This document shows positions 1 to 64,000 of a stretch of 64,000 nt of DNA, piece after piece (position 1 is the first letter of the stretch; each line of letters begins with the position of its first letter). The stretch is from IMG/VR virus record IMGVR_UViG_3300042378_000602; one strand, 5' to 3'. Source of the stretch: a virus. The notes beneath the pieces are model-generated. The model saw nothing but the letters and a program-made list of their open reading frames with translations. It was not told the origin of the DNA and did no database searches. The translations under genes were made by a program, and so were the position numbers.

Positions 1-99
1 TTGATTATACACAGAGTAACTTAGGTCTTACTGACGAATACATTTTAGAAATTCTCAACCATGTTAAAAATCATTAAGTATTTAATTCCTTAATGAAAT

Positions 100-1509
100 T
101 TGGTACTATTTATTAGTATGATAGAAAACAAAAGTATAAACAACCATAACTATTTCCTTGGTCAATATATGACCCCTGTGGATTTAGCTACTGAGCTTTT
201 ATCAGAACTTGAGATATCTGACAATATCGTTTATGTAGAACCATCTTTCGGTACTGGTAATTTTATACAAGCTCTTCTAAAAAGGGGTGTTGACATTAAT
301 AAAGTTGTTGGATGTGAATTGGATTCGACCCTTTTTGAGTTTGCGTCTGAACTTAGTTTTGAAAAATATCTAATAAATTTTTACGATTGGAAGTTCAAAA
401 CAAACAAAAAAATAATTTTTGTTGGAAATCCACCATTCAGAACCCCAGCTTACTCATTACGTTCACATCCCGATTTTGTAAAGAAATTGTGTAAAAAGTA
501 TGATGTAAAAGGTATACGTGAAGAATCGGTATTTTTTCTCCTTAGATGTTTAGAAATCATAGAGGAAAATGGTAATGGGGGTGAAATAAGATTCATAATG
601 CCTGAAACACTTTTTACGAACAACTCTAAGTTTTTCGTCAGGTTCCAAAATTTAATTCATGAAAAATTTGACATTGAATATGTGAAAGAAATACCCAACG
701 GACTCTTTGAATCAGCATCACTTAAAATGATTTTTATAGTTTTGAAATACGTCCAAAAAGAAAAGTCTGATAAAATAAACAATAATGAAGATTATTGGAA
801 TTACAATCAGATATTCAAAAGAACTTATTTAGGGTCGGTCCCCTGTGAAAGCATATTTCTGTCTTGCAGGAATGAAAATAGGGAGGAGTTCATCGATAGA
901 ATGATTAGATTATACAATTCTGATTTGAAGGATTTAGATTCCAATCTCAGGTTCCAAGGACTTGCACATTTGAAAGTATTGAACAGTCAAAATGAGGAAC
1001 TCAAATCAAAAAAACTTGAGGTGATTTGGAAATATTTGGAGGAGATAAAGACTAAACTTTCAGATAGATTTTTGTCGGAGCTTGAGAATGTAGACAATTA
1101 TAAAAAGATAAATCACAGAAACGAAATCAGATACTATTTTAGAAATCCCATTTTAAAAAAGATGAGTTTTGTGTATGAAATAAATCCCAACCCAACAAAA
1201 TCATTTTATTTTACTGGTAACCCCTCTAAATCATCCACCGATTATTTTGGTTACTGTGATTATGACATCACAAGAAATAGCAGTCCAGGTGCATGTAGAA
1301 CTATACCAGTTGAGGATGTTGAAAATAATCTTACTGATGAATTCAAGACATGGTGGAACGAAAATAATTTAGGAGATTATGAAAAAATTTTTGATTTGTT
1401 TATTACAACCTCAAAATCAGTTTGGTATAAAAATATGAAAAAAAAATATAACCGATTTTACTTCGGAATACCAAAAAAATTGAATCAAAACCTAATTTAT
1501 AATAAATAA
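100..1509 (+). CDS. N6-adenine DNA methyltransferase, gamma-class (TaqI/Eco57I-like)
   Basis: AdoMet motif I EPSFGTGNF followed by catalytic motif IV GNPPF (order I then IV = gamma class); 469 aa, no nuclease domain. Confidence 0.7.
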   Translation: MVLFISMIENKSINNHNYFLGQYMTPVDLATELLSELEISDNIVYVEPSFGTGNFIQALLKRGVDINKVVGCELDSTLFEFASELSFEKYLINFYDWKFKTNKKIIFVGNPPFRTPAYSLRSHPDFVKKLCKKYDVKGIREESVFFLLRCLEIIEENGNGGEIRFIMPETLFTNNSKFFVRFQNLIHEKFDIEYVKEIPNGLFESASLKMIFIVLKYVQKEKSDKINNNEDYWNYNQIFKRTYLGSVPCESIFLSCRNENREEFIDRMIRLYNSDLKDLDSNLRFQGLAHLKVLNSQNEELKSKKLEVIWKYLEEIKTKLSDRFLSELENVDNYKKINHRNEIRYYFRNPILKKMSFVYEINPNPTKSFYFTGNPSKSSTDYFGYCDYDITRNSSPGACRTIPVEDVENNLTDEFKTWWNENNLGDYEKIFDLFITTSKSVWYKNMKKKYNRFYFGIPKKLNQNLIYNK

Positions 1510-1513
1510 ACCT

Positions 1514-1521
1514 TACATTTG
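1514..1521 (+). promoter_or_regulatory. Bacteroidetes-type -7 promoter element TACATTTG
   Basis: matches TAnnTTTG 7 nt upstream of the ATG at 1528; no well-spaced -33 TTG. Confidence 0.3.
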
Positions 1522-1527
1522 TAGCTC

Positions 1528-2022
1528 ATGAAAAATTACTTTTTAATCCTTTTAGGAAATTTTGAAAATGAATCCGAGACTAAAGATATTGTAGTATCTC
1601 TCAGTCCTATTGTTGATTCACCAACTTTGAAATTCAATCAAACAACCGGCTCATTAGTATTTCATTTCGCATCTGAAGTAAGTCAAGAAGAGATGTTTGA
1701 CTACATCATAGTCACAGTTGGTGAGAAGTGTACGTCTTTTTTTCTGACAGAAAATACTGACAAGGTGTCAGTTTTCCTTCCTTCATCTGTCAGCGAACAC
1801 TTATTGGACTTAGACAAAGAAACGATGGATTTAAAATGGAAACCCTCAAAAAATTTTGACGAAGAATTAGATGAAGAAATCGTGGCATTACTTTTGGAGG
1901 GTATCAAGAAATCAAGAAAGAAACCAACCTTAGACGAAATATTAGAAAAAATTTTATCGGGTGGGGTAAACTCCCTTAGCTTGTACGAAAAAGAAATCTT
2001 AGAAAATTATAGTAAAAACTAA
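1528..2022 (+). CDS. hypothetical protein
   Basis: ORF tightly following upstream gene; acidic C-terminal half. Confidence 0.5.
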   Translation: MKNYFLILLGNFENESETKDIVVSLSPIVDSPTLKFNQTTGSLVFHFASEVSQEEMFDYIIVTVGEKCTSFFLTENTDKVSVFLPSSVSEHLLDLDKETMDLKWKPSKNFDEELDEEIVALLLEGIKKSRKKPTLDEILEKILSGGVNSLSLYEKEILENYSKN

Positions 2023-2026
2023 TATC

Positions 2027-2824
2027 ATGAAAGAAAAATCAGTTATTCCAATCAATCAAGAAGAAATTGCGGTTTATCTCAAAGACATTCGTAAAATATC
2101 AGTTATGACCCCTGAAAGAGAAAGGGAGTTGGCTGAAAGAATGTTATCAAATAACATTTCGGAACGAGAAAAGGAAGATATCAAAAAAGAACTTGTTGAA
2201 GGCAATTTAAGGTTTGTTATCACAGTTAGTAAACAATATCAAAATCAGGGTTTAGATTTTCCTGACTTGATTGCTGAAGGGAATTATGGTCTAATGAAAG
2301 CTATTGATAATTTTGATTGGTCGAAAAAACTAAGATTTATATCATACGCTGTTTGGTGGATTAGACAGTCGATTCTACAATCATTGAATGAAAATGCAAG
2401 AACTATTCGCCTTCCCGTAAATGTTGTCCAAGAACTTCAGAAAGCTAAAAAGGAACTTGAAAATGCCGGTGTAGAGTTACCTGAAAAGTTCGTGAATTTA
2501 CCATACACTGTAAATCTAGATAGTCCTTTGAATGAGGATGGAGACACTCTAATGGATGTATTAGTAAACCCAAACGCCGAATCTGCAGACTCCAATCTTT
2601 CTACGGAGCAAACTCTAAAAGACAAATTACTTGGTATGTTGGATGTACTTGACGAACGCGAAAGGGTTATAGTTGAGGATTATTTTGGGTTATCGGGTTC
2701 AACACGAACCTTGGAAGATATTGGTAATGATTTTGATTTGACTAAAGAAAGGGTAAGACAAATAAAAGAGAAGGCTTTACGAAAACTTCGAAATGAAACA
2801 GGTAGTCTGTTCGACTACATGTAA
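2027..2824 (+). CDS. RNA polymerase sigma factor, sigma-70 family
   Basis: region 2 DLIAEGNYGLMKAIDNFD...FISYAVWWIRQSI and region 4 HTH TLEDIGNDFDLTKERVRQIKEKALRKLR. Confidence 0.85.
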   Translation: MKEKSVIPINQEEIAVYLKDIRKISVMTPERERELAERMLSNNISEREKEDIKKELVEGNLRFVITVSKQYQNQGLDFPDLIAEGNYGLMKAIDNFDWSKKLRFISYAVWWIRQSILQSLNENARTIRLPVNVVQELQKAKKELENAGVELPEKFVNLPYTVNLDSPLNEDGDTLMDVLVNPNAESADSNLSTEQTLKDKLLGMLDVLDERERVIVEDYFGLSGSTRTLEDIGNDFDLTKERVRQIKEKALRKLRNETGSLFDYM

Positions 2825-2830
2825 AAAGAT

Positions 2831-2865
2831 TATAAAGGGTGTATTTATTATATACACCCTTTATA
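2831..2865 (+). terminator. perfect 14-bp hairpin after sigma gene (terminator-like, weak U-tract)
   Basis: tataaagggtgtat / atacaccctttata with 7-nt loop, 7 nt after the stop at 2824. Confidence 0.4.
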
Positions 2866-2895
2866 ATTTAGGGGGTATATTAAAATTACAATTAT

Positions 2896-3174
2896 ATGAA
2901 AAAGTTTATCGAGACAAATTTTACTGTAATAGTTTTGGTCATAGCACTTCTGAGTTTTTTCAAAGGGTGTGGAGATAGCAGAGAACTTTCCAAAATGAGA
3001 AAAGAAGTACAGGCTATTAAAGACTCAACATTCACAAAAACTCAATTGGAAAAAAAATTAAAAATTTCTGGATTAGAGGCTGAAAAAAGAATGATTCAAG
3101 CAACTGATAGAAAACTTCTTGATGTAAGAAGACAAACAGAAATTGAAGATGAAATCAAAAGATTAAATAATTAA
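2896..3174 (+). CDS. small membrane-anchored protein (lysis-cassette candidate: holin/spanin-like)
   Basis: N-terminal TM segment TVIVLVIALLSFF then charged coiled-coil tail; upstream of multi-TM protein and amidase. Confidence 0.45.
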   Translation: MKKFIETNFTVIVLVIALLSFFKGCGDSRELSKMRKEVQAIKDSTFTKTQLEKKLKISGLEAEKRMIQATDRKLLDVRRQTEIEDEIKRLNN

Positions 3175-3177
3175 AAA

Positions 3178-3798
3178 ATGACTTGGATACAAAAAAATTT
3201 CAAAAGTATAATATATGCTGCTTTTTTGGTTCCAATTTTAACAGTAGCTTTCGTCTCAATATCACACGTCACAAAATGGTACGGTATATCAAACCCATTT
3301 AGCTGGGCTATTTACCTGTCGATTGGTATTGAAATTGCGGCACTTTCAGCTTTAGCTGCGATAAGTGCGAGAATGGGTAAAAAGGTATATTTCCCATTTG
3401 GTATCGTTACTTTAATTCAATTTTTGGGAAACATTTACTTTGCATATTCTTATATAGATGTTGGTTCACAAGCATTTAAAGATTGGGTTGATTTAGTCGA
3501 CCCTATTGTTTCTTTCATGGGTGTTGATTCAGGTGACCCTATAGGTCACAAAAGATTTTTGGCAATATTTGCAGGCGGAATGTTACCTATAATTTCTTTA
3601 TCCTTTTTACACATGTTGGTCAAATTTGAGCAGGATGAAAGACAAAAACAAATAGAAATTAAAGTTGAGGAAATTATTAAAGCCCAACCAACTGAGATTA
3701 CTAAAGAAGTAAAACCTGAGGAGGTTCCCAATCAAGAAAAGGAAGATAAACCCGAATATAAAGTTTTGAGTTATACTAAAAATGTCAACTCTCAATAA
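3178..3798 (+). CDS. multi-pass membrane protein (holin-like candidate)
   Basis: four hydrophobic helices in first 150 aa, charged C-tail; immediately upstream of amidase gene. Confidence 0.5.
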   Translation: MTWIQKNFKSIIYAAFLVPILTVAFVSISHVTKWYGISNPFSWAIYLSIGIEIAALSALAAISARMGKKVYFPFGIVTLIQFLGNIYFAYSYIDVGSQAFKDWVDLVDPIVSFMGVDSGDPIGHKRFLAIFAGGMLPIISLSFLHMLVKFEQDERQKQIEIKVEEIIKAQPTEITKEVKPEEVPNQEKEDKPEYKVLSYTKNVNSQ

Positions 3799-4390
3799 AT
3801 ACGGAAATTTCAAAGCGTTAGGTAAATACAGAAATAAAAAACAAATCATTTTATGTCATACGTCAAGGGAGGTAGATAAATATCTAACCTCCCTTCGATT
3901 TAGATATAACCAAAGGTTTGATAGAATACCTAATTTTGTGATAACCAAAAAAGGAGAAGTGATTCAACTTTTGGATGAGTCGTCTCACTCAAGATTTTTT
4001 TACAACGAAGAGGTAAATAAAAATTCTGTTATAGTTTGCTTAGAAAACTTAGGATGGTTGGAAAAGAAACCCCTATCTAACGAGTATATTAGTTGGGATG
4101 GGAGTATTTATAATGAGAAAGTTTACGAAAAAAAATGGAGAGATTTTTTCTTTTGGGAACCATATTCTGATGTTCAAATAACAGAAACATCTAAACTTTG
4201 TTCCAAATTGATTGAACTTTTCCAAATAAAAAAAAGTTGTGTCGGTCATAACACTAAGGTTGATGGAATAGAAAGATTCGAGGGAATTTCCACAAGAAGT
4301 AATTATGACCAACGGTTCACTGATTTGAACCCCTCTTTTAATTTTGAAAACTTTGTAAAATTTTTAGAAAATGAGCAATTTGCACAATGA
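3782..4390 (+). CDS. N-acetylmuramoyl-L-alanine amidase (amidase_2/PGRP, T7-lysozyme-like endolysin)
   Basis: QIILCHTS (His ligand), NFVITKKGEV, NSVIVCLENLGW, ITETSKLCSKLIE..CVGHNTKV align to the T7 lysozyme/PGRP motif series. Confidence 0.6.
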   Translation: MSTLNKYGNFKALGKYRNKKQIILCHTSREVDKYLTSLRFRYNQRFDRIPNFVITKKGEVIQLLDESSHSRFFYNEEVNKNSVIVCLENLGWLEKKPLSNEYISWDGSIYNEKVYEKKWRDFFFWEPYSDVQITETSKLCSKLIELFQIKKSCVGHNTKVDGIERFEGISTRSNYDQRFTDLNPSFNFENFVKFLENEQFAQ

Positions 4391-4943
4391 AAGATACGAT
4401 GAAATTAAATCACTTTTGAAGAAATCAAAAATGATTTTCGAACAAAAAAGTGACATGTCACAAATCAACGTAGCCAAAGATATCGAAACGAAAATATCTC
4501 AAGATGCAGATGAGTTCGATATGGATTATGAAGAGGGACCATCATCTCCCAAAGACAAAGTACAAAAGTATAGAGTGTCTGGTGGAATTTTAGCATTACA
4601 TGGTAAAAGTAAAACCGACTTAGACATAACAACAGATGATAAAATTGCATTCCAAGACTCCATGGAGGAGTTCGTGGATGAAGTGTCTGATTTGGTCGAT
4701 TTCAATACATTGAATGTCTATCCGAATAATGTAGAATGGTCTGGTAAAATTATTGGTGAAGATTTAGATTTTACCTTCACCATTGGTGAAGATAGTGGAA
4801 TCTACATAGAGGGAACCATGATTAAAGTAGATGATGAATTTTTGGAGTTGATAAATAAATTACAACAATATTATCAAAAATTCAAAAGTCGTTGGGCTAA
4901 AATTATAGCAGGTCGGAAAAAAACAAGAGAGACAAATGAATAA
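4371..4943 (+). CDS. hypothetical protein
   Basis: ORF, start overlaps upstream stop. Confidence 0.5.
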   Translation: MSNLHNERYDEIKSLLKKSKMIFEQKSDMSQINVAKDIETKISQDADEFDMDYEEGPSSPKDKVQKYRVSGGILALHGKSKTDLDITTDDKIAFQDSMEEFVDEVSDLVDFNTLNVYPNNVEWSGKIIGEDLDFTFTIGEDSGIYIEGTMIKVDDEFLELINKLQQYYQKFKSRWAKIIAGRKKTRETNE

Positions 4944-5295
4944 AGTAAAAAATTTTTTAGCTACGAATTACAAAACTATTTTTAAGATAGGTTTAGTTGT
5001 GTTTGCTTTATATTGGGTGGTTTTTGTATTGACCCCAAGAACATCAATTTCAGAACAACAAAAACAAGCTTTAGACTCCCTATCTGCACAAATAAAGATT
5101 TTACATGAGGACAATTTAAAACTTGAAGAAGAAATCACTTCTTTTAATGAAGAAATAAAACAAGTTGATTCAAAAATTGCTAAAATAAAAAATCAAAAAA
5201 CAATAGTAAAAGAAATATATCATGAAAAAATCAATAGCGTTGATAGGCTTACTGTTCGTGAGCTTGATAGCTTTTTCACAGACAGATACAAATAA
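4936..5295 (+). CDS. hypothetical membrane/coiled-coil protein
   Basis: N-terminal TM (IGLVVFALYWVVFVL) then coiled coil; 74-nt overlap with next gene lowers confidence. Confidence 0.4.
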   Translation: MNKVKNFLATNYKTIFKIGLVVFALYWVVFVLTPRTSISEQQKQALDSLSAQIKILHEDNLKLEEEITSFNEEIKQVDSKIAKIKNQKTIVKEIYHEKINSVDRLTVRELDSFFTDRYK

Positions 5296-5629
5296 TGTGA
5301 AATGCTTTCCGATTCCTGTAGTGAAACAAATCATGAAAGATGTTTTAAGTGGTGATTCAGCAAAGGCGCAACTCAAACTTGTTGAAAGTGAGGTGGGTGA
5401 ACTCGAAAAAAAAGTAAGTTTAAAAGATAGTGTTATAAACACTTTAAGACTTAAAGAGGAGAACTACCAAACAATAATCAAATCAGAAAAGGAAAAGTTC
5501 GGAATTGTGGAATCTTACTCGAAAAAATTAGAATGGGATTTAAAGAAAGAAAAAACAAAAAATAAATTCAAATCATTTGTTGGCACTGCAGTTATTGGGG
5601 TGCTTGCATTTTTTATAATTCAAAAATAA
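5222..5629 (+). CDS. secreted or lipoprotein-like hypothetical protein
   Basis: classic signal peptide MKKSIALIGLLFVSLIAFSQ; C-terminal TM. Confidence 0.5.
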   Translation: MKKSIALIGLLFVSLIAFSQTDTNNVKCFPIPVVKQIMKDVLSGDSAKAQLKLVESEVGELEKKVSLKDSVINTLRLKEENYQTIIKSEKEKFGIVESYSKKLEWDLKKEKTKNKFKSFVGTAVIGVLAFFIIQK

Positions 5630-5874
5630 TGGCACTCACTAATACAGAGATGAGAGAAATAGAGACAGTTATCCGAAAAGAAATAAAGAATTTCTTGGAG
5701 ACTAACACTATCAAACAGTTTGAAGATAAGTTATTGGATAGAGTACATAAAGAAATGAAACGTGGTAAACTTGAATCTGAAGTGAAAGATATTGCCGTAA
5801 AAATGTTTAGAGAATTCTATCAATTCATGTGGCAAAACAGAAGTTATTGGGAGCCAAGATTAAAAAATTCATAA
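5629..5874 (+). CDS. hypothetical protein
   Basis: ORF with start overlapping upstream stop. Confidence 0.4.
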   Translation: MALTNTEMREIETVIRKEIKNFLETNTIKQFEDKLLDRVHKEMKRGKLESEVKDIAVKMFREFYQFMWQNRSYWEPRLKNS

Positions 5875-5876
5875 TT

Positions 5877-6719
5877 ATGGAAAGCTCAGAAAAAGTATGG
5901 AAAGATTCTTTGAAAAAAAGTTACTCCAATGCATTGACAACAGCAACTCAAGGGAGCACAGGTGAAATGCTATCAGATATGAACAAGTATTCCAAAGAAA
6001 TGAGGGAAGAAAAGGATTCAGATAAACCTGTAGAAAATAAAATAACCAAGTCAGATGTGAGTAAGGTTACAGCCAAACAACAATTCGCTAGAGATTTACA
6101 GGATGACCCGGATTTTCAAGACTTCAAGAAAAACGCAAAATACGAGAAGGGTGGCTCAACGTTTACTTTCGGAGTCCCTAATGTGAGCACGGAAGACCCA
6201 TACATAAAAAAAAGAACAAAATACGGAAGACCTGGAAGAGGGAAAGAAGAGAATAAAGAAGCCACTACGTCTGGTTCATCAGGGGCGTTTAGTGCACCTT
6301 TGTTCGGAGGTGATGATGATTTTGTAAAAAAAAGTGACTCAGAGACACCAAGTCTAAAAGAGGGAATGTTTTCAGATGGGATGTACGGTGTTGATAAAAT
6401 CGAGGCAAAGGAGGCTACCACATCAGGTTCTGTCGGGGGGTACTCAAGTCCTTCAATGTGGGCGAAATCAACAAGTAAGAAAGATTGGGGACCCTCAAGA
6501 AAAACCCAATATAAAGGTGGTAGTTTTGTAAAAGTCAAAAAAAAATGTACAAGATTTCCATATTGTAATCAAGGAGATATAAATGCTCTTAAATTGACTA
6601 AAACAGAGTCTGTAAAGGAAGCTATTAAAAAAGTCTCACAGAAATTGAATATTAGTGAAGATATAATCGAGACTATTATTCAGAAAGAATACGTTAAAAC
6701 ATCAAAAAGGCACAAATAA
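5877..6719 (+). CDS. Lys-rich hypothetical protein with internal repeat
   Basis: start trimmed from 5829 to ATG 5877 to avoid overlap; repeat KEATTSGS(S/V)G(A/G)(F/Y)S(A/S)P occurs twice. Confidence 0.5.
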   Translation: MESSEKVWKDSLKKSYSNALTTATQGSTGEMLSDMNKYSKEMREEKDSDKPVENKITKSDVSKVTAKQQFARDLQDDPDFQDFKKNAKYEKGGSTFTFGVPNVSTEDPYIKKRTKYGRPGRGKEENKEATTSGSSGAFSAPLFGGDDDFVKKSDSETPSLKEGMFSDGMYGVDKIEAKEATTSGSVGGYSSPSMWAKSTSKKDWGPSRKTQYKGGSFVKVKKKCTRFPYCNQGDINALKLTKTESVKEAIKKVSQKLNISEDIIETIIQKEYVKTSKRHK

Positions 6720-6742
6720 AGATATTTATAAAAAAAAATCAA

Positions 6743-8212
6743 ATGGATAAAACACAACTTGATATTGATAGAATGATTTCAAATATCCTAAAGGAAGAAA
6801 TAGAAATCAAAAGTAAAAAGATTGCTGAGGAAGTAGGTGAGTGGACCGAAATAGAAATTGAAGAGAAACTTCATGGTAAGCAACACAAATTGGATAAGAA
6901 TAAAAATGGCAAAATTGATGCTGAAGATTTCAAGTTGCTCAGAAAAAAGGAAACTAAAGAGGACGATTTTGACTCATTGGTTGATGCCGATATTGATGAT
7001 GAAGAAGAAAGAGATTCTTTGGAGCAGGGAATGTATGAGGAAGATGGTGAGACCGAAGAAGGTAATGAATTTACAGGTGAGTTAGAGAAGGCTAGAAAAG
7101 AAGGTAAATCATCGTTCAAAGTCGGAGATAAAACTTTCAAGACCGAACCCAAAGAGAAAAGAGACAATTTTGACGGTAGAAAATCAGAAGTTATTGGGGT
7201 TTACTCAAATATTGATAAGCAGAGAGAAATGAAAGAGGAGAAAAAATGGATTCAAAAAACTGATATGAAAAAAGGAGCACTACATAAAAAACTTGGAGTT
7301 CCTGAAGACGAAACAATTCCTAAATCAAAGTTGAAAAGTTTGAAAAAAGAACTTATGAAAAAAGGTGAAGGTGATAAAAAATTATCTGCGGCCGACTCTA
7401 AAACTTTGAAACAAGTGAATTTGGCAATGACATTAAAGGGTCTTAAAGAGAACGATAATACTCTTAGATTGAGTGAAAGTGAACTAATTGACATGATTGA
7501 AAAAATTGTGTTAGAGGAGAAAAAAAATAAAGAGGTAAAAGACAAGGCAGAAAAACAAAATATCACTAAGAAAACACCGGAAGGTTTGAAGAAAACTGAA
7601 AAGGCACTTAAAGCTTCGAAAAAAGAAAACGAGGATTATGCTAAGGAGGTTGTCAAAAAGATGAAAGATTACATGAAAACAGGGTCTAAGGGTGAGTATA
7701 CTGAAAACCCTGTAGACTTTCCGAAAAGTAATTTTGCATTAGAAAAAGACCCTAAGGTAAAAAAATATACACCTTCACAAGCGGTGGAAGAATATATTGA
7801 ATATTTTTCATATCCGGGTCAAACAAATTTGGTATTTGACGAAATCAAACCCGATGTTAAAAAAATTGAAAAACATCTCAAAGGTGACAGAATAATGGGA
7901 AATGCTCAAGTCGATGAGGATGGAAATGCTTTGGGTAACGTTGTACCGAGCAAAGTTGGAGAAAGGTTCTTCAAAAATTTCCAAGATAATGTTTATGGTA
8001 ACGAACAAATGCAAGCATCCTACAAGAGATATCCAGCACCTGTTGAAGAAGAGGGTGAGGGACAAACATCAGGTTCGTTAAAAGACCTTAAAAAACTATC
8101 CAAAGGAAATAAAGTTTTAAATAAATTATCAGAGTCTCAGCAATCGAATAAGATTATTGGAGAAATGGAACAAATGAAAAAACTTATGTCCTACAATAAG
8201 AAAACACAGTAA
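6743..8212 (+). CDS. highly charged K/E-rich hypothetical protein (489 aa)
   Basis: long ORF, low-complexity KEK/EEE runs; ATATTTAT motif at 6721-6730 upstream. Confidence 0.55.
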   Translation: MDKTQLDIDRMISNILKEEIEIKSKKIAEEVGEWTEIEIEEKLHGKQHKLDKNKNGKIDAEDFKLLRKKETKEDDFDSLVDADIDDEEERDSLEQGMYEEDGETEEGNEFTGELEKARKEGKSSFKVGDKTFKTEPKEKRDNFDGRKSEVIGVYSNIDKQREMKEEKKWIQKTDMKKGALHKKLGVPEDETIPKSKLKSLKKELMKKGEGDKKLSAADSKTLKQVNLAMTLKGLKENDNTLRLSESELIDMIEKIVLEEKKNKEVKDKAEKQNITKKTPEGLKKTEKALKASKKENEDYAKEVVKKMKDYMKTGSKGEYTENPVDFPKSNFALEKDPKVKKYTPSQAVEEYIEYFSYPGQTNLVFDEIKPDVKKIEKHLKGDRIMGNAQVDEDGNALGNVVPSKVGERFFKNFQDNVYGNEQMQASYKRYPAPVEEEGEGQTSGSLKDLKKLSKGNKVLNKLSESQQSNKIIGEMEQMKKLMSYNKKTQ

Positions 8213-8240
8213 TTCACAAAACAAAATATTTTATTTATAA

Positions 8241-8273
8241 TTCTCCATAGCCATCACTATGGAGAATTTTTTT
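8241..8273 (+). terminator. intrinsic terminator (10-bp stem plus U-tract) overlapping next start codon
   Basis: ttctccatag / ctatggagaa stem, 6-nt loop, then ttttttt; the ATG at 8259 lies in the 3' arm. Confidence 0.5.
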
Positions 8274-8717
8274 AAATGGATAGGTAAAGAAATACCTGAC
8301 GAAGAAGTTATAATATGGTTCAATGTCCATAACATGAACTATGAAAAAATTGAACTTTACGGGGACATTTTCAAAACCTTGGCATATCTAATACAAGACA
8401 CCTATTTGGGTGAAGAAAATCATGAAACTAAAATTTCATTATCTGTTGAGGATAAAGAATTGCATTTTGAATGGTGTTGGGCTAAAATGATTGAAAATTT
8501 CGCAAAAGAAAAAATATTCATCGAATCTGACGGGGAACACAAAAAATATTTAAAAAATTTTTTTGGTGAAACCTTTTATAATCAACAAGATAAAAATATC
8601 AAAGACGAGGTCTTTGTTTTTGTGGACCAAGTTTTTGAGGTGAATAAAAAGTTTTCAAAGGCCGATTTAGATATCCTTACAGAAATTTATAAGTTCATGG
8701 AAAAAAATGTTAAATAA
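8259..8717 (+). CDS. hypothetical protein
   Basis: ORF; start codon embedded in upstream terminator hairpin. Confidence 0.4.
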   Translation: MENFFKWIGKEIPDEEVIIWFNVHNMNYEKIELYGDIFKTLAYLIQDTYLGEENHETKISLSVEDKELHFEWCWAKMIENFAKEKIFIESDGEHKKYLKNFFGETFYNQQDKNIKDEVFVFVDQVFEVNKKFSKADLDILTEIYKFMEKNVK

Positions 8718-8793
8718 AAAAACCTTTATTAGTTTACTTCCAGGGACAAAAAATTACATTTTTAACAAAATAAACTTTAATTATTAAATCAAA

Positions 8794-8976
8794 ATGGAAA
8801 CATTAGAACAAATTAAAGAATTGACTGAAGTTTTATCTGTTGATGCTACCAAGTTTTTTAAAGGTAACAAGAGTGCAGGTACAAGAGCTAGAAAGACAGC
8901 TCAAGAGTTGAAAGCTTTACTTCAAAAATTCAGAGGGGAAATTCTTGAACACAAGAAATCAGAAAAAGATGCATAA
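8794..8976 (+). CDS. small basic DNA-binding protein, Bacteroidetes histone-H1-like
   Basis: 60 aa; KSAGTRARKTAQELKALLQKFR resembles the small histone-H1-like proteins annotated in Bacteroidetes genomes. Confidence 0.4.
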   Translation: METLEQIKELTEVLSVDATKFFKGNKSAGTRARKTAQELKALLQKFRGEILEHKKSEKDA

Positions 8977-9153
8977 TATTGAATCAACATTTTTTTTTAT
9001 ATTTGTTTTTACAATATTGATTGTATTCAGAAACCTATTTAGGATTATAAGTACCCTGTTAGATAAAGAACCAAAAAAAATTGTTTATACTAACAGGGAA
9101 CTTATAATTTTAGGTCTATCATTGTCTTACATTATAACATTTATCAAATTCAC

Positions 9154-9570
9154 ATGAGTTTTTATAAAGAAATTGAACAATTTTCAGAGTATATTAAATC
9201 AATAAGGAAATTAAAAGACTATTTAAGTTTTGATTTATATTTTCCTTCAAAATGGGGATTACCTAAGGATGATACCCAAATAATTCCTTTTGAATCAGAT
9301 GTCGCCAATCACAAGGGTTTATCTTTCGTTACAGAAATGAAAGATAAAGAAGTAACAAATACAATCACTAAAATACTTAAAGTTATAAAAATAAATAAAG
9401 AGAGAGAATTGAAGGAAATGTTGTTTAAACAAACAGTTGAACAATTAAAAAAGACGTTTGAAAACAATGATTTAGACAAACTTCAGAACCTCTATTTTGA
9501 TTTTGAAAATCACGAATTAGATGAACCAGAAATCGGAGAAGAATCAGATAGCATTGAATTGGCTGAATAG
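9154..9570 (+). CDS. hypothetical protein
   Basis: ORF; CATTTATC motif at 9138-9145 upstream. Confidence 0.45.
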   Translation: MSFYKEIEQFSEYIKSIRKLKDYLSFDLYFPSKWGLPKDDTQIIPFESDVANHKGLSFVTEMKDKEVTNTITKILKVIKINKERELKEMLFKQTVEQLKKTFENNDLDKLQNLYFDFENHELDEPEIGEESDSIELAE

Positions 9571-9681
9571 TGAAAAAGGAAAGGATAAGAAAAGTTTAGA
9601 AATTGATAAGAAAAAATTCATCCAAGAAATAAAAAAGTATAAGAAAACAGATTTGATTCCAATTCCAAAAAAATTGACATT

Positions 9682-9912
9682 ATGGGAGAAAATAAAGATA
9701 ATGATTTTGGGACAATAAACAAGTTGGCTCTCGTAGCCGAATCTGTACAGACTCTTTTCGAGGGTAAAGCAACTGTGGTCTTTGAATTGACTAAAAAAGA
9801 ATATCAACCGGTAATAAACCAGTTCAGAGAGATTGACAGACATCACAAACAGTTCTCCATAGATATTTCAGGGACTGAGTTTCATTTTTTACTCATCGAG
9901 GATGAGTCGTAG
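9682..9912 (+). CDS. hypothetical protein
   Basis: small ORF. Confidence 0.3.
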   Translation: MGENKDNDFGTINKLALVAESVQTLFEGKATVVFELTKKEYQPVINQFREIDRHHKQFSIDISGTEFHFLLIEDES

Positions 9913-10531
9913 ATTGTCTATACAATATTTTTTTATCGAAGCCCGCATCTGATAGTAATTTTAAAAGGTATTTTCTTTGGGCTACCGACGAATCCTTTAT
10001 AAATAAACAATTTGTTTTCTTGTTGTCATAGTAAAATTTACTGACACAATCCAAAAACCTCTCAGCATCAGATTTATTTTTTACTGAAAATATTTTGAAT
10101 TCCAAATTCTCTTGTAAAACAATTTTATTATTCAACGAGTATAACATTTTCATTTCATTACCAACCATGTAAGTTTTAATGAATTTATCGAATGATATTT
10201 TGATTGATTTTTTTATGTCGTAAATTTCTTCCTCTTTTTTTATTTTTGAAATCTTTATAAATTTCAAATTTTCATCTTCTAATTTGACCTTTTTATTCCT
10301 TCCAAATTGGTCTGTCAAATAAGTTGGTGACATTTGACTTTTAGTTTTTTCTATGATTGCTAATTCAAATTCACATAGTTTACCACTCTCGAATACCTTC
10401 TCAAAAATAATTTTTTCAGATTTTGATATATTTGAATTGAAGAATTCCTGAGCCTTCGCTAAAGTTTTATATTCCTTTATTATTTTTTTCTTTTTTTTAT
10501 CCTTGAAAAGAACAATCATATATTGCGACAT
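9893..10531 (-). CDS. hypothetical protein
   Basis: minus-strand ORF; start trimmed to an internal Met (from 10615) to avoid overlapping the DnaJ start. Confidence 0.4.
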   Translation of the reverse strand: MSQYMIVLFKDKKKKKIIKEYKTLAKAQEFFNSNISKSEKIIFEKVFESGKLCEFELAIIEKTKSQMSPTYLTDQFGRNKKVKLEDENLKFIKISKIKKEEEIYDIKKSIKISFDKFIKTYMVGNEMKMLYSLNNKIVLQENLEFKIFSVKNKSDAERFLDCVSKFYYDNKKTNCLFIKDSSVAQRKYLLKLLSDAGFDKKILYRQSTTHPR

Positions 10532-10533
10532 AC

Positions 10534-11451
10534 ATGAAAAATTACTACAAATTATTAGAAGTTGAAGAGAATGCTTCAGAAGATGATATAAAAAAGAGTT
10601 ATAGAAACCTGTCAAAAAAATATCATCCAGACTTGAACCCTCAAGGGGCGGAGAAATTCAAGGAAATCAATGAAGCATATGAAGTCCTGAGTAACAAGGA
10701 AAAAAGAAAGAAATATGATTTTCAGAAATCTAATCCCTACAACGGAAGTGAATTTTCGGACTTTTTCGCATCTATGTTTTCGAACCAAAATTTCCAACCA
10801 CCAAGGAACCATCCAGCACCAGATAAGATTTTGAATCTTCAATTGACCCCTTTAGAATCATATTTAGGACAAGAAAAAAATATTCAATATTTCAGGGAAC
10901 TTCATTGCGATACTTGCGTAGGAACAGGAGGGGACAGGGCAATTTGTGGATTATGTGAAGGTACAGGTTTTATTGTGAAAACATTCGGTACAGGATTTTT
11001 AGTTCAACAGGTCCGGATGGCATGTCCAAATTGCGAGGGACGGGGATATAATCTCATAAATAAATGTTATAAGTGTTCAGGTAAAGGTACCTTAGGTAAT
11101 GCAAATGAAATAAAGATAAACATACCTAAAGGTATTGATAGTGGACAATTCGTGAGAATACGGGGTATGGGGGACTATAGAAATGGTAATTATGGTGACC
11201 TCTTGATTCAGATAGAATTGAAAAGTTCCGAAGGATTCGAAAAAATGGGTAGTGATTTAGTATATAACCTTTATCTCAATTATGAGGACCTATTGAAGGA
11301 TAAATATTCAATACCACACCCAGATGGAGAACTTATAGTTCCCGCTCCGAAAAATTTTGACACTTCGAAGCCTTTGAGGCTTAGGGGTAAGGGATACAGT
11401 TCAGGAGACATGTTCATCAAAATACATGTCAAATTTGATAGACCTACTTGA
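10534..11451 (+). CDS. dnaJ: DnaJ-like co-chaperone (J-domain plus four CxxCxGxG zinc fingers plus C-terminal domain)
   Basis: YYKLLEV...YRNLSKKYHPDLNP (HPD motif) at the N-terminus; CDTCVGTGG, CGLCEGTGF, CPNCEGRGY, CYKCSGKGT. Confidence 0.85.
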   Translation: MKNYYKLLEVEENASEDDIKKSYRNLSKKYHPDLNPQGAEKFKEINEAYEVLSNKEKRKKYDFQKSNPYNGSEFSDFFASMFSNQNFQPPRNHPAPDKILNLQLTPLESYLGQEKNIQYFRELHCDTCVGTGGDRAICGLCEGTGFIVKTFGTGFLVQQVRMACPNCEGRGYNLINKCYKCSGKGTLGNANEIKINIPKGIDSGQFVRIRGMGDYRNGNYGDLLIQIELKSSEGFEKMGSDLVYNLYLNYEDLLKDKYSIPHPDGELIVPAPKNFDTSKPLRLRGKGYSSGDMFIKIHVKFDRPT

Positions 11452-11603
11452 AAAAATTTATCAATAGTTTAATAAGAACGTAGTTACCGTAAATTGCTGA
11501 AGCTAATATGTAAAAACCGAAAAATAACATCGGAGTTACAGTCTTGAATAAAGATTTTTTTTTACATTTACTACAACCTTGAGATTCTTCCATATTTATA
11601 AGT

Positions 11604-11780
11604 ATGATTTTAGAGCAAATTATTAGGAGGGTCTTGCATCAATTTTTAGATGAAAAGGACCAAAATAAATTTAAGAAACCACGTAAATATAGTCAATCGT
11701 ATTGTAAATCTACACCTTGCTCCAAAATGGGTTTCACTCAGAAAGCTTCTTGTAGACCCTACAAAAATTGTTATAAGTAA
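11604..11780 (+). CDS. small Cys-rich hypothetical protein (58 aa, below ORF-track cutoff)
   Basis: uninterrupted ATG-to-TAA reading frame in the 11452-11817 gap; CATATTTATA motif at 11591-11600 just upstream. Confidence 0.3.
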   Translation: MILEQIIRRVLHQFLDEKDQNKFKKPRKYSQSYCKSTPCSKMGFTQKASCRPYKNCYK

Positions 11781-11805
11781 AATTTGCCTTTTTCTTTTTT
11801 TTTCA

Positions 11806-11813
11806 TATATTTG
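11806..11813 (+). promoter_or_regulatory. Bacteroidetes-type promoter (-7 TATATTTG, -33 TTG at 11784-11786)
   Basis: TAnnTTTG with TTG 19 nt upstream; ATG 11818 follows 4 nt later (short/leaderless transcript). Confidence 0.45.
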
Positions 11814-11817
11814 ACTT

Positions 11818-12657
11818 ATGCTAAGTTATATAGGTGGAAAATCAAAAATTGGTAAATGGATTATTGAGTACTATCTCGAAGACATGGAGACATATGTGGA
11901 AACATTCGGGGGAATGTTTTGGTGTTTTTTCAATATGGATTTAGAAAAATTTCCAAATCTCAAAAGAGTGGTTTACAATGACTTCAATCCTTTGAATTAT
12001 AATTTGTTCAAATGTGTACAAAATCCCGCTGAATTACAGAGGGCTTTGGATAACATCCCTGTACAAGAATACGGAACATCACTAACTGATATTAGCTTCA
12101 AAGATAGATTCAGAGAATTTCAAACTGAAATATTTTCTTCAGGTTTTACGATAAATTATCCTGATTATGAAGTTGCAGCAAAATATGTTTATGTTGTAAC
12201 ACAAGTTTTCAGTGGTTCAAAACCCGAAACATCGAGTTTTATAGATTTAAAGGGAAAGTACAGGTCTAAATATTTAGCTTTCAGAGATAAGTTGTCAAAC
12301 CCAAAGTGGGTAGAACATTTCTTGAAGATTACAAATGTAGAAAACTTAGATTTTCAAGAAGTAATAGAAAAGTATGATTCCCCCTCGACCTACATCTATT
12401 TAGACCCACCCTATTGGAAAACTGAAAACTATTATTCGAATCATGACTTCGACCGACAGGACCATGAAAGACTCTCTGTAATTTTGAATCAAGTTCAAAG
12501 TAAATTTAGTTTATCATACTACGATTTCGATTTATTACATCAGTGGTATCCTGAATCTACCTTCCGATGGGAAAGAAAAAAATTCGCAAAGGCTGCCGCT
12601 GCAAAAAAGGGTACAAAACAAAATTTGGGTGAAGAGCTTTTGATTATGAATTATTAG
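11818..12657 (+). CDS. dam: DNA adenine methyltransferase, Dam/D12 class
   Basis: YIGGKSK N-terminus, ETFGGMFWCFFN (motif I), YLDPPYW (DPPY motif IV). Confidence 0.85.
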   Translation: MLSYIGGKSKIGKWIIEYYLEDMETYVETFGGMFWCFFNMDLEKFPNLKRVVYNDFNPLNYNLFKCVQNPAELQRALDNIPVQEYGTSLTDISFKDRFREFQTEIFSSGFTINYPDYEVAAKYVYVVTQVFSGSKPETSSFIDLKGKYRSKYLAFRDKLSNPKWVEHFLKITNVENLDFQEVIEKYDSPSTYIYLDPPYWKTENYYSNHDFDRQDHERLSVILNQVQSKFSLSYYDFDLLHQWYPESTFRWERKKFAKAAAAKKGTKQNLGEELLIMNY

Positions 12658-12699
12658 TTATTTTTACACTTTGATTGTATTTATATTAAAGTTTACTAA

Positions 12700-14052
12700 A
12701 TGAGATTCACCAATTTATTGAAGTCCATCATTTTGGAGGCACAAGAAAAAATTGATTTTTTGATTGATACTTATGCTAAATCAAAAAAGAAGAAAGATGG
12801 TTCAATCAAAAAAGCAAAACTTACACCTAAAGAGTTGTCTATCTTAGTTGCGGCTGACCCCGAAACAAATCTTCATAATGTTGAAATTCCAACCTCAGAC
12901 GTGAAGGAATTGGCTAAAGTTAAAGCAGGACCATACTCTCCGTGGATTATCAAAAGATATTTGGAATTGAATCAGAATACTGAAATTCCTTATGGTGAAT
13001 CAGGATATGAAAGAGAATTGAAGACGCTCAAGGATAGATTCATGGAGGATTTGTACAAAATTACCGAGGATTTAAAAAAGTTCGATAGATTTAAATCAAG
13101 AATTCCTCAAGAACTAAGAGATATCAATAAGTTGACTCCTGAAAAATTATATGATATCGTAAAAGATTTCGATATAACAATCGCCACTACAACCAAAGCA
13201 GAAAGAAAATCTGCACCTGTACATCCTGGTGGGAAATTGGTTTTTGATTCACCTAATTTGAGAGTGGTTGAAATAACAGACAAAGGAAATTTGGGTAAAG
13301 AGGCGGCTTGTTTTTATGGTGGAAATCAACAAGAAACAAGATGGTGTACATCAGCACCCGGTCTATCCCATTTTGATTATTATATCGGGAAAGGACCTCT
13401 ATATGTAGTTTTTGACCCTTCAGACCCGAATGTTTCACCAACAACAGGATTACCTGTTGAAAGATTCCAATTATCTTTCGAAACTGACCAATTCATGGAC
13501 AGACATGACCATTCAATTGATATAATTGAAAAGTTGAATGGTCCTTGGAAGGAGCTCAAACAAGTGTTCAAACCTAAATTTGCAAGGGGTCTCACAACTG
13601 GCGGTACGAAACTTACTATTGATAATTTCAAACATGGTAATGTTGGTAAATTTGTGGCACTTTATGGTTTGGAGGAACTATTTGAAAGTTTACCTGATAC
13701 CCTTGATGAAATTGCTATCTCACAAAAATCAGATAAGGGACAAAACATTGACATCAAGATTCCTGCTTCCATAAAAAGATTTAAAAATATGGAGGTAATA
13801 TTGTTAGATAATTGTATTAGTTCTTTACCTGATGAAATTTGTGAACTGAAAGAATTGAAGTTTCTAAGCTTACTCAATAACCCCAACTTAAAAGAACTAC
13901 CTGACTGTTTGAACAATCTCAAAAATTTGGCCTTCATCGCTCTTACAGGTAGTCCCAATGTTCGTATTCCTGAGTGGTTAAAGAAGAGAGGTAAAACCAT
14001 GAGAAAAGACGATAGTAATGGTAATCTTTGGGATTTGGAATATGATAAATAA
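12700..14052 (+). CDS. hypothetical protein with C-terminal leucine-rich repeats
   Basis: LxxLxxLxLxxN-type repeats LLDNCISSLPDEICELKELKFLSLLNNPNLKELPDCLNNLKNLAFIAL. Confidence 0.5.
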   Translation: MRFTNLLKSIILEAQEKIDFLIDTYAKSKKKKDGSIKKAKLTPKELSILVAADPETNLHNVEIPTSDVKELAKVKAGPYSPWIIKRYLELNQNTEIPYGESGYERELKTLKDRFMEDLYKITEDLKKFDRFKSRIPQELRDINKLTPEKLYDIVKDFDITIATTTKAERKSAPVHPGGKLVFDSPNLRVVEITDKGNLGKEAACFYGGNQQETRWCTSAPGLSHFDYYIGKGPLYVVFDPSDPNVSPTTGLPVERFQLSFETDQFMDRHDHSIDIIEKLNGPWKELKQVFKPKFARGLTTGGTKLTIDNFKHGNVGKFVALYGLEELFESLPDTLDEIAISQKSDKGQNIDIKIPASIKRFKNMEVILLDNCISSLPDEICELKELKFLSLLNNPNLKELPDCLNNLKNLAFIALTGSPNVRIPEWLKKRGKTMRKDDSNGNLWDLEYDK

Positions 14053-14069
14053 TTACTAAATTTGTTTTT

Positions 14070-14354
14070 ATGAGTGTTGATGTAGAAATCTACATGAATA
14101 ACATAATCAAATTTTTCAGAAATAATCCTAAGGATTTACAAAATCTTGTGCCTCTTCACAAGGAAGATGAGTTTTATAAAAAAATTCGAGAGGTTGCAAC
14201 TAAAAATTCGTCAGAAGGGAAGGAGATTAGTTTAACTCAAAAACAATTATTGGACATTTGCGTTGTAATAAACGGAAAAGAACCCAAACCCGATGAAATT
14301 TTGGATGAAAGAGTTTTCATCCCTTCTCCATTTGGTTTTATTTGTTTGAATTAA
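14070..14354 (+). CDS. hypothetical protein
   Basis: ORF. Confidence 0.4.
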   Translation: MSVDVEIYMNNIIKFFRNNPKDLQNLVPLHKEDEFYKKIREVATKNSSEGKEISLTQKQLLDICVVINGKEPKPDEILDERVFIPSPFGFICLN

Positions 14355-16009
14355 AATTTTTCTTATTTTTGTGTCCTATGAATGACACAGTTATCTACAA
14401 AAAAGTTTTTCAAAGACATGTTTCGAGAGAAGCCCAAAACTATTCCCTCATAGATAGTAACAAAAAAGAATATTACGACGGAGTCCACCCTTTTTTTGAT
14501 TTTATATCAACATACAGAGACGAAGACACATTTAAGACTAATCTTAAAAATCTTTTATTTACAATTATTCAAGACACTGTAACAATTTTGATTGAACAGA
14601 AAGAAGAAAAAATTTCTTTAAAAATTTTCCAAAAATCTTTTTCAAGAAAGGTTGGACTTCAATATTTTAAATTATATAAAAATATAAGGTATGTTACCGT
14701 CAACATGAAGTACGGTAATATATATTTTGGTGAAATGAACAATTATCAGAATAAGAAAAAAGTCCATAAGAAAGTTCGTTCAAATTTCATCATAAATGAT
14801 TCTTTCAAAACTTTCAGAACATCACTCAAGAACATAATCAACGAATTCAGTGCGGACCAAAACACAGATGTTATAAACGAAGTATCTAGAATTTTTTTGG
14901 ATAAAATAGACGGAGGCGTTAAAGGATTATCATTTGGAGATAGACTTTTCAAGTATTATTTAGATAAGAAACAAATAAAATACCCAAATAATTTTCCCTT
15001 ATATTCAAACTTTCTTATTGGTAATTTCAGAAAAAAATTAAAAAAATTAGATAATAGATTGGTTGATACCTTCATGTTGATGAATGACATAAACGGAAAA
15101 AAATTAAAGAAAGTTCTCCATACTGCTAATCATCTAAATGTATCAAACTATAAAGTCGGACTTAAACTATTCGGTTCCGATTGGATAAATCAAGATGAAA
15201 AATTATTGAAGGATATATTCAATAATCAAGTTAGTTTGGATTTGAGTGATAAACAAATATCACAATTTAATTTGCTGATTTGTCCTAAAGAAAAAAAGAG
15301 GGTTTTCCTTTTGTTTAAAACATTCAATTCGAATAATGAAATTGATGAATGGACACTCAAAGACCACTTCCTTTTCTATATTCAATTGAAAAGTTTTGGG
15401 GAAACTGATATTGAGTGGAAATCTACAGATAACTCTGATTTTTTCAGAGAAGAGCATTTAGATTGGGTCAATAAGTTAGAACATTATAAGAATGGTACTT
15501 ACAATAGAATTTATCCAAAAATTTATTATGAGGTAATTCAAAATTTTCTAATAGGTGATATTCAGTTCTATCCTAAACTTCTCACTAATTCTTCGGAGTA
15601 TAATAGTGAGAGTTCGATTCAAAGTAACTGTGTCAAAGGTTATATTGGTAGAGTGAGTTCTATAATCATTTCACTAAGAAAGAATGATATAGATTCTAAT
15701 GAAAGACTCACTATCGAATATAGAATTCATTATTTAAAAAATTCAGATAAAAGTCATATAGACCGTGTTCAATGTTTGGGGAAATACAATAGCTTACCTG
15801 ATAGTTCTTGGGATGAGCCTTTGAGAGTCTTGGATTCTCAGGTGAAAAAATTATTGAACGATTCTAATTTCCCTTTTTACAAACTAACTAAAGAATGTAG
15901 TAATGGGGTAAAATTCGAGTCAGATACAATGTTCAATCAGGATGGTTATCTTGAATGGACTTACAAAGCTATTGATAATTCAGGTATGTCGGATTATTTT
16001 CTGTTTTGA
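14342..16009 (+). CDS. hypothetical protein (555 aa)
   Basis: long ORF, no recognised motifs. Confidence 0.5.
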   Translation: MFELKFFLFLCPMNDTVIYKKVFQRHVSREAQNYSLIDSNKKEYYDGVHPFFDFISTYRDEDTFKTNLKNLLFTIIQDTVTILIEQKEEKISLKIFQKSFSRKVGLQYFKLYKNIRYVTVNMKYGNIYFGEMNNYQNKKKVHKKVRSNFIINDSFKTFRTSLKNIINEFSADQNTDVINEVSRIFLDKIDGGVKGLSFGDRLFKYYLDKKQIKYPNNFPLYSNFLIGNFRKKLKKLDNRLVDTFMLMNDINGKKLKKVLHTANHLNVSNYKVGLKLFGSDWINQDEKLLKDIFNNQVSLDLSDKQISQFNLLICPKEKKRVFLLFKTFNSNNEIDEWTLKDHFLFYIQLKSFGETDIEWKSTDNSDFFREEHLDWVNKLEHYKNGTYNRIYPKIYYEVIQNFLIGDIQFYPKLLTNSSEYNSESSIQSNCVKGYIGRVSSIIISLRKNDIDSNERLTIEYRIHYLKNSDKSHIDRVQCLGKYNSLPDSSWDEPLRVLDSQVKKLLNDSNFPFYKLTKECSNGVKFESDTMFNQDGYLEWTYKAIDNSGMSDYFLF

Positions 16010-16344
16010 TGGATAGACACCAATATATTGTGAATTTAGAGAGAGATGGTAAATTTTTTTCTAATCTAAAATTTACCATACCTGATTTAACCATTCCTAA
16101 AAATTTGAAGGATAAAAGATATTTTCCGGTTTATTCGGAAAGAATTCTTGGTCCCAATAATAAAACAACCCTCAAAAACTACATATTAAAATCGGCACAA
16201 GGATTTTATTTGTGTTTCGATAAGTTGGAAAATGATTCATCTGAGGTGACTATTTATTTTGAAGAGAGTCAAGATATCGAATTACAATTTTTCGTAAATA
16301 ATTTTTTAAAAACTTTCAAAAATGCAACAACTAACAACAAATGA
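16006..16344 (+). CDS. hypothetical protein
   Basis: ORF, start overlaps upstream stop. Confidence 0.4.
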   Translation: MMDRHQYIVNLERDGKFFSNLKFTIPDLTIPKNLKDKRYFPVYSERILGPNNKTTLKNYILKSAQGFYLCFDKLENDSSEVTIYFEESQDIELQFFVNNFLKTFKNATTNNK

Positions 16345-16648
16345 ACTAAAAGAAAAAATCAATAACAGAGAAAACTTCATATTAGATTTATATGCTACGT
16401 GGTGCGGACCCTGTAAAATGATGTTGTTTAATTTAGATAAATTAGAGGAGCATTTATCTAAAGAATCTGGAAATACTCCAAAATACGGAATTTATAAATT
16501 TGACATTGACTCAGATAGAGAATTCATAATGAGTGAGATGGGTATCAGAAGCGTACCAACAATCAAAATATTCAAAGAAGGAAAAGAAGTTTTTTCAAAA
16601 GCGGGAGTTATGTCTACTCTTGAAGTTCTAAATTTATTACAAAATTAA
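16322..16648 (+). CDS. trxA: thioredoxin
   Basis: WCGPC active site in a 108-aa thioredoxin-fold protein. Confidence 0.8.
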   Translation: MQQLTTNELKEKINNRENFILDLYATWCGPCKMMLFNLDKLEEHLSKESGNTPKYGIYKFDIDSDREFIMSEMGIRSVPTIKIFKEGKEVFSKAGVMSTLEVLNLLQN

Positions 16649-16651
16649 AAT

Positions 16652-16951
16652 ATGTCAAAATTATCTGTTATAGTTTATACAATGAAGGGATGTCCTCATT
16701 GCAAAGACTTCAAAGAGTTATTAGTTAAAGAAGGAATCGAATTTCACGATAGAGATATTGATGAATACGAGGAAGAGTATGATATATTTTCCAAAGTAAC
16801 AGACAACGATATGATACCTGCTTTACTTGTCATAGAGGGAGACCTTAAAAAACATGAATCTTTTTTATATGTTCCCGAAAAAAATTACAACGAGCTTACG
16901 GAAGCCGTAGATATTATAAGAGGACATCAAAAAAAATTAGGGATTATCTAA
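16652..16951 (+). CDS. glutaredoxin-like protein
   Basis: N-terminal CPHC motif (MKGCPHCKDFKELL) in a 99-aa protein. Confidence 0.65.
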   Translation: MSKLSVIVYTMKGCPHCKDFKELLVKEGIEFHDRDIDEYEEEYDIFSKVTDNDMIPALLVIEGDLKKHESFLYVPEKNYNELTEAVDIIRGHQKKLGII

Positions 16952-17637
16952 ATTGAAATAATTCCTTTTATTTTCTTTTTTAAAAAATCTAAGTCTTTCT
17001 CATAAAAATTTAGTTCTTCGTTCCAATTAGATTCGATGACCTCCTTTTTGAATTTCTGAGCATTGGTATCTACACAATCTAAAAAAAGAGAGTTCAGAGT
17101 TTCTGAGACGGTGCCATCTTCCTCTTGAAATAAGATTTCTATTTGACCTTTATCTTTTTTTATCGTTAGAAGTAATTTCTCAAAAACTAAATTAGGTGGT
17201 ATATTGTATACTAGTCTTTTTGCAAAGAAATAAAGAAGTCGTCCCATTTCCAAAGAATAACCGAATGGAAACTTAGAACTAATGACAAGTTCGTCCGCCA
17301 TTTCTAAAATTTCTTTTTTGATACTACAATTCTCTGAGTTATAAAAAAAGCCTGAAAATTTTTTCACCTCTGATAGTTTACACCCATAGTCAATCAAATC
17401 TATGGTATTTAGAAGTTTCTTCTCATTTTTCAAGTCTGGATTTTTGGTATAAAATTCGTCTTTGACTTTGTTCAAATCTAATATTTCTTTAGAGGTGGTC
17501 TTCCCCTTTACAACGTAAAAATTTTCACAATCAACAACCTGAATTATAGAATTTTCTTTGAATTGTATTTTAGATAAAATAAACTCTGAGAGAGAATTTA
17601 CAAAAAATTCACGAGATGTTCTAGATAATATTTTCAT
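16948..17637 (-). CDS. hypothetical protein
   Basis: minus-strand ORF, divergent from fibre genes. Confidence 0.5.
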   Translation of the reverse strand: MKILSRTSREFFVNSLSEFILSKIQFKENSIIQVVDCENFYVVKGKTTSKEILDLNKVKDEFYTKNPDLKNEKKLLNTIDLIDYGCKLSEVKKFSGFFYNSENCSIKKEILEMADELVISSKFPFGYSLEMGRLLYFFAKRLVYNIPPNLVFEKLLLTIKKDKGQIEILFQEEDGTVSETLNSLFLDCVDTNAQKFKKEVIESNWNEELNFYEKDLDFLKKKIKGIISI

Positions 17638-17750
17638 CTTATATTTATTACTTCTTCAATCATAATTAATTTTTGAAAAATAATGAAGACTAACTAATAT
17701 TTCCAAAACATTTAGTGTATTTGGATATTTATCATTAGTATTTAAAAAGG

Positions 17751-20700
17751 ATGGGAAAAAATATTTTAATTGTTCCGAGTAATTTCACTGAGAGGACTGC
17801 TAACCGTACTCCATTTATAAGTTATGAGGGTACCACGGGTCAGGTTATTCTGACGGTTACACCTTCAGGTAAAATTAAATTCAGCGGTAATACTGTTGGT
17901 GATACAAATTTGATGACAGTAGACCCTGCAAATTCTACAGTTTCAGTAAACACTATTTTTGTAGGAAATTACCTTGCAATAGGAGGGGTTCAGGTAATAA
18001 ATGCCACAAACAATTGGATTGGACCCACAACAGGTATAGCTGGTTCTCAGGGTGCAAAAGGATTCAACGGAAATACAGGTCCTACGGGTGCAATAGGTAA
18101 CACAGGAGCACAAGGTGCTATTGGTGCTGCAGGCGCCACAGGACCTCAAGGTGCTCAAGGTACATTTGGGCCTAAGGGTGCTCAAGGAACTGCCGGAGCA
18201 CAAGGAAATACGGGTGCTCAAGGTAACAATGGACCCAAGGGTGCCACAGGAGCACAAGGGTCAGCAGGTGCGCCAGGTAATACAGGTAACCCTGGACCTA
18301 CAGGACAAAGTGGACACCCTGGTCCACAAGGACCAACGGGAGCCGTTGGTAATACAGGAGCACAGGGTGCGATTGGGGTTACAGGACCCACAGGTAATAC
18401 AGGTGCTCAAGGACCTGTAGGACCAACAGGTGGACAAGGTGCTCAAGGACCACAAGGAGCTCAAGGTCCAAAAGGATTTTCAGGTGCACAAGGTGCAACA
18501 GGAAACACAGGTGGAACAGGACCCACAGGAAATACAGGACATCCTGGCGCTCAGGGTGCTACAGGAAATCCTGGACCTACGGGTGTCACAGGGTCTCAAG
18601 GAGCCGTTGGACCCACCGGTGCTATAGGAGCTCAAGGACCCAAAGGAGCACAAGGGAATACTGGAAACACAGGGGCACAAGGAGCCACAGGAAATCCTGG
18701 TCCACAAGGTTTCACAGGTAATGTTGGTGCGGTAGGGCCCACAGGTGCGATTGGTCCAAAGGGACCACAAGGACCTACAGGAAATACAGGTAATGTGGGA
18801 CCACAAGGTGCCACAGGTACCACAGGCCCAACAGGTGATACAGGAGCTACAGGACCTGCAGGACCACAAGGTGCTGTGGGACCAAAAGGAGACACAGGTA
18901 ATACGGGGGCTCAGGGTGCTGTGGGGCCACAAGGAGCAACTGGTCCGACAGGACTTTCAGGTGCTCAAGGTGCCCAAGGTGGGGTAGGACCGACAGGGGC
19001 TACAGGACCACAAGGAGCTCAAGGACCTGCGGGTAATACGGGTCATTCTGGTGCACAAGGTGCTACAGGACCAACAGGGCCTGGAGGTAACACAGGTGCT
19101 CAAGGGGCGGTTGGACCGAAAGGGGCTACAGGACCTCAGGGAGCTCAAGGACCCGCAGGTGGTACAGGTAACACAGGGGCTCAGGGTGCCACAGGACCAC
19201 AAGGTTCGCAAGGGGCGGGTGGTGGAACAGGTCATCCAGGTGCCCAAGGTCCCCAAGGAGCGATAGGACCACAAGGTTCACAAGGAGCCACAGGACACAC
19301 TGGTGCTCAAGGCCCACAAGGTGCCACAGGACCACAAGGCTCACAAGGGGCTACAGGACATCCTGGTGCCCAAGGTAGTCAGGGTGCGGCCGGACCAAAA
19401 GGACCTAATGGATTCACAGGTCATCCTGGAGCGCAAGGACCGCAAGGTTCAGCGGGAGCAACGGGTGCTCAAGGTCAGACAGGTCATCCGGGGGCACAAG
19501 GTGCAGGTGGACCTACTGGGTCTCAAGGACAAGGGGGTGGTACAGGACATCCTGGAGCTCAAGGTGCCATAGGACCCAAAGGACCTCAAGGACCTACAGG
19601 TGCTACTGGCCATCCTGGTGCTCAAGGTGCTGGTGGAGGTACTGGTAACGAGGGGGCACCAGGTTTCACAGGACATCCAGGTGCACAAGGTGCTACAGGA
19701 CCAGGAGGTAGTCCGGGTGCTCAGGGTTCACAAGGTTCCCAAGGACCTCAAGGAGCTCAAGGAAATACCGGTCCGACCGGCGTACCGGGAGCTACGGGGC
19801 ATCCTGGTGCTCAAGGAGCGGTCGGTCCAACTGGCCCACAAGGTCCGTCAGGTAATACAGGACATCCTGGTGCACAGGGAGCAACGGGTCCTACAGGACC
19901 TCAAGGAAATACAGGTGCCACGGGTGCTATTGGACCCCAAGGTGCGGGAGGTGCCACAGGCTCACAAGGGGCTGTAGGACCTCAAGGAGCAACTGGAGCC
20001 ACAGGAGCCCAAGGTCCACAAGGTCCAGGTGGTCCTACAGGACCTGGCGGGGCACAAGGTGCTCAAGGAGGAGGAGGTGCCACAGGACCTCAAGGACCAC
20101 AAGGTCCAAAGGGACCTCAGGGTGCTACAGGTCCTACAGGGGGTCCTGGTCCAACTGGACCACAAGGTCCTCAGGGACCAACAGGAGCACCTGGACCTAC
20201 AGGTGCCACAGGACCACAAGGTCCTACAGGTGGTCAAGGTACACAAGGCTCATTAGGTGCAACAGGAGGGCAGGGTGCTCAAGGTTCCCAAGGAGCTGTT
20301 GGACCTGGAGGTGTAACATGTCAACTGAATAGTATTATTGCTCTTACAGGAAGTAGAAACCCATGTGTAGGTGTTTGTAATATCACTGTACCCAACGTTT
20401 ATCCATACACTCAAACTGCTTACACAGCCACACAAAACAAATATTTCGATGCTACGAATTGTTCAAATGGTACTTGTGATTGGAATACTTATAACTGGGA
20501 ACAATGGAATAGTGCATGTTATTCATTAAACGCCACTTGTGGTAATGGTACCTATCAGCAGGCTTGTGCTTATTCTGACGTGAAACTTAAAACAGGTATT
20601 GAAACCTTGAAAGATTCTCTTATAAAAATATTGGAAATAGAAACTGTTGAGTATGATTGGAACGAAAAAAATTGGGGTACCAAAGAAGAGTATGAATATT

Positions 20701-20912
20701 TTGCTCAGATGGGAAGATTACATCAGATAGGTCTAATTGCACAAAACGTAAGAATTCATTTCCCTGAAGCTGTTGGAATCGGTCCTGATGGATATTATTA
20801 CATTGACTACAAGAAATTAAATTCTGTTGTAGTTGAAGGTATAAAAGAACAACAAGTATTTATTGAAGAGATAACTAAACAAGTAGACGAATTAGAAATT
20901 AAATTGAGATAA
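17751..20912 (+). CDS. collagen-like (Gly-X-Y) tail fibre protein with C-terminal intramolecular chaperone (peptidase S74) domain
   Basis: about 850 aa of uninterrupted GXY triplets (many [12 protein letters not shown]); Cys-rich module; C-terminus [12 protein letters not shown]...[13 protein letters not shown]... of the S74 type. Confidence 0.8.
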
Positions 20913-23896
20913 TGCCATCTAATGTAATTATATATCCTACCGGTAGAACGTGGAACACTGACCCTCATTTTATTTTTGATGATGGAACTAATAAATTACA
21001 ATTCAACGTTTTAACTGACGCAATAAGTCTGTCTGCTGGGTCAATTTCAAATAATTTTGTAATTGGTACAAAAGGTTCAGACAATGGTGTCACAACCTCA
21101 GGGGCTTCCGCACAGTCACTATATTTCAACGCCTCACAATTCATAGGTTCTGGAGGTGTTTGGGTCGGACCAACTGCCGGTATCGCTGGTGCTCAGGGAG
21201 CTCAAGGTGCTCAGGGAGCCCAAGGTGGTCAGGGAGCTCAAGGAGCTCAAGGTGCAAATACAGGAGCTCAAGGTGCTACAGGTGCCCAAGGAGCAACAGG
21301 CGCACAAGGTGCGGCAAACACAACACAAGGTGCTCAAGGTACAATTGGGTCTCAAGGAGCTCAGGGTGCCACAGGAGCTCAGGGTGGAAATACGGGTGCT
21401 CAAGGAGCCACAGGAGCTCAAGGTAACCAAGGAGCTCAAGGTGCTCAAGGAGGAACAGTTGGAGCTCAGGGTGCTCAGGGTGGTCAGGGAGCTCAAGGTG
21501 CTCAAGGTGCTCAAGGTGCAAACACAGGTGCTCAGGGTGCGACAGGTCCCCAAGGAGCCCAAGGAGCGGTAGGTGCTACAGGAGGAGTTCAAGGTGCTCA
21601 AGGTGCCGTCGGTGCCACAGGTGATTTAGGTGCTCAGGGAGCTCAAGGAGCCAATACCGGAGCCCAAGGTGCTCAAGGTGCACAGGGAACTCAAGGTGCA
21701 CAAGGTGCTCAGGGAGGAAATACTGGTGCACAAGGTGCTCAGGGTACTCAGGGTACACAAGGTGCTACAGGTGCTCAAGGAGGAGTACAAGGTGCTCAAG
21801 GTGCTATAGGTACTACAGGACCACAAGGTGCTCAAGGGGCCCAAGGGGCAAACACAGGAGCTCAAGGTGCTCAAGGTGGTCAAGGTGCTCAAGGAGCTCA
21901 AGGTGCTCAAGGAGGAGTACAAGGTGCTCAAGGGGCTACAGGTCCTACGGGGGTACAAGGAGCACAAGGTGCACAAGGAGGAGTACAAGGAGCACAAGGT
22001 GCAACAGGACCTCAAGGAGCTCAAGGGGCTCAGGGATTACAAGGTGGACTTCAAGGTGCCCAAGGTGCAACAGGTGCTCAAGGTGCACAAGGTTCTACAG
22101 GTGCTCAAGGAGGTACCCAAGGAGCTCAAGGTGCCACAGGACCACAAGGTGCACAAGGAGCAATAGGAGCTCAAGGAGGAGTACAAGGTGCTCAGGGTGC
22201 AACAGGAGCAGCGGGAGCTCAAGGTGCTCAAGGAGCCCAAGGTGCAAATACAGGTGCTCAAGGCGCCACAGGACCTCAAGGTGCTCAGGGGGCGACAGGA
22301 GCCCAAGGGGGTGTACAAGGTGCTCAAGGCGCCACAGGTCCTCAAGGTGCTCAAGGTGCTCAGGGGGCTCAAGGTGCAAATACAGGAGCTCAGGGTGCTA
22401 CAGGTCCTCAAGGTGCTCAAGGTGCTCAGGGAGCCCAGGGTGCCAGTCCAGGTGCTCAGGGCGCTCAAGGTCCAAAAGGACCTCAAGGTGCTCAAGGAGC
22501 CCAAGGTGGAAGTGCAGGTGCCACGGGTGCGCAAGGTGCAACAGGTCCTCAAGGAGCTCAAGGTGCCCAAAGTGGTATAACAGGACAGGCAGGAGCTCAG
22601 GGTGCTACAGGTCCCCAAGGGGCACAAGGTGCTCAAGGTGGAAGTGCCGGTGCTACAGGAGCAGTCGGTGCACAAGGAGCTACAGGAGCACAAGGAGCCC
22701 AAGGTGCTAATCAAGGAGCACAAGGTGCTACGGGTGCTACAGGAGCTCAAGGTGCTCAAGGTGCTCAAGGTGCTAATCAAGGAGCCCAAGGTGCGACAGG
22801 TCCACAAGGTGCTCAGGGTTCACAGGGTGCACAAGGTGCTAATCAGGGAGCACAGGGGGCTCAAGGAGCTCAAGGTGCTCAAGGTTCTCAGGGAGCACAA
22901 GGAGCCAATCAGGGTGCACAAGGTGCTACAGGTCCACAAGGTGCACAAGGTGCAATTGGACCAAATAATACGACACAAGGTGCTCAAGGTGCTCAGGGAG
23001 GTCAAGGTACTCAGGGAAGTCAAGGAGCACAGGGTGCTAACCAAGGCGCTCAAGGGGCACCTGGAGTTCAAGGAGCTCAAGGAGCACAAGGTGCACAGGG
23101 TGCTAATCAAGGGGCTCAGGGAGCACCTGGAGTTCAAGGTGCTCAAGGTGCTCAAGGTTCTCAAAGTGCTACTTCGGGAGCACAAGGTTCTACAGGACCT
23201 CAAGGTGCTCAAGGTTCTACAGGACCCGGTCCTGGTCCGCAAGGAGCCCAAGGTCCACAAGGATTGACTGGAGGTGGAGGGAACACAGGTGCACAAGGGT
23301 CCCAAGGAGCTACAGGAGCCACGGGTCCTACAGGTGCTCCTGGTGGAACAGGAGCCACAGGTGCTCAAGGAGCCACAGGATTTGCTGGAAGTACTCAGGG
23401 TGCTCCAGGTGTACCAGGACCACAGGGGGCTCAAGGTCCGACAGGTGTTGGTGGTGCCACAGGCCCAACAGGCCCAACAGGTTTCAAGGGGAATACAGGC
23501 CCAACAGGCCCAACAGGTGCCACAGGTGCTCAGGGAGCACAAGGCGCTAAGTCAGATAAAAGATTAAAAGATAATATAGTTGAATTCAAAGAACCTCTCA
23601 CCCGTCTGAAACAAATCCAAGGTGTTAAATTTACTTGGGACCATGAACATCCTAAAATTAAATTTCATAAGCACCTGAATGCTAAAGAAGCGTTCACAGG
23701 TGATACTTATGGATTCATAGCTCAAGATGTAGAAAAAGTATTTCCTGAGATTGTTGACACTGACCCAACTGATGGATACAAATCTATGGATTATGGACTC
23801 TTGGTTAGTTTAGCCTTCGCATCAATTAAAGAGAATCAAAAAAGAATATTGTCAGTGAAAGATAGAATAAATAGATTAAAACAAGTAGTGAACTAA
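20912..23896 (+). CDS. collagen-like tail fibre protein with C-terminal S74 intramolecular chaperone domain
   Basis: GAQGAQGAT-type triplets across about 800 aa; C-terminus [12 protein letters not shown]...[16 protein letters not shown]; start overlaps upstream stop (TAATG). Confidence 0.8.
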
Positions 23897-26800
23897 TGGC
23901 ATCATACGTAGTATATTCAGGGACGAGTTATCTAAATGCGTGTAATTCTGTGGCATCACAGACTATTTATACACCGTGTCCATCACTAAGTGGAGGTTGT
24001 GTAGTCTATACAGATGCAGGTTATACTAATGTTATTACTTTCTCTCCATTATTACCTAATTTATATCTAAAGGATTCTGTTGATACAACGGTTTGGAAGA
24101 TAAATAGGACAGGAACTGTCACGGAGGTTAGAAAATGTACTGAATTTTCAGGTGATGAAAATATAATTGTTTATCCTGATGGAGCCAATTTTCAACTTAT
24201 AGATTCTGGAGGAACTGCCACTAACTGGTATATGGAGAATGGTGAGTTGAAATTTGGAACTTTAACTTCCACTTTAGCAAGAATAAGTACTTCCTATCCA
24301 AACCTCAGAGTCAGTGGGGGGTCAATAACACTTACTAACAAACTTGCAAATGCCTCGGGAGATTTAATAAATTCAACAGGATGGGTCGGAGCTAAATTAC
24401 CTCAAGGTCCAACGGGTGCTCAAGGTTCACAAGGTTCTACTGGTGCTCAAGGAGCTCAAGGGGGTCAAGGAGCACAGGGTACCCAAGGTTCAACAGGTGC
24501 CCAAGGTTCTCAGGGTGCTCAAGGGGGACAAGGTGCTCAAGGTGCTCAAGGGTCACAAGGACCTACAGGTGCACAAGGTTCACAAGGTGGTCAAGGTTCA
24601 CAAGGCTCACAAGGTTTTACAGGTGCTCAGGGTTCACAAGGAGCTCAAGGAGGACAAGGTGCTCAGGGTTCACAAGGAACTTTGGGACCCACAGGAGCTC
24701 AAGGTTCTCAAGGTGGTCAAGGAGCCCAAGGAGCCCAAGGTTCAACAGGTGCTCAAGGTTCGCAAGGAGCACAGGGTGGACAGGGCGCTCAAGGTTCACA
24801 AGGGGCTAAAGGTCTCACAGGTGCTCAAGGGGCACAAGGTGGACAAGGTGCCCAAGGTGCTCAAGGTTCCCAAGGTACAACAGGAGCCCAAGGTTCCCAA
24901 GGGGGACAAGGTGCTCAAGGTGCTCAAGGCGCAGTTGGTCCTACAGGTGCTCAAGGAGCTCAGGGTGGACAAGGGGCTCAAGGAGCTCAAGGGGCTGTCG
25001 GTCTCACAGGAGCTCAAGGAGCTCAAGGTGGGCAAGGTGCTCAAGGAGCACAAGGGGCTCTCGGTCCTACAGGAGCTCAAGGTTCCCAAGGTGGACAGGG
25101 TGCTCAAGGAGCACAAGGTTCACAAGGTTTAACAGGTGCGCAAGGGTCCCAAGGTGGTCAAGGAGCTCAAGGAGCTCAGGGAGGACAAGGTGCTCAAGGT
25201 GCCCAAGGTCCTAAAGGTCCACAAGGTGCTCAAGGAGCCCAAGGTGCTCAAGGTTCAACAGGAGCCCAAGGTTCCCAAGGTGGAACAGGAGCCCAAGGTG
25301 CTCAAGGTTCAACAGGAGCCCAAGGTTCACAAGGTTCACAAGGTGGAACAGGAGCTCAAGGAGCCCAAGGTTCAACAGGAGCCCAAGGTGCTCAAGGTTC
25401 CCAAGGAGGACAAGGTGCCCAAGGGGCTCAAGGTACAACAGGTGCCCAAGGAGCTCAAGGAGCTACAGGAGGTCAAGGTGCTCAGGGTTCTCAAGGACCC
25501 ACAGGAGCCCAAGGTTCTCAAGGTGCCGGAGGAGGACAAGGTGCACAAGGAGCTCAAGGTATAGTTGGAGCCCAAGGTGCTCAAGGTGGAGGTGGAGGAC
25601 AGGGTGCACAAGGAGCACAAGGAACGACAGGTCCCGTAGGTGCACAAGGTTCACAAGGTGGGCAAGGTGCTCAAGGTTCCCAAGGTGCACAAGGTGCCAC
25701 AGGAGCTCAAGGTTCTCAGGGCGTCGCCGGAGCTCAAGGTGCTCAAGGTGCTCAAGGAGCTGTTGGTAGTCAAGGTTCACAAGGAGGACAGGGTGCACAA
25801 GGAGCTCAAGGTTCACAAGGAGCTCAAGGTGCAACTGGTCCTGGTGGCGGACAAGGTGCTCAGGGAGCACAAGGAGCCACAGGTTCACAAGGTGCTCAAG
25901 GTGGAGGTGGTGGACAAGGTGCCCAAGGTGCTCAAGGGCCCGTCGGTTCACAAGGTTTTCAAGGAACAACTGGAGGTCAAGGTGCACAAGGTGCGCAAGG
26001 ACCTACTGGACCTACAGGTATCACAGGACCTAAAGGGGGTCAAGGTGCACAAGGTGCTCAGGGAGGACAAGGTGCACAGGGACCACAAGGTCATATCGGT
26101 GCAAACGGTGCAACTGGTGTTCCTGGTCCTATTGGTCCCAAAGGACCTACGGGTCCTACGGGAGGTCAAGGTGCTCAAGGAGCTCAAGGACCTGGTGGTG
26201 CTCAAGGGGCTCAAGGTCCTACGGGAGGTCAAGGTTCCCAAGGTGGAGGAGGAGCTCAAGGGGCTCAGGGTCCAACAGGACCTGGAGGTGCTCAAGGTGC
26301 TCAAGGAGCTCAAGGTCCCAAAGGTCCAATAGGTGGACAAGGTTCTCAAGGTCCCACAGGGGCTCAGGGTACCGCCGGAGGACAAGGTTCTCAAGGCGGT
26401 GGTGGTGCCCAAGGTGCTCAAGGTGCTCAAGGTCCGCAAGGAGGCCAAGGTGCTCAAGGCGGTGGTGGTGCCACAGGAGCTCAAGGACCTCAGGGGGGTC
26501 AAGGTGCCCAAGGACCACAAGGTGGTCAAGGTCCACAAGGTGCACAAGGTGCAACCGGTCCAAATGGTTTACAAGGTGCTCAAGGTGCACAAGGTACCAC
26601 TGGTTCTGACCTAAGATTAAAAAAGGACGTAAAAGAAATACAATCCCCACTAGAAAAAGTCCTGAAATTGAGAGGTGTTTCATTCTATTGGAATAAATTA
26701 AATGATGAAACATCCCAATCAGGTAAACATGATATTGGATTCATTGCCCAAGAAATAGGTCATATATTACCTGAATTGGTTTTCAAGAAAAACACCGAGA

Positions 26801-26940
26801 ACGCATATTTCATGGTAAAATATGCTGAAGTAATAGCTGTTTGTTTAGAAGCCATTAAAGAACAATCCTTGATTTTGGAATCTAAAGAAATAAAACTTGA
26901 TGAGTTAGAGACAATAGCCAAGGAAAGAGGACTTATTTAG
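23896..26940 (+). CDS. collagen-like tail fibre protein with C-terminal S74 intramolecular chaperone domain
   Basis: 165-aa unique N-terminus, then GAQGSQG triplets; C-terminus [12 protein letters not shown]...[16 protein letters not shown]; start overlaps upstream stop. Confidence 0.8.
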
Positions 26941-27809
26941 ATTTCGGTCTTTTGAATTAAATCTCTTATTTCGAAACCAGTTTGGTATAACATCGACAGA
27001 AATTTTTTCCAAATTTCTGGGTTATACTTTTTAATCAATTCAACATAATAAATGTAGTAAGGTTCTTCTCCTCCTCTCTCAGACATAAAATCTGCAAGTT
27101 GAGGATTATCGGTGGTTAAATTTTTGAAAACTCTGATAAGGTCATTTCCCAAATGTTCATCATTTATTCTAAATAAAATATCCTTCGAGAGTTTAGATAG
27201 TGGGTCACCCTTGGCAAAATAATTGATTATATTTTTTAATGATTTTTCTAAAAATTGTAGGTTTTCAATTTTTCTGTTTCTTTTAACTCTTCTTTCAAAT
27301 TCGAGAACCAAACCCTCCAAAAATTCATTTGAAATTGCAAAAAATTCTATTGGATGACCCCAATAATCTTTATCTGATTTCTCATTGTAAGTCACCATAT
27401 ATTTGGGACTAAACAAATGAGATTGTGTTGGGTCACTGGCATGTATCATTTCATGATATAGTGTAAGATAAAGTGTTTTTTTTGACTCGTAGTGTTTTGG
27501 ATTTACTTCGATTACAATATCTGCCGGGTCGACTGACTTTTGAGGTTTTGTACCCATCTGACCCATGTAGGGTAGTCTTGGGTTTACCACGACTCTAGCT
27601 AAACCCTCTACTCCATCGGCTAATTTAAAAGGAATGACATCAACTAGTTCTTTTCCTTTATAAGGTTTATTTCTATCAGACCATAATTTTTCTGTGACGG
27701 ATTTCATTCTATCTCTCACATCATCAGAAAATTTATATCTCTGTGCCTCCAATATTAGATTGGTGATTATATTTCTTATTTTATTCATTTTTGTAAATCT
27801 ACCCCCCAA
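26937..27809 (-). CDS. hypothetical protein with HExxH zinc-peptidase-like motif
   Basis: [11 protein letters not shown] (SprT-like HEMxH); convergent with fibre operon. Confidence 0.45.
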
Positions 27810-28567
27810 TTTATTGGAATCTCTTTGAGACTTATTTTACTTACGAATTTATCAAAAGAGTTCTTGAAGGTCACCTGAGCTTTCTTGATGTCTTTTATTC
27901 TTGCCATATCAGGTAAAATCCCTGTAGATAAATATGCTTGAATCTCATCATCAATTACATTTTCACCATAACCCATGTTTTTGATTTTTCTTGTCATGGA
28001 ATCTAATGTAGATGGATTTAGGTTATTGATATTATAAGATTGTAAGTTTTTATAGTTAGGTGAACTATACCACAACCCATGTGCTAATTCATGATAGATT
28101 AAACTCAAGTCCTCTCCATCTGTTTGGTCGATACCGATTAAATAAAAATTGTTGTTACCTGTTTTTTCTTTTATGGTATCAATAATTGAAAACATAATAA
28201 GGTCAAAATAATTTATGTCAGGAATTACTTTTATACACGATTCGATTGAATCACACGGTAAATTATAACCAGACCAATCTTCATGGTAAGTGAAAATGTC
28301 ATTCTTAGTTTTTTCCTTATAGAATTTGACAAAATCGACCCATTTAAAACCTTGTCCTCTGAATGTCTCTGAGTCTGACTCATAAAATTCTTGATAACGC
28401 ATGAAAACTCTTGCACGGAGTTTATCATCTTTAATTACAACGGCAAAAATCTTTGGGAATATCTCAAACAATCTAATCTTAGATAGAATGTTTTTAATAT
28501 TCTTCGGGGGGTTTTTAGGTGGACTTTGAACCCTCTCATGAATGGTATTTATACTTTTATTATTCAT
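27785..28567 (-). CDS. hypothetical protein with HExxH motif
   Basis: IYHELAHGLWY; overlaps neighbours at both ends. Confidence 0.45.
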   Translation of the reverse strand: MNNKSINTIHERVQSPPKNPPKNIKNILSKIRLFEIFPKIFAVVIKDDKLRARVFMRYQEFYESDSETFRGQGFKWVDFVKFYKEKTKNDIFTYHEDWSGYNLPCDSIESCIKVIPDINYFDLIMFSIIDTIKEKTGNNNFYLIGIDQTDGEDLSLIYHELAHGLWYSSPNYKNLQSYNINNLNPSTLDSMTRKIKNMGYGENVIDDEIQAYLSTGILPDMARIKDIKKAQVTFKNSFDKFVSKISLKEIPINWGVDLQK

Positions 28568-29550
28568 CAGAAAAAATCACTGAAATACATGTTTATATTT
28601 TTATCGACCTCTCTACTATCGGGGTAGTCAGAAATCCTTGGGTACAAACAATCATTGTTTTCGTCTAATATTCTAATAAAATACGCCTCATCTTCAATTG
28701 CGTTTGAATACTTGTTATGTAAGAAATCGTAAATTTGTCCTTCGAAATCCTTTATTTTCATTTTGTATTGATACTTCATAGTATCTTTTTTATAAGGATG
28801 TGGGGATGATATCCACTCACCCTCATAGAAATAATCACCCAATTCATTCATTATATTTTTATAAATTTGACTCTCATATGCTGAATTGTAAGCGTCGGAG
28901 TGTATTCTATACAAATCACCTTCAATATCCAAATATTTTTTCATCAATTCATTGAATGTATCTCTATCATCCACAATTCTGGCTATGTTTGATTCGTTTA
29001 CTTCAACGTAGTCTGGATGACCTTGTTCAGAGGCAATCAATTCTAGTTCCTCAGTCTCTGTTTCTACCCGTTCATTTTTTAAATCATCTATAATCTTCTT
29101 GTATAAAGTTTTCAAATTTTCTTGATTTAATTCCTCAACCACGTCTCTATGAACATCATCAGTTGTTTCTGAATAATATTCAAACCAATCATTATCCTCA
29201 CCCAAGATATTCTCAATGGTGTCTCGTGAAAAATCTCTACTACTATCACAAAAAAGTGTTGCTAATTCTTTTCTGTCGTCCAAAATCAAATAAGCATCAC
29301 CTTTTTCATCAATTTGAACATCTCCTAAAATGCGATTCATGTATTTGTAAAACTCTTGTTTATCATTCTCCATGGTCCAAATGAAATATTGGTTTTGCCA
29401 TTCTCTACTGTCATTGGCTAATGGGTCTAATAAATGAAAAAGTTTTTTCGATTTAAGCACCGCAAAAAAATCATCATAATCATTGTTGAAGTATTTCAAC
29501 GCCCATGTGTCACCATCATTAAAATCACTTATAATTTCTTGCCAATTCAT
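28567..29550 (-). CDS. acidic hypothetical protein
   Basis: 327-aa minus-strand ORF. Confidence 0.5.
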   Translation of the reverse strand: MNWQEIISDFNDGDTWALKYFNNDYDDFFAVLKSKKLFHLLDPLANDSREWQNQYFIWTMENDKQEFYKYMNRILGDVQIDEKGDAYLILDDRKELATLFCDSSRDFSRDTIENILGEDNDWFEYYSETTDDVHRDVVEELNQENLKTLYKKIIDDLKNERVETETEELELIASEQGHPDYVEVNESNIARIVDDRDTFNELMKKYLDIEGDLYRIHSDAYNSAYESQIYKNIMNELGDYFYEGEWISSPHPYKKDTMKYQYKMKIKDFEGQIYDFLHNKYSNAIEDEAYFIRILDENNDCLYPRISDYPDSREVDKNINMYFSDFF

Positions 29551-29562
29551 ACATATAAATAC

Positions 29563-29592
29563 AAAAAAAGGGACAAATTTTGTCCCTTTTTA
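29563..29592. terminator. A-tract/hairpin/T-tract bidirectional terminator
   Basis: aaaaaaagggaca-aattt-tgtcccttttt; downstream (minus sense) of small ORF 29611-29781. Confidence 0.4.
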
Positions 29593-29610
29593 TAAAATAC
29601 CTTTTTCAGA

Positions 29611-29781
29611 TTATTTTCTGACCCAACCATTAGATTTTTGAGCCGTATAATATTTTTCAATTGTTTTTTTCACGGCATCTTTAACCTGTTCTTGTGGAGT
29701 TTTTTGAGCTTCCTGAAGTTGTTGGTTATTCACTTGAGGTTGAGGAGTTTGATTACCTTTGTTTTTACAACCGCATCCCAT
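29611..29781 (-). CDS. small Gln-rich hypothetical protein (56 aa, below track cutoff), MGCGCK N-terminus
   Basis: clean ATG-to-TAA frame on minus strand, followed by the 29563-29592 terminator. Confidence 0.4.
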   Translation of the reverse strand: MGCGCKNKGNQTPQPQVNNQQLQEAQKTPQEQVKDAVKKTIEKYYTAQKSNGWVRK

Positions 29782-29868
29782 AATTTTTGATTTGAAATAA
29801 GTTTATTGTTATAAATAGTGTCGAATCGAAATATAAGAATGAAAAGATATTTATTAAATAAAAATTAG

Positions 29869-30918
29869 ATGAAATTTTCCCAAATATTATCAGAAAAGGT
29901 TGATTACTCAGAGGAGTTGAAGGGTGATAGGAGAAGAGAGAACAAAGAGTGGGAACTTGATATCAATTGTCCACTTGAGGGTAGAAAGGCTTGGGCTTTG
30001 TTGTATTATTTAGAGTATGAGTCAGAGTTAGAGGTTCTCACACCCGAAGATTTGGAAAATAAAAAAAGAATTTCTGAAAAAATTGAGGAGTTGAACCAAA
30101 CTTACAATACAACAGATGACGAAGATGAAAAAGCTGAATTATTGGATGAAATTTCTGATTTGGAAGACGAAATAGATGAATTCGATAATAAAATTGATGT
30201 TTATGACATAATTCCAAACGGACAGTATTATGATATGACTCAATTTGAAATTCCCAAGGTAACGAGTAAAACATATGCAGTAGGTACAGAAACGGAGGTT
30301 CAAGAATCTGCGGAGGAATATGTAAGCCAGCTTATTGATGATATAGGTTACGAGGGATTTAGAAAAGGATTTATGGAAAATCACATCGATGAAGAAAAAG
30401 TTTTGAGTGAGTTTGAAAGTATTTTTGAAGACGATATCACGAATAATCCAGATGTGTATTTTGATGATGATGATAGAGAATTGTCTACTCAACAGAAGGA
30501 AAAAATAGAGATTTACAAAGAAAGAATATCTAAAGTTGAAGGACTCATTAGTTTGTTAGAAGAAAGACTTACAGGAGATGAAGATGTTGATGAATTGGTA
30601 CAAGATAAAATCGATGAGTTACAAGAAGAAGTTGATGAAATGGAACAAGAAATAAGTGAAATTGAATCAAATCCTGAAGGGGATATCCCTCAACATTTGA
30701 TTGATAGGGCTGTTGAGACAAAAATGACTGATATAAGTAGAAATCCCATCGAATATATGAATGATTATGGGATGGAAATCGATTATTATATTGACAGAGA
30801 AAGTTTTATAGATGGTGTAATCGACGAGGATGGATATGGGATGTTAGCCTCTTATGATGGTAACATGGACGAAAGAGAAGTTTTGGGACAATACTTTTGG
30901 GTATGTAGAATTGATTAA
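29869..30918 (+). CDS. very acidic coiled-coil hypothetical protein
   Basis: 349 aa, D/E-rich; GATATTTATT motif at 29846-29855 upstream. Confidence 0.55.
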   Translation: MKFSQILSEKVDYSEELKGDRRRENKEWELDINCPLEGRKAWALLYYLEYESELEVLTPEDLENKKRISEKIEELNQTYNTTDDEDEKAELLDEISDLEDEIDEFDNKIDVYDIIPNGQYYDMTQFEIPKVTSKTYAVGTETEVQESAEEYVSQLIDDIGYEGFRKGFMENHIDEEKVLSEFESIFEDDITNNPDVYFDDDDRELSTQQKEKIEIYKERISKVEGLISLLEERLTGDEDVDELVQDKIDELQEEVDEMEQEISEIESNPEGDIPQHLIDRAVETKMTDISRNPIEYMNDYGMEIDYYIDRESFIDGVIDEDGYGMLASYDGNMDEREVLGQYFWVCRID

Positions 30919-30943
30919 ATTTTTTGGTTTAGTATTTTTAATT

Positions 30944-31729
30944 ATGCCGAGAAAGAAAAACATAAAATTCAAGTTAGACCCTGAATGGATGTTCAAAGAA
31001 CCTTTGGATTTTGAATATAACAAATATACTGTCTTGGATTATATTCAAAAATGTGAGAAAAGATTTGACAAGCTTGAGATATATCCAGATTTTGTTGAGT
31101 TATCATTACACTTAGCAAATCTTCAATCCTTAGCCAAAGAAAATTTAATTCTTTTCACTACAAAAAAATTTGAATCTTGTGATGATGAAATTCTTCTAAA
31201 AGAATTATTACCAAAAAAACCAAGAGAACTTTCTCCTGAAGAAGAATCTGAACTTGATAAAACAATAAAATTCTCTGGTTCTAAACTTTTCGACACTTTT
31301 AATATTGGAAAATCTATTTGGAATTTAGCCTTCGACAACATTCATTTATCAATTAGAAAGAACAAGGAAAACATATCAACAGGTAGAGGATTTGTTTATT
31401 TTTATTTCAAAGAAATTGAAAAACTTTTTATATGGGAGTATGAAATCAAAAAGTTAGATAAAGGTGAACAACAAACTAAGTTATATTTAAAATTACTTTA
31501 CGAAGGACCCAAAACAGATATAGTAATAGGTAAACTTATTTTAGAAACCTCAACTTGGAAAGAAATATCTGGTTGTGAGTTATTACCTATATTCGAAGTA
31601 AAAACTTCCCAAAACTTCCCGATGGAACAAACTTTCATTCCAATGATGAAGAGAAAACTTATGACTTATGTTTATCAAATTGTCAACATGGAAATTCTAA
31701 AAAACTTTGACACTTCAATACAATTGTAA
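30944..31729 (+). CDS. hypothetical protein
   Basis: start trimmed from 30854 to ATG 30944 (MPRKKN) just after the upstream stop. Confidence 0.5.
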   Translation: MPRKKNIKFKLDPEWMFKEPLDFEYNKYTVLDYIQKCEKRFDKLEIYPDFVELSLHLANLQSLAKENLILFTTKKFESCDDEILLKELLPKKPRELSPEEESELDKTIKFSGSKLFDTFNIGKSIWNLAFDNIHLSIRKNKENISTGRGFVYFYFKEIEKLFIWEYEIKKLDKGEQQTKLYLKLLYEGPKTDIVIGKLILETSTWKEISGCELLPIFEVKTSQNFPMEQTFIPMMKRKLMTYVYQIVNMEILKNFDTSIQL

Positions 31730-31737
31730 TATATTTG
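31730..31737 (+). promoter_or_regulatory. Bacteroidetes-type promoter (-7 TATATTTG, -33 TTG at 31707-31709)
   Basis: TAnnTTTG with 20-nt spacer to TTG; ATG 31742. Confidence 0.45.
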
Positions 31738-31741
31738 TGTC

Positions 31742-31957
31742 ATGGGTTTCAATAAAAGATACGTGGATTCAAAAAATAGTATTTTCGCACTCGAATCTAA
31801 TAATCTTAAAGGTTATTATGGTAAAAGCGATGCATTGATTTTCGAAGATTCTTTAAGTTCGAAAATTTACGACCTATACAAAGAAGGTAAGTCTGACAAA
31901 GAAATTTTATCAATTATAAATCAAAACATGGAGGAAAAAACCAATGAAGTGTATTAA
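31742..31957 (+). CDS. hypothetical protein
   Basis: ORF. Confidence 0.4.
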   Translation: MGFNKRYVDSKNSIFALESNNLKGYYGKSDALIFEDSLSSKIYDLYKEGKSDKEILSIINQNMEEKTNEVY

Positions 31958-32189
31958 ATCAATCAAGGAAACCAAAGATGTTGCTCTCGGAACAATTAGG
32001 AGAGTCGAAGACAAAGTTGCAAACAACATGGTAGGTAACTATTGGGCTTACGTTTCTAAATCTGAGTGGAAAAAAGAAACAAGAAAATCCAAACCTACCG
32101 AACAGGAAACTGAACAAGTTACTGAACAAGTAGAAAAGAAACCGTATAAAAAAGGACAACGTTCCGAAAAACATAAAAACAAAAAATAA
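31944..32189 (+). CDS. hypothetical basic protein
   Basis: ORF. Confidence 0.4.
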   Translation: MKCIKSIKETKDVALGTIRRVEDKVANNMVGNYWAYVSKSEWKKETRKSKPTEQETEQVTEQVEKKPYKKGQRSEKHKNKK

Positions 32190-32404
32190 TGGCAGAAGTA
32201 AAAAAACATTTAATCAAAATGCTTGAGCTTGAAGCTGAAGCACAGAAAGCCAAAGCTCTTCTAACTTTGGAACTATTATCTAACCACGCGGCAGGAATAG
32301 GCGACCATTCAACAGGAGATTTCTACAAAAATGCAGAAGAAGCTCTACAAATGTTGGTTGACGCTGATGATAAACTTGAAGCGATAAAAAAATATTTTCT
32401 ATGA
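32189..32404 (+). CDS. hypothetical protein
   Basis: ORF, start overlaps upstream stop. Confidence 0.4.
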   Translation: MAEVKKHLIKMLELEAEAQKAKALLTLELLSNHAAGIGDHSTGDFYKNAEEALQMLVDADDKLEAIKKYFL

Positions 32405-32607
32405 AAAGATTTACTATAACAGGTGTGAGAACTATCGATGAATATGTTACTTATACTGTCGAAGCGGAAACTGAAGATGAAGCAATTGAGATGGTTGAGA
32501 ATGGTGAAGTTGATGATAACGATGACCATTGGCAACGTGAAACATCAGGAGGAGAAGATTATACCGTTACTAATGTTGAAGAATTAGAAGAAGATGAAGA
32601 AGAATAA
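32401..32607 (+). CDS. small acidic hypothetical protein
   Basis: ORF. Confidence 0.4.
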   Translation: MKRFTITGVRTIDEYVTYTVEAETEDEAIEMVENGEVDDNDDHWQRETSGGEDYTVTNVEELEEDEEE

Positions 32608-32621
32608 ATTTTTCAAAAAAC

Positions 32622-33323
32622 TTGAGTGGTATTTTGATTACTACGTTGCCTATTTTCTCTACAATGGAAACAAACAAGACAGATACGTGCAGTACATGCA
32701 AAAAAAGTGGGGAGATAGAAAATAATTATGGGCTGAATATTTCAGAGGAACACAAAACTTTTCTTTGGTTGTGGGCTAAAACCGGCACGTCCCATTTGAA
32801 ACAAAATATGAAATATTTTGGTTTCAATTTTTATATGTTCGATGGCGGTAAAAGAAGTTTTTTATCTAAAGGAATCACTCAGCAACACACTTGTCAATTA
32901 TTTGAAGGGCACCATGATTATAAGATGTTAGCTACGGCTAGAAATCCCTACTCAAGATATGTTTCTTTCTATATAATGGCAAAAAAGGATGAAGCAACAA
33001 TCGAAAATTTTGATGATTTTTTAGAAACACAAATATTTCATCATACAAATTTCGATTGTGTAACTTTTCACGATAGAATCCCTGATTATTTTGTTAGAGT
33101 TGAAAATTTGTTCGAGGACTATTCCAAAATTCCTTTCGTTGTTAAAAGTGATTATTATAAATCAGGACTTTTGGAAGAATTCTGTAATAAAAAAATAAAT
33201 AAATCAAAGTTTGAAGTTGATTGGAAAGATTATTATAATCAATCAATGGCTGATTTAGTTTTTTATAACACTCAAAATTATTTTGAAATCTTAGGTTACG
33301 ATAAAAATTCTTGGAAAAAATAA
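32622..33323 (+). CDS. PAPS-dependent sulfotransferase
   Basis: 5'-PSB-like WLWAKTGTSHL (compare PKSGTTW) and 3'-PB-like ATARNPYSRYVS (R-x-P-x-x-R-x-x-S). Confidence 0.7.
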   Translation: MSGILITTLPIFSTMETNKTDTCSTCKKSGEIENNYGLNISEEHKTFLWLWAKTGTSHLKQNMKYFGFNFYMFDGGKRSFLSKGITQQHTCQLFEGHHDYKMLATARNPYSRYVSFYIMAKKDEATIENFDDFLETQIFHHTNFDCVTFHDRIPDYFVRVENLFEDYSKIPFVVKSDYYKSGLLEEFCNKKINKSKFEVDWKDYYNQSMADLVFYNTQNYFEILGYDKNSWKK

Positions 33324-33329
33324 AAATAT

Positions 33330-33554
33330 ATGAATACTGAAATGGTCAATGGACCGATTCACTACGGTGGTGCGGATAATCCCTATGAGGTGATAAAAGT
33401 TTGTGAAGCGTGGGGTTTAGATAAGGACGCATATTTGTTCAATGTTGTAAAATATATTGCTCGTGCCGGTATCAAAGACCCCTCTAAAGAACTAGAAGAC
33501 CTTAAAAAGGCTCAATTTTATTTAGATAGAAGAATTAAAAATTTGGAAAAATGA
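33330..33554 (+). CDS. small phage-type hypothetical protein (DUF3310-like)
   Basis: PIHYGG...NVVKYIARAGIK...DLKKAQFYLD pattern common in phage genomes. Confidence 0.4.
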   Translation: MNTEMVNGPIHYGGADNPYEVIKVCEAWGLDKDAYLFNVVKYIARAGIKDPSKELEDLKKAQFYLDRRIKNLEK

Positions 33555-33991
33555 TTATTTGGCTAACAGGTCAACCTGGTTCGGGTAAAACAACTATCTG
33601 TGAACAGATTATGTCTATTCACACAGAGTTTTTCCATGTTGATGGGGATGACCTAAGAGATTTATTTGACAATAAAGATTACTCTAAAACAGGTAGAAGA
33701 AAGAATATTGAACTTGCTCAACAAATATCTCAATATCTTCACAACCAGGGAGTTGATGTTTTAGTATCTTTAGTTTCCCCATATAAAGACCAAAGGGATA
33801 GGTTCAAGGAAAAGATGGGGGATGATTTGAGAGAAGTCTACGTTCATACATCAGAAAAAAGAGGTAGAGAACAATTCTTTGTTAAAGAATACAATGAACC
33901 AACAGAAAACTATCTTGAGATTGATACAACCAATGAAAGTATAGTTGAGTCAGCAAAAAAAGTTTTAGATTATGCGAAAAATTCACGTTGA
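33551..33991 (+). CDS. cysC: adenylylsulfate (APS) kinase
   Basis: P-loop IWLTGQPGSGKTT, HVDGDDLRD (compare LDGDNVR), VSLVSPYKDQRDRFKE (compare ISPYRADRD). Confidence 0.8.
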   Translation: MIIWLTGQPGSGKTTICEQIMSIHTEFFHVDGDDLRDLFDNKDYSKTGRRKNIELAQQISQYLHNQGVDVLVSLVSPYKDQRDRFKEKMGDDLREVYVHTSEKRGREQFFVKEYNEPTENYLEIDTTNESIVESAKKVLDYAKNSR

Positions 33992-34373
33992 GGGTGACCC
34001 GAAATTAAAAAATACTGGAGGTAAGCAATATTCTATGTTTGTGGGACGGTTCCAACCATTTCACGGGGGACATCGATGGATTGTGGATGAATGTCTGAAC
34101 GAAGGAAAAAATGTTTTAATTTGTATAAGAGATATTCAACCTGATGATAAAAATCCTTTTAGTGCTCAAGAAGTTGAATCCAATATCAAAAAAGAGTTGT
34201 GGAAATATTTGACCGACGAGAAAGTAAAAGTTATGATTATACCTGATATCGAATCTGTCAATTTTGGTAGAGGTGTTGGTTATGATATAATCGAACACAT
34301 ACCACCTCAAGAGGTTGGGGAGATATCTGCAACAAAAATTAGAGAAGAATTAAAAAAAGAAGGAAAATTATAA
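33972..34373 (+). CDS. cytidylyltransferase-superfamily nucleotidyltransferase (NadM/NMNAT-type HxGH motif)
   Basis: GRFQPFHGGH near the N-terminus, C-terminal ISATKIR; 133 aa. Confidence 0.55.
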   Translation: MRKIHVEGDPKLKNTGGKQYSMFVGRFQPFHGGHRWIVDECLNEGKNVLICIRDIQPDDKNPFSAQEVESNIKKELWKYLTDEKVKVMIIPDIESVNFGRGVGYDIIEHIPPQEVGEISATKIREELKKEGKL

Positions 34374-35227
34374 TGCAAACTAATAAGATATATCAAGGTG
34401 ATTGTATTGAGGTTATGAAAACATTTCCCGAAAATTCAATTGACCTCATAGTAACATCTCCACCCTATGGTGTAGGAATCGATTATGACACTTTTGAAGA
34501 CGACATCCCTTTTGAAGATTATAAATTGTTTTCAACAAACTGGATGACAGAAGCTTTCAGAGTGTTGAAGGAAGATGGGAGAATTGCTTTGAACATTCCA
34601 TATGAAATAAATCGTCAGAGTCAGGGTGGAAGAATTTTCATGGCGTCTGAACTTTGGCGGATAATGCAGATAATTGGATTCAAGTTTTTCGGGATTGTTG
34701 ACCTAAAAGAAAATTCTCCTCATAGGAGTAAAACCACCGCATGGGGTTCTTGGATGTCACCATCCGCACCGTACATTTACAACCCCAAGGAGTGTGTTAT
34801 TTTGGCGTACAAGAAAAACCACATAAAGAAAGTAAAAGGTCAACCAGAGTGGGTAGGAATCCCTGAGGAGGTCACCAACGAAGAGGGAAAGACCCGAACT
34901 AAAATGATGTATACTGAAGAACAGAAAAGAGAGTTCATGGATTTAGTTTACGGGGAGTGGGATTATTTTGCCGACACGAAACAATTGACAAAGGCAACAT
35001 TTTCATTAGATATTCCTTTAAAGGCAATAAAAATTTTAACTTATAAAAATGATTTGGTTCTTGACCCTTTTGCTGGTAGTGGAACAAGTTTGGTTGCTGC
35101 AGTTATTTCCGACCGTAATTGGATTGGTATCGAGCTTAGTGAAAACTACTGTGGAGTCGCTCAAAAACGAGTACAACATTTCATAGATAAAAAAAACCAA
35201 CCTGAACTTGATTTTGAAAAGGGGTAA
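34373..35227 (+). CDS. DNA methyltransferase, beta-class (N6A/N4C)
   Basis: DLIVTSPPYG (motif IV) N-terminal and DPFAGSGTS (motif I) C-terminal. Confidence 0.85.
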   Translation: MQTNKIYQGDCIEVMKTFPENSIDLIVTSPPYGVGIDYDTFEDDIPFEDYKLFSTNWMTEAFRVLKEDGRIALNIPYEINRQSQGGRIFMASELWRIMQIIGFKFFGIVDLKENSPHRSKTTAWGSWMSPSAPYIYNPKECVILAYKKNHIKKVKGQPEWVGIPEEVTNEEGKTRTKMMYTEEQKREFMDLVYGEWDYFADTKQLTKATFSLDIPLKAIKILTYKNDLVLDPFAGSGTSLVAAVISDRNWIGIELSENYCGVAQKRVQHFIDKKNQPELDFEKG

Positions 35228-35241
35228 TACCCCTTTTTTTC
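35219..35241 (+). terminator. intrinsic terminator
   Basis: aagggg-taata-cccctt plus ttttttt immediately after the MTase stop. Confidence 0.6.
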
Positions 35242-35272
35242 TTTTCAGTATATTTATAATTAAATTATTTTG

Positions 35273-35644
35273 ATGACTGAAGAATTGATAAAGAAACTCG
35301 TTCAGATGCAACTTCAATGGAAGTTTTTACATTGGCAAACTTTTGGGGATGCTAAACACAGAGTTTATGGAGAAATTTACGATGGTTTAGGTGACCTGAT
35401 TGATGAGTTTACTGAAACCATGATGGGAAAGTATGGTAGACCTAAGTTTGATGATGAGTTTGCTTTGATGTTTCAAGATATATCAAGTCTCAGTATTCAG
35501 AACTTTGTCGATGGAATAGTTGAATTTTTGGTTTCTATGTCTGAAGAATTGGACCCAAAATACGATACTGACTTGTTGAATATCAGAGATGAGATGCTCG
35601 GATTGATAAATAAATCAAAATTCCTTTTAACACTTAAATACTAA
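35273..35644 (+). CDS. hypothetical protein
   Basis: ATG at 35273 (track used TTG at 35270); TATATTTATA at 35249-35258 upstream. Confidence 0.45.
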   Translation: MTEELIKKLVQMQLQWKFLHWQTFGDAKHRVYGEIYDGLGDLIDEFTETMMGKYGRPKFDDEFALMFQDISSLSIQNFVDGIVEFLVSMSEELDPKYDTDLLNIRDEMLGLINKSKFLLTLKY

Positions 35645-36009
35645 TGAAGAAAATTGTCAGACTTACCGAAACAGATTTGGAAAGAATCGTAACAAGGGTT
35701 ATAAATGAACAAAATGAAACAAGAAGTTTCATTAGAGCAATACAAAGATTTTTAATTGATAAAAAAATTACCGGAGACAATAAAAAACCTCTAACCGTTG
35801 ACGGTAGAACTGATAATAATTTGACCTCTCAAACGGCACAGGCAATATCAAAATACCAATCTATGATAGGAGTTTATCCTGCGGATGGAGTTTGGGAAAT
35901 AAATACTTGGGAGAAAATGCCGAAGGAAGACCAAAAAAAGTTAAAAAAACTGATGGCTGAAGAAGGTGACATTTTCGATAAATTCTTACATTGGATGGGT
36001 TGGGATTGA
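35644..36009 (+). CDS. putative peptidoglycan-binding domain protein
   Basis: LTVDGRTDNNLTSQTAQAISKYQSMIGVYPADGV resembles PG_binding_1 (L..DG.FG..T..AV..FQ...GL..DG). Confidence 0.4.
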   Translation: MKKIVRLTETDLERIVTRVINEQNETRSFIRAIQRFLIDKKITGDNKKPLTVDGRTDNNLTSQTAQAISKYQSMIGVYPADGVWEINTWEKMPKEDQKKLKKLMAEEGDIFDKFLHWMGWD

Positions 36010-37403
36010 TGAAAAAAATTTTAAAAGAAACAGGTATAAGAGACATTTCGGCTTTGAGGAAGAGATATCCCAAAGCCGAAATTTATTTTCACCAAGACTT
36101 AGACGGTGTCACTACCGCTATAGCGATGAAAAAATATCTTGAGGACAATGGGATTGAAGTTGTTGGTGCACATATAATTCAATATGGTGACAAAGAGTTT
36201 GCTGTAAAAAAAAATGATGCCGAAGGTGACACGATGCCTGTGCTAGTCGATTTTGCTCACGGGAAGCCGATGTTTAAAATTCACACGGACCACCACGATA
36301 AACAAGTTGGTGCTGAAAAAGAAACATCCAAATCATTTAGACAAGCTCGTTCTAACGTTGAAACAATATCTCAAATTGTTTCACCTAAAGATTTATTTCC
36401 ATCTTCAGACATACGTCTGATAAGCACTGTTGATTCTGCAGATTTCGCTAGAAATGAAATTACTCCCGAGGATGTAATAAATTACATTTTTAGATTTGAT
36501 AAAGAGAAACCTCTACAAAAGAACAAAATGCTTTTGGGATTGGTTATAAATAAACTTATTTTAGCCTTCAAGAACAGACGTGGGTTTATGGAAAATCTTG
36601 TAATGGATTCTGAGCCATCTCTGCTTTCGATTCTCACGAACATAAGAAAGTGGATGAAAGAAACAGGGGCTGAACAACCCGAAAAATTACAATCCCATTC
36701 TCAAGATTATTCACAAAGAATGAAATCTTATCATGGTTTGGAAGTAGATGGGAGTATTTTAACTCAGTACGGTGGTGGGGATATGAGGAAAGCAGGTTCC
36801 TATGACAGATACACCCCTTTCAAGAACAATCCTGATGCGGATTTTTTGATTATGATTTGGCCTATGGGATTGTTACAAGTTTCGTGTAATCCATTCAAAA
36901 AAGATAGAGAACTCAAAGGTGTGAATCTCGGTGAAATTGCACAAGAGGTTTTATCAAAATGGAAAGATAAATTACAATCAAGGGTAATACCCTTATCAAC
37001 AATCAAATGGATTAGTGAAACTTCGGTGAACCCTGAAAGTGTAGGTTTCACATTTAAAGATTTTGATGCTCTTTATGGTGGTAAAATTCAATATATGCAA
37101 GGTGGTAAAGAAATTTTGTCACAAATAAAGGAAATGATGAACAAACCTTTTGTTAAACTTACGGATGAAGAAAAAAATATTTTAGACAAATTAGGAATCA
37201 ATGCTTGGGAACTACTTCAGTCCATGTCAGGTGGACATAAATGTATTACAAACATAAGTGGTTTAAATTATTTAGGTAGAAGTAAGAGACCGCCTCAAGG
37301 GAACTATAGATGGGACCCTGAAAAGGAAGATGCTCCATACATTAAATTTCTTAAAATGTTAGCATCAGAATTCAAAAAAACATTGAAATCCAAAATTCAC
37401 TAA
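35991..37403 (+). CDS. DHH-family phosphoesterase (NrnA / pAp-phosphatase-like)
   Basis: motif I HQDLDGVTTA, motif II PVLVDFAHG, motif III KIHTDHHD. Confidence 0.6.
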   Translation: MDGLGLMKKILKETGIRDISALRKRYPKAEIYFHQDLDGVTTAIAMKKYLEDNGIEVVGAHIIQYGDKEFAVKKNDAEGDTMPVLVDFAHGKPMFKIHTDHHDKQVGAEKETSKSFRQARSNVETISQIVSPKDLFPSSDIRLISTVDSADFARNEITPEDVINYIFRFDKEKPLQKNKMLLGLVINKLILAFKNRRGFMENLVMDSEPSLLSILTNIRKWMKETGAEQPEKLQSHSQDYSQRMKSYHGLEVDGSILTQYGGGDMRKAGSYDRYTPFKNNPDADFLIMIWPMGLLQVSCNPFKKDRELKGVNLGEIAQEVLSKWKDKLQSRVIPLSTIKWISETSVNPESVGFTFKDFDALYGGKIQYMQGGKEILSQIKEMMNKPFVKLTDEEKNILDKLGINAWELLQSMSGGHKCITNISGLNYLGRSKRPPQGNYRWDPEKEDAPYIKFLKMLASEFKKTLKSKIH

Positions 37404-37438
37404 AATGGTTAGAATTTCTGACTAAAATCTTCAAAAGA

Positions 37439-37789
37439 TTATCTTATTACATAATCCACCCTATCACCTTCATTGATATCTAAATCCCAACAGGTCCCAC
37501 CCTGAACCTCGAACACAACATTTCCAGGACCACAATAAGACATACAATCATCCTCTTCACAAGGAGGACAATCGTGATGAATTTTTGTTATAATATTATC
37601 TTTGATTATTATAATATCCAAATCAATAATACAATTTTTCATCCAAAAACATTGTTCCTTTCCACCCATAAGAAATAACAATCCCTGAAAATCATCATCA
37701 AATACTTTTCCCATCATCCCTTTCATTTGAGATTTTTTATCCAACAAAACCTTTGATTTAAATTCGTTATTTTTTATCTTTACAATCAT
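37439..37789 (-). CDS. hypothetical Cys-rich protein
   Basis: minus-strand ORF with CPPCEEDDC and HHDC motifs. Confidence 0.4.
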   Translation of the reverse strand: MIVKIKNNEFKSKVLLDKKSQMKGMMGKVFDDDFQGLLFLMGGKEQCFWMKNCIIDLDIIIIKDNIITKIHHDCPPCEEDDCMSYCGPGNVVFEVQGGTCWDLDINEGDRVDYVIR

Positions 37790-37803
37790 ATTTAATAAAT
37801 ACT

Positions 37804-38214
37804 ATGAAAAAAAGTTATGCGGGTGTAGTGGTAAAACACAAAAAGAAAATTTTATTTTGTAAAAGAAGTTCTAAAGTAGATTATCCAGGTGTTTGGTCAA
37901 TTCCTGGAGGTACAATGGAGGAAGGCGAGTCTCCCATCCAAACAGCACGTAGAGAGTTTTTTGAAGAAATGGCTGTTGACATAGATAGTGAAACATTGAA
38001 CAAAGTTGGTGTAATTCCAAGATATTCGAGAGACGGTAAGAAGTTGAAGGGTCAGATGCATGTCTTTGAGACAGAACCAATTGAAAAACTCATTCCTGAT
38101 TTATCAATTGCGATTGACGGTGAAGAACATACTGAATGTGGTTATTATACTCTCGAAGAAATGCCACCTTCCAAAATTGGAGAGAACCTATACAATCTTT
38201 TAAAAAATATGTGA
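37804..38214 (+). CDS. Nudix hydrolase
   Basis: Nudix box GGTMEEGESPIQTARREFFEEMAV (GG-x5-E-x7-REuxEExGu). Confidence 0.85.
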   Translation: MKKSYAGVVVKHKKKILFCKRSSKVDYPGVWSIPGGTMEEGESPIQTARREFFEEMAVDIDSETLNKVGVIPRYSRDGKKLKGQMHVFETEPIEKLIPDLSIAIDGEEHTECGYYTLEEMPPSKIGENLYNLLKNM

Positions 38215-38488
38215 TATGATTTGGTATATGATTGTTGGTTTAGTTTTCACAGGTATTGTAATTTGGTTTGAGTTACGTGAAGAAAAAGAAAAAAATCTTT
38301 GAAAAAATATTTTCACCAAAGGTTACTTTTTTCACTTTTCGGTATATTTATATGTTCTTACCCGAAAGGGTGAACATCCCCACAGATTCAAGTTTTCAAC
38401 CGAGAGGTTGGTAAAAAAACCTGAATCATACGAGACAGAAAAAGTCTCAAAAAAAGTCCCACAAGTTTGGTGTTTCAAAAAAATGTCT

Positions 38489-38496
38489 TATCTTTG
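38489..38496 (+). promoter_or_regulatory. Bacteroidetes-type promoter (-7 TATCTTTG, -33 TTG at 38467-38469)
   Basis: TAnnTTTG with about 20-nt spacer; roughly 100 nt upstream of the tRNA-like element; 3' arm of the 10-bp inverted repeat 38455-38464/38494-38503 overlaps it. Confidence 0.5.
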
Positions 38497-38599
38497 TGGG
38501 ACTTTATTATCAAAAGAAGTTCTTTAACATATTTCTACTCAAGGTTCAACCAGAGCATGACTTGGATGGTGACACGGGGACTTGAGTAGTTTTATTATA

Positions 38600-38672
38600 G
38601 GGCGAGCGGGAGGTAAGGTATCTCATTGGTCTCATAAGCCAATTGAACTTGGTTCAATTCCAAGGCGTCGCA
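38600..38672 (+). tRNA. tRNA-Met(CAU)-like element with imperfect acceptor stem (possible pseudo-tRNA or tRNA-like domain)
   Basis: T-arm cttgg-ttcaatt-ccaag; anticodon arm ttggt-cTCATaa-gccaa (U33, CAT, A37); 5-nt variable loop; G18G19 in D-loop; acceptor pairs only 4-6 bp (gcga(g)cg vs gcgtcgc). Confidence 0.4.
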
Positions 38673-38679
38673 ACAATAC

Positions 38680-39820
38680 AGGTGAAGACTGTGGTGGAAC
38701 CCCACGGTATATGAATCCCAAAGACGCCGTCTTGATTCGCGGTATCAGAGCGGGGAGGGTATAGTTACTATAAGTCAGGAGTAATTAACCAACGACGAAA
38801 ATGTAACCACCAATGTAGGAATATGTTGGTCATGATGTACAAAAGGGTACAAAAAGCCTGTAAATTTTTTATAAAAAACTCTTATAAAATTTGACAGTCT
38901 GAAAATGACTTCTTATCTTTGTAAGACAATTGAGGGAAATCGTTTCCGAATGTTCGGAGTAAAGATATTTCGGTTTCCTTCAATCTTTGATAGTTCTTTG
39001 ATTCAAGATATTGGCCGCCTATGGTCGTTAAATAAACTACGAAAGTAGTATAAAGTAGGAACCCCTGGTTTGGTGGTTCCCGCGGTTTCCAAAAGGGAGC
39101 TCGAGTAGGCAAGCAGGATATCACAACACCTTTAGTACCGAGGGTAACACTGTAGGGAACGTGGTGTGGTGACCAAGCGATTCGGGTCGTTTGGTTGAGG
39201 TCGGAAGACCAACAAGAATCACCTGTAGAATCGATGTAAGAAGTGGTAGTATCCACTGTCACAATTGCGTCATTCAATATCAAAGTTGACTTAAAAACCG
39301 AAAGGTAAGTTTTATTACAGGTGGTGCTGATAGAACCTTAGCAAATGCTCTACCAAGAGGTCTGTTATGAAGTTGACTCGAAGTATGGAGGTGGGGACAC
39401 TTCAGAGGGTAGTTTAGTATCGGGTCGTTCAAAAGATGACTTGGCTTCAGACGGGCCACTACCTTCATAATCCGTAAACCAACTTTGGTCTATGCAATGT
39501 CCAAAACATTAATTAAATCAAGGAAAAGTGCTCGTCAGTTGTGTGTGACAGGTCACTACATAGTAATGAGATGTTCATTGCCGTGAAGGGTCCCAAGCCC
39601 GACACGATTTTCACGAAAGTTCTCTAATCCCGCAAGGATGAATTGGCTCGGCAGGGTCGAAGAGTGATGAGTAATGGGAGAGTTGCAGACAACTTCAGGA
39701 TTGGTTAATCTAATTGACCGTGACTGAGAGTTACTTCTCAAAAGGAAGTGGAAACAGAGGGAACCAAATAATCCTCCTAAAGACTCTTGTCAAGACTTGT
39801 ATTCTCAGAGTTTTCGCCTA
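38680..39820 (+). ncRNA. large GC-enriched structured non-coding region (candidate ornate large ncRNA, GOLLD/ROOL-like, or unknown ribozyme/intron-like RNA)
   Basis: about 1.1 kb with no credible ORF; GC clearly above the window average; many local hairpins with GNRA-like loops (for example ggtcGGAAgacc); internal promoter at 38914; strong terminator at 39821-39852; next to the tRNA-like element. Confidence 0.4.
38914..38921 (+). promoter_or_regulatory. Bacteroidetes-type promoter (-7 TATCTTTG, -33 TTGACA at 38891-38896) inside the non-coding region
   Basis: TAnnTTTG with 20-nt spacer to TTGACA. Confidence 0.45.
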
Positions 39821-39852
39821 ACCCTGACCGTCTCTACGGTTGGGGTTTTTTA
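39821..39852 (+). terminator. intrinsic terminator (10-bp stem with G-U pairs plus U-tract)
   Basis: accctgaccg-tctcta-cggttggggt plus tttttt; ends the non-coding transcript, abuts the stop of minus-strand gene 39854-41062. Confidence 0.6.
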
Positions 39853-39853
39853 T

Positions 39854-41062
39854 TTAACAAGGGTATGGTCCTGAAACAACCGTAACAGCACCAATAGTAA
39901 CTGTATATCCACTTCCATCCGTACATATGGTGAGCTGTCCACTAAATGTTTGTGTAAAATAACTACCACCACAATCGAACCATTCTATTGATGCACTTCC
40001 ACCACCAGCATCCAATACATAACCAACACACGTAGAAGGTGTTATTGATGGAGTTGGAGTTACTGTCGGTGTTTCGGCTGGAGTACCTGTATTTGTTGGA
40101 GTGACGGGTGGAGTCGTTGGCGGAGTAGCGGTATTTGTAGGTGTCGTAGTATTTGTTGGGGTCACTGTGGGAGTTGTAGTATTAGTGGGAGTTACCGAAG
40201 GTGTAGGTCCAATCGTTGGGGTAACAGAAGGAGTTTGAGTTTGTGTTGCGGTGACTGACGGGGTTGGTGTAGATGTTCTAGTCGGGGTTGGAGTTGCGGT
40301 TGCTTGGCTTGTAGGAGTTGGTGTCGGAATGTTTGCATTTGTAAGTTCACAAAGACTAATTCTTACACCGCCATATTGTATACTTGGTGGAGATGAAAAT
40401 GTTATTTCTGTGAAAGGGGAAGTTGATTGAACTAAAAATCTTGCTAATCCATCAGTATTTACCGCTGTGATTGTACCGTTGTTGATATTGAAATTACAAC
40501 CTGTACATTGAGTTATTATTGGAGTTTGAGAATTGTTTAAAGTTATGGTAACTCTATCTCCATTCGGGAAAGCATCACCATTCCAAACACCTGAATTGAA
40601 CATCAATGATGAGATGGCTTGACTAAATCTAAAAGTAACAGTTGCACCTGACCCGAAAGACACGACACCAGTTCCTGGTCCAGGTTTTATTGTAATTGGG
40701 ATTTCTTGACAAGAGTAGTTGTTTGGACCATAGGTAAATGTATTAGTTGAACATACTGAGTTAAAAGTATAACCAGTTATTTGTATACCATTACTTGTTA
40801 CCACTTGACCATTACAAGGGGTATTTATTACATTACATGTAGGACAATTATTCAAATCCCTTTGAAACCATTCTTCACTAATTACTAAAGAATTTTCGTA
40901 GAAATTACTTAAAGAGAAGGTATCGTAAATTGCCCAAACATTTTTTGTTTGATTTGGTAAGAGTGGGACTTGGTTTTCAAATTCGCTTGAATCACATTTT
41001 CTATAACTAAATGTTACAAGAGTGTTACCCGTGTTGGTTAGAGTATATTTTTTACAATTCAC
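39854..41062 (-). CDS. hypothetical protein with Thr/Pro-rich linker (probable surface/structural or host-interaction protein)
   Basis: central 90 aa TPTPTSQATATPTPTRTSTPTPSVTATQTQTPSVTPT... linker between two Cys-containing globular parts. Confidence 0.55.
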   Translation of the reverse strand: MNCKKYTLTNTGNTLVTFSYRKCDSSEFENQVPLLPNQTKNVWAIYDTFSLSNFYENSLVISEEWFQRDLNNCPTCNVINTPCNGQVVTSNGIQITGYTFNSVCSTNTFTYGPNNYSCQEIPITIKPGPGTGVVSFGSGATVTFRFSQAISSLMFNSGVWNGDAFPNGDRVTITLNNSQTPIITQCTGCNFNINNGTITAVNTDGLARFLVQSTSPFTEITFSSPPSIQYGGVRISLCELTNANIPTPTPTSQATATPTPTRTSTPTPSVTATQTQTPSVTPTIGPTPSVTPTNTTTPTVTPTNTTTPTNTATPPTTPPVTPTNTGTPAETPTVTPTPSITPSTCVGYVLDAGGGSASIEWFDCGGSYFTQTFSGQLTICTDGSGYTVTIGAVTVVSGPYPC

Positions 41063-41159
41063 AATAATGTAGTTTCAAATAAATACTTCGTTAAACAAGA
41101 ATTTAAAATCTACTTGAATAGAGGGTTTAAAAAACTATTTGTGAAAATATTTGTAAATT

Positions 41160-41456
41160 TTAATCAGATTCTTTCTGACCAAAAAACTTGGAGAAGGAGG
41201 GAGAACTCTTGATAGTTTGCTCAAGTTCGGTTTCATATTCACCATCATTTTTCATTTGCTTAAAATAGTCTGCAATCTTAGTTGCAGTTGCTCTACCTAA
41301 ATCATAAACGAAAGTGACAAAAAGAAACGGAGGAGTCATTTCGTCCAGCTCAGAATCTTCCAATCTAACAAGTGCTTTTTCGATGAGAATATTTCTATAT
41401 TCATCGGAATAATGCATGTCTTTTAAAATTTGATTTAATATTTCTGCGTCATTCAT
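41160..41456 (-). CDS. hypothetical protein
   Basis: minus-strand ORF. Confidence 0.45.
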   Translation of the reverse strand: MNDAEILNQILKDMHYSDEYRNILIEKALVRLEDSELDEMTPPFLFVTFVYDLGRATATKIADYFKQMKNDGEYETELEQTIKSSPSFSKFFGQKESD

Positions 41457-41510
41457 ACACTCTTAAATATATTGAAAAAACAATTTTTTGTTTAGTTCGT
41501 TAAAATTTTT

Positions 41511-41518
41511 TATCTTTG
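41511..41518 (+). promoter_or_regulatory. Bacteroidetes-type promoter (-7 TATCTTTG, -33 TTG at 41488-41490)
   Basis: TAnnTTTG, 20-nt spacer; ATG 41535. Confidence 0.5.
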
Positions 41519-41534
41519 TGGATAAAATTGTTTT

Positions 41535-42077
41535 ATGTTCGATAAACTAATAGATTTAATTGTAACTTTTATTCACGACGTACTTCCTTTCAAAATAGTG
41601 AATCAATGGGAAGAAGGTGTACATCTTCGTAATGGCAAGTTCTTGAAGGTTGTTGGACCTGGACTTGTCTATAAAAGACCCTTTTTTGATAAAATTTGGG
41701 TTACCCCTGTAATTACGCAAACGGTAAATCTTTCACCCCAAACCGTTACCTCCTTGGATGAAAGAAGTGTTGTTCTATCTTCCATAGTTCGTTATCACAT
41801 TTATGACGTAGAGAAGTTTTTACTTGGAGTTATGCATGCTAATGACGTTTTGGTTGATACCACACAAGGAATCATACGGGATATTGTTGAAGATACAACA
41901 TGGGAGGACCTCGTAGATTTAACAAATCGTGTAACTCCCGCGGTGAATAAACAAGTTAAAAAGTGGGGTATCACTGTTCAATTGGTAAGTTTTCCTGATT
42001 TAGGGGAAATTACCACTTATCGAATCATTGGAGATACACAAAAAAATTCACATAATATTTTACCAGTAAATGTTTAA
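41535..42077 (+). CDS. SPFH/band-7 (stomatin/HflC-like) domain protein
   Basis: VVGPGLVYKRPFFDKIWVTPV...SLDERSVVLSSIVRYHIYDVEKF matches SPFH core (PGLHF.IPFID...VD.VVYYRV.DP). Confidence 0.6.
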   Translation: MFDKLIDLIVTFIHDVLPFKIVNQWEEGVHLRNGKFLKVVGPGLVYKRPFFDKIWVTPVITQTVNLSPQTVTSLDERSVVLSSIVRYHIYDVEKFLLGVMHANDVLVDTTQGIIRDIVEDTTWEDLVDLTNRVTPAVNKQVKKWGITVQLVSFPDLGEITTYRIIGDTQKNSHNILPVNV

Positions 42078-42286
42078 TTCATATTTTTGAAAAAAAATCA
42101 GTTATGACCAACGAAGAAATTATCCAAGAGATTCTGTATGAAGCAAGTAAGTACGGTTTGTTATCAGAAGTAATTGACACCGCCAAATCCATTTTAGATA
42201 AAGAACCCAATATGGATAGGGTTTTGGCTTACGACATGGCATTTAAGGAGTGGGTGAAATAATTTTGTGAGTTCAATTTTTTCCTG

Positions 42287-42294
42287 TACCTTTG
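42287..42294 (+). promoter_or_regulatory. Bacteroidetes-type promoter (-7 TACCTTTG, -33 TTG at 42265-42267)
   Basis: TAnnTTTG with 19-nt spacer; ATG 42302. Confidence 0.4.
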
Positions 42295-42301
42295 TAAAAC
42301 T

Positions 42302-42562
42302 ATGAACACATCAATTAAAATTCAACACAAGACATTCGGAGTAATTTGTGACGAGACTTTCGTAGATGCAACTCAATTCAAGATTTTCCTTCAATCTGTT
42401 CACGGTTGTTTGAAGTCTAAGTCGGATTTGGATTTTTTCAACGGACAAAACTTTTTGTTACATATCCCTCATGAAGTGCTCAAAGAAAGTGTTGTAAATA
42501 CCAAAATGGAATTTTCGACCTTGACCGAAAAATTCATCAAGGGTTCGTCTTTAGAAAAATGA
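42302..42562 (+). CDS. hypothetical protein
   Basis: ORF. Confidence 0.4.
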   Translation: MNTSIKIQHKTFGVICDETFVDATQFKIFLQSVHGCLKSKSDLDFFNGQNFLLHIPHEVLKESVVNTKMEFSTLTEKFIKGSSLEK

Positions 42563-42849
42563 TTATAACTAAAGAAAATATTATGGAGTGGTCCAAACCT
42601 CATCACGGTGGTGGTCGACAGACGGTAATAAAAACACCCAAAGTCATTATCTCCATCGTGGGTGGTGGAAGAGGACTTTATGGTGACTTCGAAAAAACGT
42701 TTGAGTTAGCCATCATGACCCATAGTGGTTCATTTATTACAAGAATTTTTTGTCCTGGATTGAGTGATGATGTTTGTGGATATATGGAAGAAAATGAACT
42801 TATTGAAGTTATAAACTCACTTACAACAAGAGGTTTCCAAATTTCATAA
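42559..42849 (+). CDS. hypothetical protein
   Basis: ORF, start overlaps upstream stop. Confidence 0.4.
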   Translation: MIITKENIMEWSKPHHGGGRQTVIKTPKVIISIVGGGRGLYGDFEKTFELAIMTHSGSFITRIFCPGLSDDVCGYMEENELIEVINSLTTRGFQIS

Positions 42850-42883
42850 AATTTGGTGGTGGAGGCGACCGAAAGGTCCTCGA

Positions 42884-42908
42884 AGGGGAACTATGTTCCC
42901 CTTTTTTT
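42884..42908. terminator. intrinsic terminator between convergent genes
   Basis: ggggaac-tat-gttcccc plus ttttttt; a second upstream hairpin gaggcgacc-gaaa-ggtcctc. Confidence 0.55.
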
Positions 42909-43377
42909 ATTGAATTTCTGTTTGAAAACCTGTGTCTTCAAAAATTATACCCTCAATATCTCTCAGGATACTATCAATAAAATCTTCTACATTAGACCAT
43001 TCAGACATATCGGCATCATCAAGTAAATCATCAATAGTTCTCGGATTTCCTTTTTCATCGAGAATTTTTGTTGGACCCCAAACAACTGTAAGATAAATTA
43101 TATTGTTCTCGAAATCAATCTTCATTTTTTTGATTTCAACACAAACGTTACCTCCTGAGGGGTATTCAGTCAAATCGTAACACAACATATTGTTCCTAAG
43201 AATCTTTGAAAAGGTTTTGTTCACGAATTCCTTTGCCTTCTCTTCACCAAACTCAGAATGTAAATCTTTTAAAAAATTGCCGATTTCATAACCACAAATC
43301 TTCGCAACACTCAACGTCTTATCTGAAGGATAAGTTGTTTTGGCTAAACAGTTCAAAAAAATTTCGAGTTCTGACAT
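42907..43377 (-). CDS. hypothetical protein
   Basis: minus-strand ORF. Confidence 0.5.
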   Translation of the reverse strand: MSELEIFLNCLAKTTYPSDKTLSVAKICGYEIGNFLKDLHSEFGEEKAKEFVNKTFSKILRNNMLCYDLTEYPSGGNVCVEIKKMKIDFENNIIYLTVVWGPTKILDEKGNPRTIDDLLDDADMSEWSNVEDFIDSILRDIEGIIFEDTGFQTEIQ

Positions 43378-43409
43378 TTGTGGTATTTATATTAAATATT
43401 TGTTCAGTA

Positions 43410-43658
43410 ATGAATTATTTAATTTCCGAATCACAATTAGAATCATTAGTATCGGCACAACAACCTGTACCTGTAATGTCATTCAGGTCTGCACTGAAAA
43501 AGATTGTAGATGTCTTGAAAAAAGATGATTATGAACCAGAACAAATAATGGATTTTATCCTTGGACTAAGATATAAAGATGAGTTTGTTATCAGAAAGGT
43601 TCAAAAGTACAAGGACGACCCTGAGTTTCTCACTGCGGTTTCCAAAATTATTGGATAA
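43410..43658 (+). CDS. hypothetical protein
   Basis: start trimmed from 43206 to ATG 43410 (MNYLISES) to remove the 170-nt antisense overlap with 42907-43377. Confidence 0.4.
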   Translation: MNYLISESQLESLVSAQQPVPVMSFRSALKKIVDVLKKDDYEPEQIMDFILGLRYKDEFVIRKVQKYKDDPEFLTAVSKIIG

Positions 43659-44523
43659 ACTCATCTATATTTTTAGGTGAACTATCGAAACCGTAATATC
43701 TGATTTCGAACTGAGGACTGAGTAAAATTTGTTTTTCCTCATCGAATTCATTACAGTAAACAACGCCTTCTTCTATCTCTTCTAAAAATTCTATATCTAA
43801 ATCACCCCATTCTCTATAATTGAGAGTTATTATATTCGGGTTGTTTTCGATGTTTTCCCTTGCTCCGACAGGTTCGGGTCTCCCGACATTTAATTCACAA
43901 AGATTCTTTAGATTTTTATCCCAAGAACAAATGAATATAAGCTCGATAGATGAATCCGTACCTTCTAACTCGCCATCGGCATTACAGTTATGACAATCAA
44001 GTCGGGATTCACCGTCACAACGACTACAATTGACTGTACCTCCGCCATCACATTCCTCGCAATCAACTTCTCCACTTCCGTCACACATGTCACAAGAAAC
44101 CTTTTCACCTGCGTCACCTTCTATTTTACCTTCCCCATCACAATCACTACAAATTACTTGACCACTACCATCACACTCCGAACACGACTCGTTACCACTT
44201 CCGTCACATTCTGAGCATTCAAATCTTCCTTCACCATAACAATCACCACACTCCTCAACATATTGTGAACCTGTTTTCCAAAAGAGAGATGCGAAGAAAA
44301 GATTTTCCAAAGCGAAATCGGCGAATTCGAAATTTCCCTTTTTTTTCAAGGACAAGATATAAAAATAAAATTTCAAAAACTCCTGAGGAGTAAAACTAGA
44401 AAAATATATTGCTTGTTTTTTTGCGACCTTTTTCAACACATTAAAAATGTCATTGTTATGTTCAACGTTACGGAACATTCCGATAAGTTGCTGTGCCAAC
44501 CTTTTCAACCTTTCATCTGTCAT
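43648..44523 (-). CDS. protein with at least eight tandem CxxCxGxG (DnaJ-type) zinc-finger units, no J-domain
   Basis: CSECDGSG, CSECDGSG, CSDCDGEG, CDMCDGSG, CEECDGGG, CSRCDGES, CHNCNADG repeated through the middle of the protein. Confidence 0.55.
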   Translation of the reverse strand: MTDERLKRLAQQLIGMFRNVEHNNDIFNVLKKVAKKQAIYFSSFTPQEFLKFYFYILSLKKKGNFEFADFALENLFFASLFWKTGSQYVEECGDCYGEGRFECSECDGSGNESCSECDGSGQVICSDCDGEGKIEGDAGEKVSCDMCDGSGEVDCEECDGGGTVNCSRCDGESRLDCHNCNADGELEGTDSSIELIFICSWDKNLKNLCELNVGRPEPVGARENIENNPNIITLNYREWGDLDIEFLEEIEEGVVYCNEFDEEKQILLSPQFEIRYYGFDSSPKNIDEFIQ

Positions 44524-44555
44524 GGGAAAAGTTTTTTTTATAAATAGGTTTTTTT

Positions 44556-45017
44556 TTGAAAATAAATCAACTATTTTTTTTTTATAAAACTTTTTATATG
44601 GGTATTACGGTCACACTTACAGAAAATGAAATCTTGGGTAATCCCAATGATTTTGATTTGGGCGAATTGGCTCGAAACAAATATTGGCAAGAAAGAAGAA
44701 ATCAGGAAGGTCCACCTGTGGATGATGAACATTTTTTCTTGAATATCGGAGATGATGGTTTGGTTAAATCTATCGGAAGACCATGGACTTGCTCAATTTG
44801 TGGAGAAAAAACTGATAAAGTGGATTATGATTATCTTGTTGGTTGGGACCATTTGAGTTGCAGATTGAAGTCTGAAATGAGTGATGAGAAAGATAAATGT
44901 GTAATCTGTGGAAAAGAATCACCCTATACTAAAAGTACTCATATCGATATGAGAATCGGTTATGTTGAAGGAGGTGGACAAGGTTGTTTTCAACCAAATC
45001 AATGCGATAAAGTATGA
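44556..45017 (+). CDS. hypothetical zinc-ribbon protein
   Basis: paired Cys motifs CSICGEK...C and CVICGKE. Confidence 0.4.
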   Translation: MKINQLFFFYKTFYMGITVTLTENEILGNPNDFDLGELARNKYWQERRNQEGPPVDDEHFFLNIGDDGLVKSIGRPWTCSICGEKTDKVDYDYLVGWDHLSCRLKSEMSDEKDKCVICGKESPYTKSTHIDMRIGYVEGGGQGCFQPNQCDKV

Positions 45018-45146
45018 TTGAAACCTTTGACCATGAATTGATTTCTTTGAGTGGTTCCACAACTTTATCTTATACGGAGTGGCATATAAACAGGGACAAC
45101 ATGGCTAGAGACCAAAGAAATCTCGAAGTTCATAATATTAAAAAAG

Positions 45147-45671
45147 ATGATTGAGGTTTTTGATGAGTTTCTCACCCCTGAGGAAATAACTGAGTTGTTC
45201 AAAACTCTAAGGGAGAGTTCTTGGATTTTGGAAGAAAAGGTCCCTTATCTTTCCGAAGTTCAATTAGAGGGAGGTGCTGATATTGGTTATATAAAAGAGA
45301 TACCTGAGAACACCATATATTGGAAGATTTTGGGTCGATTACATTCTTTACCAATAATATCAGGAAAATACAAATTCTTTTCAGCATTCCGAAATGCATA
45401 CAAGAGAGGAGATGTTACAGCTCTCCATACAGATGAGTCAGATATCACAGCACTTTTATATGGTAATCCCAAATGGAACATAAATTGGGGTTCGGAAACC
45501 ATTTTTACTGAAAGTTTATCACCTGATACAGAGATAATTGCGAGCATAATACCCAAACCTGGTAGGTTGGTAATTTTCGATTCTTCTATCCCACATTCAG
45601 GTAGACCACCAAGTTCAAGTTTTGCAAACCACAGATATTCAGTGGCTTATAACTTCAAAAAAATAATTTAA
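45147..45671 (+). CDS. 2OG-Fe(II) oxygenase, prolyl-4-hydroxylase-like
   Basis: ALHTDES (HxD), ITALLYGNPKWN..WGSETIF, GRLVIFDSSIPHSG (distal His), HRYSVAYNF (RxS). Confidence 0.6.
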   Translation: MIEVFDEFLTPEEITELFKTLRESSWILEEKVPYLSEVQLEGGADIGYIKEIPENTIYWKILGRLHSLPIISGKYKFFSAFRNAYKRGDVTALHTDESDITALLYGNPKWNINWGSETIFTESLSPDTEIIASIIPKPGRLVIFDSSIPHSGRPPSSSFANHRYSVAYNFKKII

Positions 45672-45700
45672 AAAAAATTTGTTGGTTTGATGGAATAGTC

Positions 45701-45708
45701 TATCTTTG
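45701..45708 (+). promoter_or_regulatory. Bacteroidetes-type promoter (-7 TATCTTTG, -33 TTG near 45679-45684)
   Basis: TAnnTTTG; ATG 45729. Confidence 0.55.
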
Positions 45709-45728
45709 TGTAACAAAACACAAACATC

Positions 45729-46199
45729 ATGACAAACACCACAACCATCCCCGTAGTTAAAGTATCTAACGATTCAATGGCAGGAGACGTATTCTACGGT
45801 TCCTTCAACACCACTGTAAAAGGTAAACGTATCACAGTCGGAGTTTCCAATCACATCAAAGACGTAAACAAAACCTATAAGTTCCGTTCAGCTGCTAAAT
45901 GTAAAGCTGGTTTCGTGAACATCAGCGATTTCGAAGACACCCCTCAAGGTGCTATCTGTTCTTGGGTAAAAAACGCACTTGTCAACCTTCAAGTTTTGGT
46001 TGAGTTCGATGGTGGTGTAACACAATGGCACAACGTCTATACCACGAAGGGTGGCGTATGGTACCACATCGACCGTGGACTTCTTGAAGTGTTGACCGTT
46101 GGAGCGATGCGTGAGTCATTCCCCAATATGTGTGACATGAGCCTTTGGGAAATGGTTGGAGCTAAGACTTGGGCAGACAAAGCATTCACTAATCAATAA
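45729..46199 (+). CDS. hypothetical protein, GC-rich codon usage, poly-Thr N-terminus (MTNTTTIPV)
   Basis: ORF between host-type promoter and hairpin terminator; codon usage and GC differ from neighbours. Confidence 0.55.
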   Translation: MTNTTTIPVVKVSNDSMAGDVFYGSFNTTVKGKRITVGVSNHIKDVNKTYKFRSAAKCKAGFVNISDFEDTPQGAICSWVKNALVNLQVLVEFDGGVTQWHNVYTTKGGVWYHIDRGLLEVLTVGAMRESFPNMCDMSLWEMVGAKTWADKAFTNQ

Positions 46200-46207
46200 T
46201 AGCTGAC

Positions 46208-46230
46208 GGAAGGGGGTTATTCCCCCTTCC
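46208..46230 (+). terminator. hairpin terminator (weak U-tract)
   Basis: ggaaggggg-ttatt-cccccttcc directly after the stop. Confidence 0.4.
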
Positions 46231-46249
46231 ACTATGCGAAACAAATCTC

Positions 46250-46435
46250 ATGCGAAACAAAAAAAATAAAACCAGCACTTTGAGTCCGAAACACAAGATG
46301 TTCCTCGAGCTATTGGAGAACCGTATCAAAGAGATTCACGGGGAAAAAAAGGTTGAGGATGTTCGAAAGGAGGTGGGGTACCCTAAGTGTGATGAGGGGG
46401 ATTATTATTTTGCTCTTCTAAAATTTTTGAAATAA
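46250..46435 (+). CDS. small hypothetical protein
   Basis: ORF; tandem atgcgaaacaaa duplication at its start. Confidence 0.3.
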   Translation: MRNKKNKTSTLSPKHKMFLELLENRIKEIHGEKKVEDVRKEVGYPKCDEGDYYFALLKFLK

Positions 46436-46461
46436 TTTTTTGTTGGTAACAAATATATCCC

Positions 46462-46469
46462 TATCTTTG
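46462..46469 (+). promoter_or_regulatory. Bacteroidetes-type promoter (-7 TATCTTTG, -33 TTG near 46440-46445)
   Basis: TAnnTTTG; lies inside the track ORF 46440, so the true start is ATG 46491. Confidence 0.55.
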
Positions 46470-46490
46470 TATTCGCAAAACACAACACAT

Positions 46491-47243
46491 ATGACAACCA
46501 CTACCACAATCTCCGTCCAAGACAAAGTTCGTAACTACCAAGGTCAAAACCGTTTTATTCTGAACATGAAAGACGCCCTCAACAAGTGGGGAGGACTTAC
46601 CCCAAAACAACGCGAAGCCGCTGAAAAGGCTTTGAACTCTGAGGTGAAGGTTATCGATAAGGAAAACCTTCCTGAAAACATTAAACGTATTGTCGAGTAC
46701 AAGGGTGATAACACCTTTGTTAAAGACATCGCTTCCAAGTTCGAGAAATACGGTACTCTCACTTCTAAGCAAATCTCTGCGGCTGTTACGCAGATTCAAA
46801 AAGAGGAAGATAAAGATAACACCATTCGCATGAATTGGGGTACCCCTGGTGAAACCATAGTTGTGGGTCGTAAAATCGGTCAGCAGTTGAAAGAAAAATA
46901 TGGTTTGGAATTCAATCCAACTTTAATTGATATAACCGCTCTTAGAGCTGTATCACCCAAAGCTGTACTGTTCGAAGGAAAAATGACTGTCAAACGTGGT
47001 AAAGTTTGTATGTGTTGTAACAAAACTTTGACAGACGAGTTTTCGATGTTGACAAACATGGGTAAAACCTGTGCTGGTCACATGAAAGTCGAATATATCA
47101 CTGACGCTTCACAAGCAGAGGCTTTCCGTGAAAGATATCTGAAAAGAGTGGAAGAGATAGGAGTCATGCAATTTTGGGTCCCCAAATCCCAAATCAAAAA
47201 ATGGGATGGTAAAACAGGAAGGGTTGTTGCCACATCCTTCTAA
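46491..47243 (+). CDS. hypothetical protein, GC-rich codon usage, poly-Thr N-terminus (MTTTTTISV), Cys cluster CMCCNK..C
   Basis: start trimmed from 46440 to 46491; same leader and N-terminus as 45729 gene; strong terminator follows. Confidence 0.55.
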   Translation: MTTTTTISVQDKVRNYQGQNRFILNMKDALNKWGGLTPKQREAAEKALNSEVKVIDKENLPENIKRIVEYKGDNTFVKDIASKFEKYGTLTSKQISAAVTQIQKEEDKDNTIRMNWGTPGETIVVGRKIGQQLKEKYGLEFNPTLIDITALRAVSPKAVLFEGKMTVKRGKVCMCCNKTLTDEFSMLTNMGKTCAGHMKVEYITDASQAEAFRERYLKRVEEIGVMQFWVPKSQIKKWDGKTGRVVATSF

Positions 47244-47249
47244 GGGTTT

Positions 47250-47276
47250 AACCCACCGAAAGGTGGGTTTTTTTTA
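47250..47276 (+). terminator. intrinsic terminator
   Basis: aacccacc-gaaa-ggtgggtt plus ttttttt. Confidence 0.65.
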
Positions 47277-47287
47277 TTCTTGTTTTT

Positions 47288-47644
47288 TTGTATACTTGTA
47301 AAATGAGTAGGAGATACAAAAACCCCGAGGAGGCTGAAAATGCCATGATTGAAAATATCCTCGACAATTTTGATTTTTATAAATGTTGGACCGTGATGAA
47401 GCTTTTGGAGTGGAGTTGGGGTATGAATGCAGAGATTCCGAATATTGATAGATTAAAAACTGCGGCAGCTAACAGATTAAAAGATGCGATAGAATTAGCA
47501 AAGAAAGGTGAGTCTCCCCATTTAACCTACTTTGTTTCAAGTGGTGGTCTGAAAGCTACCGCTTGGAGGAATAGATATCGTCAAATTGAAGCAATAAATT
47601 TGGAATTTGTTCTCACAGACTGGCAATCTGACGGAGATTGTTGA
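47288..47644 (+). CDS. hypothetical protein
   Basis: ORF; TATACTTG (near TAnnTTTG) at 47269-47276 upstream. Confidence 0.45.
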   Translation: MYTCKMSRRYKNPEEAENAMIENILDNFDFYKCWTVMKLLEWSWGMNAEIPNIDRLKTAAANRLKDAIELAKKGESPHLTYFVSSGGLKATAWRNRYRQIEAINLEFVLTDWQSDGDC

Positions 47645-47674
47645 CAATTTCAGACATGAACGTAAACTTTTATC

Positions 47675-48922
47675 ATGAAGACAAAAAAACCGAGTGCGAT
47701 AGTTTATAATTGGTACAAACAGGGTGAGGAATTATTACAAACTTCAATTTATTCTGAAGAAGGGCTTTGGGAAGAAATCATGGTTTATTCTTTACCTTAC
47801 ACAGATAATGTGGCCGAAGATTATTCCAAGTATAGACCTGATATTATTGTTTCGATTGGGACTCACGTGAATGTACCTCATTATCAATTACAACAAATTT
47901 ATGTTTTCATAGAAAATCCTTTGGGTGATTATGATTTGGCTAACACGATATGTAAGGAAGCTATTTACAAAAACCTTACATACCATAGACCACGATTTTC
48001 GGTCTTCACACCAGCATATAAGACTTATGAAAGAATTAAAAGAACTTATGAGAGTCTGAGGTCTCAAGTTTGGACTAATTGGGAATGGGTCGTAGTAGAC
48101 GATTCGCCTGACGAAATAACATGGAACCTATTGAAAGAAATTTCTTCGAAAGACTACAGGGTTAAAATTCATCGTATTTACCCGTTATCGGGTGGTAATG
48201 TAGGTTTGGCCAAACATAGAGCAGCTATGTTATGTGATGGTGATTGGTTGGTCGAGTTGGACCATGATGATACTTTGACCACAGAGTGTTTATCCACTTG
48301 TAATGATGCCATCATCAAATATCCTGATGCAGGATTTTTATATACGGATGTTTGTGAATTATATGAGGATGGTGAGATGAAATCTTATGACCATGATTGG
48401 ACAGGTGGTTGGTATGCAAGACATGATAATTTTTTTGATTTTGGTTATGCTGGTCACACTTGGGTTGAAGTAGATGGTAGAAAAATTTTGGCACACTGGT
48501 ACCCTGATATAAATCCATTATCAATAAGGTTCAATATATCCATGCCCGACCACGTGAGAATGTGGGAAAGAAACCTATATCACAAAATAGGTGGACACAA
48601 TAAACTTACTCCTGTTGCGGATGATTTGGAGATTATAATAAGAAGTTTTTTACATACACGGTTTATTCACGTAAAACGTGTCCTATATTTGCAATGGAAT
48701 AATCGTAACAGTACGGTTGATAATAATGCTCAAGATATAAATCGAAGAGCAAGAATTATTAGAGACTTTTATGATAAAGCAATCCACGAAAGAATTTTAT
48801 CCTTGGGATTCAAAGATTGGAATTGGGATGAAGAAAAACAAGAATCACAAAGATTCCAAAATCACGTGGCAATAAAAAAATATTTCGAAGAAGAAGAAGT
48901 AATGAATTACATTTATGAATAA
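47675..48922 (+). CDS. glycosyltransferase family 2
   Basis: GT-A N-terminal signature SVFTPAYKTYERIKRTYESLRSQ..WEWVVVDDSPDE and DxD (LDHDDT). Confidence 0.75.
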   Translation: MKTKKPSAIVYNWYKQGEELLQTSIYSEEGLWEEIMVYSLPYTDNVAEDYSKYRPDIIVSIGTHVNVPHYQLQQIYVFIENPLGDYDLANTICKEAIYKNLTYHRPRFSVFTPAYKTYERIKRTYESLRSQVWTNWEWVVVDDSPDEITWNLLKEISSKDYRVKIHRIYPLSGGNVGLAKHRAAMLCDGDWLVELDHDDTLTTECLSTCNDAIIKYPDAGFLYTDVCELYEDGEMKSYDHDWTGGWYARHDNFFDFGYAGHTWVEVDGRKILAHWYPDINPLSIRFNISMPDHVRMWERNLYHKIGGHNKLTPVADDLEIIIRSFLHTRFIHVKRVLYLQWNNRNSTVDNNAQDINRRARIIRDFYDKAIHERILSLGFKDWNWDEEKQESQRFQNHVAIKKYFEEEEVMNYIYE

Positions 48923-50078
48923 CAAACCAAAAATCTGTATGAACGCGATGGTAGGCAATGAAGCCAAAACCATCACAAGAATGTTAGAATCTGTTGCTCC
49001 ACACATTTCTTATTGGGTAATCCAATGTAATGGAAAAGAGGATAACACGAAAGAAATCATCGAGAAATTTTTTAATGAAAGAGGTATTCCTGGATTCACA
49101 TATGAGATAGATTGGAACTATCCAGGTTGGAATAGAAACCATACACTCCAAAGAGCCCTTCAAGCAAATCATGGTTGTGATTGGATTTTGAGAATGGATG
49201 CGGACGAAAGATTACAAATTGATGAAGATTTCGATTGGAATATTCTTTCTGACACCACTATTGATAGCTTCAATGTACCCGCATCTGCTGCAGATATAAA
49301 GTATTTCAGAACTTGGTTATGGAATGCTAAGTTACCATGGTTTTTTGCGGATGATAAACGTCACGAAACAATACATTTACCTGAAATCGGAGAAAGTTTT
49401 GTAAGAATAAATCTACCTTTCAGTTTTCGTCATTTAGTTTCCCAAGATGGAGAAACATGGCATGTTCCTCGTAAATTTCTGAGAGACGCTTTAGAATTGG
49501 AAATTGATAAAGTTGTTGGTAATAAAGTTAAAGATGACCCATATCATTTATGGTATATAGCTAAAAGTTATGCAGATTGTTATGGTAATCCTGATGAACT
49601 TCCATTTGGAAGACTTCACTCCGAAGAGTATGCTCGAAGAAGTATTTGGTATTACAATAGGTTTTTAGAACAAGTTCACGATTGGCATAATCAAAAAACC
49701 GCCACTCGTTTTGATGAAATGGCATACTTCGCATTCATCATGATGGGACAAGCCCTTCAATTTTTGGGTCAATTAGAAGATGCAATTCAACACTATTATT
49801 GGGCTGGACAATTTGCTCCAATGAGAAACGAACATTATATATATTTGAATTTCCTACTTCAAAGTTTGAATCGTAATGAAGAATTACTGAGAAATTTGGA
49901 TTATATGTTGTCTTCAGACAGAGTAAATCCTTGGCCAGGTTCTTCATTTTTGATTGAAACCAGAGCTTATTACGATACAAGTGATTTCTTGGTAAATTGG
50001 AAAAACGAAATAACCCAAAAATTGTCCGCTCCAACCGTATCAAATGATAGTTTTAGATTCGACCCGTCTCAATTTTGA
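48915..50078 (+). CDS. GT-A-fold glycosyltransferase-like protein with C-terminal helical repeat region
   Basis: ILRMDADERL (DxD) after an N-terminal Rossmann-like segment; start overlaps upstream stop. Confidence 0.5.
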   Translation: MNNKPKICMNAMVGNEAKTITRMLESVAPHISYWVIQCNGKEDNTKEIIEKFFNERGIPGFTYEIDWNYPGWNRNHTLQRALQANHGCDWILRMDADERLQIDEDFDWNILSDTTIDSFNVPASAADIKYFRTWLWNAKLPWFFADDKRHETIHLPEIGESFVRINLPFSFRHLVSQDGETWHVPRKFLRDALELEIDKVVGNKVKDDPYHLWYIAKSYADCYGNPDELPFGRLHSEEYARRSIWYYNRFLEQVHDWHNQKTATRFDEMAYFAFIMMGQALQFLGQLEDAIQHYYWAGQFAPMRNEHYIYLNFLLQSLNRNEELLRNLDYMLSSDRVNPWPGSSFLIETRAYYDTSDFLVNWKNEITQKLSAPTVSNDSFRFDPSQF

Positions 50079-51162
50079 TTATATAATTGTCGGTGCAGGA
50101 CCTTTCGGATGTGTTTGTGCTCACGAACTTACTCAGAAAGGAAAAAAGTGTCTCGTTGTCGACAAGAGATGGACCGTAGGTGGTAATTGTTATACTGAAA
50201 ATGACGGTGGTATTCACGTTCACAAATACGGTGCCCATATTTTCCATACAAACGACAAAAAGTTATGGGACTACGTGAACAAATTTGCTGAGTTTCGTCA
50301 ATACACTCATAATGTAATTGCCGACTTCAAAGGAGAAAGGTATACACTCCCATTCAACATGTGGACCTTTAACCAACTTTGGAAAATCAATGACCCTGAG
50401 TTGGCTAAGGCTAAGTTGGAACAAACAAAGTACAATGGTATGATTTCTAACCTTGAAGAGCAGGCGGTTTCGATGGTTGGGAACGAAATTTATCAAAAAC
50501 TTATAAAAGGGTATACAGAAAAACAGTGGAACAGAGATTGTAAAGATTTACCTCCTTCTATTATCAAAAGAATACCTGTAAGGTTCAGTTGGGATAGTAA
50601 TTACTTTGATGACAAATATACAGGTATGCCTATCGGCGGATATACACAAATATTCGAAAAAATGTTAGAGGGCGTAGAGGTTAGGTTAGGTATAGATTTT
50701 TTTGATTATCAACACAATTTAGAAAAACAAACACAGAAAATAATTTATACTGGACCAATAGATAGATTCTTTGATTACAAATTCGGAAAACTTGAATATA
50801 GAAGTTTGAAGTGGAGTACAACACGATTGGATATAAATAATTTTCAAGGTATACCTGTTGTGAACTATACAGATAGAGAAACTCCATACACTAGAATTCT
50901 TGAACATAAGTGGTTTGACCCACAAAATCAAAAGGGAACAATTATAAGTTATGAGTTTCCCACTGATTATGATGGGGACAACGAACCTTACTATCCAATC
51001 AGGGATGAAAAAAATACCTCAATTTTCGAGAAATATAATAACTTGGCCAAGTTGGAGAATAAGTATATATTTGGTGGTCGATTAGCATCCTATGTTTATT
51101 ATGACATGCATCAAGTAATTGCTCAAGCTCTAAAACTAACAAATGAACTCTCAAATTCTTGA
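50044..51162 (+). CDS. glf: UDP-galactopyranose mutase
   Basis: DYIIVGAGPFGCVCAHEL..KKCLVVDKRWTVGGNCYTE..GIHVHKYGAHIFHTND matches the Glf N-terminus. Confidence 0.9.
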   Translation: MIVLDSTRLNFDYIIVGAGPFGCVCAHELTQKGKKCLVVDKRWTVGGNCYTENDGGIHVHKYGAHIFHTNDKKLWDYVNKFAEFRQYTHNVIADFKGERYTLPFNMWTFNQLWKINDPELAKAKLEQTKYNGMISNLEEQAVSMVGNEIYQKLIKGYTEKQWNRDCKDLPPSIIKRIPVRFSWDSNYFDDKYTGMPIGGYTQIFEKMLEGVEVRLGIDFFDYQHNLEKQTQKIIYTGPIDRFFDYKFGKLEYRSLKWSTTRLDINNFQGIPVVNYTDRETPYTRILEHKWFDPQNQKGTIISYEFPTDYDGDNEPYYPIRDEKNTSIFEKYNNLAKLENKYIFGGRLASYVYYDMHQVIAQALKLTNELSNS

Positions 51163-51346
51163 AAATTTCAAAAAGGGTTTATACCATTATTACCCGAGTA
51201 TGGAAAAACTTTATCAATTAGATTTTGTTTATGTAGACAACCTCAAAGGTAACCCAATTTTCAAAATAACCTCGGACAATTTACCCAACGGACTTACAAA
51301 TGTTATTCAAAAGTTTGCTAAATTGTATCAGATTGAAATAGTTTGA
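51143..51346 (+). CDS. hypothetical protein
   Basis: small ORF. Confidence 0.3.
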   Translation: MNSQILENFKKGLYHYYPSMEKLYQLDFVYVDNLKGNPIFKITSDNLPNGLTNVIQKFAKLYQIEIV

Positions 51347-51359
51347 ATATTTATTATCG

Positions 51360-51758
51360 GTGAAAGTTAAACTCAAAAATACAGATAATCTCGTTCCAAG
51401 TAATGATTTGGAAACAATTAAAATTTTTCTGAAGTTTCTACAGTCTGAAATGGCATTGGAAAAACCTATAACAATAGTTTTATCTAATCAAAGAAAAGGT
51501 GAAATGACCACAGGGGTCAGAAAGAACGATGAAATAATAGTCTTAGCATCAAACAGACTTCTGATAGATATTCTAAGAACAATTTCACATGAATGGATAC
51601 ATGAGTATCAATTCCAAAAAATGGGATTATCAGAAAAAGATGTTATTAAAGATATAGGTGGACCCGAAGAGAACATGGCAAACACAATTGCAGGTGTTCA
51701 TATAAAGAAATTCGCTAAGAAATTTCCGAGTCTTAAACCTAGTATGTACGGGGAATAA
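51360..51758 (+). CDS. hypothetical protein with HExxH motif (GTG start)
   Basis: ISHEWIHEYQF; ATATTTATT at 51347-51355 upstream. Confidence 0.4.
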   Translation: MKVKLKNTDNLVPSNDLETIKIFLKFLQSEMALEKPITIVLSNQRKGEMTTGVRKNDEIIVLASNRLLIDILRTISHEWIHEYQFQKMGLSEKDVIKDIGGPEENMANTIAGVHIKKFAKKFPSLKPSMYGE

Positions 51759-52127
51759 TCAGCAGTTTATTTCTGCTTCAACATCCAACAAAGTCATTCC
51801 GAAGAAAGGTTTGTTACTATCAATAGAAACAGGAGACCTTTTTTCCCAAGGTTCAAAACCTGTACCCTTATGGGGAACTCCGCAACAATCTACATAGAAA
51901 AAGTCTTGAGGGGCTGGTTGAAATTGTGCTAATTGACAATTTATAGGTAGAGGTTTTTCAGGCATTTCACCAGGGATATCAATTTCAATTGGTAGTTCTT
52001 GTTCAATCGGTTCATTGATTATAGGTTCCTGAATTTCACTTTTTTTATTTTTGTTTTTCAGACTAAAAATAACCACCCAAAGAATTACTGAGGCGAAGGC
52101 GACGATAAGTGTAGTTTGTAGTATCAT
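51759..52127 (-). CDS. membrane-anchored hypothetical protein
   Basis: N-terminal TM then Pro/Cys-rich ectodomain. Confidence 0.45.
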   Translation of the reverse strand: MILQTTLIVAFASVILWVVIFSLKNKNKKSEIQEPIINEPIEQELPIEIDIPGEMPEKPLPINCQLAQFQPAPQDFFYVDCCGVPHKGTGFEPWEKRSPVSIDSNKPFFGMTLLDVEAEINC

Positions 52128-52196
52128 AACTTATAATTTGATAATAAATAGTATCATTACCTCAGATAATTACTGAAACCATTAGTATTTATAGTT

Positions 52197-52991
52197 ATGA
52201 ATTTAGTTTTAGAACAAGAATTACTGAAAATCAGAGAGATAATGCTCTCAGAGGAAAATGTTCGTAAACACGGGTTGGAAAAACTCGATGAGACCATTAA
52301 AGCCTTACAAAAAAAAGAAAAAGTTTTATTACTTAGTTGTTCAAACAGATACAATTGGGACGAGAACAAAATTGACATTCCCAAATCAAGGATATTGGCA
52401 GAGTATATTGCCAAAGAATTAGGTGACAAAGCTAAATTCATAGATGTAACTGAACTGAAAATTCACCCTTGTGAGGGTAATGTTTCAAGAAAAGAGGGTA
52501 ATTCTTGTGGGATAGCCAAGGCAGAACTAAAAGACAAGAAAAAAAATCCAACGGGTAACCATAGATGTTGGGCTTCTATAAATTTTAAGTATGATGAGCT
52601 TTGGAAAATATCTAAAGAACTATTTGAATCCGATTGTGTTATATTTTTCTCCTCAGTGAGATGGGGTTCTGCAAATATGTTTTATCAAAATTTAATTGAA
52701 AGACTCACTTGGATTCAGAACAGACACACAACTTTGGGGGAGAAAAATGTTGTGAAGGGTATTGAAAGCGGAATGATTTCCGTGGGACAAAATTTCAACG
52801 GTGAAGGAGTAATAGAACTACAAAAAGAGATACATAGATTTTATGGTTTTGATATAAACAATAAACTCTATTGGAACTGGCAATATACAGAAAGTGTCAA
52901 TGATGAGAGTCAAAAGTCCTACAAAGATGCTTTTGGTGCTTTTGTAAAAGATTTTGATATCAAAGATTTCACAGATGAAATTGAATCCTGA
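52197..52991 (+). CDS. hypothetical protein
   Basis: ORF; GTATTTATA at 52185-52193. Confidence 0.5.
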   Translation: MNLVLEQELLKIREIMLSEENVRKHGLEKLDETIKALQKKEKVLLLSCSNRYNWDENKIDIPKSRILAEYIAKELGDKAKFIDVTELKIHPCEGNVSRKEGNSCGIAKAELKDKKKNPTGNHRCWASINFKYDELWKISKELFESDCVIFFSSVRWGSANMFYQNLIERLTWIQNRHTTLGEKNVVKGIESGMISVGQNFNGEGVIELQKEIHRFYGFDINNKLYWNWQYTESVNDESQKSYKDAFGAFVKDFDIKDFTDEIES

Positions 52992-53547
52992 TTTTATTCC
53001 TCACGAAGATTTTCACAAAGGATTATGGTTAAAAACCAAAAAATGTCCTTGGTTCTTTTTTTATGAAACACCAAGGGAGTTTACAATTCCGAACAACGAA
53101 TCATTTTACAATACCGTAGACGATGATTTGAAACTTTTGGTTGAATTTTTACACCGAAATAATATACCTACTACGCCATCTTGTTCGGGTCACATTCATG
53201 ATGACAATCACAACTCTCAATTGTTCGAGTCTATAAAGAATATTTCCAAAGATTTGGAAACAGGTTTAACTTTCAACGACCCTGAAAACAAACGAAAGTT
53301 TTTTTATAAAAATAAAAGTTTCAAATTACCTTGGGAGAAAAATCAATTCATAGATAATATAACTGAATACCAAGGTAAAGGGGTTTTAGGTTTCATCGAT
53401 AAGAATAACAAATTAAAAAAAGTTTCAAAAATGTTACCTATACAAAAAAAGGGTAATGTTAGTCTGATTATGACAGATAATGATTCTCAAAAAGCAATCA
53501 CAAAAAATTGGAAAGAAATTACTGAGATAATAAAAAATAGTTTATAA
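52954..53547 (+). CDS. hypothetical protein
   Basis: ORF. Confidence 0.45.
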   Translation: MISKISQMKLNPDFIPHEDFHKGLWLKTKKCPWFFFYETPREFTIPNNESFYNTVDDDLKLLVEFLHRNNIPTTPSCSGHIHDDNHNSQLFESIKNISKDLETGLTFNDPENKRKFFYKNKSFKLPWEKNQFIDNITEYQGKGVLGFIDKNNKLKKVSKMLPIQKKGNVSLIMTDNDSQKAITKNWKEITEIIKNSL

Positions 53548-53556
53548 TTTTTTTAC

Positions 53557-53564
53557 TATCTTTG
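53557..53564 (+). promoter_or_regulatory. Bacteroidetes-type -7 element TATCTTTG
   Basis: 5 nt upstream of ATG 53570 (leaderless-type arrangement); no clear -33. Confidence 0.4.
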
Positions 53565-53569
53565 TAGAT

Positions 53570-53887
53570 ATGTCAACTCTACGTTCAGAACTATCCATTA
53601 GCTCAAGAACCACAGGATTTGCATCTCCTGCGGAATCTTATGTAGACAAACGTCTTGACCTGAATGACCTAATCATTCAGGACGTGCACACAACCTTTTA
53701 TTTTCAATATAAAGGTCCAAACACACTTGGAGTAAGGACAGGAAATATCCTCGTTATTGACCGTTCTATTGAGCCACACGAAGGAGATTTAGTTATTATC
53801 ACCGAGAAGGAATGTTTTAAGATTAGAAAATACGAAGGACAATCAAATGTTTGGGGAAGAGTAAATTGGATTTTAAATAAACTATAA
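53570..53887 (+). CDS. umuD: UmuD'-like SOS mutagenesis accessory protein, lacking catalytic Ser
   Basis: GFASPAESYVDKRLDLNDLIIQ...GNILVIDRSIEPHEGDLVII aligns to E. coli UmuD GFPSPAADYVEQRIDLNQLLIQ...[20 protein letters not shown]; GDSM serine replaced (GPNT). Confidence 0.6.
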   Translation: MSTLRSELSISSRTTGFASPAESYVDKRLDLNDLIIQDVHTTFYFQYKGPNTLGVRTGNILVIDRSIEPHEGDLVIITEKECFKIRKYEGQSNVWGRVNWILNKL

Positions 53888-53890
53888 TTT

Positions 53891-54109
53891 ATGATTGAAA
53901 TTTTGGGATGGGTTGCCACCTCAGCTGTGTTACTATCTTTTTTCTTTAAAGACATGTTAAAATTGAGAATTGCTAACTCAACGGGTGCAATTTTATGGTT
54001 GATTTATGCGTTACTCAAATCTGACTATCCTTTAATTGCGGTGAATACTGCAGTTCTTTTTGTCCATGGGTATTGGTTCATCTCAAACTATAAAACATGG
54101 AAGAATTAG
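53891..54109 (+). CDS. small membrane protein
   Basis: two TM helices. Confidence 0.35.
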   Translation: MIEILGWVATSAVLLSFFFKDMLKLRIANSTGAILWLIYALLKSDYPLIAVNTAVLFVHGYWFISNYKTWKN

Positions 54110-54309
54110 ATTTACATGGACTACTTCACATAGATGTACCACTCGAAGTTTTGAATTTTTTATACCTTCATCATGAAAGTTTTCCTGTGAAAATCATCAC
54201 AGGTAGGTCAACAAAGATGAATGAAATCGTCGTAGACATTTTAAAAAAAAACGGTTATCATTATGATGTTCCTGCGCACAATCCTGGTGAAATAATTGTA
54301 TTGTATTAA
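54097..54309 (+). CDS. hypothetical protein
   Basis: small ORF between the umuD-like and umuC genes. Confidence 0.35.
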   Translation: MEELDLHGLLHIDVPLEVLNFLYLHHESFPVKIITGRSTKMNEIVVDILKKNGYHYDVPAHNPGEIIVLY

Positions 54310-55515
54310 ATGGAAAAGAAGAAGATAGGGATAGTCGATTGTAACAACTTCTATGTTAGTTGTGAAAGAGTTTTTAATCCCATTTCAATCGGACGACCAA
54401 CAGTTGTGTTATCAAACAACGATGGTTGTGTTATCGCTCGTTCTCAAGAAGCGAAAGACCTTGGAATTAAAATGGGTGAACCATTCTTCCTAAAAAAAGA
54501 TTTCATGGAAGAGCACAGGTTTTGTGTATACTCCTCCAACTATAATCTTTACGGTGATATGTCTGACAGAGTCATGACAATAATAAAAAAGTATGCTACC
54601 GAAGTTGAAGTATATTCTATTGATGAATGTTTTGTTGACTTCTCAAACATACCTGATGATGAATTGATGGATAGACTTTTACTTATTAAAAACGAAGTGA
54701 AAAGATTGGTTGGAATTCCTGTTTCAATCGGTGTTGGTCCAAATAAAACATTGGCAAAACTAACTTCATACATTGCCAAAAAACAAGACTCATATAACGG
54801 AGTATGTTCTTATTGGACTTTACAAAATGTAAGGAATTTACTTTACACAATATCAGCTGATGAGGTTTGGGGAATCGGGAGAAAATGGTATAAGAAGTTG
54901 AAAATGATTGGTGTGGATAGTGTTGGACAATTCGTAATGTTGAACGATGGTCTTGTGAGAAAGATGATGACAGTAAATGGGTTGAAAACAAAAATGGAAT
55001 TACTTGGAATGTATTGCCATCCCGTTCAACCTGTTCCAAAATTGAAAAGAAACGTGGCGTCAACAAGGTCATTTGGAAAAGATATTGATACGTTTGACCA
55101 AATAGCCGAGGCTATGTATTCATACGTAAAAAGTGGTGTTAAAAAGTTGCACGAGAATGGAATATCTCCAAACAGAGCAACCATATTCATTGCGGGTAAT
55201 AAACATAAAGATGAAAAACACTACACCAGTAAACAAATACTATTCCAAAAACAGACAAGAGATGAAAATGAGATATGGTCTCAAATCTATCCACATTTGA
55301 AGAAGATGTTCAAAACAGGAAAAAAATATAAAAAGTGTGGAATCATATTCAATGACCTAATGCCTGAATCAATAGAACAGGGGACACTCTTTTCAAGTTC
55401 GATACAAATAGTTCAACCACCAGCAAACGTAGAAAAAGAATGGGAAATGAGACAAGAGTTCATGTCTCAAAAGTTCACAACCTCTTGGAAAGAAATTCCA
55501 TCAGTATTTGTATAA
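54310..55515 (+). CDS. umuC: Y-family translesion DNA polymerase, UmuC/ImpB-like
   Basis: IGIVDCNNFYVSCERVFNP..RPTVVLSNNDGCVIARSQEAKDLGIKMGEPFF closely matches the UmuC N-terminus. Confidence 0.9.
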   Translation: MEKKKIGIVDCNNFYVSCERVFNPISIGRPTVVLSNNDGCVIARSQEAKDLGIKMGEPFFLKKDFMEEHRFCVYSSNYNLYGDMSDRVMTIIKKYATEVEVYSIDECFVDFSNIPDDELMDRLLLIKNEVKRLVGIPVSIGVGPNKTLAKLTSYIAKKQDSYNGVCSYWTLQNVRNLLYTISADEVWGIGRKWYKKLKMIGVDSVGQFVMLNDGLVRKMMTVNGLKTKMELLGMYCHPVQPVPKLKRNVASTRSFGKDIDTFDQIAEAMYSYVKSGVKKLHENGISPNRATIFIAGNKHKDEKHYTSKQILFQKQTRDENEIWSQIYPHLKKMFKTGKKYKKCGIIFNDLMPESIEQGTLFSSSIQIVQPPANVEKEWEMRQEFMSQKFTTSWKEIPSVFV

Positions 55516-55521
55516 AATCAT

Positions 55522-55529
55522 TATCTTTG
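55522..55529 (+). promoter_or_regulatory. Bacteroidetes-type -7 element TATCTTTG
   Basis: 5 nt upstream of ATG 55534. Confidence 0.4.
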
Positions 55530-55533
55530 TGGT

Positions 55534-55851
55534 ATGCTAAAATATTTGAGATACTACTACTTGAACAAGATTGTGAAAGACCCATATCTTGCTGCAAAAA
55601 TCTACGAGATGATTTACCACAAGGTGAAATTCGATGTAATTCCACCGATTGTGAACAACACCATCAACATGGCTCCCGTTTTGTACGAACAAAATACGTC
55701 CAAAGTTGTCCCTAATAAGATTGACCCAAAAAACCTACAAAAAGGTGAACTTGAAAAAACTTTACTTTACTTAAAGGCTAAAACCCTTAAAACCAAAGAA
55801 GAAAAAGATTCTATCGGTATAATCGAAGCTGTTCTTAAAAATGAAAGATAG
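55534..55851 (+). CDS. hypothetical protein
   Basis: ORF. Confidence 0.4.
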   Translation: MLKYLRYYYLNKIVKDPYLAAKIYEMIYHKVKFDVIPPIVNNTINMAPVLYEQNTSKVVPNKIDPKNLQKGELEKTLLYLKAKTLKTKEEKDSIGIIEAVLKNER

Positions 55852-56026
55852 AGATTTAAGAAATGGTATATTCATTCCTCTGAATGTTGGGGATGTAATT
55901 TACACAGGAAAGTTCAGGAACAAAAAAACCACCGTCAAAACTATTGGTGTAGATGAATATGGTATGCCTACGGTAAACGGTAAAAGGGTTGTAAATTTCA
56001 GGAAAACTCCACCAAAAACAAAGTAG
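55841..56026 (+). CDS. hypothetical protein
   Basis: small ORF. Confidence 0.35.
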   Translation: MKDRDLRNGIFIPLNVGDVIYTGKFRNKKTTVKTIGVDEYGMPTVNGKRVVNFRKTPPKTK

Positions 56027-56044
56027 ACAAGATATTTATTCATA

Positions 56045-56338
56045 ATGAATAAAATACAACAGTCTATTCAAAGAAATTTATTTCTGATACTTGAAGAATC
56101 TGAGAACCTTCAGGGGTGGGGAAATTCTAAAAAACAACTTTCCAAAACCTTCACGTTTGATGATTTTAAAGATTCGATGAAATTTGTGAACAGTGTTGCG
56201 AGAATTGCTGAAAAACAAAATCATCATCCAGATATCACTGTAAATTACAATAAAGTTAAACTTACCATTTCCGACCATGAAAAAGGTAGAGTTTCTGAGA
56301 AATGTATCAAATTTGTAAAGGAAGTTGATAAGTTATGA
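56045..56338 (+). CDS. pterin-4-alpha-carbinolamine dehydratase (PCD/DCoH)
   Basis: NHHPDITVNYNKVKLTISDHE matches the PCD signature [EDKH]-H-H-P-x5-[YW]-x9-H-[DE]. Confidence 0.8.
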   Translation: MNKIQQSIQRNLFLILEESENLQGWGNSKKQLSKTFTFDDFKDSMKFVNSVARIAEKQNHHPDITVNYNKVKLTISDHEKGRVSEKCIKFVKEVDKL

Positions 56339-57600
56339 GATTGTCAGAAAACATAAAAAGAATTCGGGAAGTGATGGGTTTGATTTCTGAACAAGAAACA
56401 TATACTTTCACGAACAAATTAGAATATGAGAAGGCCTTAAAAATTTATAACAAAGCCAAAAGACTGTCCGACGAATCAATAAGAAAATCTAATGAATTTA
56501 AAAATTCAAAGTTTTATTTTTATGTGGGAGGTGAGGTTTATAAAGACAATTGGGTTGCAAGACTTCATCAACAATACGACAAGTTAGTTAAAGATAAAAA
56601 ACTATTGGATGACGACTATTTGATTTCGCAATCTGAAAAACCCGACGCGATAATTAAACCTGTAAGAAAATGGTGTGTAGCTTGGGTTACAAAAATACCA
56701 ACAGATGGAAGTAGTTCTATCCCTAAAAAAGATACAGAATTCATTTCCTTGATAACTTTTTCCAAATACCCACAAAATCCGAGCGAACGTCAATATCATG
56801 ACTATGACCATAAAAAATATAGTTGGTGGGGGAACATTTGTGGTACAATTTATGAACCAACAATGCCAAAACCGATTCTACAAACAAAACACCAAATACA
56901 ACCGAATTTTCAATCTCCACCAATAAAAATATCCACAACTCCATCAGGGGTATTGCCCATCATGCAACAACCTTTCGAACCTAACACACCCGAAAAAACT
57001 AAATTCATGATTTCTTGGACGCTCGATAATGAATGTGAGATGATAAAATATTACGAGACCTATGACGATATGCAAAAAGAGATAAGAGATTTTGATTTAC
57101 CCCTTTTGAGTTCTCACACTGAAGGTAAACCACCACGCTATGCCGAATATCGAACAGAGAAAAGACAAGGTAAAAATTTTCCTGAGGGACCTTGGTTCAA
57201 TTCTTGTACTCAAAAATGGGATGAAAATCTGAATGAAAGTATGAAAGTCGATGATTTCGGGAGACTTCATGATGATGATTCCAAGATAGTTTATCCATAT
57301 GCCAGAATTGCAAAGTTTGTTACTTGGTTTGACAAAGAGTTTGGTGACTATGCCGCAAAACAAGGTTGGTTTATTGTCTCCTCTGACAGTGACATACCCA
57401 AAATAAGATACAAACCTGAAGATGGTAATAAATTTAATCTATTCTTCCAAGTACAAAGGATAGACGACCCTATGGAAGGTGAGGCGTTATTTGGTAAATT
57501 GAAAAACGACCATGAAGCTGATGAACTTGCGAAAAAATTAGGTTTAGTTTTAGATGAGCATGGAGTTGTTATTGGTTGGGACAATGAAATATTTATTTAA
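56335..57600 (+). CDS. hypothetical protein (421 aa)
   Basis: ORF, start overlaps upstream stop. Confidence 0.5.
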   Translation: MRLSENIKRIREVMGLISEQETYTFTNKLEYEKALKIYNKAKRLSDESIRKSNEFKNSKFYFYVGGEVYKDNWVARLHQQYDKLVKDKKLLDDDYLISQSEKPDAIIKPVRKWCVAWVTKIPTDGSSSIPKKDTEFISLITFSKYPQNPSERQYHDYDHKKYSWWGNICGTIYEPTMPKPILQTKHQIQPNFQSPPIKISTTPSGVLPIMQQPFEPNTPEKTKFMISWTLDNECEMIKYYETYDDMQKEIRDFDLPLLSSHTEGKPPRYAEYRTEKRQGKNFPEGPWFNSCTQKWDENLNESMKVDDFGRLHDDDSKIVYPYARIAKFVTWFDKEFGDYAAKQGWFIVSSDSDIPKIRYKPEDGNKFNLFFQVQRIDDPMEGEALFGKLKNDHEADELAKKLGLVLDEHGVVIGWDNEIFI

Positions 57601-57602
57601 TT

Positions 57603-58304
57603 ATGAAAGTCAGACTAACGGAACAAGAACTTATTGAACTTATAAAACAAGTTATCAAAGAGGAGGAAGCTCCAAATTTGCTTGACGTACCTCATTACCT
57701 TCAATCTGATGACAGTACATGTGGTCCCGCATCCCTCAGAATGGTTATGGGTTTTTATGGTTTAGATATTTCGGAAAAAGATTTGGCAGCAGCTTGTGGT
57801 CACTCTTATGAGTTGGGATGTCGTAGTGAAGATATGGCTTGTGCTGCTGAGAATTTGGGATTCGATGTAATTCTTAAAAATAATTCTACAATATCAGAAT
57901 TATCAAATATAGTAAATTCAGGTGTTCCTGTTATTGTAGATTGGTTTTGTGGTGACCCACCCGAGGGACATTCCTCAGTTGTGATAGGTGTTGATGAAAA
58001 AAATATATATATTCTTGACCCATATTTGGAAGAAATGAGAACAGTGACAAAAGAGGATTTTAGAAGATGTTGGTTTGATTTTTATGAAACTCCTATAACT
58101 CCCGATAATCTTTACGTGGGACAAATCATGGTTTTAAAACCCAATCAGAATTTCCGTACCACTTTGAAAAGTAAAATGGAACCAATCGAAAAATTTGAAA
58201 CCAATGAGTCTGAGTTAAATGAAAGATGCTGGAAGGGTTATACTCAGAAAGGGATGAAAACCATGTTCGGTAAAAGATATCCCAATTGTGTAAAGAAAAA
58301 ATAA
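57603..58304 (+). CDS. peptidase C39-like cysteine protease (papain fold)
   Basis: VPHYLQSDDSTCGPASLRMVMGFYG (Gln/Cys) and downstream PEGHSSVVIGVD (His). Confidence 0.6.
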   Translation: MKVRLTEQELIELIKQVIKEEEAPNLLDVPHYLQSDDSTCGPASLRMVMGFYGLDISEKDLAAACGHSYELGCRSEDMACAAENLGFDVILKNNSTISELSNIVNSGVPVIVDWFCGDPPEGHSSVVIGVDEKNIYILDPYLEEMRTVTKEDFRRCWFDFYETPITPDNLYVGQIMVLKPNQNFRTTLKSKMEPIEKFETNESELNERCWKGYTQKGMKTMFGKRYPNCVKKK

Positions 58305-58328
58305 TTTGATAAATTGGTTTTATTTTAA

Positions 58329-58336
58329 TATCTTTG
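58329..58336 (+). promoter_or_regulatory. Bacteroidetes-type -7 element TATCTTTG
   Basis: 17 nt upstream of ATG 58353. Confidence 0.45.
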
Positions 58337-58352
58337 TACCAAACAAGGATAT

Positions 58353-58526
58353 ATGAATAATTTTTATAATTTTTGGGCTAAACGCCTAATCAAAGATGCA
58401 CTGAGATATATTAAACTTATTCTCGGAATTGGACTTTCAGTTTCTTTTTACGTAACATTGAATTTCCCGATTGCCTTTCTGTTCATGGCTTGGGTATTAG
58501 TTGACACACTTAAAGACAAAGAATAA
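58353..58526 (+). CDS. small membrane protein (57 aa, below track cutoff)
   Basis: clean ATG-to-TAA frame with hydrophobic helix; stop overlaps next ATG (TAATG). Confidence 0.4.
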   Translation: MNNFYNFWAKRLIKDALRYIKLILGIGLSVSFYVTLNFPIAFLFMAWVLVDTLKDKE

Positions 58527-58735
58527 TGACAACAAGAATTATCAAAATCGAAAAAGGACTAACCGTTTGGTATGAAGTCCAAGTCTTGATATTGGGTTTA
58601 TTTTGGATTCCTGGCGATGTTTTTAGACAGGGATTCCCAAGTTATTTTCTATCGTTGGACAATGCGATGGAATCGCTTGATAAATTAAAAAAAACCAAGA
58701 CCAAAAAAACAATCATCACCAAAGTAAAAATTTAA
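58526..58735 (+). CDS. hypothetical protein
   Basis: small ORF. Confidence 0.35.
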   Translation: MTTRIIKIEKGLTVWYEVQVLILGLFWIPGDVFRQGFPSYFLSLDNAMESLDKLKKTKTKKTIITKVKI

Positions 58736-58913
58736 TCTATGAATAAGTTCTCGATTTCCGAATTAGGAATCCTTTTTGTGTGTATCATCTGTATTTTTTT
58801 ATCAGAATACATTTATCTCTCACATGGTGACCCCCTGAAGGCTATTTTTCTCGGACTATGGCCTCCAACAATTCTCTCACTTATGAACTATATCAACAAC
58901 AAACGAAAGTAAA

Positions 58914-59288
58914 ATGGAAAATTTAGACATCATTATATTATCCAGTATTGTTTCAACTTTGTTTCTCGTTTTCATGGGAACTGTTATCAAAGAATTCATA
59001 AAGATGGATAAAAATCCTGAAATTGGTCCTGATAATAGTCCAAGGACAAACATGATAAAATATATTGGTAAATTATTCGATACTCCCGTAAAAAATGATG
59101 ACGAAGCCAACATGAGAATCAATCAATACTCTGCACTTCAGAACCTTATTGCTGACATGGAATCTAACGGAGTATATTTCCCTGAAGATGTAAAAAAAGA
59201 ACTACAAAAGAAACGGGAAGACCTCACGTGTGAATATAGTGGTTTACCTTCACCCACAGCTTATGATGAAAGTTTAAATAGACTTTAA
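58914..59288 (+). CDS. hypothetical protein with N-terminal TM
   Basis: ORF. Confidence 0.45.
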   Translation: MENLDIIILSSIVSTLFLVFMGTVIKEFIKMDKNPEIGPDNSPRTNMIKYIGKLFDTPVKNDDEANMRINQYSALQNLIADMESNGVYFPEDVKKELQKKREDLTCEYSGLPSPTAYDESLNRL

Positions 59289-59293
59289 AATTT

Positions 59294-59320
59294 AACCCTC
59301 ACCAAACGGTGGGGGTTTTA
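59294..59320 (+). terminator. intrinsic terminator, copy 1 of a repeated terminator sequence
   Basis: ccctcacc-aaac-ggtggggg plus tttt; same 24-nt core as at 63732. Confidence 0.6.
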
Positions 59321-59325
59321 TATTT

Positions 59326-59712
59326 ATGATAAAAACTATGTGGCAAGCAAACATCACAATTCAAAACAACACTGATTACAACCTTACGGTTGATGGTGTA
59401 GGTCCTGGTAATACAACCATCGGACCGAACTCTGAGACACAATGGTCCTCAACAGAAGTTCATAATACAAAGTCCTTATTGTTTTGGGTAACACCAAACG
59501 TATGGTACATGCAAGGTAATCTTTCCTTTGGCCCTGAAGCGGGAGTTTATGTGGACAGAGGATGGATGGCAGAAAATGACCAAACAATTAAAATGACAGC
59601 ATCAGCGAACGGCACAACGTGGATTCAAACCGCGAACGGTGGAGAGACACTATTAGCGTGGAATCAATTCGAAGATGGTGGAGACATCATTCTAACCTTT
59701 AATAAACAATAA
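59326..59712 (+). CDS. hypothetical protein
   Basis: ORF. Confidence 0.45.
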   Translation: MIKTMWQANITIQNNTDYNLTVDGVGPGNTTIGPNSETQWSSTEVHNTKSLLFWVTPNVWYMQGNLSFGPEAGVYVDRGWMAENDQTIKMTASANGTTWIQTANGGETLLAWNQFEDGGDIILTFNKQ

Positions 59713-59724
59713 AAAAAAACAAAT

Positions 59725-60045
59725 ATGAAAAAAATTATCCTTTTTTTACTTGGTGCTCTGATTGGATTTACAATCGCAGCTCAACCACCAATGAGACCAC
59801 AAGGTCAAAGACCTCTTCCTAATCAATTTAGAGACTTTGTAGACCATCAACAAAGATGGGAGATGGAAAGACCTCAGATTGAAAAGAAAGACGGTAAAGT
59901 CATTATAACCATGTCTGAAGAGCAATTCAAAAGAATGCAACAAATGAGAGCGGCTCAAAGATTTAGAATGGCTAATTATAAACCTCAACCTGCGTGTTCC
60001 AAGTGTCAAAGACATCATGGAAAACCACACAGAAGAAAAATATAA
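59725..60045 (+). CDS. secreted basic hypothetical protein
   Basis: signal peptide MKKIILFLLGALIGFTIAAQ. Confidence 0.5.
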   Translation: MKKIILFLLGALIGFTIAAQPPMRPQGQRPLPNQFRDFVDHQQRWEMERPQIEKKDGKVIITMSEEQFKRMQQMRAAQRFRMANYKPQPACSKCQRHHGKPHRRKI

Positions 60046-60051
60046 CAAATT

Positions 60052-60192
60052 ATGAAAGAATTTTTCAAAGACTTAGAAACATTTGTTGAAAAACAATGGA
60101 AACCTCTTTTAGTTATTTTAATAGTTGGATTCTTACTCACGAACTATTCTGATATTAAAAGTGGTATTGTAGATGCTTGGTTAAATAAATAA
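60052..60192 (+). CDS. small membrane protein (46 aa, below track cutoff)
   Basis: clean ATG-to-TAA frame with one TM helix. Confidence 0.3.
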   Translation: MKEFFKDLETFVEKQWKPLLVILIVGFLLTNYSDIKSGIVDAWLNK

Positions 60193-60277
60193 AACAATAT
60201 ATGAAACAAATCTGTAATTTCATCTCGAAAATAACTTTTGGTAAAGTATGTTTCGGATGGTGTAAAAAGTAAAAAGA

Positions 60278-60307
60278 AACCCTCACAGAAATGTGGGGGT
60301 TTTTTTA
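60278..60307. terminator. intrinsic terminator, sequence variant of the repeated terminator
   Basis: ccctcaca-gaaa-tgtggggg plus tttttttt; abuts the stop of minus gene 60305-60589. Confidence 0.55.
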
Positions 60308-60589
60308 TTTCAGGCTTCTCCAAAAAACGGAATACATCACCCAAGCTTCTTTACCGTATATGGGAAGACCCATGGCTTTAGCCAATGCATAAACATCTCC
60401 TATTGCATCGTTCTGTTCGTCCAAAAATTCACTATTAGGTTCCACCACGAGTATACAATTTACATAGTTTACTCCATCTTCTTTTTGTTTATCCAATTTA
60501 ATATCTTTTATCCACGGATATTTCGGTAATAAAATGGAGCGGAATACTTTATCTAATGAGTCTAACATGATAATCAATAAATATAACAA
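60305..60589 (-). CDS. small protein, member of a three-copy family
   Basis: shares LPKYPWIKDIKL and LAKAMGLP motifs with 62217-62480 and 62489-62758. Confidence 0.45.
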   Translation of the reverse strand: MLYLLIIMLDSLDKVFRSILLPKYPWIKDIKLDKQKEDGVNYVNCILVVEPNSEFLDEQNDAIGDVYALAKAMGLPIYGKEAWVMYSVFWRSLK

Positions 60590-60610
60590 TCTAAGTTCAT
60601 ATTTATCATT

Positions 60611-60952
60611 ATGAATCTTTCTGAAGATATCTCCCGCATCAAAACTCTCATGAACATAAATGAGAATATGTTCCTAAGAAGAAGAGTCACCAATGATGAA
60701 TTAGAGCACGCATTTCAAGAAGCGTTAGAATATGCGACGGTAATGTACAAAAGAAAAAACAGAAAAGCACCTATTACTTTCGACAATTTCGGAGAGTCGG
60801 TAATATCTTTAACTATGGATGAAATTCATCCCAAACTTATAGAAGACTCGGAAGTTTTTCCATACAGAGATATATTCATATTTCTTGTGGACCTTTTTTA
60901 TGATAGAATTTTGCAACACTATGAATCTGAGTTCGGGGAAGTTGTCGACTAA
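60611..60952 (+). CDS. hypothetical protein
   Basis: ORF; CATATTTATC at 60598-60607, 4 nt upstream. Confidence 0.45.
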   Translation: MNLSEDISRIKTLMNINENMFLRRRVTNDELEHAFQEALEYATVMYKRKNRKAPITFDNFGESVISLTMDEIHPKLIEDSEVFPYRDIFIFLVDLFYDRILQHYESEFGEVVD

Positions 60953-61272
60953 CTCGTGTGCATTACATATACTGAAATAGGATGTTTTTCCTCAGGTGAG
61001 AAAAACTCAGGTGGTTGTAATCCCGATGTTTTGATTCCCAAATATCTCTCAATATAAGTCCTTATCTCTCTATTCAGCATGTTTTCCTTATGAGTTTTAA
61101 TACTACGACTGTCAGGATTTCTAATATACCTGTCATCGATATCATCAAAATAGAATATGATAACGCAACCCTCGGGGTCCTCAACAGGTCTAAGCTCAAC
61201 ATCAGCGGGGTTAAATAACTTACTCACAAATTTAACAATAGAATCAACCTCATTTTTTAATTCCGTGGTCAT
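60949..61272 (-). CDS. hypothetical protein
   Basis: minus-strand ORF. Confidence 0.45.
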   Translation of the reverse strand: MTTELKNEVDSIVKFVSKLFNPADVELRPVEDPEGCVIIFYFDDIDDRYIRNPDSRSIKTHKENMLNREIRTYIERYLGIKTSGLQPPEFFSPEEKHPISVYVMHTS

Positions 61273-61451
61273 ATCAATAAATACAATCTCTCACTAATAA
61301 CTTGCAAATAAATCTCTGAATAACTCCGACCATTTCACAAATGTCCAAATAATAAAAATCAAAATTATTATACCAAAAAGTTTTTTCATGTCCTGTCTCT
61401 ATAACATACATAAATACCCATCTTGTTCTTATATTTATTAAAATAACTTTT

Positions 61452-62108
61452 ATGTTTCAAAACGATAATCCTCACACCAATGGAGAATCTTGGTTTATAA
61501 GTTTCATTCAAAATGAAATAGATGTTATATTCGACGTGGGGTGTAGAAGTGACAGTTTATTTTTAAACTATCCAAAGGAAGTACATTATTTTGACCCAAA
61601 CGTAGAGTTTTTACATATTTTAAAAAATCAACCTCATTCAAATACCAAAGCTTTCTACAATGAATTTGGTTTAGGTGACAAGAAAGATACTTTAAAATAT
61701 TACAAGTATTTTCAATCTTTTATAGATAGAAGGCAAACATGCCGTGTCGACAATAATACAATTTTCTTTAATGTAGACAAAGGGGTAAATTATCTCACAG
61801 AAAATAATTTAACCAACATAGATTTTTTAAAGATAGATACGGAAGGTTTTGAGTTTGCGGTAATCAAAGGGTTCGAACAAAGACTAACAGATATAAAGAT
61901 TATACAATTCGAATATGGAAAAACATATATAGATTCAGGTGTCAAACTTGTCGAAGTTGCAAACTACCTCAGAGAGCACGGGTTCCAAAGTTTTTATTAT
62001 TTAAATTCATCCCATTTGGTCCCCATAACAGATTTCCAAGACCATTACAAATATTGTAACATTATTTGTTTCAATGATAGATTTCCCGAACTGAATAAAT
62101 GGAACTAA
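61452..62108 (+). CDS. FkbM-family methyltransferase
   Basis: IFDVGCRSDS (glycine-rich AdoMet loop), FNEFGLGDKKDTLKYY, IDFLKIDTEGFEFAVIKGF. Confidence 0.7.
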   Translation: MFQNDNPHTNGESWFISFIQNEIDVIFDVGCRSDSLFLNYPKEVHYFDPNVEFLHILKNQPHSNTKAFYNEFGLGDKKDTLKYYKYFQSFIDRRQTCRVDNNTIFFNVDKGVNYLTENNLTNIDFLKIDTEGFEFAVIKGFEQRLTDIKIIQFEYGKTYIDSGVKLVEVANYLREHGFQSFYYLNSSHLVPITDFQDHYKYCNIICFNDRFPELNKWN

Positions 62109-62216
62109 TTACCCTAAGATTATCCAACTGATTCGTTCAGTTCATATCGGACACAAATACACCCTCACTATCGTTCGGGAGTGTCCTCATTCACTTCACT
62201 CATCAATTGTATAATC

Positions 62217-62480
62217 TTACTGAACAATAACGGTATGGAACTGCTCGTTCTCAGGTAATCCCAACATCTTAAATAAAGAATTCATCTCTTTATATACATC
62301 CATTCTCATCGTATTCATAATAGCATCAGGGACATTTAAATCCGATGCGGGAATCACTTTCAAACTCCAATAGTTCTTATTAGAATCACGACTATAATTC
62401 TTATACCATTTAAAATCTTCTATCCACGGAAATTTAGGAAGTATAATCCTACTTACAATATTATTTAGTATTTCTTCCAT
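62217..62480 (-). CDS. small protein, member of a three-copy family
   Basis: LPKFPWIEDFKW and LFKMLGLPENE motifs. Confidence 0.45.
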   Translation of the reverse strand: MEEILNNIVSRIILPKFPWIEDFKWYKNYSRDSNKNYWSLKVIPASDLNVPDAIMNTMRMDVYKEMNSLFKMLGLPENEQFHTVIVQ

Positions 62481-62488
62481 ATATAATT

Positions 62489-62758
62489 TTATTCTTCAAT
62501 GGAACGATATTCTATAATAACGTGACTATCCTCTTTTAGTCCCATCATTTTATATAATGAACGAGTCTCTTTTTCAATAATGGTTCCATCACGATAATCA
62601 ATCCTATCATTTATATAGTAAGTAACAATATAATCATCAAATGAGTTTTGCATCCTCCTAACTTTCACACCAACTAATCTATCGTTCACAGGTAGAACCA
62701 ATTTTTCCAAAACCCTCTGTATTACTTCTTCCATTACAATAAATATATAACTCTCCAA
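62489..62758 (-). CDS. small protein, divergent member of a three-copy family
   Basis: LYKMMGLKEDS C-terminal motif and similar length and charge pattern. Confidence 0.4.
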   Translation of the reverse strand: MESYIFIVMEEVIQRVLEKLVLPVNDRLVGVKVRRMQNSFDDYIVTYYINDRIDYRDGTIIEKETRSLYKMMGLKEDSHVIIEYRSIEE

Positions 62759-62870
62759 ATCTACCTTTTTTTATGAGTTTTGGAAAAATATAATCCATCT
62801 ATATTTCTCCAAATTTTTTTTGCCAGTAAAATAAACCCTATTATTTTTGTGTTCTAAAAAAAAATAAACT

Positions 62871-63725
62871 ATGTCAAATTTAACGCGTTCATTCGTAAGA
62901 GGATTCGGTTCTGCTTTAGGTTTTATGGCGGCTAAAGCCACCGTTACAGCAATTACTCGTCCAAGAGTTAGTCAAGTTCAAATGGTCCAAACTACTTCTG
63001 AGGAAATTCCTTCAGAAGTGAAATTAAATTGGATTCAGAAGATACTGACTTTTATGATTTGGGTTTCCGTAATTTATCTTTACAGTTCCTACGTAAATTC
63101 CCATCAATTCACAGACAATGCTAAATTGTTTTTTATTCTACTAAACATTATGTGGATTCTTGGTGGATGGGCAATTATTGTTGCCATCTTTGCTTCATAT
63201 AACAAATCAAAGTACCTTCCCATCATCAATGAAAAATTAAACCAACAAAGAGAACAAATTATCGGTGAGATTGAACCTCTTGTTCAAAAAATATCCCAAA
63301 GTCCTTTTCCTGGATGGGCTGCACCAATGAATCAAAATGACAATTTCGAAGGACCTTGGGATGAAGTAAAATACAAATTTCCCATATCTCAACTGAATGT
63401 AATCAAAGAAACATTCAAAAGAAGAATAAGTTTTATGGACAAATACCTCAATGAGTTTGGGGTCGAAAAGTTCAAAGAAGTTGTAAATCTTGACGAACCT
63501 CAAATAGGAATGACAGAGAAAGAGTTCCTATTATGGAAAACTAATCAAGATTCCTTATTAGAGTCATTCCAAAATAATTTGAAAATGGAATCTTACCCAA
63601 CTAATGTAGAAGAATCCATTTCGGGTACCACTGAAAACAGAACTTTGATTTATGGAACAAAAAAGTCGGGGAGTTACTATAAGTTCAAAAACGGTCAGTT
63701 AGTCTCATACACGCAAAGAGATTGA
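62871..63725 (+). CDS. membrane protein (two or three TM helices) with a cytoplasmic C-terminal domain
   Basis: hydrophobic helices at about aa 55-75 and 85-110. Confidence 0.5.
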   Translation: MSNLTRSFVRGFGSALGFMAAKATVTAITRPRVSQVQMVQTTSEEIPSEVKLNWIQKILTFMIWVSVIYLYSSYVNSHQFTDNAKLFFILLNIMWILGGWAIIVAIFASYNKSKYLPIINEKLNQQREQIIGEIEPLVQKISQSPFPGWAAPMNQNDNFEGPWDEVKYKFPISQLNVIKETFKRRISFMDKYLNEFGVEKFKEVVNLDEPQIGMTEKEFLLWKTNQDSLLESFQNNLKMESYPTNVEESISGTTENRTLIYGTKKSGSYYKFKNGQLVSYTQRD

Positions 63726-63731
63726 TTTACT

Positions 63732-63760
63732 AACCCTCACCAAACGGTGGGGGTTTTTTC
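63732..63760 (+). terminator. intrinsic terminator, copy 2 of the repeated terminator sequence
   Basis: taaccctcaccaaacggtgggggtttttt, same as 59291-59319. Confidence 0.6.
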
Positions 63761-64000
63761 TTTTATCATATATTTTATTATAATTGAAACATGTCCTTGT
63801 ATGAAAGTTATCAGAATTCCAAATTGGGGGATACCTCAACTAAAATAAATGTATTAGTACAAATTATCGAACAATATCCCAAGATAATTGACTATATCTA
63901 TAATCGAGTAGATACATGTTTCGGTCCCCATATCGTATATCTCATACATGTACAAATAGGGGAAATCCCAATGTTAAAAATAGGATATACAAAGAATTCT

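Follow-up and report, generated by a model that had tools for sequence, protein, structure and literature searches.

Three tandem collagen-like genes of an uncultured lake jumbo phage as candidate chains of one heterotrimeric fibre

Three long collagen-like genes lie side by side in the window, the 64,000-nt stretch of viral DNA analysed here (IMG/VR record IMGVR_UViG_3300042378_000602). Do they encode three separate fibres or the three chains of a single one? The window comes from an uncultured, widespread freshwater (lake) jumbo phage lineage, in which the contigs of relatives reach up to 272-321 kb; the phage itself turns up in more than 200 data blocks. The comparison set was 17 related genomes (18 with the window in the length test); the related loci numbered 19, from about 17 genomes, with 57 chains in total. 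An earlier note, made from the letters of the window, had described three tandem, translationally coupled genes. This description holds, as the ATG of each following gene overlaps the TAA of the preceding one (TAATG), and the reading of the cassette as a single operon is supported. The spurious open reading frames in other frames are indeed many. The order A-B-C with overlapping stop and start codons, in a syntenic neighbourhood, was found in 19/19 related loci, and none of the 19 carries a partial trio. The features of the cassette are collected in Table 1.

Table 1. Features of the collagen-like cassette and its upstream gap (positions in the window).
Feature	Position	Strand	Remarks
Promoter-like site, TTGAAA-16-TAATAT	17673..17700	+	Consensus scan only, weak evidence; in the 113-nt gap 5' of gene A
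Gene A	17751-20912	+	ORF, 1053 aa
A, N-terminal domain, putative anchor	17751..18032	+	aa 1-94; common to A, B and C
A, collagen domain	18033..20318	+	254 uninterrupted Gly-X-Y triplets
A, Cys-rich module, putative distal tip	20319..20573	+	85 aa (aa 857-941), 8 Cys
A, S74 intramolecular chaperone domain and stop codon	20574..20912	+	Ser942, Lys947; acidic terminal helix
Gene B	20912-23896	+	ORF, 994 aa
B, N-terminal domain	20912..21178	+	aa 1-89; ATG overlaps the stop of A
B, collagen domain	21179..23551	+	253 triplet-equivalents in 22-aa units
B, S74 domain and stop codon	23552..23896	+	Ser881, Lys886; basic terminal helix; starts right after the last triplet
Gene C	23896-26940	+	ORF, 1014 aa
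C, extra N-terminal extension	23896..24150	+	85 aa with Cys; ATG overlaps the stop of B
C, N-terminal domain	24151..24405	+	Homologous to those of A and B
C, collagen domain	24406..26604	+	244-245 uninterrupted triplets
C, S74 domain and stop codon	26605..26940	+	Ser904, Lys909; polar/charged d10 in the terminal-helix core

All three proteins match the Collagen family of Pfam (E 3e-94, 1.7e-65, and 7e-68 for A, B, and C) and the Peptidase_S74 family PF13884 (E 7e-9, 8e-13, and 5e-14), the latter with scores of 36.2, 49.0, and 52.7 bits, above the curated cut-off of 22. The profile of the B orthologues matches 6F45 (E 2.7e-13) and 7DC3 (E 5e-4), and both parts of the S74 fold, the beta "donut" and the C-terminal helix for a trimeric coiled coil, were found. 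The S-D-x-[KR]-L-K hallmark named in the earlier note is present as S-D-V-K-L-K in A, S-D-K-R-L-K in B, and S-D-L-R-L-K in C, with the Lys at +5 from the Ser. Among the 57 chains that the 19 loci encode, 49 have the Ser/Lys motif, a strict pattern having missed 8 (3 A, 2 B, 3 C). The S74 domains are predicted from this motif to cleave themselves at the Ser/Lys(+5) dyad. The assignment as collagen with a self-cleaving chaperone, leaving rod-like mature products as a prediction, is one that we share with the earlier note.

Glycine occupies every third residue over long runs in A, B, and C, as PF01391 describes. The collagen spans are shorter than the 800-850 aa that had been proposed, namely 762 aa in A (254 triplets), 791 aa in B, and 735 aa in C (245 triplets). 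They are uninterrupted in A and C as had been stated, whereas B has 250 triplets in 33 runs separated by 32 interruptions, nearly all of which are one extra residue after seven triplets or four residues after six triplets. The repeat unit of B is a strict 22 aa (66 bp) present in about 30 copies. Repeats within one gene are only about 74% identical. The Pro content is low (12.5% in A, 4.2% in B, and 4.4% in C), the last 20-40 triplets are Pro-rich, and the triple helix is a prediction. The rod would measure about 218 nm if fully helical, which is long but not uniquely so, since L091, another IMG/VR phage contig, has 493 triplets in one protein.

The N-terminal domains had been regarded as unique to each gene, which is wrong. 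A domain of about 90 aa (N-[IV]-[IL]-I-x-P ... W-[IV]-G) is common to A, B, and C with 22-29% identity (BLASTP E 0.001, 0.008), and on sequence grounds the three copies are distant paralogues. C alone has an extra 85-aa extension, found in this genome only; other genomes begin at the conserved (M/V)-A-E-N-I-I-I motif. The domain is lineage-restricted, with 41 matches among 1.84 billion representative proteins, nearly all at the first residues of the protein. Its AF2 model is all-beta with eight strands (pLDDT 79), and the fold had no specific or convincing match in the PDB. An apparent combination of the N-terminal domain with a swappable distal domain in homologues proved wrong; these proteins are A chains that carry an inserted domain close to the N-terminus and are truncated at contig ends.

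The Cys-rich module which had been noticed in the first gene is confirmed, and a tip domain is carried by A only. The AF2 model of the module has a pLDDT of about 90-95, with no convincing PDB match. Its number of Cys residues across relatives is always even, from 6 to 14. It is also the most variable part, with 21% mean identity compared to 50-54% for the S74 domain. Together with the 34-45% identity of the N-terminal domain between relatives, this gives the pattern of a receptor-binding protein, conserved at the proximal and variable at the distal domain. The module is a putative distal tip left on the fibre after cleavage, and its role is probably host binding.

The earlier fibre interpretation is supported as far as the domains, the operon, and the rod-like products are concerned. 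It implied three separate homotrimers (A3, B3, and C3). In such an arrangement each would be folded and released by its own S74 domain and attached by the shared N-terminal domain to equivalent sites on the particle, and an external requirement common to all three, such as how long the tail is or how far away the host surface lies, would keep the lengths equal. Homotrimers are what S74 domains are known to form, as does every bacterial or phage collagen-like protein characterised so far, and a trimeric Cys-rich tip followed by S74 would be the classic tail-fibre layout. However, B3 and C3 would be bare rods without a distal domain, and three findings are left unexplained by separate homotrimers. 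We consider this arrangement possible but rather doubtful.

One of these findings is the agreement in chain length. The number of triplet-equivalents ranges 3.5-fold between genomes, from 98 to 345, and within a genome the counts of A, B, and C differ by three or fewer in 12 of the 18 genomes. Matched A/B/C counts are, for example, 98/98/98, 118/118/117, 161/161/160, 167/167/166, 195/195/194, 214/216/215, 269/269/270, and 304/302/304. The median within-genome spread is 1.5% versus 61% with permuted lengths, and 0 of 100,000 permutations reached it. The differences between nearest relatives are also matched over the three chains (-55/-56/-53, 55/53/55, and 33/31/36). The match requires that the extra residues of B are left out (median deviation 0.7%, versus 3.5% by residue count), and skipping the inserted domains of A (92-221 aa) leaves it intact (L022: 314/314/320). 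That these residues are not counted is expected for triplet-by-triplet pairing and not for equal physical length. An external ruler fails to explain an agreement within 1-3 triplets (about 1-2.5 nm) over the whole range, and the uncounted residues of B and inserted domains of A have no explanation in separate homotrimers.

Gene conversion between the paralogues was ruled out as the cause of the equal lengths, the longest exact DNA match being 22-29 nt. Recent repeat expansion or an assembly artefact is unlikely because the same protein C was recovered on seven independent contigs and the length rule extends across many assemblies. In the window itself the counts are 254/253/245, C being nine triplets short, and three loci are off the rule (L017 131/160/145, L023 338/345/274, and L019 147/140/137), which could result from short-read collapse. 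These exceptions count against a heterotrimer of A, B, and C.

The terminal helices of the S74 domains bear on the choice of partners. They align with the coiled coil of MyRF ICA, which drives the trimerization of MyRF (PMC8326128). MyRF ICA (7DC3) belongs to a eukaryotic membrane transcription factor; in its homotrimer the salt-bridge network R695-E693/E700 is self-complementary. The heptad register was transferred from MyRF, and the argument from the helices is sequence-based. Arg13 of B aligns with MyRF R695 at heptad position g, but e18 of B is a Lys. In A, position g13 is Glu or Gln and e18 is Glu. The core position d10 of C is Lys, Arg, Ser, Asn, or His in 14/19 loci, and the Leu of MyRF at this position is essential. 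With an acidic helix in A, a basic one in B, and a polar core residue in C, like-with-like trimers would be disfavoured, and only a ring of A, B, and C would accommodate the salt bridges. A simple g-to-e' charge score was -1.6 for AAA, -3.2 for BBB, +3.05 for the ABC ring, and -0.2 for the reverse ring, and the score of the ABC ring was positive in 19/19 loci. Separate homotrimers leave unexplained the like-charge g-to-e' pairs in B (18/19 loci) and A (10/19) as well as the polar d10 in C. The charge and core patterns appear to favour ABC over AAA and BBB. The g-to-e' pairs of C are self-complementary, so that a C homotrimer is also allowed, which speaks for separate fibres and against ABC.

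The three chains share a periodicity as well. An array with a period of seven triplets is present in all of them over the same index range, counted from the N-terminal domain; GHP recurs at triplet index 0 mod 7 in A, and GGQ at 6 mod 7 in C (26 rows). The row-similarity matrices of the chains are correlated, in most genomes with p<0.001 (Mantel r 0.3-0.8), and the correlation usually peaks at zero shift. The GGQ of C sits 1-2 triplets before the extra residue of B in 13/19 loci. Since seven triplets correspond to one turn of a 7/2 triple helix, one extra residue per seven triplets would align the bulges of B on one face, where they may lie near the Gly-Gly of C. Against an ABC helix, the periodic motifs are phased differently relative to one another in more distant genomes, and the fine-scale profiles of Pro, charge, and hydrophobicity between chains have no sharp peak at zero offset. 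An insertion of one residue in only one chain is also awkward for a triple helix and would be easier if all three chains carried it; in a B homotrimer, the regular insertions would stay in register.

The common period over the same index range would also suit three homotrimeric rods packed side by side in register into a thicker, nine-chain fibre. A 7/2 helix puts the same residues on one face, so the 7-triplet motifs could be lateral contacts, and such packing would need equal unit numbers. However, the extra residues would add rise in a B homotrimer, resulting in a drift of about 1.5 units relative to A and C over 30 units. Nor would this packing account for the complementary coiled-coil helices, and we found no precedent for such a fibre. 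We regard this packing as unlikely.

Because the trio is conserved, the counts are matched, the arrays are shared, the helices are complementary, and the tip is on A only, we favour with modest confidence the heterotrimer, in which A, B, and C are the chains of one collagen fibre that folds from its C-terminal end, with the variable Cys-rich tip of A as its cap. The overlapping stop and start codons would lead to roughly equimolar synthesis of the chains. The three S74 domains would join through their terminal helices into a single A-B-C coiled coil. The last 20-40 triplets, rich in Pro, would thereby meet, and the triple helix would zip from there toward the N-terminus. The paralogous N-terminal domains may close the opposite end, where they would attach the fibre to the particle. 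Each S74 domain would finally cut itself off at the Ser-Lys dyad. The product would be a rod of the length given above with a single variable Cys-rich domain, that of A, at its tip. A difficulty for the heterotrimer is the module of A between collagen and S74, absent from B and C, which would make the junction asymmetric.

A role outside the virion seems very improbable, whether as a scaffold inside the infected cell or released from it, or as a mimic of the host surface produced during infection. In its favour, the neighbours of the cassette are non-structural genes (Trx, Grx, methylases, DnaJ), no capsid or tail genes are recognisable in the roughly 84 kb inspected around it, and the strong PHROG "tail fibre" matches (6320, 5073, 819, and 8745; E 1e-100 to 1e-150) are due to the collagen repeats and S74 alone. 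Against it, a signal peptide is absent, S74 domains usually belong to fibres and spikes, receptor-binding proteins commonly combine a conserved N-terminal domain with a hypervariable distal tip, and structural genes of jumbo phages are often scattered.

Known S74 fibres and spikes (K1F endosialidase, T5 pb1, phi29 gp12, and S16/T4-type gp37) are homotrimers with beta-helical shafts. Here the shaft is collagen, and three paralogous S74 domains are kept as a set whose helices are seemingly mutually, not self, complementary. Phage collagen-like fibres of the EPclA type are homotrimers from single genes with short collagen runs, whereas the cassette has about 250 triplets per chain and three fixed paralogues of matched lengths. 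The side-tail-fibre EPclA of an E. coli O157:H7 prophage and its relatives (PMC3368898), and other phage collagen-like fibres such as those of the four PHROGs named above, likewise have Gly-X-Y repeats flanked by non-collagen trimerization or attachment domains.

The animal collagens I, IV, and IX and C1q A/B/C consist of three different chains with equal triplet number, as proposed for the cassette. The C-terminal non-collagen domain of procollagen is removed afterwards, and C1q and collagen IV have interruptions that are specific to single chains. To our knowledge, collagen of three different chains has so far been described only in animals. In heterotrimeric collagens, both the choice of chains and the nucleation of folding, which starts at the C-terminus, are the task of a C-terminal non-collagen domain (PMC8968730, PMC5353611). 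The phage proteins have no sequence kinship with animal collagens or C1q outside the Gly-X-Y repeats; their predicted selector is a self-cleaving S74 chaperone instead of a C-propeptide, NC1, or gC1q domain, and they belong to a virus of bacteria, where hydroxyproline is not known to be present. Mimivirus and other giant viruses, like this phage, combine in one genome several collagen-like genes (some of them in tandem), a 2OG oxygenase, and glycosyltransferases. They infect eukaryotes, unlike this phage, and we know of no report of an S74 domain or matched chain lengths in their collagen genes. We are evenly divided on the wider claim that the cassette encodes the first natural ABC collagen outside animals, its chains selected, registered, and folded by co-evolved self-cleaving S74 domains, with a programmed bulge of one residue per turn in one chain.

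If true, the heterotrimer would change the view of where such collagens occur, and it would add chain selection to folding among the uses of S74 chaperones. It would also provide a compact, E. coli-compatible tool for defined heterotrimeric collagens, with small C-terminal domains that remove themselves. The length rule (equal triplets, extra residues uncounted) makes a prediction for every further genome of the lineage. If the heterotrimer fails, there remains a three-fibre module that is well conserved in a widespread, uncultured lake phage, and its strict length coupling would need another explanation.

The catalytic Ser lies in the Gly frame in B (17/17) and in the Y frame in C (14/16), and Trp and Gly are 6 or 9 apart in A and B versus 8 in C. 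These junction frames hint at a one-residue chain stagger, but no clean 0/1/2 stagger results because the frame of A is also that of B. Neither megablast nor tblastn, run with the window, three neighbouring genes, and the N-terminal domain, found a match among 50,697 phage records, and the phage has no cultured relative. A metagenome scan returned short contigs only, broken in the repeats, and no further complete cassette. The conserved flanking genes had no reliable Pfam match even at relaxed thresholds. A scan of 185,579 species genomes matched only two short MAG contigs (Betaproteobacteria and Aquiluna), which are probably mis-binned and no usable guide to the host. The G+C content of genes A-C is 48-58%, compared to about 31% for the genome.

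A, B, and C, the three tandem collagen-like genes, occur in constant order with overlapping stops and starts at 19 related loci that represent about 17 genomes. No locus among these 19 has a partial cassette of one or two genes, and the flanks are syntenic. All three chains have an N-domain, a collagen region, and a C-terminal S74 chaperone domain predicted to cleave itself; the collagen of B is built of 22-residue units, and A has a Cys-rich module before S74 (absent in one genome). Membership in the collagen and S74 families, proposed in the earlier note, is supported by sequence, motifs, and fold. The Gly-X-Y stretches measure 762 aa in A, 791 aa in B, and 735 aa in C, not 800-850 aa as claimed there, and the triplets are indeed uninterrupted in A (254 triplets) and C but not in B, which has 32 interruptions. 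A unit of exactly 22 residues recurs about 30 times in the B collagen and consists of seven triplets followed by a single residue, in most cases T or Q, or of six triplets followed by four residues (NTTQ, SATS). The DNA repeat is 66 bp in B (~70% identity between units) and 63 bp, or seven triplets, in C. The N-terminal domains, thought to be unique, are distant paralogues of ~90 aa (22-29% identity, BLASTP E values of 0.001 and 0.008), with a further 85-aa extension in C. The Cys-rich module noticed earlier in A is confirmed (85 aa, eight Cys), and only A among the three chains has a module between collagen and S74. It was modelled at pLDDT ~90-95 and had no PDB match.

Coordinates of features in the window
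Feature	Position	Strand	Remark
Sigma-70-type factor	2027-2824
DnaJ, full	10534-11451
Thioredoxin and glutaredoxin genes	16322-16648 and ~16650-16950		just upstream of cassette
229-aa protein, no assigned function	16948-17637	-	upstream of cassette, 14/18 loci
A	17751-20912	+
Cys-rich module of A	20319-20573
B	20912-23896	+
C	23896-26940	+
C extension	23896-24150		Cys-containing, absent from other 17 genomes
HExxH proteins (HEMIH, HELAH)	26937-27809 and 27785-28567	-	directly after C
327-aa protein, no assigned function	28567-29550	-	downstream of cassette, 18/18 loci
tRNA match	38602-38672	+	Rfam, 33 bits, ~730 nt upstream of GOLLD; no ARAGORN call
GOLLD RNA	39405-39811	+	Rfam RF02032, 314.7 bits, E 3e-89, full model length
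2OG-Fe(II) oxygenase	45147-45671		PF13640, 35 bits vs cut-off 27
Two family-2 glycosyltransferases and UDP-galactopyranose mutase	47675-50078, 50044-51162
UmuC-type Y-family polymerase	54310-55515
Peptidase_C39-like protein	57603-58304

We consider it moderately probable, from comparison of the sequences, that A, B, and C each encode one chain of a single heterotrimeric collagen-like fibre. The collagen lengths were compared as triplet-equivalents, counting each gap as floor(length/3) and skipping inserted domains >20 aa. The within-genome spread of the A/B/C counts had a median of 1.5%, against 61% with lengths permuted among genomes; in 100,000 permutations no spread approached the observed one. 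Between nearest relatives the three counts differ by matched amounts (-55/-56/-53, 55/53/55, and 33/31/36). The agreement concerns triplet number, not residue number: the deviation of B from the A-C mean is 0.7% without its extra residues and 3.5% with them, and in A chains with inserts of 92-221 aa the triplets on either side sum to the B count. Three independent homotrimeric fibres, which we regard as rather unlikely, would leave unexplained both the agreement within 1-3 triplets and its disregard of extra residues and inserts, and B and C would remain bare rods. Three homotrimers bundled side by side would account for the equal unit numbers. Gene conversion was ruled out as the cause of equal lengths by the longest exact DNA tract between paralogues (22-29 nt).

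Triplet-equivalents of A, B, and C in the window and at related loci (L-numbers)
Locus	A	B	C	Remark
L024	98	98	98
L016	118	118	117
L020	144	143	141
L025	153	154	152
L015	161	161	160
L035	167	167	166
L018	177	174	177
L029	195	195	194
L028	214	216	215
Window	254	253	245
L033	269	269	270
L045	304	302	304
L050	305	300	301
L022	314	314	320
L017	131	160	145	outlier
L019	147	140	137	outlier
L023	338	345	274	outlier

The window's C collagen, nine triplets under A and B, is the largest mismatch among otherwise well-matched genomes. In some A chains, globular domains interrupt the collagen 7-36 triplets from its start (221 and 92 aa in L019; 123-135 aa in L022 and L023). L022 and L023 have a further Cys-containing insertion inside the A N-domain.

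The terminal helices of S74 were compared with MyRF, a eukaryotic membrane transcription factor. MyRF trimerises mainly through a C-terminal parallel three-helix coiled coil, cleavage requires the trimer, and R695 at position g bridges E693 and E700 (position e) on the adjacent helix (PMC8326128). HMMER alignment transferred the heptad register (a = 0, 7, 14; d = 3, 10, 17), with helix position 13 equivalent to R695 and positions 11 and 18 to E693 and E700. Across the 19 loci, the A helix is acidic (mean charge -3.5; g13 mostly Glu or Gln, e18 Glu) and the B helix basic (+2.2; g13 Arg or Lys, e18 Lys). In most loci the C helix combines a basic g13 (Lys or Arg) with Glu at e18. The core position d10 of C is polar or charged in 14/19 loci; in MyRF the corresponding Leu is essential. 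A simple g-to-e' pair count gave -1.6 for AAA, -3.2 for BBB, and +2.4 for CCC; the ring A>B>C>A reached +3.05 and was positive at all loci, and the opposite ring had -0.2. On this transferred register each homotrimer would thus have a defect, by pair count or by the polar d10 of C, and one ordered heterotrimer none. Independent homotrimers offer no explanation for these helix patterns, and neither does the side-by-side bundle, which we judge improbable. A non-virion role of the products is the least probable.

Each chain also has a 7-triplet periodic array with equal start and end index, counted from the N-domain boundary. In the window, GGQ of C falls at index 6 mod 7 (26 rows), GHP of A at 0 mod 7 (12/13), and the extra residue of B at 1 mod 7 (29/32). 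L029 keeps this relative motif order, and row-variant blocks coincide across the three chains. In most genomes the row-similarity matrices of the chains are correlated with one another, and zero shift usually gives the best correlation. The Gly-Gly of C is 1-2 triplets ahead of the B extra residue in 13/19 loci; the arrangement is different in more distant genomes. No sharp peak between chains was seen in smoothed profiles of Pro, charge, and hydrophobic residues.

In a heterotrimeric fibre, coupled translation would supply equal chain amounts, and the S74 domains would select one chain of each kind, holding the Pro-rich C-terminal triplets together. The helix would zip toward the N-terminus, where the three N-domains would close the end, and the S74 domains would finally self-cleave off. 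The mature rod would be ~218 nm long, with a single Cys-rich domain from A as its tip. This domain is the most variable part (21% identity vs 50-54% for S74) and its Cys number is always even, which fits a receptor-binding role. The extra residue of B returns every seven triplets, the length of one 7/2 triple-helix turn, which would place the bulges in a row along one face, where they may serve bending, lateral contacts, or modification. Against the heterotrimer, solved S74 domains and characterised prokaryotic collagen-like proteins are all homotrimers (PMC8326128, PMC8968730), a one-residue insertion fits less easily in a single chain than in all three, the junction of A would be asymmetric, and the length rule is broken by three loci and, less so, by the window's C.

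Collagen-like fibre proteins of phages are already known, as are self-cleaving S74 chaperones. The apparent novelty lies in three co-evolving chains that form a fixed set, match in triplet number, and have chaperone helices complementary to one another. Functionally the nearest counterparts are the heterotrimeric collagens of animals and C1q, in which a C-terminal domain selects chains and nucleates folding, and in procollagen is then removed. In the literature we found no heterotrimeric collagen of viral or bacterial origin.

Genes around the cassette encode a sigma-70-type factor, DnaJ, Dam methylase, T4-type endonuclease V (just upstream of the window, on L011), UmuC, thioredoxin (syntenic in 17/18 loci), glutaredoxin, and DUF3310. 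The flanking thioredoxin/glutaredoxin and the 229-aa and 327-aa proteins could be involved in assembly or in redox chemistry at the Cys-rich tip. The HExxH proteins, the first with weak Peptidase_M91 and SprT-like matches (E 7e-4 and 0.016), are not an obligate cassette part because they occur in only 7-8/18 related loci. The oxygenase, glycosyltransferases, and mutase lie 18-24 kb downstream; these are candidate enzymes for hydroxylating or glycosylating the collagen, and candidate residues are Pro at Y in GHP of A and Thr, common at Y.

The source is most likely an uncultured jumbo phage. Related contigs reach 272.7, 317, and 321 kb, and identical proteins lie on many metagenome contigs, the longest of 122 kb, with neighbouring genes present in >200 data blocks. 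G+C outside A, B, and C is ~31%. No relative was found among 50,697 phage records at DNA or protein level, nor a recognisable capsid or tail gene within the ~84 kb inspected around the cassette. The GOLLD match, inside a 1.6-kb stretch without called genes, indicates that the phage carries a giant, ornate lake-derived RNA. The phage is probably from fresh water, judging only from this lake-derived RNA family and an Aquiluna MAG contig.

Public calls for L015 (JGI 3300045438, 272.7-kb contig, 8135-14593) split the three collagen genes into about ten bogus wrong-frame genes, and database homologues of the C-terminal region are mostly fragments ending at contig ends within repeats. Such miscalling and fragmentation hide the cassette from automated annotation. 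S74-type domains like the query (30-43% identity; L104-L183, from the genome-contig scan) occur widely across MAGs of CPR/Patescibacteria, DPANN archaea, Bdellovibrionota, and Bacteroidota. In an unrelated phage (L091, a 247-kb IMG/VR contig, 1745-10279), one protein of 2844 aa contains 493 Gly-X-Y triplets and ends in an S74-type C-terminus, so very long collagen fibres are not unique to the window lineage.

What the first reader, a model, noticed from the sequence alone, without database searches (positions are those of the whole stretch)
32622..38214. Virus-borne sulfation module: sulfotransferase, APS kinase, HxGH nucleotidyltransferase, DNA MTase, DHH (pAp-phosphatase-like) and Nudix in one co-directional block
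A sulfotransferase carrying both PAPS-binding motifs (AKTGTSHL 5'-PSB-like; ARNPYSRYVS 3'-PB-like) sits two genes upstream of an APS kinase (P-loop GQPGSGKTT, HVDGDDLRD, SPYKDQRDRF), which makes PAPS. Further downstream in the same orientation is a DHH phosphoesterase (HQDLDG / VDFAHG / TDHHD). In bacteria the DHH enzyme NrnA can hydrolyse pAp, the toxic by-product of sulfotransfer. Start/stop overlaps at 33551, 33972, 34373 and 35991 suggest translational coupling. So the element encodes donor synthesis, transfer and by-product disposal, and relies on the host only for ATP sulfurylase. The target is unknown: it could be a glycan (GT/UGM genes elsewhere), a virion protein, or, given the MTase in the middle, even nucleic acid. 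I do not recognise this as a described phage function.
Basis: partly seen in the sequence, partly recalled or inferred. Interest (0 to 1): 0.75.

Follow-up and report, generated by a model that had tools for sequence, protein, structure and literature searches.

The report
Phage sulfation genes with own PAPS supply
A large environmental phage carries a sulfotransferase next to a two-gene unit that probably makes the sulfate donor PAPS from sulfate and ATP, and the small transferase in that unit may be an unrecognised kind of ATP sulfurylase that is also common in other phages, SAR11 bacteria and marine archaea.

Summary

The main change concerns the HxGH transferase (33972-34373). It is the kinase's obligate partner: adjacent in more than 500 viral contigs and fused to it in either order. 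In 55 dereplicated viral groups the pair lies within 7 kb of a sulfotransferase in 27 and of DUF2061 in 41. In cells the pair lies next to sulfotransferases and CysQ-like genes. CysDN accompanies the kinase when the transferase is absent. One homologue sits in a sulfite reductase-CysH-transferase row. I infer that it replaces ATP sulfurylase, so the phage does not need the host's.

MTase, DHH, Nudix and the genes between them travel with the module only in this lineage; a terminator-like hairpin follows the MTase. The DHH role as pAp phosphatase is unproven. The target is probably a glycan. Phage sulfotransferases and viral cysC are already annotated, but I found no description of this pairing.

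The parts
32622..33323 (+). Sulfotransferase of a family with no Pfam model. The likely true start is the ATG at 32664. 5'-PSB-like loop WAKTGTS (K53), invariant H89, 3'-PB-like RNPYSRYVS (R107, S115).
33330..33554 (+). DUF3310 small protein, overlapping the kinase start by 4 nt. Role unknown.
   Evidence: Pfam DUF3310 1.3e-12. It lies directly upstream of the kinase in 13 of 55 viral groups. PHROGs show DUF3310 is often fused to nucleotide kinases.
33551..33991 (+). Short (146 aa) CysC-type APS kinase with Walker A, DGD..R, YS...R..N and SPY motifs. The lid region is shortened.
   Evidence: Pfam APS_kinase 1.3e-17. All best PDB hits are APS kinases. The family profile against PDB gives 2e-21 and aligns over the whole PAPSS1 kinase domain. 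It is 52% identical over its full length to the kinase of a Flavobacteriales cysD-cysN-kinase operon.
33972..34373 (+). NMNAT-like HxGH nucleotidyltransferase (GRFQPFHGGH, invariant GRGVGY, ISATKIR). It is the obligate partner of the kinase and the inferred sulfate adenylyltransferase.
34373..35227 (+). Orphan N4/N6 DNA methyltransferase (SPPY). It overlaps the transferase stop by 1 nt and is probably co-transcribed. No evidence links it to sulfation.
   Evidence: N6_N4_Mtase 6.5e-32. It is next to the kinase pair only in the window's lineage, 11 of 55 groups.
35216..35238 (+). Terminator-like GC-rich hairpin followed by a T run, at the MTase stop. It probably ends the sulfotransferase-to-MTase transcription unit.
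   Evidence: 10-pair stem then TTCTTTT. It is a consensus match only.
35991..37403 (+). Divergent DHH/DHHA1-type phosphoesterase. It could be a pAp phosphatase or a pyrophosphatase. Its membership of the module is unproven.
   Evidence: Pfam DHH 1e-3, below cut-off. Invariant H34, D36, D38, D87, D100-H101-H102, D148 and G414-G415-H416 across homologues, including those of megaphages. No PDB sequence hit. It occurs without the kinase pair in LR745206 and LR756502. One transferase-DHH/DHHA1 fusion exists elsewhere, P0307.
37804..38214 (+). Nudix hydrolase of unknown substrate. It is a neighbour specific to this lineage.
   Evidence: NUDIX 5.7e-18. It also lies near the DHH gene in megaphage LR745206, which has no sulfation genes nearby.

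Best explanation
The segment from about 32664 to 34373 is a self-contained sulfation module.

Proposed mechanism:
- The small NMNAT-like transferase condenses ATP and sulfate to APS. This step is inferred.
- The short CysC-type kinase phosphorylates APS at the 3'-OH to give PAPS. This rests on homology and on orthologues that sit in cysDN operons.
- The sulfotransferase moves the sulfuryl group from PAPS to an acceptor and releases pAp. The fold and motifs are shown; the activity is inferred.

Likely acceptor: a sugar of a phage-made glycan, on virion proteins or on the host envelope. In other phages the same kinase-transferase unit sits among glycosyltransferases, sugar methyltransferases, NDP-sugar enzymes and tail genes. 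The window itself carries two GT2 genes, a UDP-galactopyranose mutase and an FkbM methyltransferase 13-28 kb downstream.

Other genes in the block: the MTase is probably co-transcribed but is an ordinary orphan DNA methylase. DUF5856, the PG-binding protein, DHH, DUF192 and Nudix are neighbours by descent. The DHH enzyme might remove pAp or pyrophosphate, but nothing here shows that.
For: Sulfotransferase:
- The fold matches only PAPS-dependent sulfotransferases.
- The motifs are conserved.
- A weak hhalign match to the canonical phage sulfotransferases is in register at the R..S motif.

Kinase.

Kinase and transferase as one unit:
- Single fused proteins cover all of the concatenated window pair at about 50% identity.
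- Fusions exist in the opposite order, to full-length APS kinases.
- More than 515 IMG/VR stretches encode the pair, almost always as adjacent genes.

Link to sulfation in viruses:
- Of 55 groups dereplicated at 80% kinase identity, 27 have a sulfotransferase within 7 kb: 21 canonical Sulfotransfer_3/_1 and 6 of the window's family.
- 41 of the 55 have DUF2061.
- GT9-like, GT25, GT1, GT2 and FkbM genes and a tail sheath gene recur nearby.
- Sulfotransferases are otherwise rare in phage records: 10 and 0 of 50,697.
- L118 reads GT1, GT2, epimerase, methyltransferase, kinase, transferase, window-family sulfotransferase, Sulfotransfer_1, DegT. L103 places the module among Laminin_G tail genes.

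Link in cells:
- Sulfotransfer_3 is the commonest family among the nearest neighbours in 23 loci.
- IMPase/CysQ-motif genes abut the fusion in MGII archaea and in a Methanosarcinales MAG.

Transferase as sulfurylase substitute:
- No Sat motif lies near any locus, cellular or viral.
- CysD and CysN genes lie next to all 7 kinase-only loci, 1 of 50 kinase-plus-transferase loci, and none of the fetched viral loci.
- A Nitrospiraceae locus reads sulfite reductase, PAPS_reduct, transferase in a row.
- DUF2061 sits in a rhizobial nodH/nodP/nodQ locus.
Against: - No biochemistry exists for any component.
- The 7 kinase-only loci all come from one order, so the complementarity with CysDN is not 7 independent events.
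- One locus (L154) has both cysDN and a transferase-kinase fusion.
- The sulfite reductase-CysH-transferase row was seen only once.
- In cultured phages (Xylella Salvo, Stenotrophomonas DLP6) and in P0307, the fusion or transferase sits among replication and nucleotide genes, with no sulfotransferase in the fetched flanks.
- The window has no DUF2061 and no canonical sulfotransferase.
- The kinase lid is shortened and the protein scores below NCBIfam equivalog cut-offs.
- The acceptor is unknown; the glycan reading rests on neighbours in other lineages.
Confidence: 0.65

Rival explanations
1. The kinase (with the transferase) is an auxiliary metabolic gene for assimilatory sulfate reduction. 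It would boost host PAPS for CysH and cysteine synthesis, as viromics surveys assume. On this reading the adjacent sulfotransferase is incidental.
For: - Viral cysC is listed this way.
- Cultured phages carry the fusion with no sulfotransferase nearby.
- The transferase sits in a sulfite reductase-CysH row in Nitrospiraceae.
Against: - A sulfotransferase lies within 7 kb in 27 of 55 viral groups, against about 0.02% of phage records overall.
- No CysH or sulfite reductase homologue occurs in any fetched viral locus.
- In the window the sulfotransferase is 228 nt upstream of the kinase, on the same strand.
- The window's sulfotransferase family is tied to the pair in three lineages.
Confidence: 0.15
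2. The transferase is a true NMN adenylyltransferase. With the Nudix hydrolase, and a kinase acting on nicotinamide riboside, it would form a NadR/NadM-like NAD+ salvage unit that counters NAD-depleting defences.
For: - The best structural and sequence relatives are archaeal NMNAT and NadM-Nudix.
- A Nudix gene lies 3.4 kb downstream.
- T4-like phages carry NadM-Nudix proteins that share the N-terminal motif.
Against: - All NMNAT NCBIfam scores are far below cut-off: 41.5 against 127.
- Only the first ~60 residues align, and the protein is 35-45 residues shorter than NMNATs.
- The partner kinase is specifically an APS kinase, including full-length canonical ones in fusions.
- The neighbours are sulfotransferases, CysQ-like genes, CysH and DUF2061, not NAD genes.
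Confidence: 0.07
3. The whole co-directional block, including DHH and Nudix, is one pathway: donor synthesis, transfer and by-product disposal, with DHH acting as pAp phosphatase.
For: - The full DHH metal-binding motif set and the DHHA1 GGH motif are conserved.
- A DHH-family pAp phosphatase encoded beside the ATPS and APSK genes has been characterised in M. thermolithotrophicus.
- One protein fuses this transferase family to a DHH/DHHA1 domain.
- The block is syntenic in about 30 related contigs.
Against: - The synteny is within one lineage only. DHH appears in 8 of 55 groups, and no DHH-like gene lies near the pair in cellular loci.
- DHH homologues occur in megaphages without the kinase pair.
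- A terminator-like hairpin and a minus-strand gene split the block.
- There is no sequence similarity to any solved DHH enzyme.
Confidence: 0.25
4. The sulfotransferase modifies nucleic acid or nucleotides. This would be a new DNA or RNA modification, suggested by the overlapping MTase and by the early-gene neighbourhood.
For: - The MTase overlaps the transferase by 1 nt.
- In Salvo, DLP6 and P0307 the fusion or transferase lies among replication and nucleotide genes.
Against: - I know of no precedent for enzymatic sulfation of DNA.
- Where context is informative, the neighbours are glycosyltransferases, sugar enzymes and tail genes.
- Orphan MTases are common in phages and this one is specific to the window's lineage.
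Confidence: 0.04

Closest known systems
Rhizobial Nod-factor sulfation genes nodH + nodPQ
   Same: A dedicated sulfotransferase is encoded beside a dedicated sulfate-activation unit (sulfurylase plus APS kinase), so a specific glycan can be sulfated independently of housekeeping cys genes. A DUF2061 gene sits in such a nod locus, and DUF2061 follows the viral kinase pair in 41 of 55 groups.
   Different: NodP and NodQ are CysD/CysN-type sulfurylase subunits with a canonical CysC. Here the sulfurylase position is held by a ~130-aa NMNAT-like transferase and the kinase is a short form. The sulfotransferase belongs to a family with no Pfam model, the element is a phage, and the window has no DUF2061.
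Bifunctional PAPS synthase (animal PAPSS1/2; bacterial Sat-CysC fusions such as Aquifex 2gks)
   Same: APS kinase is coupled or fused to an HxxH-superfamily adenylyltransferase. The viral fusions have the kinase N-terminal, the same order as PAPSS. The kinase part aligns over the whole PAPSS1 kinase domain.
Archaeal-type NMN adenylyltransferase (MJ0541, NadM)
   Different: The window protein lacks the C-terminal strand-helix-strand segment. It replaces the region after DIE with an invariant GRGVGY, scores far below the NMNAT family cut-offs, and has sulfur-pathway rather than NAD-pathway neighbours.
Sulfate assimilation cluster of Methanothermococcus thermolithotrophicus with DHH-type PAP phosphatase (PMC10322725)
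   Same: An APS kinase (8a8h, the second-best PDB hit) is encoded near a DHH/DHHA1 phosphoesterase that hydrolyses pAp. The window also has a DHH/DHHA1-type gene 2 kb from its kinase.
   Different: The window's DHH protein has no detectable sequence similarity to solved DHH enzymes. It is 470 aa with insertions, and it is not linked to the kinase outside this lineage.
Annotated viral sulfotransferases and viral cysC auxiliary metabolic genes
   Same: Sulfotransferase-family genes are annotated in Synechococcus phages S-SKS1, S-SRM01 and S-SCSM1, in Ralstonia phage phiRSL1 and in giant viruses. cysC is listed as a viral auxiliary gene.
   Different: Those entries are separate annotations with no described function. 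cysC is read as assimilatory sulfate reduction. I did not find the pairing of kinase, transferase, DUF2061 and sulfotransferase, or this sulfotransferase family, described in the searched literature.

Membership tests
PAPS-dependent sulfotransferase superfamily | P-loop-like alpha/beta sulfotransferase fold | tested here: met
PAPS-dependent sulfotransferase superfamily | 5'-PSB strand-loop-helix with a conserved Lys, and a 3'-PB Arg...Ser at a strand-helix junction | tested here: met
   K53 is at 90% or more, R107 is invariant and S115 is at 90% or more, with 8-residue spacing. The model has strand 46-49, loop, helix 56-63, and strand 101-106 followed by helix 109-124. hhalign aligns RNPYSRYVS with RDxRAxxSS of canonical phage sulfotransferases, but at only 9.5% probability.
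PAPS-dependent sulfotransferase superfamily | Match to a curated sulfotransferase sequence model (Pfam Sulfotransfer_1/2/3 and others) | tested here: not met
   No sulfotransferase family at E <= 0.1 in Pfam and none in NCBIfam or PHROGs. None of the 52 homologues has a precomputed Pfam domain.
PAPS-dependent sulfotransferase superfamily | PAPS-dependent sulfuryl transfer to an acceptor | not testable with these tools
   Needs an enzyme assay.
APS kinase (CysC, PF01583) | Score above Pfam gathering threshold, with APS kinases as nearest solved relatives | tested here: met
   64.7 bits against 21.1. All 21 PDB hits are APS kinases or PAPS synthases.
APS kinase (CysC, PF01583) | Equivalog-level score and a full-length domain including the lid | tested here: not met
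   TIGR00455 gives 69.9 bits against a cut-off of 138.7. The Pfam match covers profile positions 4-112 of 152, and the lid segment is about 15-20 residues shorter.
APS kinase (CysC, PF01583) | Walker A, DGD..R, aromatic-S...R..N and SPY substrate and catalytic motifs | tested here: met
   These are seen in the alignments to 2yvu, 8a8h and 5cb6 and are invariant across 31 fusion proteins. The residue roles are from my own knowledge of the P. chrysogenum and human structures.
APS kinase (CysC, PF01583) | Orthologues occupy the cysC position of sulfate-activation operons | tested here: met
   L183 reads cysD-cysN-kinase and L198 reads kinase-DUF2061-cysD-cysN. Identity to the window kinase is 52%.
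NMN adenylyltransferase (archaeal / NadM type) | Family-level sequence score | tested here: not met
   The best NMNAT model gives 41.5 bits against a cut-off of 127. Only the generic cyt_tran_rel domain passes.
NMN adenylyltransferase (archaeal / NadM type) | Complete fold including the NMN-binding C-terminal half | tested here: inconclusive
ATP sulfurylase (Sat, PF01747) | Sequence membership and the QxRNPxHxxH / GRDHAG motifs | tested here: not met
ATP sulfurylase (function) | Catalyses ATP + sulfate -> APS + PPi | not testable with these tools
   Inferred from fusion, complementary distribution with CysDN, and the sulfite reductase-CysH-transferase row.
DHH/DHHA1 phosphoesterase | DHH motifs I-IV and the DHHA1 GGGH motif | tested here: met
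   Invariant H34, D36, D38; D87; D100-H101-H102; D148; G414-G415-H416.
DHH/DHHA1 phosphoesterase | Pfam DHH / DHHA1 gathering score | tested here: not met
   DHH gives 19.7 bits against 28.1, and there is no DHHA1 hit.
DHH-type pAp phosphatase (NrnA, MtPAPP) | Specific hydrolysis of pAp, and a link to PAPS genes across lineages | tested here: inconclusive
   Activity is not testable here. The link holds only within one lineage. There is one transferase-DHH fusion elsewhere.

The most novel reading that the evidence does not exclude
The ~115-130-aa NMNAT-derived transferase (window 33972-34373) is the founding member of a third, minimal class of ATP sulfurylase.

- With a short or canonical APS kinase, as adjacent genes or fused in either order, it forms a compact PAPS synthase.
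- That unit is widespread: in environmental phages (more than 500 IMG/VR contigs), SAR11, SAR86, Marinimicrobia, MGII archaea, haloarchaea and others (332 or more cellular loci; 487 clusters at 50% identity with E <= 1e-10).
- It is often followed by the small membrane protein DUF2061.
- If so, viral 'cysC' genes are mostly parts of glycan-sulfation modules rather than assimilatory auxiliary genes.
- Genomes scored as unable to activate sulfate would then need re-scoring.
Probability: 0.5. Interest if true: 0.85.

Novelty: new variant of a known kind. Interest (0 to 1): 0.72.

Why it matters
- **Sulfated surfaces.** Sulfation changes the charge and recognition of glycans. A phage that brings both the donor pathway and the transferases can decorate its virion or its host's surface with sulfated sugars, whatever the host's sulfur regulation. 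That would affect adsorption, superinfection exclusion and immune or lectin recognition.
- **Reading of viral cysC.** The comparative data reinterpret viral 'cysC', now booked as an unvalidated assimilatory-sulfate-reduction gene, as part of a sulfation unit.
- **A candidate new enzyme.** The data point to an unrecognised enzyme for the first step of sulfate activation. It is present in very abundant marine lineages (SAR11, MGII archaea), whose sulfur metabolism is inferred from the presence or absence of known cys and sat genes.
- **Testability.** The hypothesis can be tested directly by complementing E. coli cysD/cysN mutants and by a simple coupled assay.

Tried and rejected
**Searches that found nothing**
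- Sequence searches for ORF1: Pfam, NCBIfam and PHROGs; PDB with the single sequence and with a 44-sequence profile; tblastn against 50,697 phage records. Only structure prediction resolved it.
- blastn of the kinase-transferase DNA against phages: no match.
- The DHH protein against PDB, as a single sequence and as a profile: no DHH enzyme at a meaningful E-value.
- Literature searches for a phage sulfotransferase, or for a transferase-type sulfurylase: nothing relevant.

**Weak or unavailable**
- hhalign of the ORF1 family against the canonical phage sulfotransferase cluster gave only 9.5% probability. It is usable as a register check only.
- Foldseek against afdb50 was not available.

**Checks that came back negative**
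- A DUF2061 gene or a canonical sulfotransferase in the 64-kb window: none.
- More sulfite reductase/CysH-transferase rows among the fetched loci: only L160.

**Readings rejected or downgraded**
- The whole block as one operon. Rejected because of the hairpin at 35216-35238, the minus-strand DUF192 gene and lineage-restricted synteny.
- The transferase as part of a NadM-Nudix NAD salvage pair. Downgraded because of the kinase's identity and the sulfur-pathway neighbours.

Full report
**Observation**

The quoted motifs and start/stop overlaps are also there.
- Overlaps: 4 nt at 33551, 20 nt at 33972 and 1 nt at 34373. The 19-nt overlap at 35991 holds only with the TTG start; the ATG at 36012 leaves a 2-nt gap.
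- ORF1 more likely starts at the ATG at 32664, because its homologues begin MET....
- Two things qualify 'one co-directional block'. A DUF192 gene lies on the minus strand at 37439-37789. A terminator-like hairpin (10-pair stem plus T run) sits at 35216-35238, exactly at the MTase stop.

Profile searches give:

| ORF | Family | Result |
|---|---|---|
| 33551-33991 | APS_kinase | 1.3e-17, 64.7 bits, cut-off 21.1 |
| 33972-34373 | CTP_transf_like | 5e-7 |
| 34373-35227 | N6_N4_Mtase | 6.5e-32 |
| 37804-38214 | NUDIX | 5.7e-18 |
| 35991-37403 | DHH | 1e-3, below cut-off |
| 32622-33323 | none | no sulfotransferase hit |

**The sulfotransferase**

ORF1 has 52 homologues in metagenomes, none with a Pfam domain.
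- Their alignment shows invariant H89, R107, N108 and P109. K53 and S115 are nearly invariant.
- That pattern matches the Lys of a 5'-phosphosulfate-binding loop and the Arg-x7-Ser of a 3'-phosphate-binding motif. The role assignment is from my knowledge of SULT structures.
- An AlphaFold model (pLDDT 86) places WAKTGTS between strand 46-49 and helix 56-63. It places RNPYSRYVS at the junction of strand 101-106 and helix 109-124.
- In Foldseek against viral models, the top hits are annotated sulfotransferase-family proteins of giant viruses and phages.

I conclude that ORF1 is a sulfotransferase of a family with no curated model. That membership feature was tested and not met. Fold and motifs were tested and met.

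**The kinase**

All solved relatives are APS kinases or PAPS synthases.
- A family profile reaches 2e-21 and aligns across the entire PAPSS1 kinase domain.
- The protein is short (146 aa), with a reduced lid, and scores below the NCBIfam equivalog cut-offs.
- Even so, it is 52% identical over its full length to the 144-aa kinase that occupies the cysC position of Flavobacteriales cysD-cysN-kinase operons.

The short form is therefore a working CysC type.

**The transferase is the key to the locus**

PHROG 10255 already hinted at a fusion: it matches the kinase with its first half and the transferase with its second.
- Searching the concatenated pair found many single proteins of 255-300 aa that cover 98-100% of both at about 50% identity. 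Among them are Xylella phage Salvo gp32 and Stenotrophomonas phage DLP6 AAY80_227.
- The opposite order also exists. Here the transferase is fused N-terminally to full-length canonical APS kinases, with Pfam E-values from 1e-40 to 1e-56.
- More than 515 IMG/VR stretches encode the pair, almost always as kinase directly followed by transferase.
- The transferase family comprises 487 clusters at 50% identity with E <= 1e-10.

**What travels with the pair in viruses**

I dereplicated the fetched viral loci at 80% kinase identity, giving 55 groups, and clustered the ORFs within 6-7 kb.
- DUF2061, a small membrane protein, follows the transferase in 41 of 55 groups.
- A canonical Sulfotransfer_3/_1 protein lies next to the pair in 21 groups, and the window's sulfotransferase family in 6. 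Together that is 27 of 55.
- GT9-like, GT25, GT1/GT4 and GT2 genes, FkbM methyltransferases and a tail sheath gene recur.
- Sulfotransferases are otherwise very rare in phage records: 10 and 0 of 50,697.
- MTase, DUF5856, the PG-binding protein, DHH, DUF192 and Nudix accompany the pair only in relatives of the window, in no more than 11 groups. There the whole region from six genes upstream of the sulfotransferase to the Nudix gene is syntenic by descent.

The window's sulfotransferase family is also joined to the pair in two lineages that share none of those marker genes.
- L103 reads sulfotransferase, kinase, transferase, DUF2061, set among Laminin_G tail-like genes.
- L118 reads GT1, GT2, NAD-epimerase, methyltransferase, kinase, transferase, sulfotransferase (overlapping the transferase by 4 nt), Sulfotransfer_1, DegT.
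- It also occurs in tandem copies and next to DUF2061 without the pair.

**What travels with the pair in cells**

The pair or fusion occurs in 332 or more cellular loci. These include Pelagibacteraceae, SAR86, Marinimicrobia, Halobacteria, MGII archaea, Acidobacteriota, Planctomycetota, Omnitrophota and CPR bacteria.
- Among the three nearest genes on each side in 23 loci, the commonest Pfam family is Sulfotransfer_3 (9 of 130 proteins). Glycosyltransferases and Inositol_P, the CysQ family, follow.
- IMPase/CysQ-motif genes directly abut the fusion in MGII archaea and in a Methanosarcinales MAG.
- No Sat motif occurs in any locus.
- CysD and CysN genes lie next to all 7 loci that have the kinase without the transferase, all Flavobacteriales. 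They lie next to only 1 of 50 loci that have both, and to none of the fetched viral loci.
- In a Nitrospiraceae MAG, a transferase 53% identical to the window's follows a sulfite reductase and a PAPS_reduct (CysH) gene on the same strand.
- DUF2061 sits in a Mesorhizobium nodH/nodP/nodQ locus.

**Inference**

The transferase most likely performs the ATP sulfurylase step, and kinase plus transferase form a compact PAPS synthase. This step is inferred, not shown. Several points count against it:
- It has no sequence match to Sat and lacks the Sat motifs.
- The CysDN complementarity rests on one bacterial order, and L154 has both systems.
- The sulfite reductase-CysH-transferase row was seen only once.
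- In cultured phages and in P0307, the fusion or transferase lies among replication genes with no sulfotransferase in view.

**DHH, Nudix and MTase**

The DHH protein keeps all DHH metal-binding motifs and a GGH motif across homologues. It matches no solved DHH enzyme by sequence.
- Its homologues in 635-642 kb phages have no kinase, transferase or sulfotransferase within 9 kb. Those genomes give no APS-kinase tblastn hit.
- A DHH-family pAp phosphatase beside the ATPS and APSK genes is established in M. thermolithotrophicus (PMC10322725).
- One protein fuses this transferase family to a DHH/DHHA1 domain.
- So a role in removing pAp or pyrophosphate is possible; I put it at about 0.25.
- The MTase is probably co-transcribed, but it is an ordinary orphan methylase.

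**Target**

The acceptor is unknown. By neighbourhood in other lineages it is most likely a glycan. The window itself carries two GT2 genes, a UDP-galactopyranose mutase and an FkbM methyltransferase downstream. It also has a 2OG-Fe(II) oxygenase and three ~1000-aa collagen-repeat proteins that could be glycosylated fibres. That last point is speculation.

**Novelty**

- Phage and giant-virus sulfotransferases are already annotated.
- Viral cysC is listed as an unvalidated assimilatory auxiliary gene.
- I found no description of the kinase-transferase-DUF2061 unit, of its link to sulfotransferases, or of a transferase-type sulfurylase in the searchable literature. Subscription journals are not covered.

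I rate this a new variant of a known kind (dedicated PAPS synthesis plus sulfotransfer, as in nodPQ/nodH). It carries a testable and potentially important enzyme hypothesis.

Noticed in passing
window 39405-39811 (+), and 38602-38672 (+): A GOLLD RNA (RF02032, 314.7 bits against a gathering score of 150, full model) lies 1.2 kb downstream of the Nudix gene. A tRNA-model match (33.1 bits) that ARAGORN did not call precedes it. Together they explain the ORF-poor stretch of GC 0.40 at 38215-39850.
   Followed up: partly
window 17751-26940 (+): Three consecutive ~1000-aa ORFs made of collagen-like G-x-x repeats have GC above 50% in a genome of about 31% GC. A 2OG-Fe(II) oxygenase at 45147-45671 could be a prolyl or lysyl hydroxylase for them.
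   Followed up: partly
window 47675-51162 and 61452-62108: A glycan gene set: two GT2 glycosyltransferases, a UDP-galactopyranose mutase (GLF 1.4e-78) and an FkbM methyltransferase. These are possible makers of the sulfation acceptor.
   Followed up: partly
window 53570-55515, 2027-2824, 10534-11451: A UmuD-like ORF plus a Y-family polymerase-like ORF, a sigma-70-like factor and a DnaJ-like protein, recognised by eye from the translations. This fits a large phage. The DHH homologues occur in 635-735 kb phages.
   Followed up: no
L053-L127, e.g. L109 8068-8286; L198 5478-5696: DUF2061, a ~70-aa two-helix membrane protein, overlaps the end of the transferase gene in 41 of 55 viral groups. It also sits in Flavobacteriales kinase-DUF2061-cysD-cysN operons and in a rhizobial nodH/nodPQ locus. 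It looks like an uncharacterised component of sulfate activation.
   Followed up: partly
P0307 (L213 4051-5349): A 432-aa phage protein fuses this transferase family to a DHH/DHHA1 phosphoesterase (motifs DHHH and GGGGH). It lies in a ThyX/NUMOD3/SNase neighbourhood, and no called gene nearby has an APS-kinase Pfam hit.
   Followed up: partly
L141 3368-5236: In a Nomurabacteria MAG, the gene upstream of the kinase-transferase fusion looks like a sulfotransferase with a C-terminal Nudix box. This was seen in the translation and not checked against Pfam.
   Followed up: no
L103 4006-5490: A flavin-dependent tryptophan-halogenase-family gene (Pfam 6.7e-115) directly follows sulfotransferase-kinase-transferase-DUF2061 in a marine phage contig.
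   Followed up: no
L047 (Xylella phage Salvo) 1381-2076 and 5578-6324: Salvo carries a gene annotated as cysteine dioxygenase 3.5 kb upstream of its kinase-transferase fusion gp32. This is a second sulfur-metabolism annotation in a phage with no visible sulfotransferase.
   Followed up: no
L010-L012, L037, L040: The window's sulfotransferase family occurs as two or three tandem paralogues in some phages. This suggests several acceptor positions or several acceptors.
   Followed up: no

What the first reader, a model, noticed from the sequence alone, without database searches (positions are those of the whole stretch)
38680..39852. About 1.1 kb GC-enriched, ORF-free, hairpin-dense region with its own promoter and terminator next to a tRNA-like element: candidate large structured ncRNA
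This is the only long stretch in the window without a credible ORF. The three minus-strand ORFs reported there have no start context and abnormal composition. Its GC content is visibly higher than the surrounding AT-rich DNA. It contains numerous short perfect hairpins, several with GNRA-type loops (for example ttgaggtcGGAAgaccaacaa at about 39195-39216; gtggtggaaccccac at about 38690). A host-type promoter sits at 38891-38921 (TTGACA, 20 nt, TATCTTTG). A strong intrinsic terminator sits at 39821-39852. The upstream tRNA-like element has its own promoter at 38467-38496. Large ornate ncRNAs (GOLLD, ROOL) are characteristically found in phage genomes next to tRNA genes. This locus has the same architecture but I cannot assign it to a known class by eye.
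Basis: partly seen in the sequence, partly recalled or inferred. Interest (0 to 1): 0.7.

Follow-up and report, generated by a model that had tools for sequence, protein, structure and literature searches.

The report
Phage GOLLD RNA plus unclassified small RNA
The flagged non-coding stretch is a phage RNA gene cluster whose main part is a new copy of GOLLD, a known giant RNA that builds hollow RNA-only cages, and it is preceded by a separate 185-base structured RNA that matches no catalogued family.

Summary
Window 39405-39811 matches the Rfam GOLLD model over its full length (314.7 bits against a gathering score of 150, E=3e-89). The 5' half (39011-39404), which Rfam does not model, aligns with the 5' cap domain of env-38, the cryo-EM GOLLD. 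Covariation across 28 sequences supports its fold: 96.7% of cells are paired, against 38-44% in the slid controls.

GOLLD here is its own transcription unit. It has a Bacteroidota-type promoter (38890-38921) that is conserved in 7 of 7 close relatives. It also has a variable leader of about 85 nt and an intrinsic terminator (39820-39853). Most residues that bridge subunits in the solved 14-mer cage are retained.

Window 38676-38863 is a separate 185-nt structured RNA, "element B". It occurs in 36 viral contigs, always inside tRNA arrays. It has no Rfam match and shows good covariation.

The upstream "tRNA-like element" belongs to a widespread non-canonical tRNA(CAU)-like class that recurs next to GOLLD.

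Protein-coding and junk-DNA readings are rejected.

Verdict: a new member of a known kind. The biological function of GOLLD remains unknown. Element B is the part that may be new.

The parts
38466..38496 (+). Promoter of the upstream RNA unit: -33 TTTG, a 19-nt spacer, then the -7 box TATCTTTG. The predicted start is about 38501.
   Evidence: Motif match and enrichment. The same region is 80% similar in L003 and L030 and is present in syntenic L067. The -7 box spans -12 to -5 according to PMC9723704.
38535..38589 (+). Leader hairpin holding a conserved 22-nt core, AACCAGAGCATGACTTGGATGG (38548-38569). Its function is unknown.
   Evidence: Fold (the z-score of -0.65 is not significant on its own). 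The core is identical in L004 and L067 although the flanks differ.
38602..38672 (+). Non-canonical tRNA(CAU)-like RNA. It has a full cloverleaf, but the 5' acceptor strand is one nucleotide shorter than the 3' strand. No CCA is encoded.
   Evidence: Rfam tRNA 33.1 bits; ARAGORN finds nothing. The same class occurs in 100 viral stretches, with covariation in the acceptor and T stems. It is on the same strand as GOLLD in 19 of 19 co-occurrences.
38676..38863 (+). Element B: an unclassified structured RNA of about 185 nt, with a closing stem and at least five hairpins. Invariant blocks are GGAGTAATTAACC and ATGATGT.
   Evidence: Own covariance model scores 205.9 bits, E=1e-48, single copy. 36 viral loci. 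99.1% of cells pair against 35-44% when slid, and 19 of 36 pairs show compensatory changes. No Rfam hit at E<=5 or E<=10. 88.6% identical to L067, against 69-73% for the flanking genes.
38890..38921 (+). GOLLD promoter: -33 TTTG(ACA), a 20-nt spacer, then the -7 box TATCTTTG. The predicted start is about 38926.
   Evidence: The -7 box is conserved at the same place in 7 of 7 close relatives.
38926..39010 (+). GOLLD 5' leader with a long hairpin (38929-38984). It is present in some relatives and short or absent in others, and it is not part of the solved env-38 construct.
   Evidence: Fold at -22.8 kcal/mol, z=-1.98. Leader length varies in alignment A8. The env-38 alignment starts at 39012.
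39011..39404 (+). GOLLD 5' domain, the 'cap' of the cage, of the env-38 subtype. It includes the B1 GAAA loop (39041-39046), the B2 GAGGGUAAC (39141-39149), the B3 CGGAAG loop (39203-39208), a short hairpin with a GAAA loop (39306-39309) aligned where env-38 has a longer insert, and the B5 GGU/UACCA (39323-39325 and 39351-39355).
   Evidence: Full-length alignment with env-38. 28-sequence alignment with 111 pairs, 75 of them with compensatory changes. Controls. Bridge mapping.
39405..39811 (+). GOLLD conserved 3' domain, the 'ring' of the cage. The variable A-rich linker lies at about 39470-39520 and holds no embedded tRNA.
   Evidence: Rfam RF02032 at 314.7 bits (gathering score 150), E=3e-89, model positions 1-416 of 416. 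Residues of B6, B8, B9 and B10 are retained. No tRNA is found inside.
39820..39853 (+). Intrinsic terminator: a 12-bp stem with 6 G-C pairs and a 4-nt loop, followed by a T-run. The convergent minus-strand gene ends at 39854.
   Evidence: Terminator scan; ORF list.

Best explanation
The interval holds two separate phage RNA genes, which sit downstream of a third.

(a) The upstream unit. A promoter at 38466-38496 drives a non-canonical tRNA(CAU)-like RNA (38602-38672). Directly behind it lies a 185-nt structured RNA of unknown class, element B (38676-38863). In other phages element B sits inside tRNA arrays, a few nucleotides from the neighbouring tRNAs. It is therefore most likely released by the same end-processing that matures the tRNAs. 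This processing step is inferred.

(b) GOLLD. A second promoter of the Bacteroidota sigma-A type (38890-38921, start about 38926) drives a GOLLD RNA. The transcript has an optional leader of about 85 nt, a 5' cap domain (39011-39404), a conserved 3' ring domain (39405-39811) and an intrinsic terminator (39820-39853). The primary transcript would be about 925 nt.

What is shown: family membership, the domain structure and the conservation of the promoter.

What is inferred by homology: the RNA aligns residue for residue with env-38 GOLLD, whose cryo-EM structure is a hollow D7 14-mer. It keeps most of the residues that form the inter-subunit bridges. It therefore most likely self-assembles into the same kind of RNA-only nanocage during infection.

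What is unknown for the whole family: what the cage does. The most likely role, suggested by its constant company of tRNA-type genes, is in handling tRNA or the translation machinery late in infection. This last step is speculation.
For: - Rfam GOLLD scores 314.7 bits against a gathering score of 150, over the full model.
- The RNA aligns with env-38 over its full length.
- The 5' domain has 111 predicted pairs, 75 with compensatory changes. 96.7% of cells pair against 37.5-44.2% when slid. 597 cells have double changes against 70-103. No shuffle of 500 reaches the observed values.
- Bridge residues of B1, B2, B3, B5, B6, B8, B9 and B10 are largely retained, and several are invariant in 26 sequences. 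Residue lists come from Supplementary Table 2 of PMC12286853.
- The promoter motif is enriched, 16 against 4.8 expected. It is conserved upstream of GOLLD in 7 of 7 relatives.
- The terminator is detected.
- 33 related loci all pair this 5' domain with an Rfam-type 3' domain.
- Syntenic relative L067 keeps the same order, and its RNA genes are more conserved than the flanking coding DNA.
- Element B is a separate unit. It occurs in 36 loci, of which only 8 also have GOLLD in the fetched DNA. It always lies on the tRNA strand, 1-8 nt after a tRNA or tmRNA. Its covariation passes the controls.
- The context is phage DNA.
Against: - There are no expression data, so the transcript ends are predicted only.
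- The B4 kissing loop keeps only a 3-bp core (UCC:GGA) in the window.
- The hairpin carrying the GAAA loop is much shorter than in env-38.
- Stoichiometry is known to change with 5'-domain details: 12-mer for S. agalactiae and 14-mer for env-38 (PMC12990946). The number of subunits therefore cannot be asserted.
- The text copy of the env-38 sequence had lost about 18 nt. Residue numbering was mapped with local offsets and is approximate in places.
- The function of GOLLD, of element B and of the odd tRNA-like RNA is unknown.
Confidence: 0.9

Rival explanations
1. The region encodes one or more proteins with unusual starts, for example the 133-aa minus-strand ORF at 38882-39283.
For: An open frame of 133 aa exists on the minus strand. 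tblastx between the window and L067 gives hits here.
Against: There is no Pfam match for any of the four ORFs at E<=1, apart from one 11.8-bit chance hit. The 133-aa frame is interrupted in 24 of 26 homologous sequences. The tblastx hits occur in several frames on both strands, as expected from nucleotide conservation alone. Substitutions follow base-pairing and not codons.
Confidence: 0.01
2. The whole interval 38680-39852 is one continuous ncRNA of about 1.2 kb, with element B as an extra 5' domain of GOLLD.
For: Element B and GOLLD are adjacent and on the same strand in the window and in L067. There is no strong terminator between them, only a T-run at 38866-38871. Read-through from the upstream promoter is therefore possible.
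Against: A conserved promoter lies between the two. Element B occurs without GOLLD in 28 of 36 loci, flanked tightly by tRNAs. Most GOLLD loci have no element B. The solved env-38 RNA needs nothing upstream of the position matching 39012 to form the cage (PMC12286853).
Confidence: 0.04
3. The stretch is decaying junk or captured host DNA without function.
For: None, beyond the lack of ORFs.
Against: Identity to the syntenic relative is higher in the RNA genes (88.6% and 79.7%) than in the neighbouring protein genes (69-73%). Compensatory substitutions are massive. The sequence matches a curated RNA family. Element B is absent from 185,579 species-representative genomes, apart from one 740-bp contig.
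Confidence: 0.005
4. The RNA is a GOLLD by sequence but acts as a monomer or in a ribonucleoprotein, for example bound to ribosomes or as a precursor or storage form for the neighbouring tRNA-like RNA. Under this reading it does not act as an empty cage.
For: Function is unknown for the whole family. Ribosome binding in pull-downs and tRNAs embedded in the linker of some GOLLDs are reported (PMC12286853; PMC12990946). A non-canonical tRNA(CAU)-like gene abuts the GOLLD 3' end in 11 loci and lies upstream in 6 more, always on the same strand.
Against: Three independent GOLLDs multimerise in vitro at nanomolar concentrations (PMC12286853). The bridge residues are conserved here and in 26 relatives, which is hard to explain unless the contacts are selected. 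The two readings are not mutually exclusive.
Confidence: 0.2

Closest known systems
GOLLD RNA (Rfam RF02032), specifically the env-38 subtype solved by cryo-EM (PDB 9MEE; Kretsch et al. 2025, PMC12286853)
   Same: The 3' domain matches the full model. The 5' domain is homologous helix by helix. Most bridge residues are retained. The size of the core (about 805 nt) is similar. It sits in a phage next to a Met-type (CAU) tRNA gene. It is non-coding.
   Different: It has its own promoter and an optional leader hairpin of about 85 nt that is absent from the env-38 construct. The hairpin carrying the GAAA loop is shorter. The B4 kissing loop is reduced to 3 bp. The host is probably Bacteroidota, judged from promoter type, whereas the name-giving members come from Lactobacillales and lakes. 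The tRNA-like neighbour is separated from GOLLD by another RNA gene.
ROOL RNA (Rfam RF03087)
   Same: It is also a large ornate phage or prophage RNA near tRNA islands that forms an RNA-only cage (PMC12286853).
   Different: Its sequence and fold are unrelated. There was no ROOL hit in the window at the gathering threshold, or at E<=5 over 38250-39900.
Phage T4 rnaC and rnaD (species 1 and 2 RNAs), as an analogue for element B only
   Same: They are small stable RNAs of unknown function encoded inside a phage tRNA cluster, directly abutting a tRNA gene (annotation of AF158101).
   Different: They show no detectable similarity in sequence or profile to element B. Their sizes differ (139 and 119 nt against about 185 nt). 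The resemblance is one of genomic position only.
Canonical elongator or initiator tRNA-Met and tRNA-Ile2 (anticodon CAU), for the tRNA-like gene
   Same: It has a cloverleaf with D, anticodon and T arms, a CUCAUAA anticodon loop and a UUCAAUU/UUCGAUU T-loop.
   Different: The acceptor stem is asymmetric, with 1-2 unpaired bases in the 3' strand, and this is conserved in 60 distinct sequences. ARAGORN rejects 73 of 98 copies. GenBank annotates the Aeromonas phage copy as a pseudo-tRNA.

Membership tests
GOLLD RNA (RF02032) | Match to the conserved 3'-domain covariance model at or above the curated gathering score | tested here: met
   314.7 bits against 150, E=3e-89, model positions 1-416 of 416, window 39405-39811.
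GOLLD RNA (RF02032) | A large 5' domain upstream of the conserved 3' domain, giving a total of about 800 nt, with a structured fold supported by covariation | tested here: met
   Window 39011-39404 aligns with env-38 residues ~3-420. 111 pairs, 75 of them compensatory. 96.7% of cells pair against about 40% in the slid controls.
GOLLD RNA (RF02032) | Non-coding: no conserved reading frame | tested here: met
   ORFs are not conserved in 24 of 26 relatives and have no Pfam hit.
GOLLD RNA (RF02032) | Phage or prophage location, typically beside tRNA genes | tested here: met
   Tail-fibre PHROGs and other phage genes are present in the window. A tRNA-like gene lies 340 nt upstream. Relatives sit beside tRNA-Met, tmRNA or tRNA arrays.
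GOLLD RNA (RF02032) | Residues that form the inter-subunit bridges of the solved cage (B1-B10 of env-38) | tested here: met
   The principal residues of B1, B2, B3, B5, B6, B8, B9 and B10 are retained. B7 is kept as G:C plus G:U. B4 keeps only a 3-bp core. The mapping uses local numbering offsets.
GOLLD RNA (RF02032) | Self-assembly into a homo-oligomeric RNA-only nanocage | not testable with these tools
   This needs mass photometry or cryo-EM of the transcript. It is inferred here from homology only.
GOLLD RNA (RF02032) | Expression that rises during phage lytic growth | not testable with these tools
   No transcript data are available. Only a promoter and a terminator are predicted.
Any Rfam 15 family (for element B, 38676-38863) | A covariance-model match, even a weak one | tested here: not met
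   No hit overlaps element B at E<=5 in the window, or at E<=10 in four other loci that carry both sequence subtypes.
Canonical tRNA (for 38602-38672) | Cloverleaf that reaches the Rfam tRNA gathering score | tested here: met
   33.1 bits against 29.
Canonical tRNA (for 38602-38672) | Regular 7-bp acceptor stem | tested here: not met
   The 5' strand has 6 nt and the 3' strand has 7 nt, leaving G68 unpaired (alignment). The same asymmetry is seen in 60 distinct homologues. ARAGORN finds no tRNA.

The most novel reading that the evidence does not exclude
Element B (38676-38863) is an undescribed class of structured phage RNA that lives inside tRNA arrays and is matured like a tRNA. In addition, the non-canonical tRNA(CAU)-like RNA is a dedicated partner of GOLLD, as cargo, as an assembly or processing handle, or as a decoy, and not an ordinary decoding tRNA. 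Together they would give the first concrete molecular companions for the GOLLD cage, whose function is still unknown.
Probability: 0.4. Interest if true: 0.6.

Novelty: new member of a known kind. Interest (0 to 1): 0.35.

Why it matters
GOLLD is one of very few natural RNAs known to build a closed, protein-free cage, and nobody knows what the cage is for. This copy adds little to the definition of the family, but it is a clean experimental handle. It has a self-contained promoter-to-terminator unit of the same subtype as the solved structure. It sits in a phage related to ~640 kb huge phages, and its host is probably in the Bacteroidota.

The by-products may matter more. A non-canonical tRNA(CAU)-like RNA sits on the same strand as GOLLD in 19 of 19 co-occurrences, and in 11 of them it is fused to GOLLD's 3' end. 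A well-conserved, phage-restricted 185-nt RNA with no known family is embedded in tRNA arrays. Both point to tRNA biology as the place to look for GOLLD's function.

Tried and rejected
- **ARAGORN on the window** found no tRNA or tmRNA. The tRNA-like gene is visible only to Rfam, or to ARAGORN at a relaxed threshold.
- **blastn of the region against 50,697 phage records** found only two huge uncultured phages and a short tRNA-like match. Element B alone found nothing.
- **Genome-collection scan for element B** gave 27 pattern hits, but about 70 are expected by chance for 17 specified bases in 596 Gb. The profile confirmed only one, on a 740-bp contig.
- **T4 rnaC and rnaD as homologues of element B**: no similarity.
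- **Literature search for a tRNA-array-embedded phage RNA**: nothing was found. The 2023 catalogue of viral candidate RNAs could not be checked, because its supplements are not held.
- **Readings of element B by eye** as a k-turn or C/D-like motif, a hammerhead core, a T-box-like UGGN loop, RNase P conserved regions, an SRP domain IV or a start-stop mini-ORF were all considered. They were dropped because the required pairings conflict with the covariation-supported helices, or because the key bases are not conserved. These remain untested impressions.
- **The env-38 sequence copied from the PDF supplement** is 815 nt instead of 833. Direct residue numbering failed and had to be replaced by local offsets.
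- **The leader hairpin upstream of the tRNA-like gene** is not significantly stable by itself (z=-0.65).

Full report
**1. What is at the coordinates**

The interval 38680-39852 has no conserved reading frame and is richer in G+C than most of its surroundings: 0.43-0.46 against 0.28-0.39. The ORF lister gives only short frames plus one 133-aa minus-strand ORF. A gathering-threshold scan of the whole 64-kb window against Rfam 15 returned two hits. One is GOLLD (RF02032) at 39405-39811 on the plus strand, at 314.7 bits against a gathering score of 150, E=3e-89, covering model positions 1-416 of 416. The other is a weak tRNA hit at 38602-38672, at 33.1 bits against 29. A permissive scan (E<=5) of 38250-39900 added nothing credible. 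ARAGORN finds no tRNA or tmRNA anywhere in the window.

**2. Extent of the GOLLD RNA**

The Rfam model covers only the conserved 3' half of the family. To define the 5' half I looked for relatives.
- blastn against phage records found two uncultured huge phages of 635 and 642 kb (LR745206.1 and LR756502.1) with similarity to 39097-39329. Both carry an Rfam-grade GOLLD 3' domain just downstream, at 287 and 275 bits.
- A 5'-domain block, GAGCTCGAGTANGCAAG, retrieved 31 IMG/VR contigs. All of them align with the window from about 38990-39013 to about 39814, and those tested with Rfam have the 3' domain.
- The sequence of env-38, the GOLLD solved by cryo-EM (PDB 9MEE), was taken from Supplementary Table 4 of PMC12286853. 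It aligns with the window over its whole length, from 39012 to about 39812.

The window RNA is therefore of the same 5'-domain subtype as the solved structure.

**3. Structure test of the 5' domain**

I aligned 28 distinct 5' domains: the window, env-38 and 26 loci (A5).
- RNAalifold predicts 111 pairs, of which 75 keep pairing through changes on both sides.
- In the pair count, 96.7% of cells form standard pairs, against 37.5-44.2% when the 3' partners are slid by 1-3 columns.
- 597 cells carry double changes, against 70-103 in the slid controls.
- None of 500 column shuffles reaches any observed measure.

This establishes a conserved fold for 39011-39404 and the window's membership in it.

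**4. Transcription signals**
This is the -33/-7 architecture of Bacteroidota sigma-A promoters. The TAnnTTTG box spans -12 to -5 in Flavobacterium psychrophilum start-site maps (PMC9723704), which predicts a start near 38926.
- The motif TTTG-N17-22-TAnnTTTG occurs 16 times in the window against 4.8 expected, and 0 of 100 shuffles reach 16.
- All seven closest relatives keep a TTGA...TA..TTTG promoter immediately upstream of GOLLD, while the sequence between promoter and core varies in length. The leader of about 85 nt (38926-39010), with its hairpin at 38929-38984, is therefore an optional appendage.
- The terminator is a 12-bp stem (39820-39847) followed by a T-run. A convergent minus-strand gene ends at 39854.

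**5. Does it keep the contacts that build the cage?**

Supplementary Table 2 of PMC12286853 lists the residues of the ten inter-subunit bridges of the env-38 14-mer. The text copy of env-38 is 815 nt instead of 833. I therefore assigned local numbering offsets from all the residues named in the paper's tables, and mapped them through a 26-sequence full-length alignment.

Retained in the window:
- B1: the GAAA loop (39041-39046) and its UAGUAAUGAG receptor (39561-39570).
- B2: GAGGGUAAC (39141-39149), of which the named bridge residues (G140-G142, A145 and C146) are invariant in 26 sequences.
- B3: the CGGAAG loop (39203-39208).
- B5: GGU and UACCA, with the named bridge residues invariant.
- B6: CAAAAG.
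- B8 and B9: the GC self-pairs (39632-39633 and 39651-39652).
- B10: A39740 and A39741.
- B7 is kept as G:C plus G:U.

Weakened or different:
- B4 keeps only a UCC:GGA core.
- The hairpin carrying the conserved GAAA loop is shorter than in env-38.

Published work shows that stoichiometry depends on such 5' details: 12-mer for the S. agalactiae RNA and 14-mer for env-38 (PMC12990946). I infer cage formation but not the subunit number.

**6. The first 190 nt belong to another gene**

Window 38687-38856 matched a place in locus L010 that lies inside a tRNA array, far from that contig's GOLLD.
- The block TAAGTNNGGAGTAATTAAC retrieved 36 viral stretches.
- They align over about 185 nt, with sharp edges and a covarying closing stem.
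- The consensus fold has 36 pairs in 8 helices, 19 of them with compensatory changes. 99.1% of cells pair against 35-44% when slid, and 99 cells have double changes against 1-14.
- A covariance model built from 28 sequences scores the window copy (38676-38863) at 205.9 bits, E about 1e-48. It finds no second copy in the window, in the other GOLLD loci, in T4 or in Aeromonas phage Akh-2.
- Element B always lies on the tRNA strand, starting 1-8 nt after a tRNA or tmRNA and often ending 3-11 nt before the next tRNA. Only 8 of the 36 loci have GOLLD in the DNA fetched.
- It has no Rfam match at E<=5 or E<=10 and no blastn match in 50,697 phage records.
- It has one confirmed copy among 185,579 species genomes, on a 740-bp contig.
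- I found no description of it in the literature. I could not check the 2023 catalogue of viral candidate RNAs, because its supplements are not held.

Its function is unknown. From its position I infer that it is cut out by the enzymes that mature the flanking tRNAs, as is accepted for T4's rnaC and rnaD (my own knowledge). It shares no sequence with those RNAs.

**7. The tRNA-like gene**

The Rfam alignment shows a complete cloverleaf with anticodon CAU, but only six nucleotides in the 5' acceptor strand against seven in the 3' strand.
- A 28-base core of this gene occurs exactly in 100 viral stretches.
- In 60 distinct sequences the asymmetry is kept while the paired positions covary.
- ARAGORN calls only 25 of 98 copies, and GenBank labels the Aeromonas phage copy a pseudo-tRNA.
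- These loci usually contain no other tRNA (median 0). Even so, 19 of 98 contain GOLLD, always on the same strand. In 11 the tRNA-like gene abuts the GOLLD 3' end, and in 6 it lies 640-736 nt upstream. In the window it is about 400 nt upstream.
- Among the first 34 GOLLD loci, about a dozen have a tRNA-Met(CAT) call within about 430 nt upstream or immediately downstream.
- The published env-38 also lies downstream of a Met-tRNA (PMC12286853).

**8. Context and relatives**
- The window is phage DNA, with collagen-like tail-fibre proteins and a NUDIX hydrolase.
- The genes just upstream are a DHH-like protein, a DUF192 protein and the NUDIX enzyme.
- The DHH-like protein has full-length homologues only in the two ~640 kb phages that carry the same GOLLD subtype.
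- Contig L067 is syntenic from the DHH gene to the end of GOLLD. Nucleotide identity is 69-73% over the protein genes, 88.6% over element B and 79.7% over GOLLD. L067 has an extra canonical tRNA-Met between the odd tRNA-like gene and element B.
- A 22-nt motif in the leader of the upstream unit (38548-38569) is identical in L067 and L004.

**9. Rivals**
- Protein coding is rejected. There is no family match, and the long frame is broken in 24 of 26 relatives.
- Junk or captured DNA is rejected by the covariation and by conservation above that of the neighbouring genes.
- A single 1.2-kb RNA is unlikely. A conserved promoter separates the two parts, and they are distributed independently. Read-through cannot be excluded without transcript data.

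**10. Verdict**

For GOLLD itself it is ordinary in the sense that it adds a copy and not a concept. What is not ordinary is that the family's function remains open, and that this locus brings out two companions. One is an unclassified tRNA-array RNA. The other is a non-canonical tRNA(CAU)-like RNA linked to GOLLD.

Noticed in passing
window 38602-38672; also L004 5459-5529 (-), L067 8964-9034, and loci L098 onward: A widespread non-canonical tRNA(CAU)-like class whose acceptor stem is asymmetric, with the 5' strand one nucleotide shorter than the 3' strand. It occurs in 100 viral stretches and is usually solitary. It lies on the same strand as GOLLD in 19 of 19 co-occurrences and abuts GOLLD's 3' end in 11 of them. 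ARAGORN misses most copies, and GenBank labels the Aeromonas phage copy a pseudo-tRNA.
   Followed up: partly
window 38548-38569 (within hairpin 38535-38589); L067 8907-8928; L004 3883-3904 (-): A 22-nt sequence, AACCAGAGCATGACTTGGATGG, is identical in three otherwise diverged loci. It lies in the leader of the tRNA-like unit in the window and L067, and downstream of GOLLD in L004. Its function is unknown.
   Followed up: partly
window 35991-38214: A DHH-like phosphoesterase (weak Pfam hit, 19.7 bits), a DUF192 protein and a NUDIX hydrolase lie directly upstream of the RNA gene cluster, and they are syntenic in L067. The DHH-like protein has full-length homologues only in two ~640 kb uncultured huge phages that carry the same GOLLD subtype. 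T4 also has a NUDIX gene (nudE) near its tRNA cluster.
   Followed up: partly
window-wide, e.g. 41487-41518, 45678-45708, 46439-46469, 58305-58336: Promoter-like TTTG-N17-22-TAnnTTTG sites, many of them with the TATCTTTG box, are three times more frequent than expected. This suggests a host in the Bacteroidota, whose sigma-A uses this consensus.
   Followed up: partly
L005, L006, L022, L023, L025, L027, L031, and L039, L045, L053, L064: Several related phage contigs encode a tmRNA immediately upstream of GOLLD or of element B. In four loci element B starts within 1-44 nt of the tmRNA's 3' end. The window itself has no tmRNA.
   Followed up: no
window 39854-41062 (-): The 402-aa protein that converges on the GOLLD terminator has a long Thr/Pro-rich linker (the G+C-rich stretch 40050-40350) and no Pfam or PHROG match.
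   Followed up: no
window 17751-26940: Three consecutive ~1000-aa ORFs. The first matches many tail-fibre PHROGs through collagen-like repeats.
   Followed up: no
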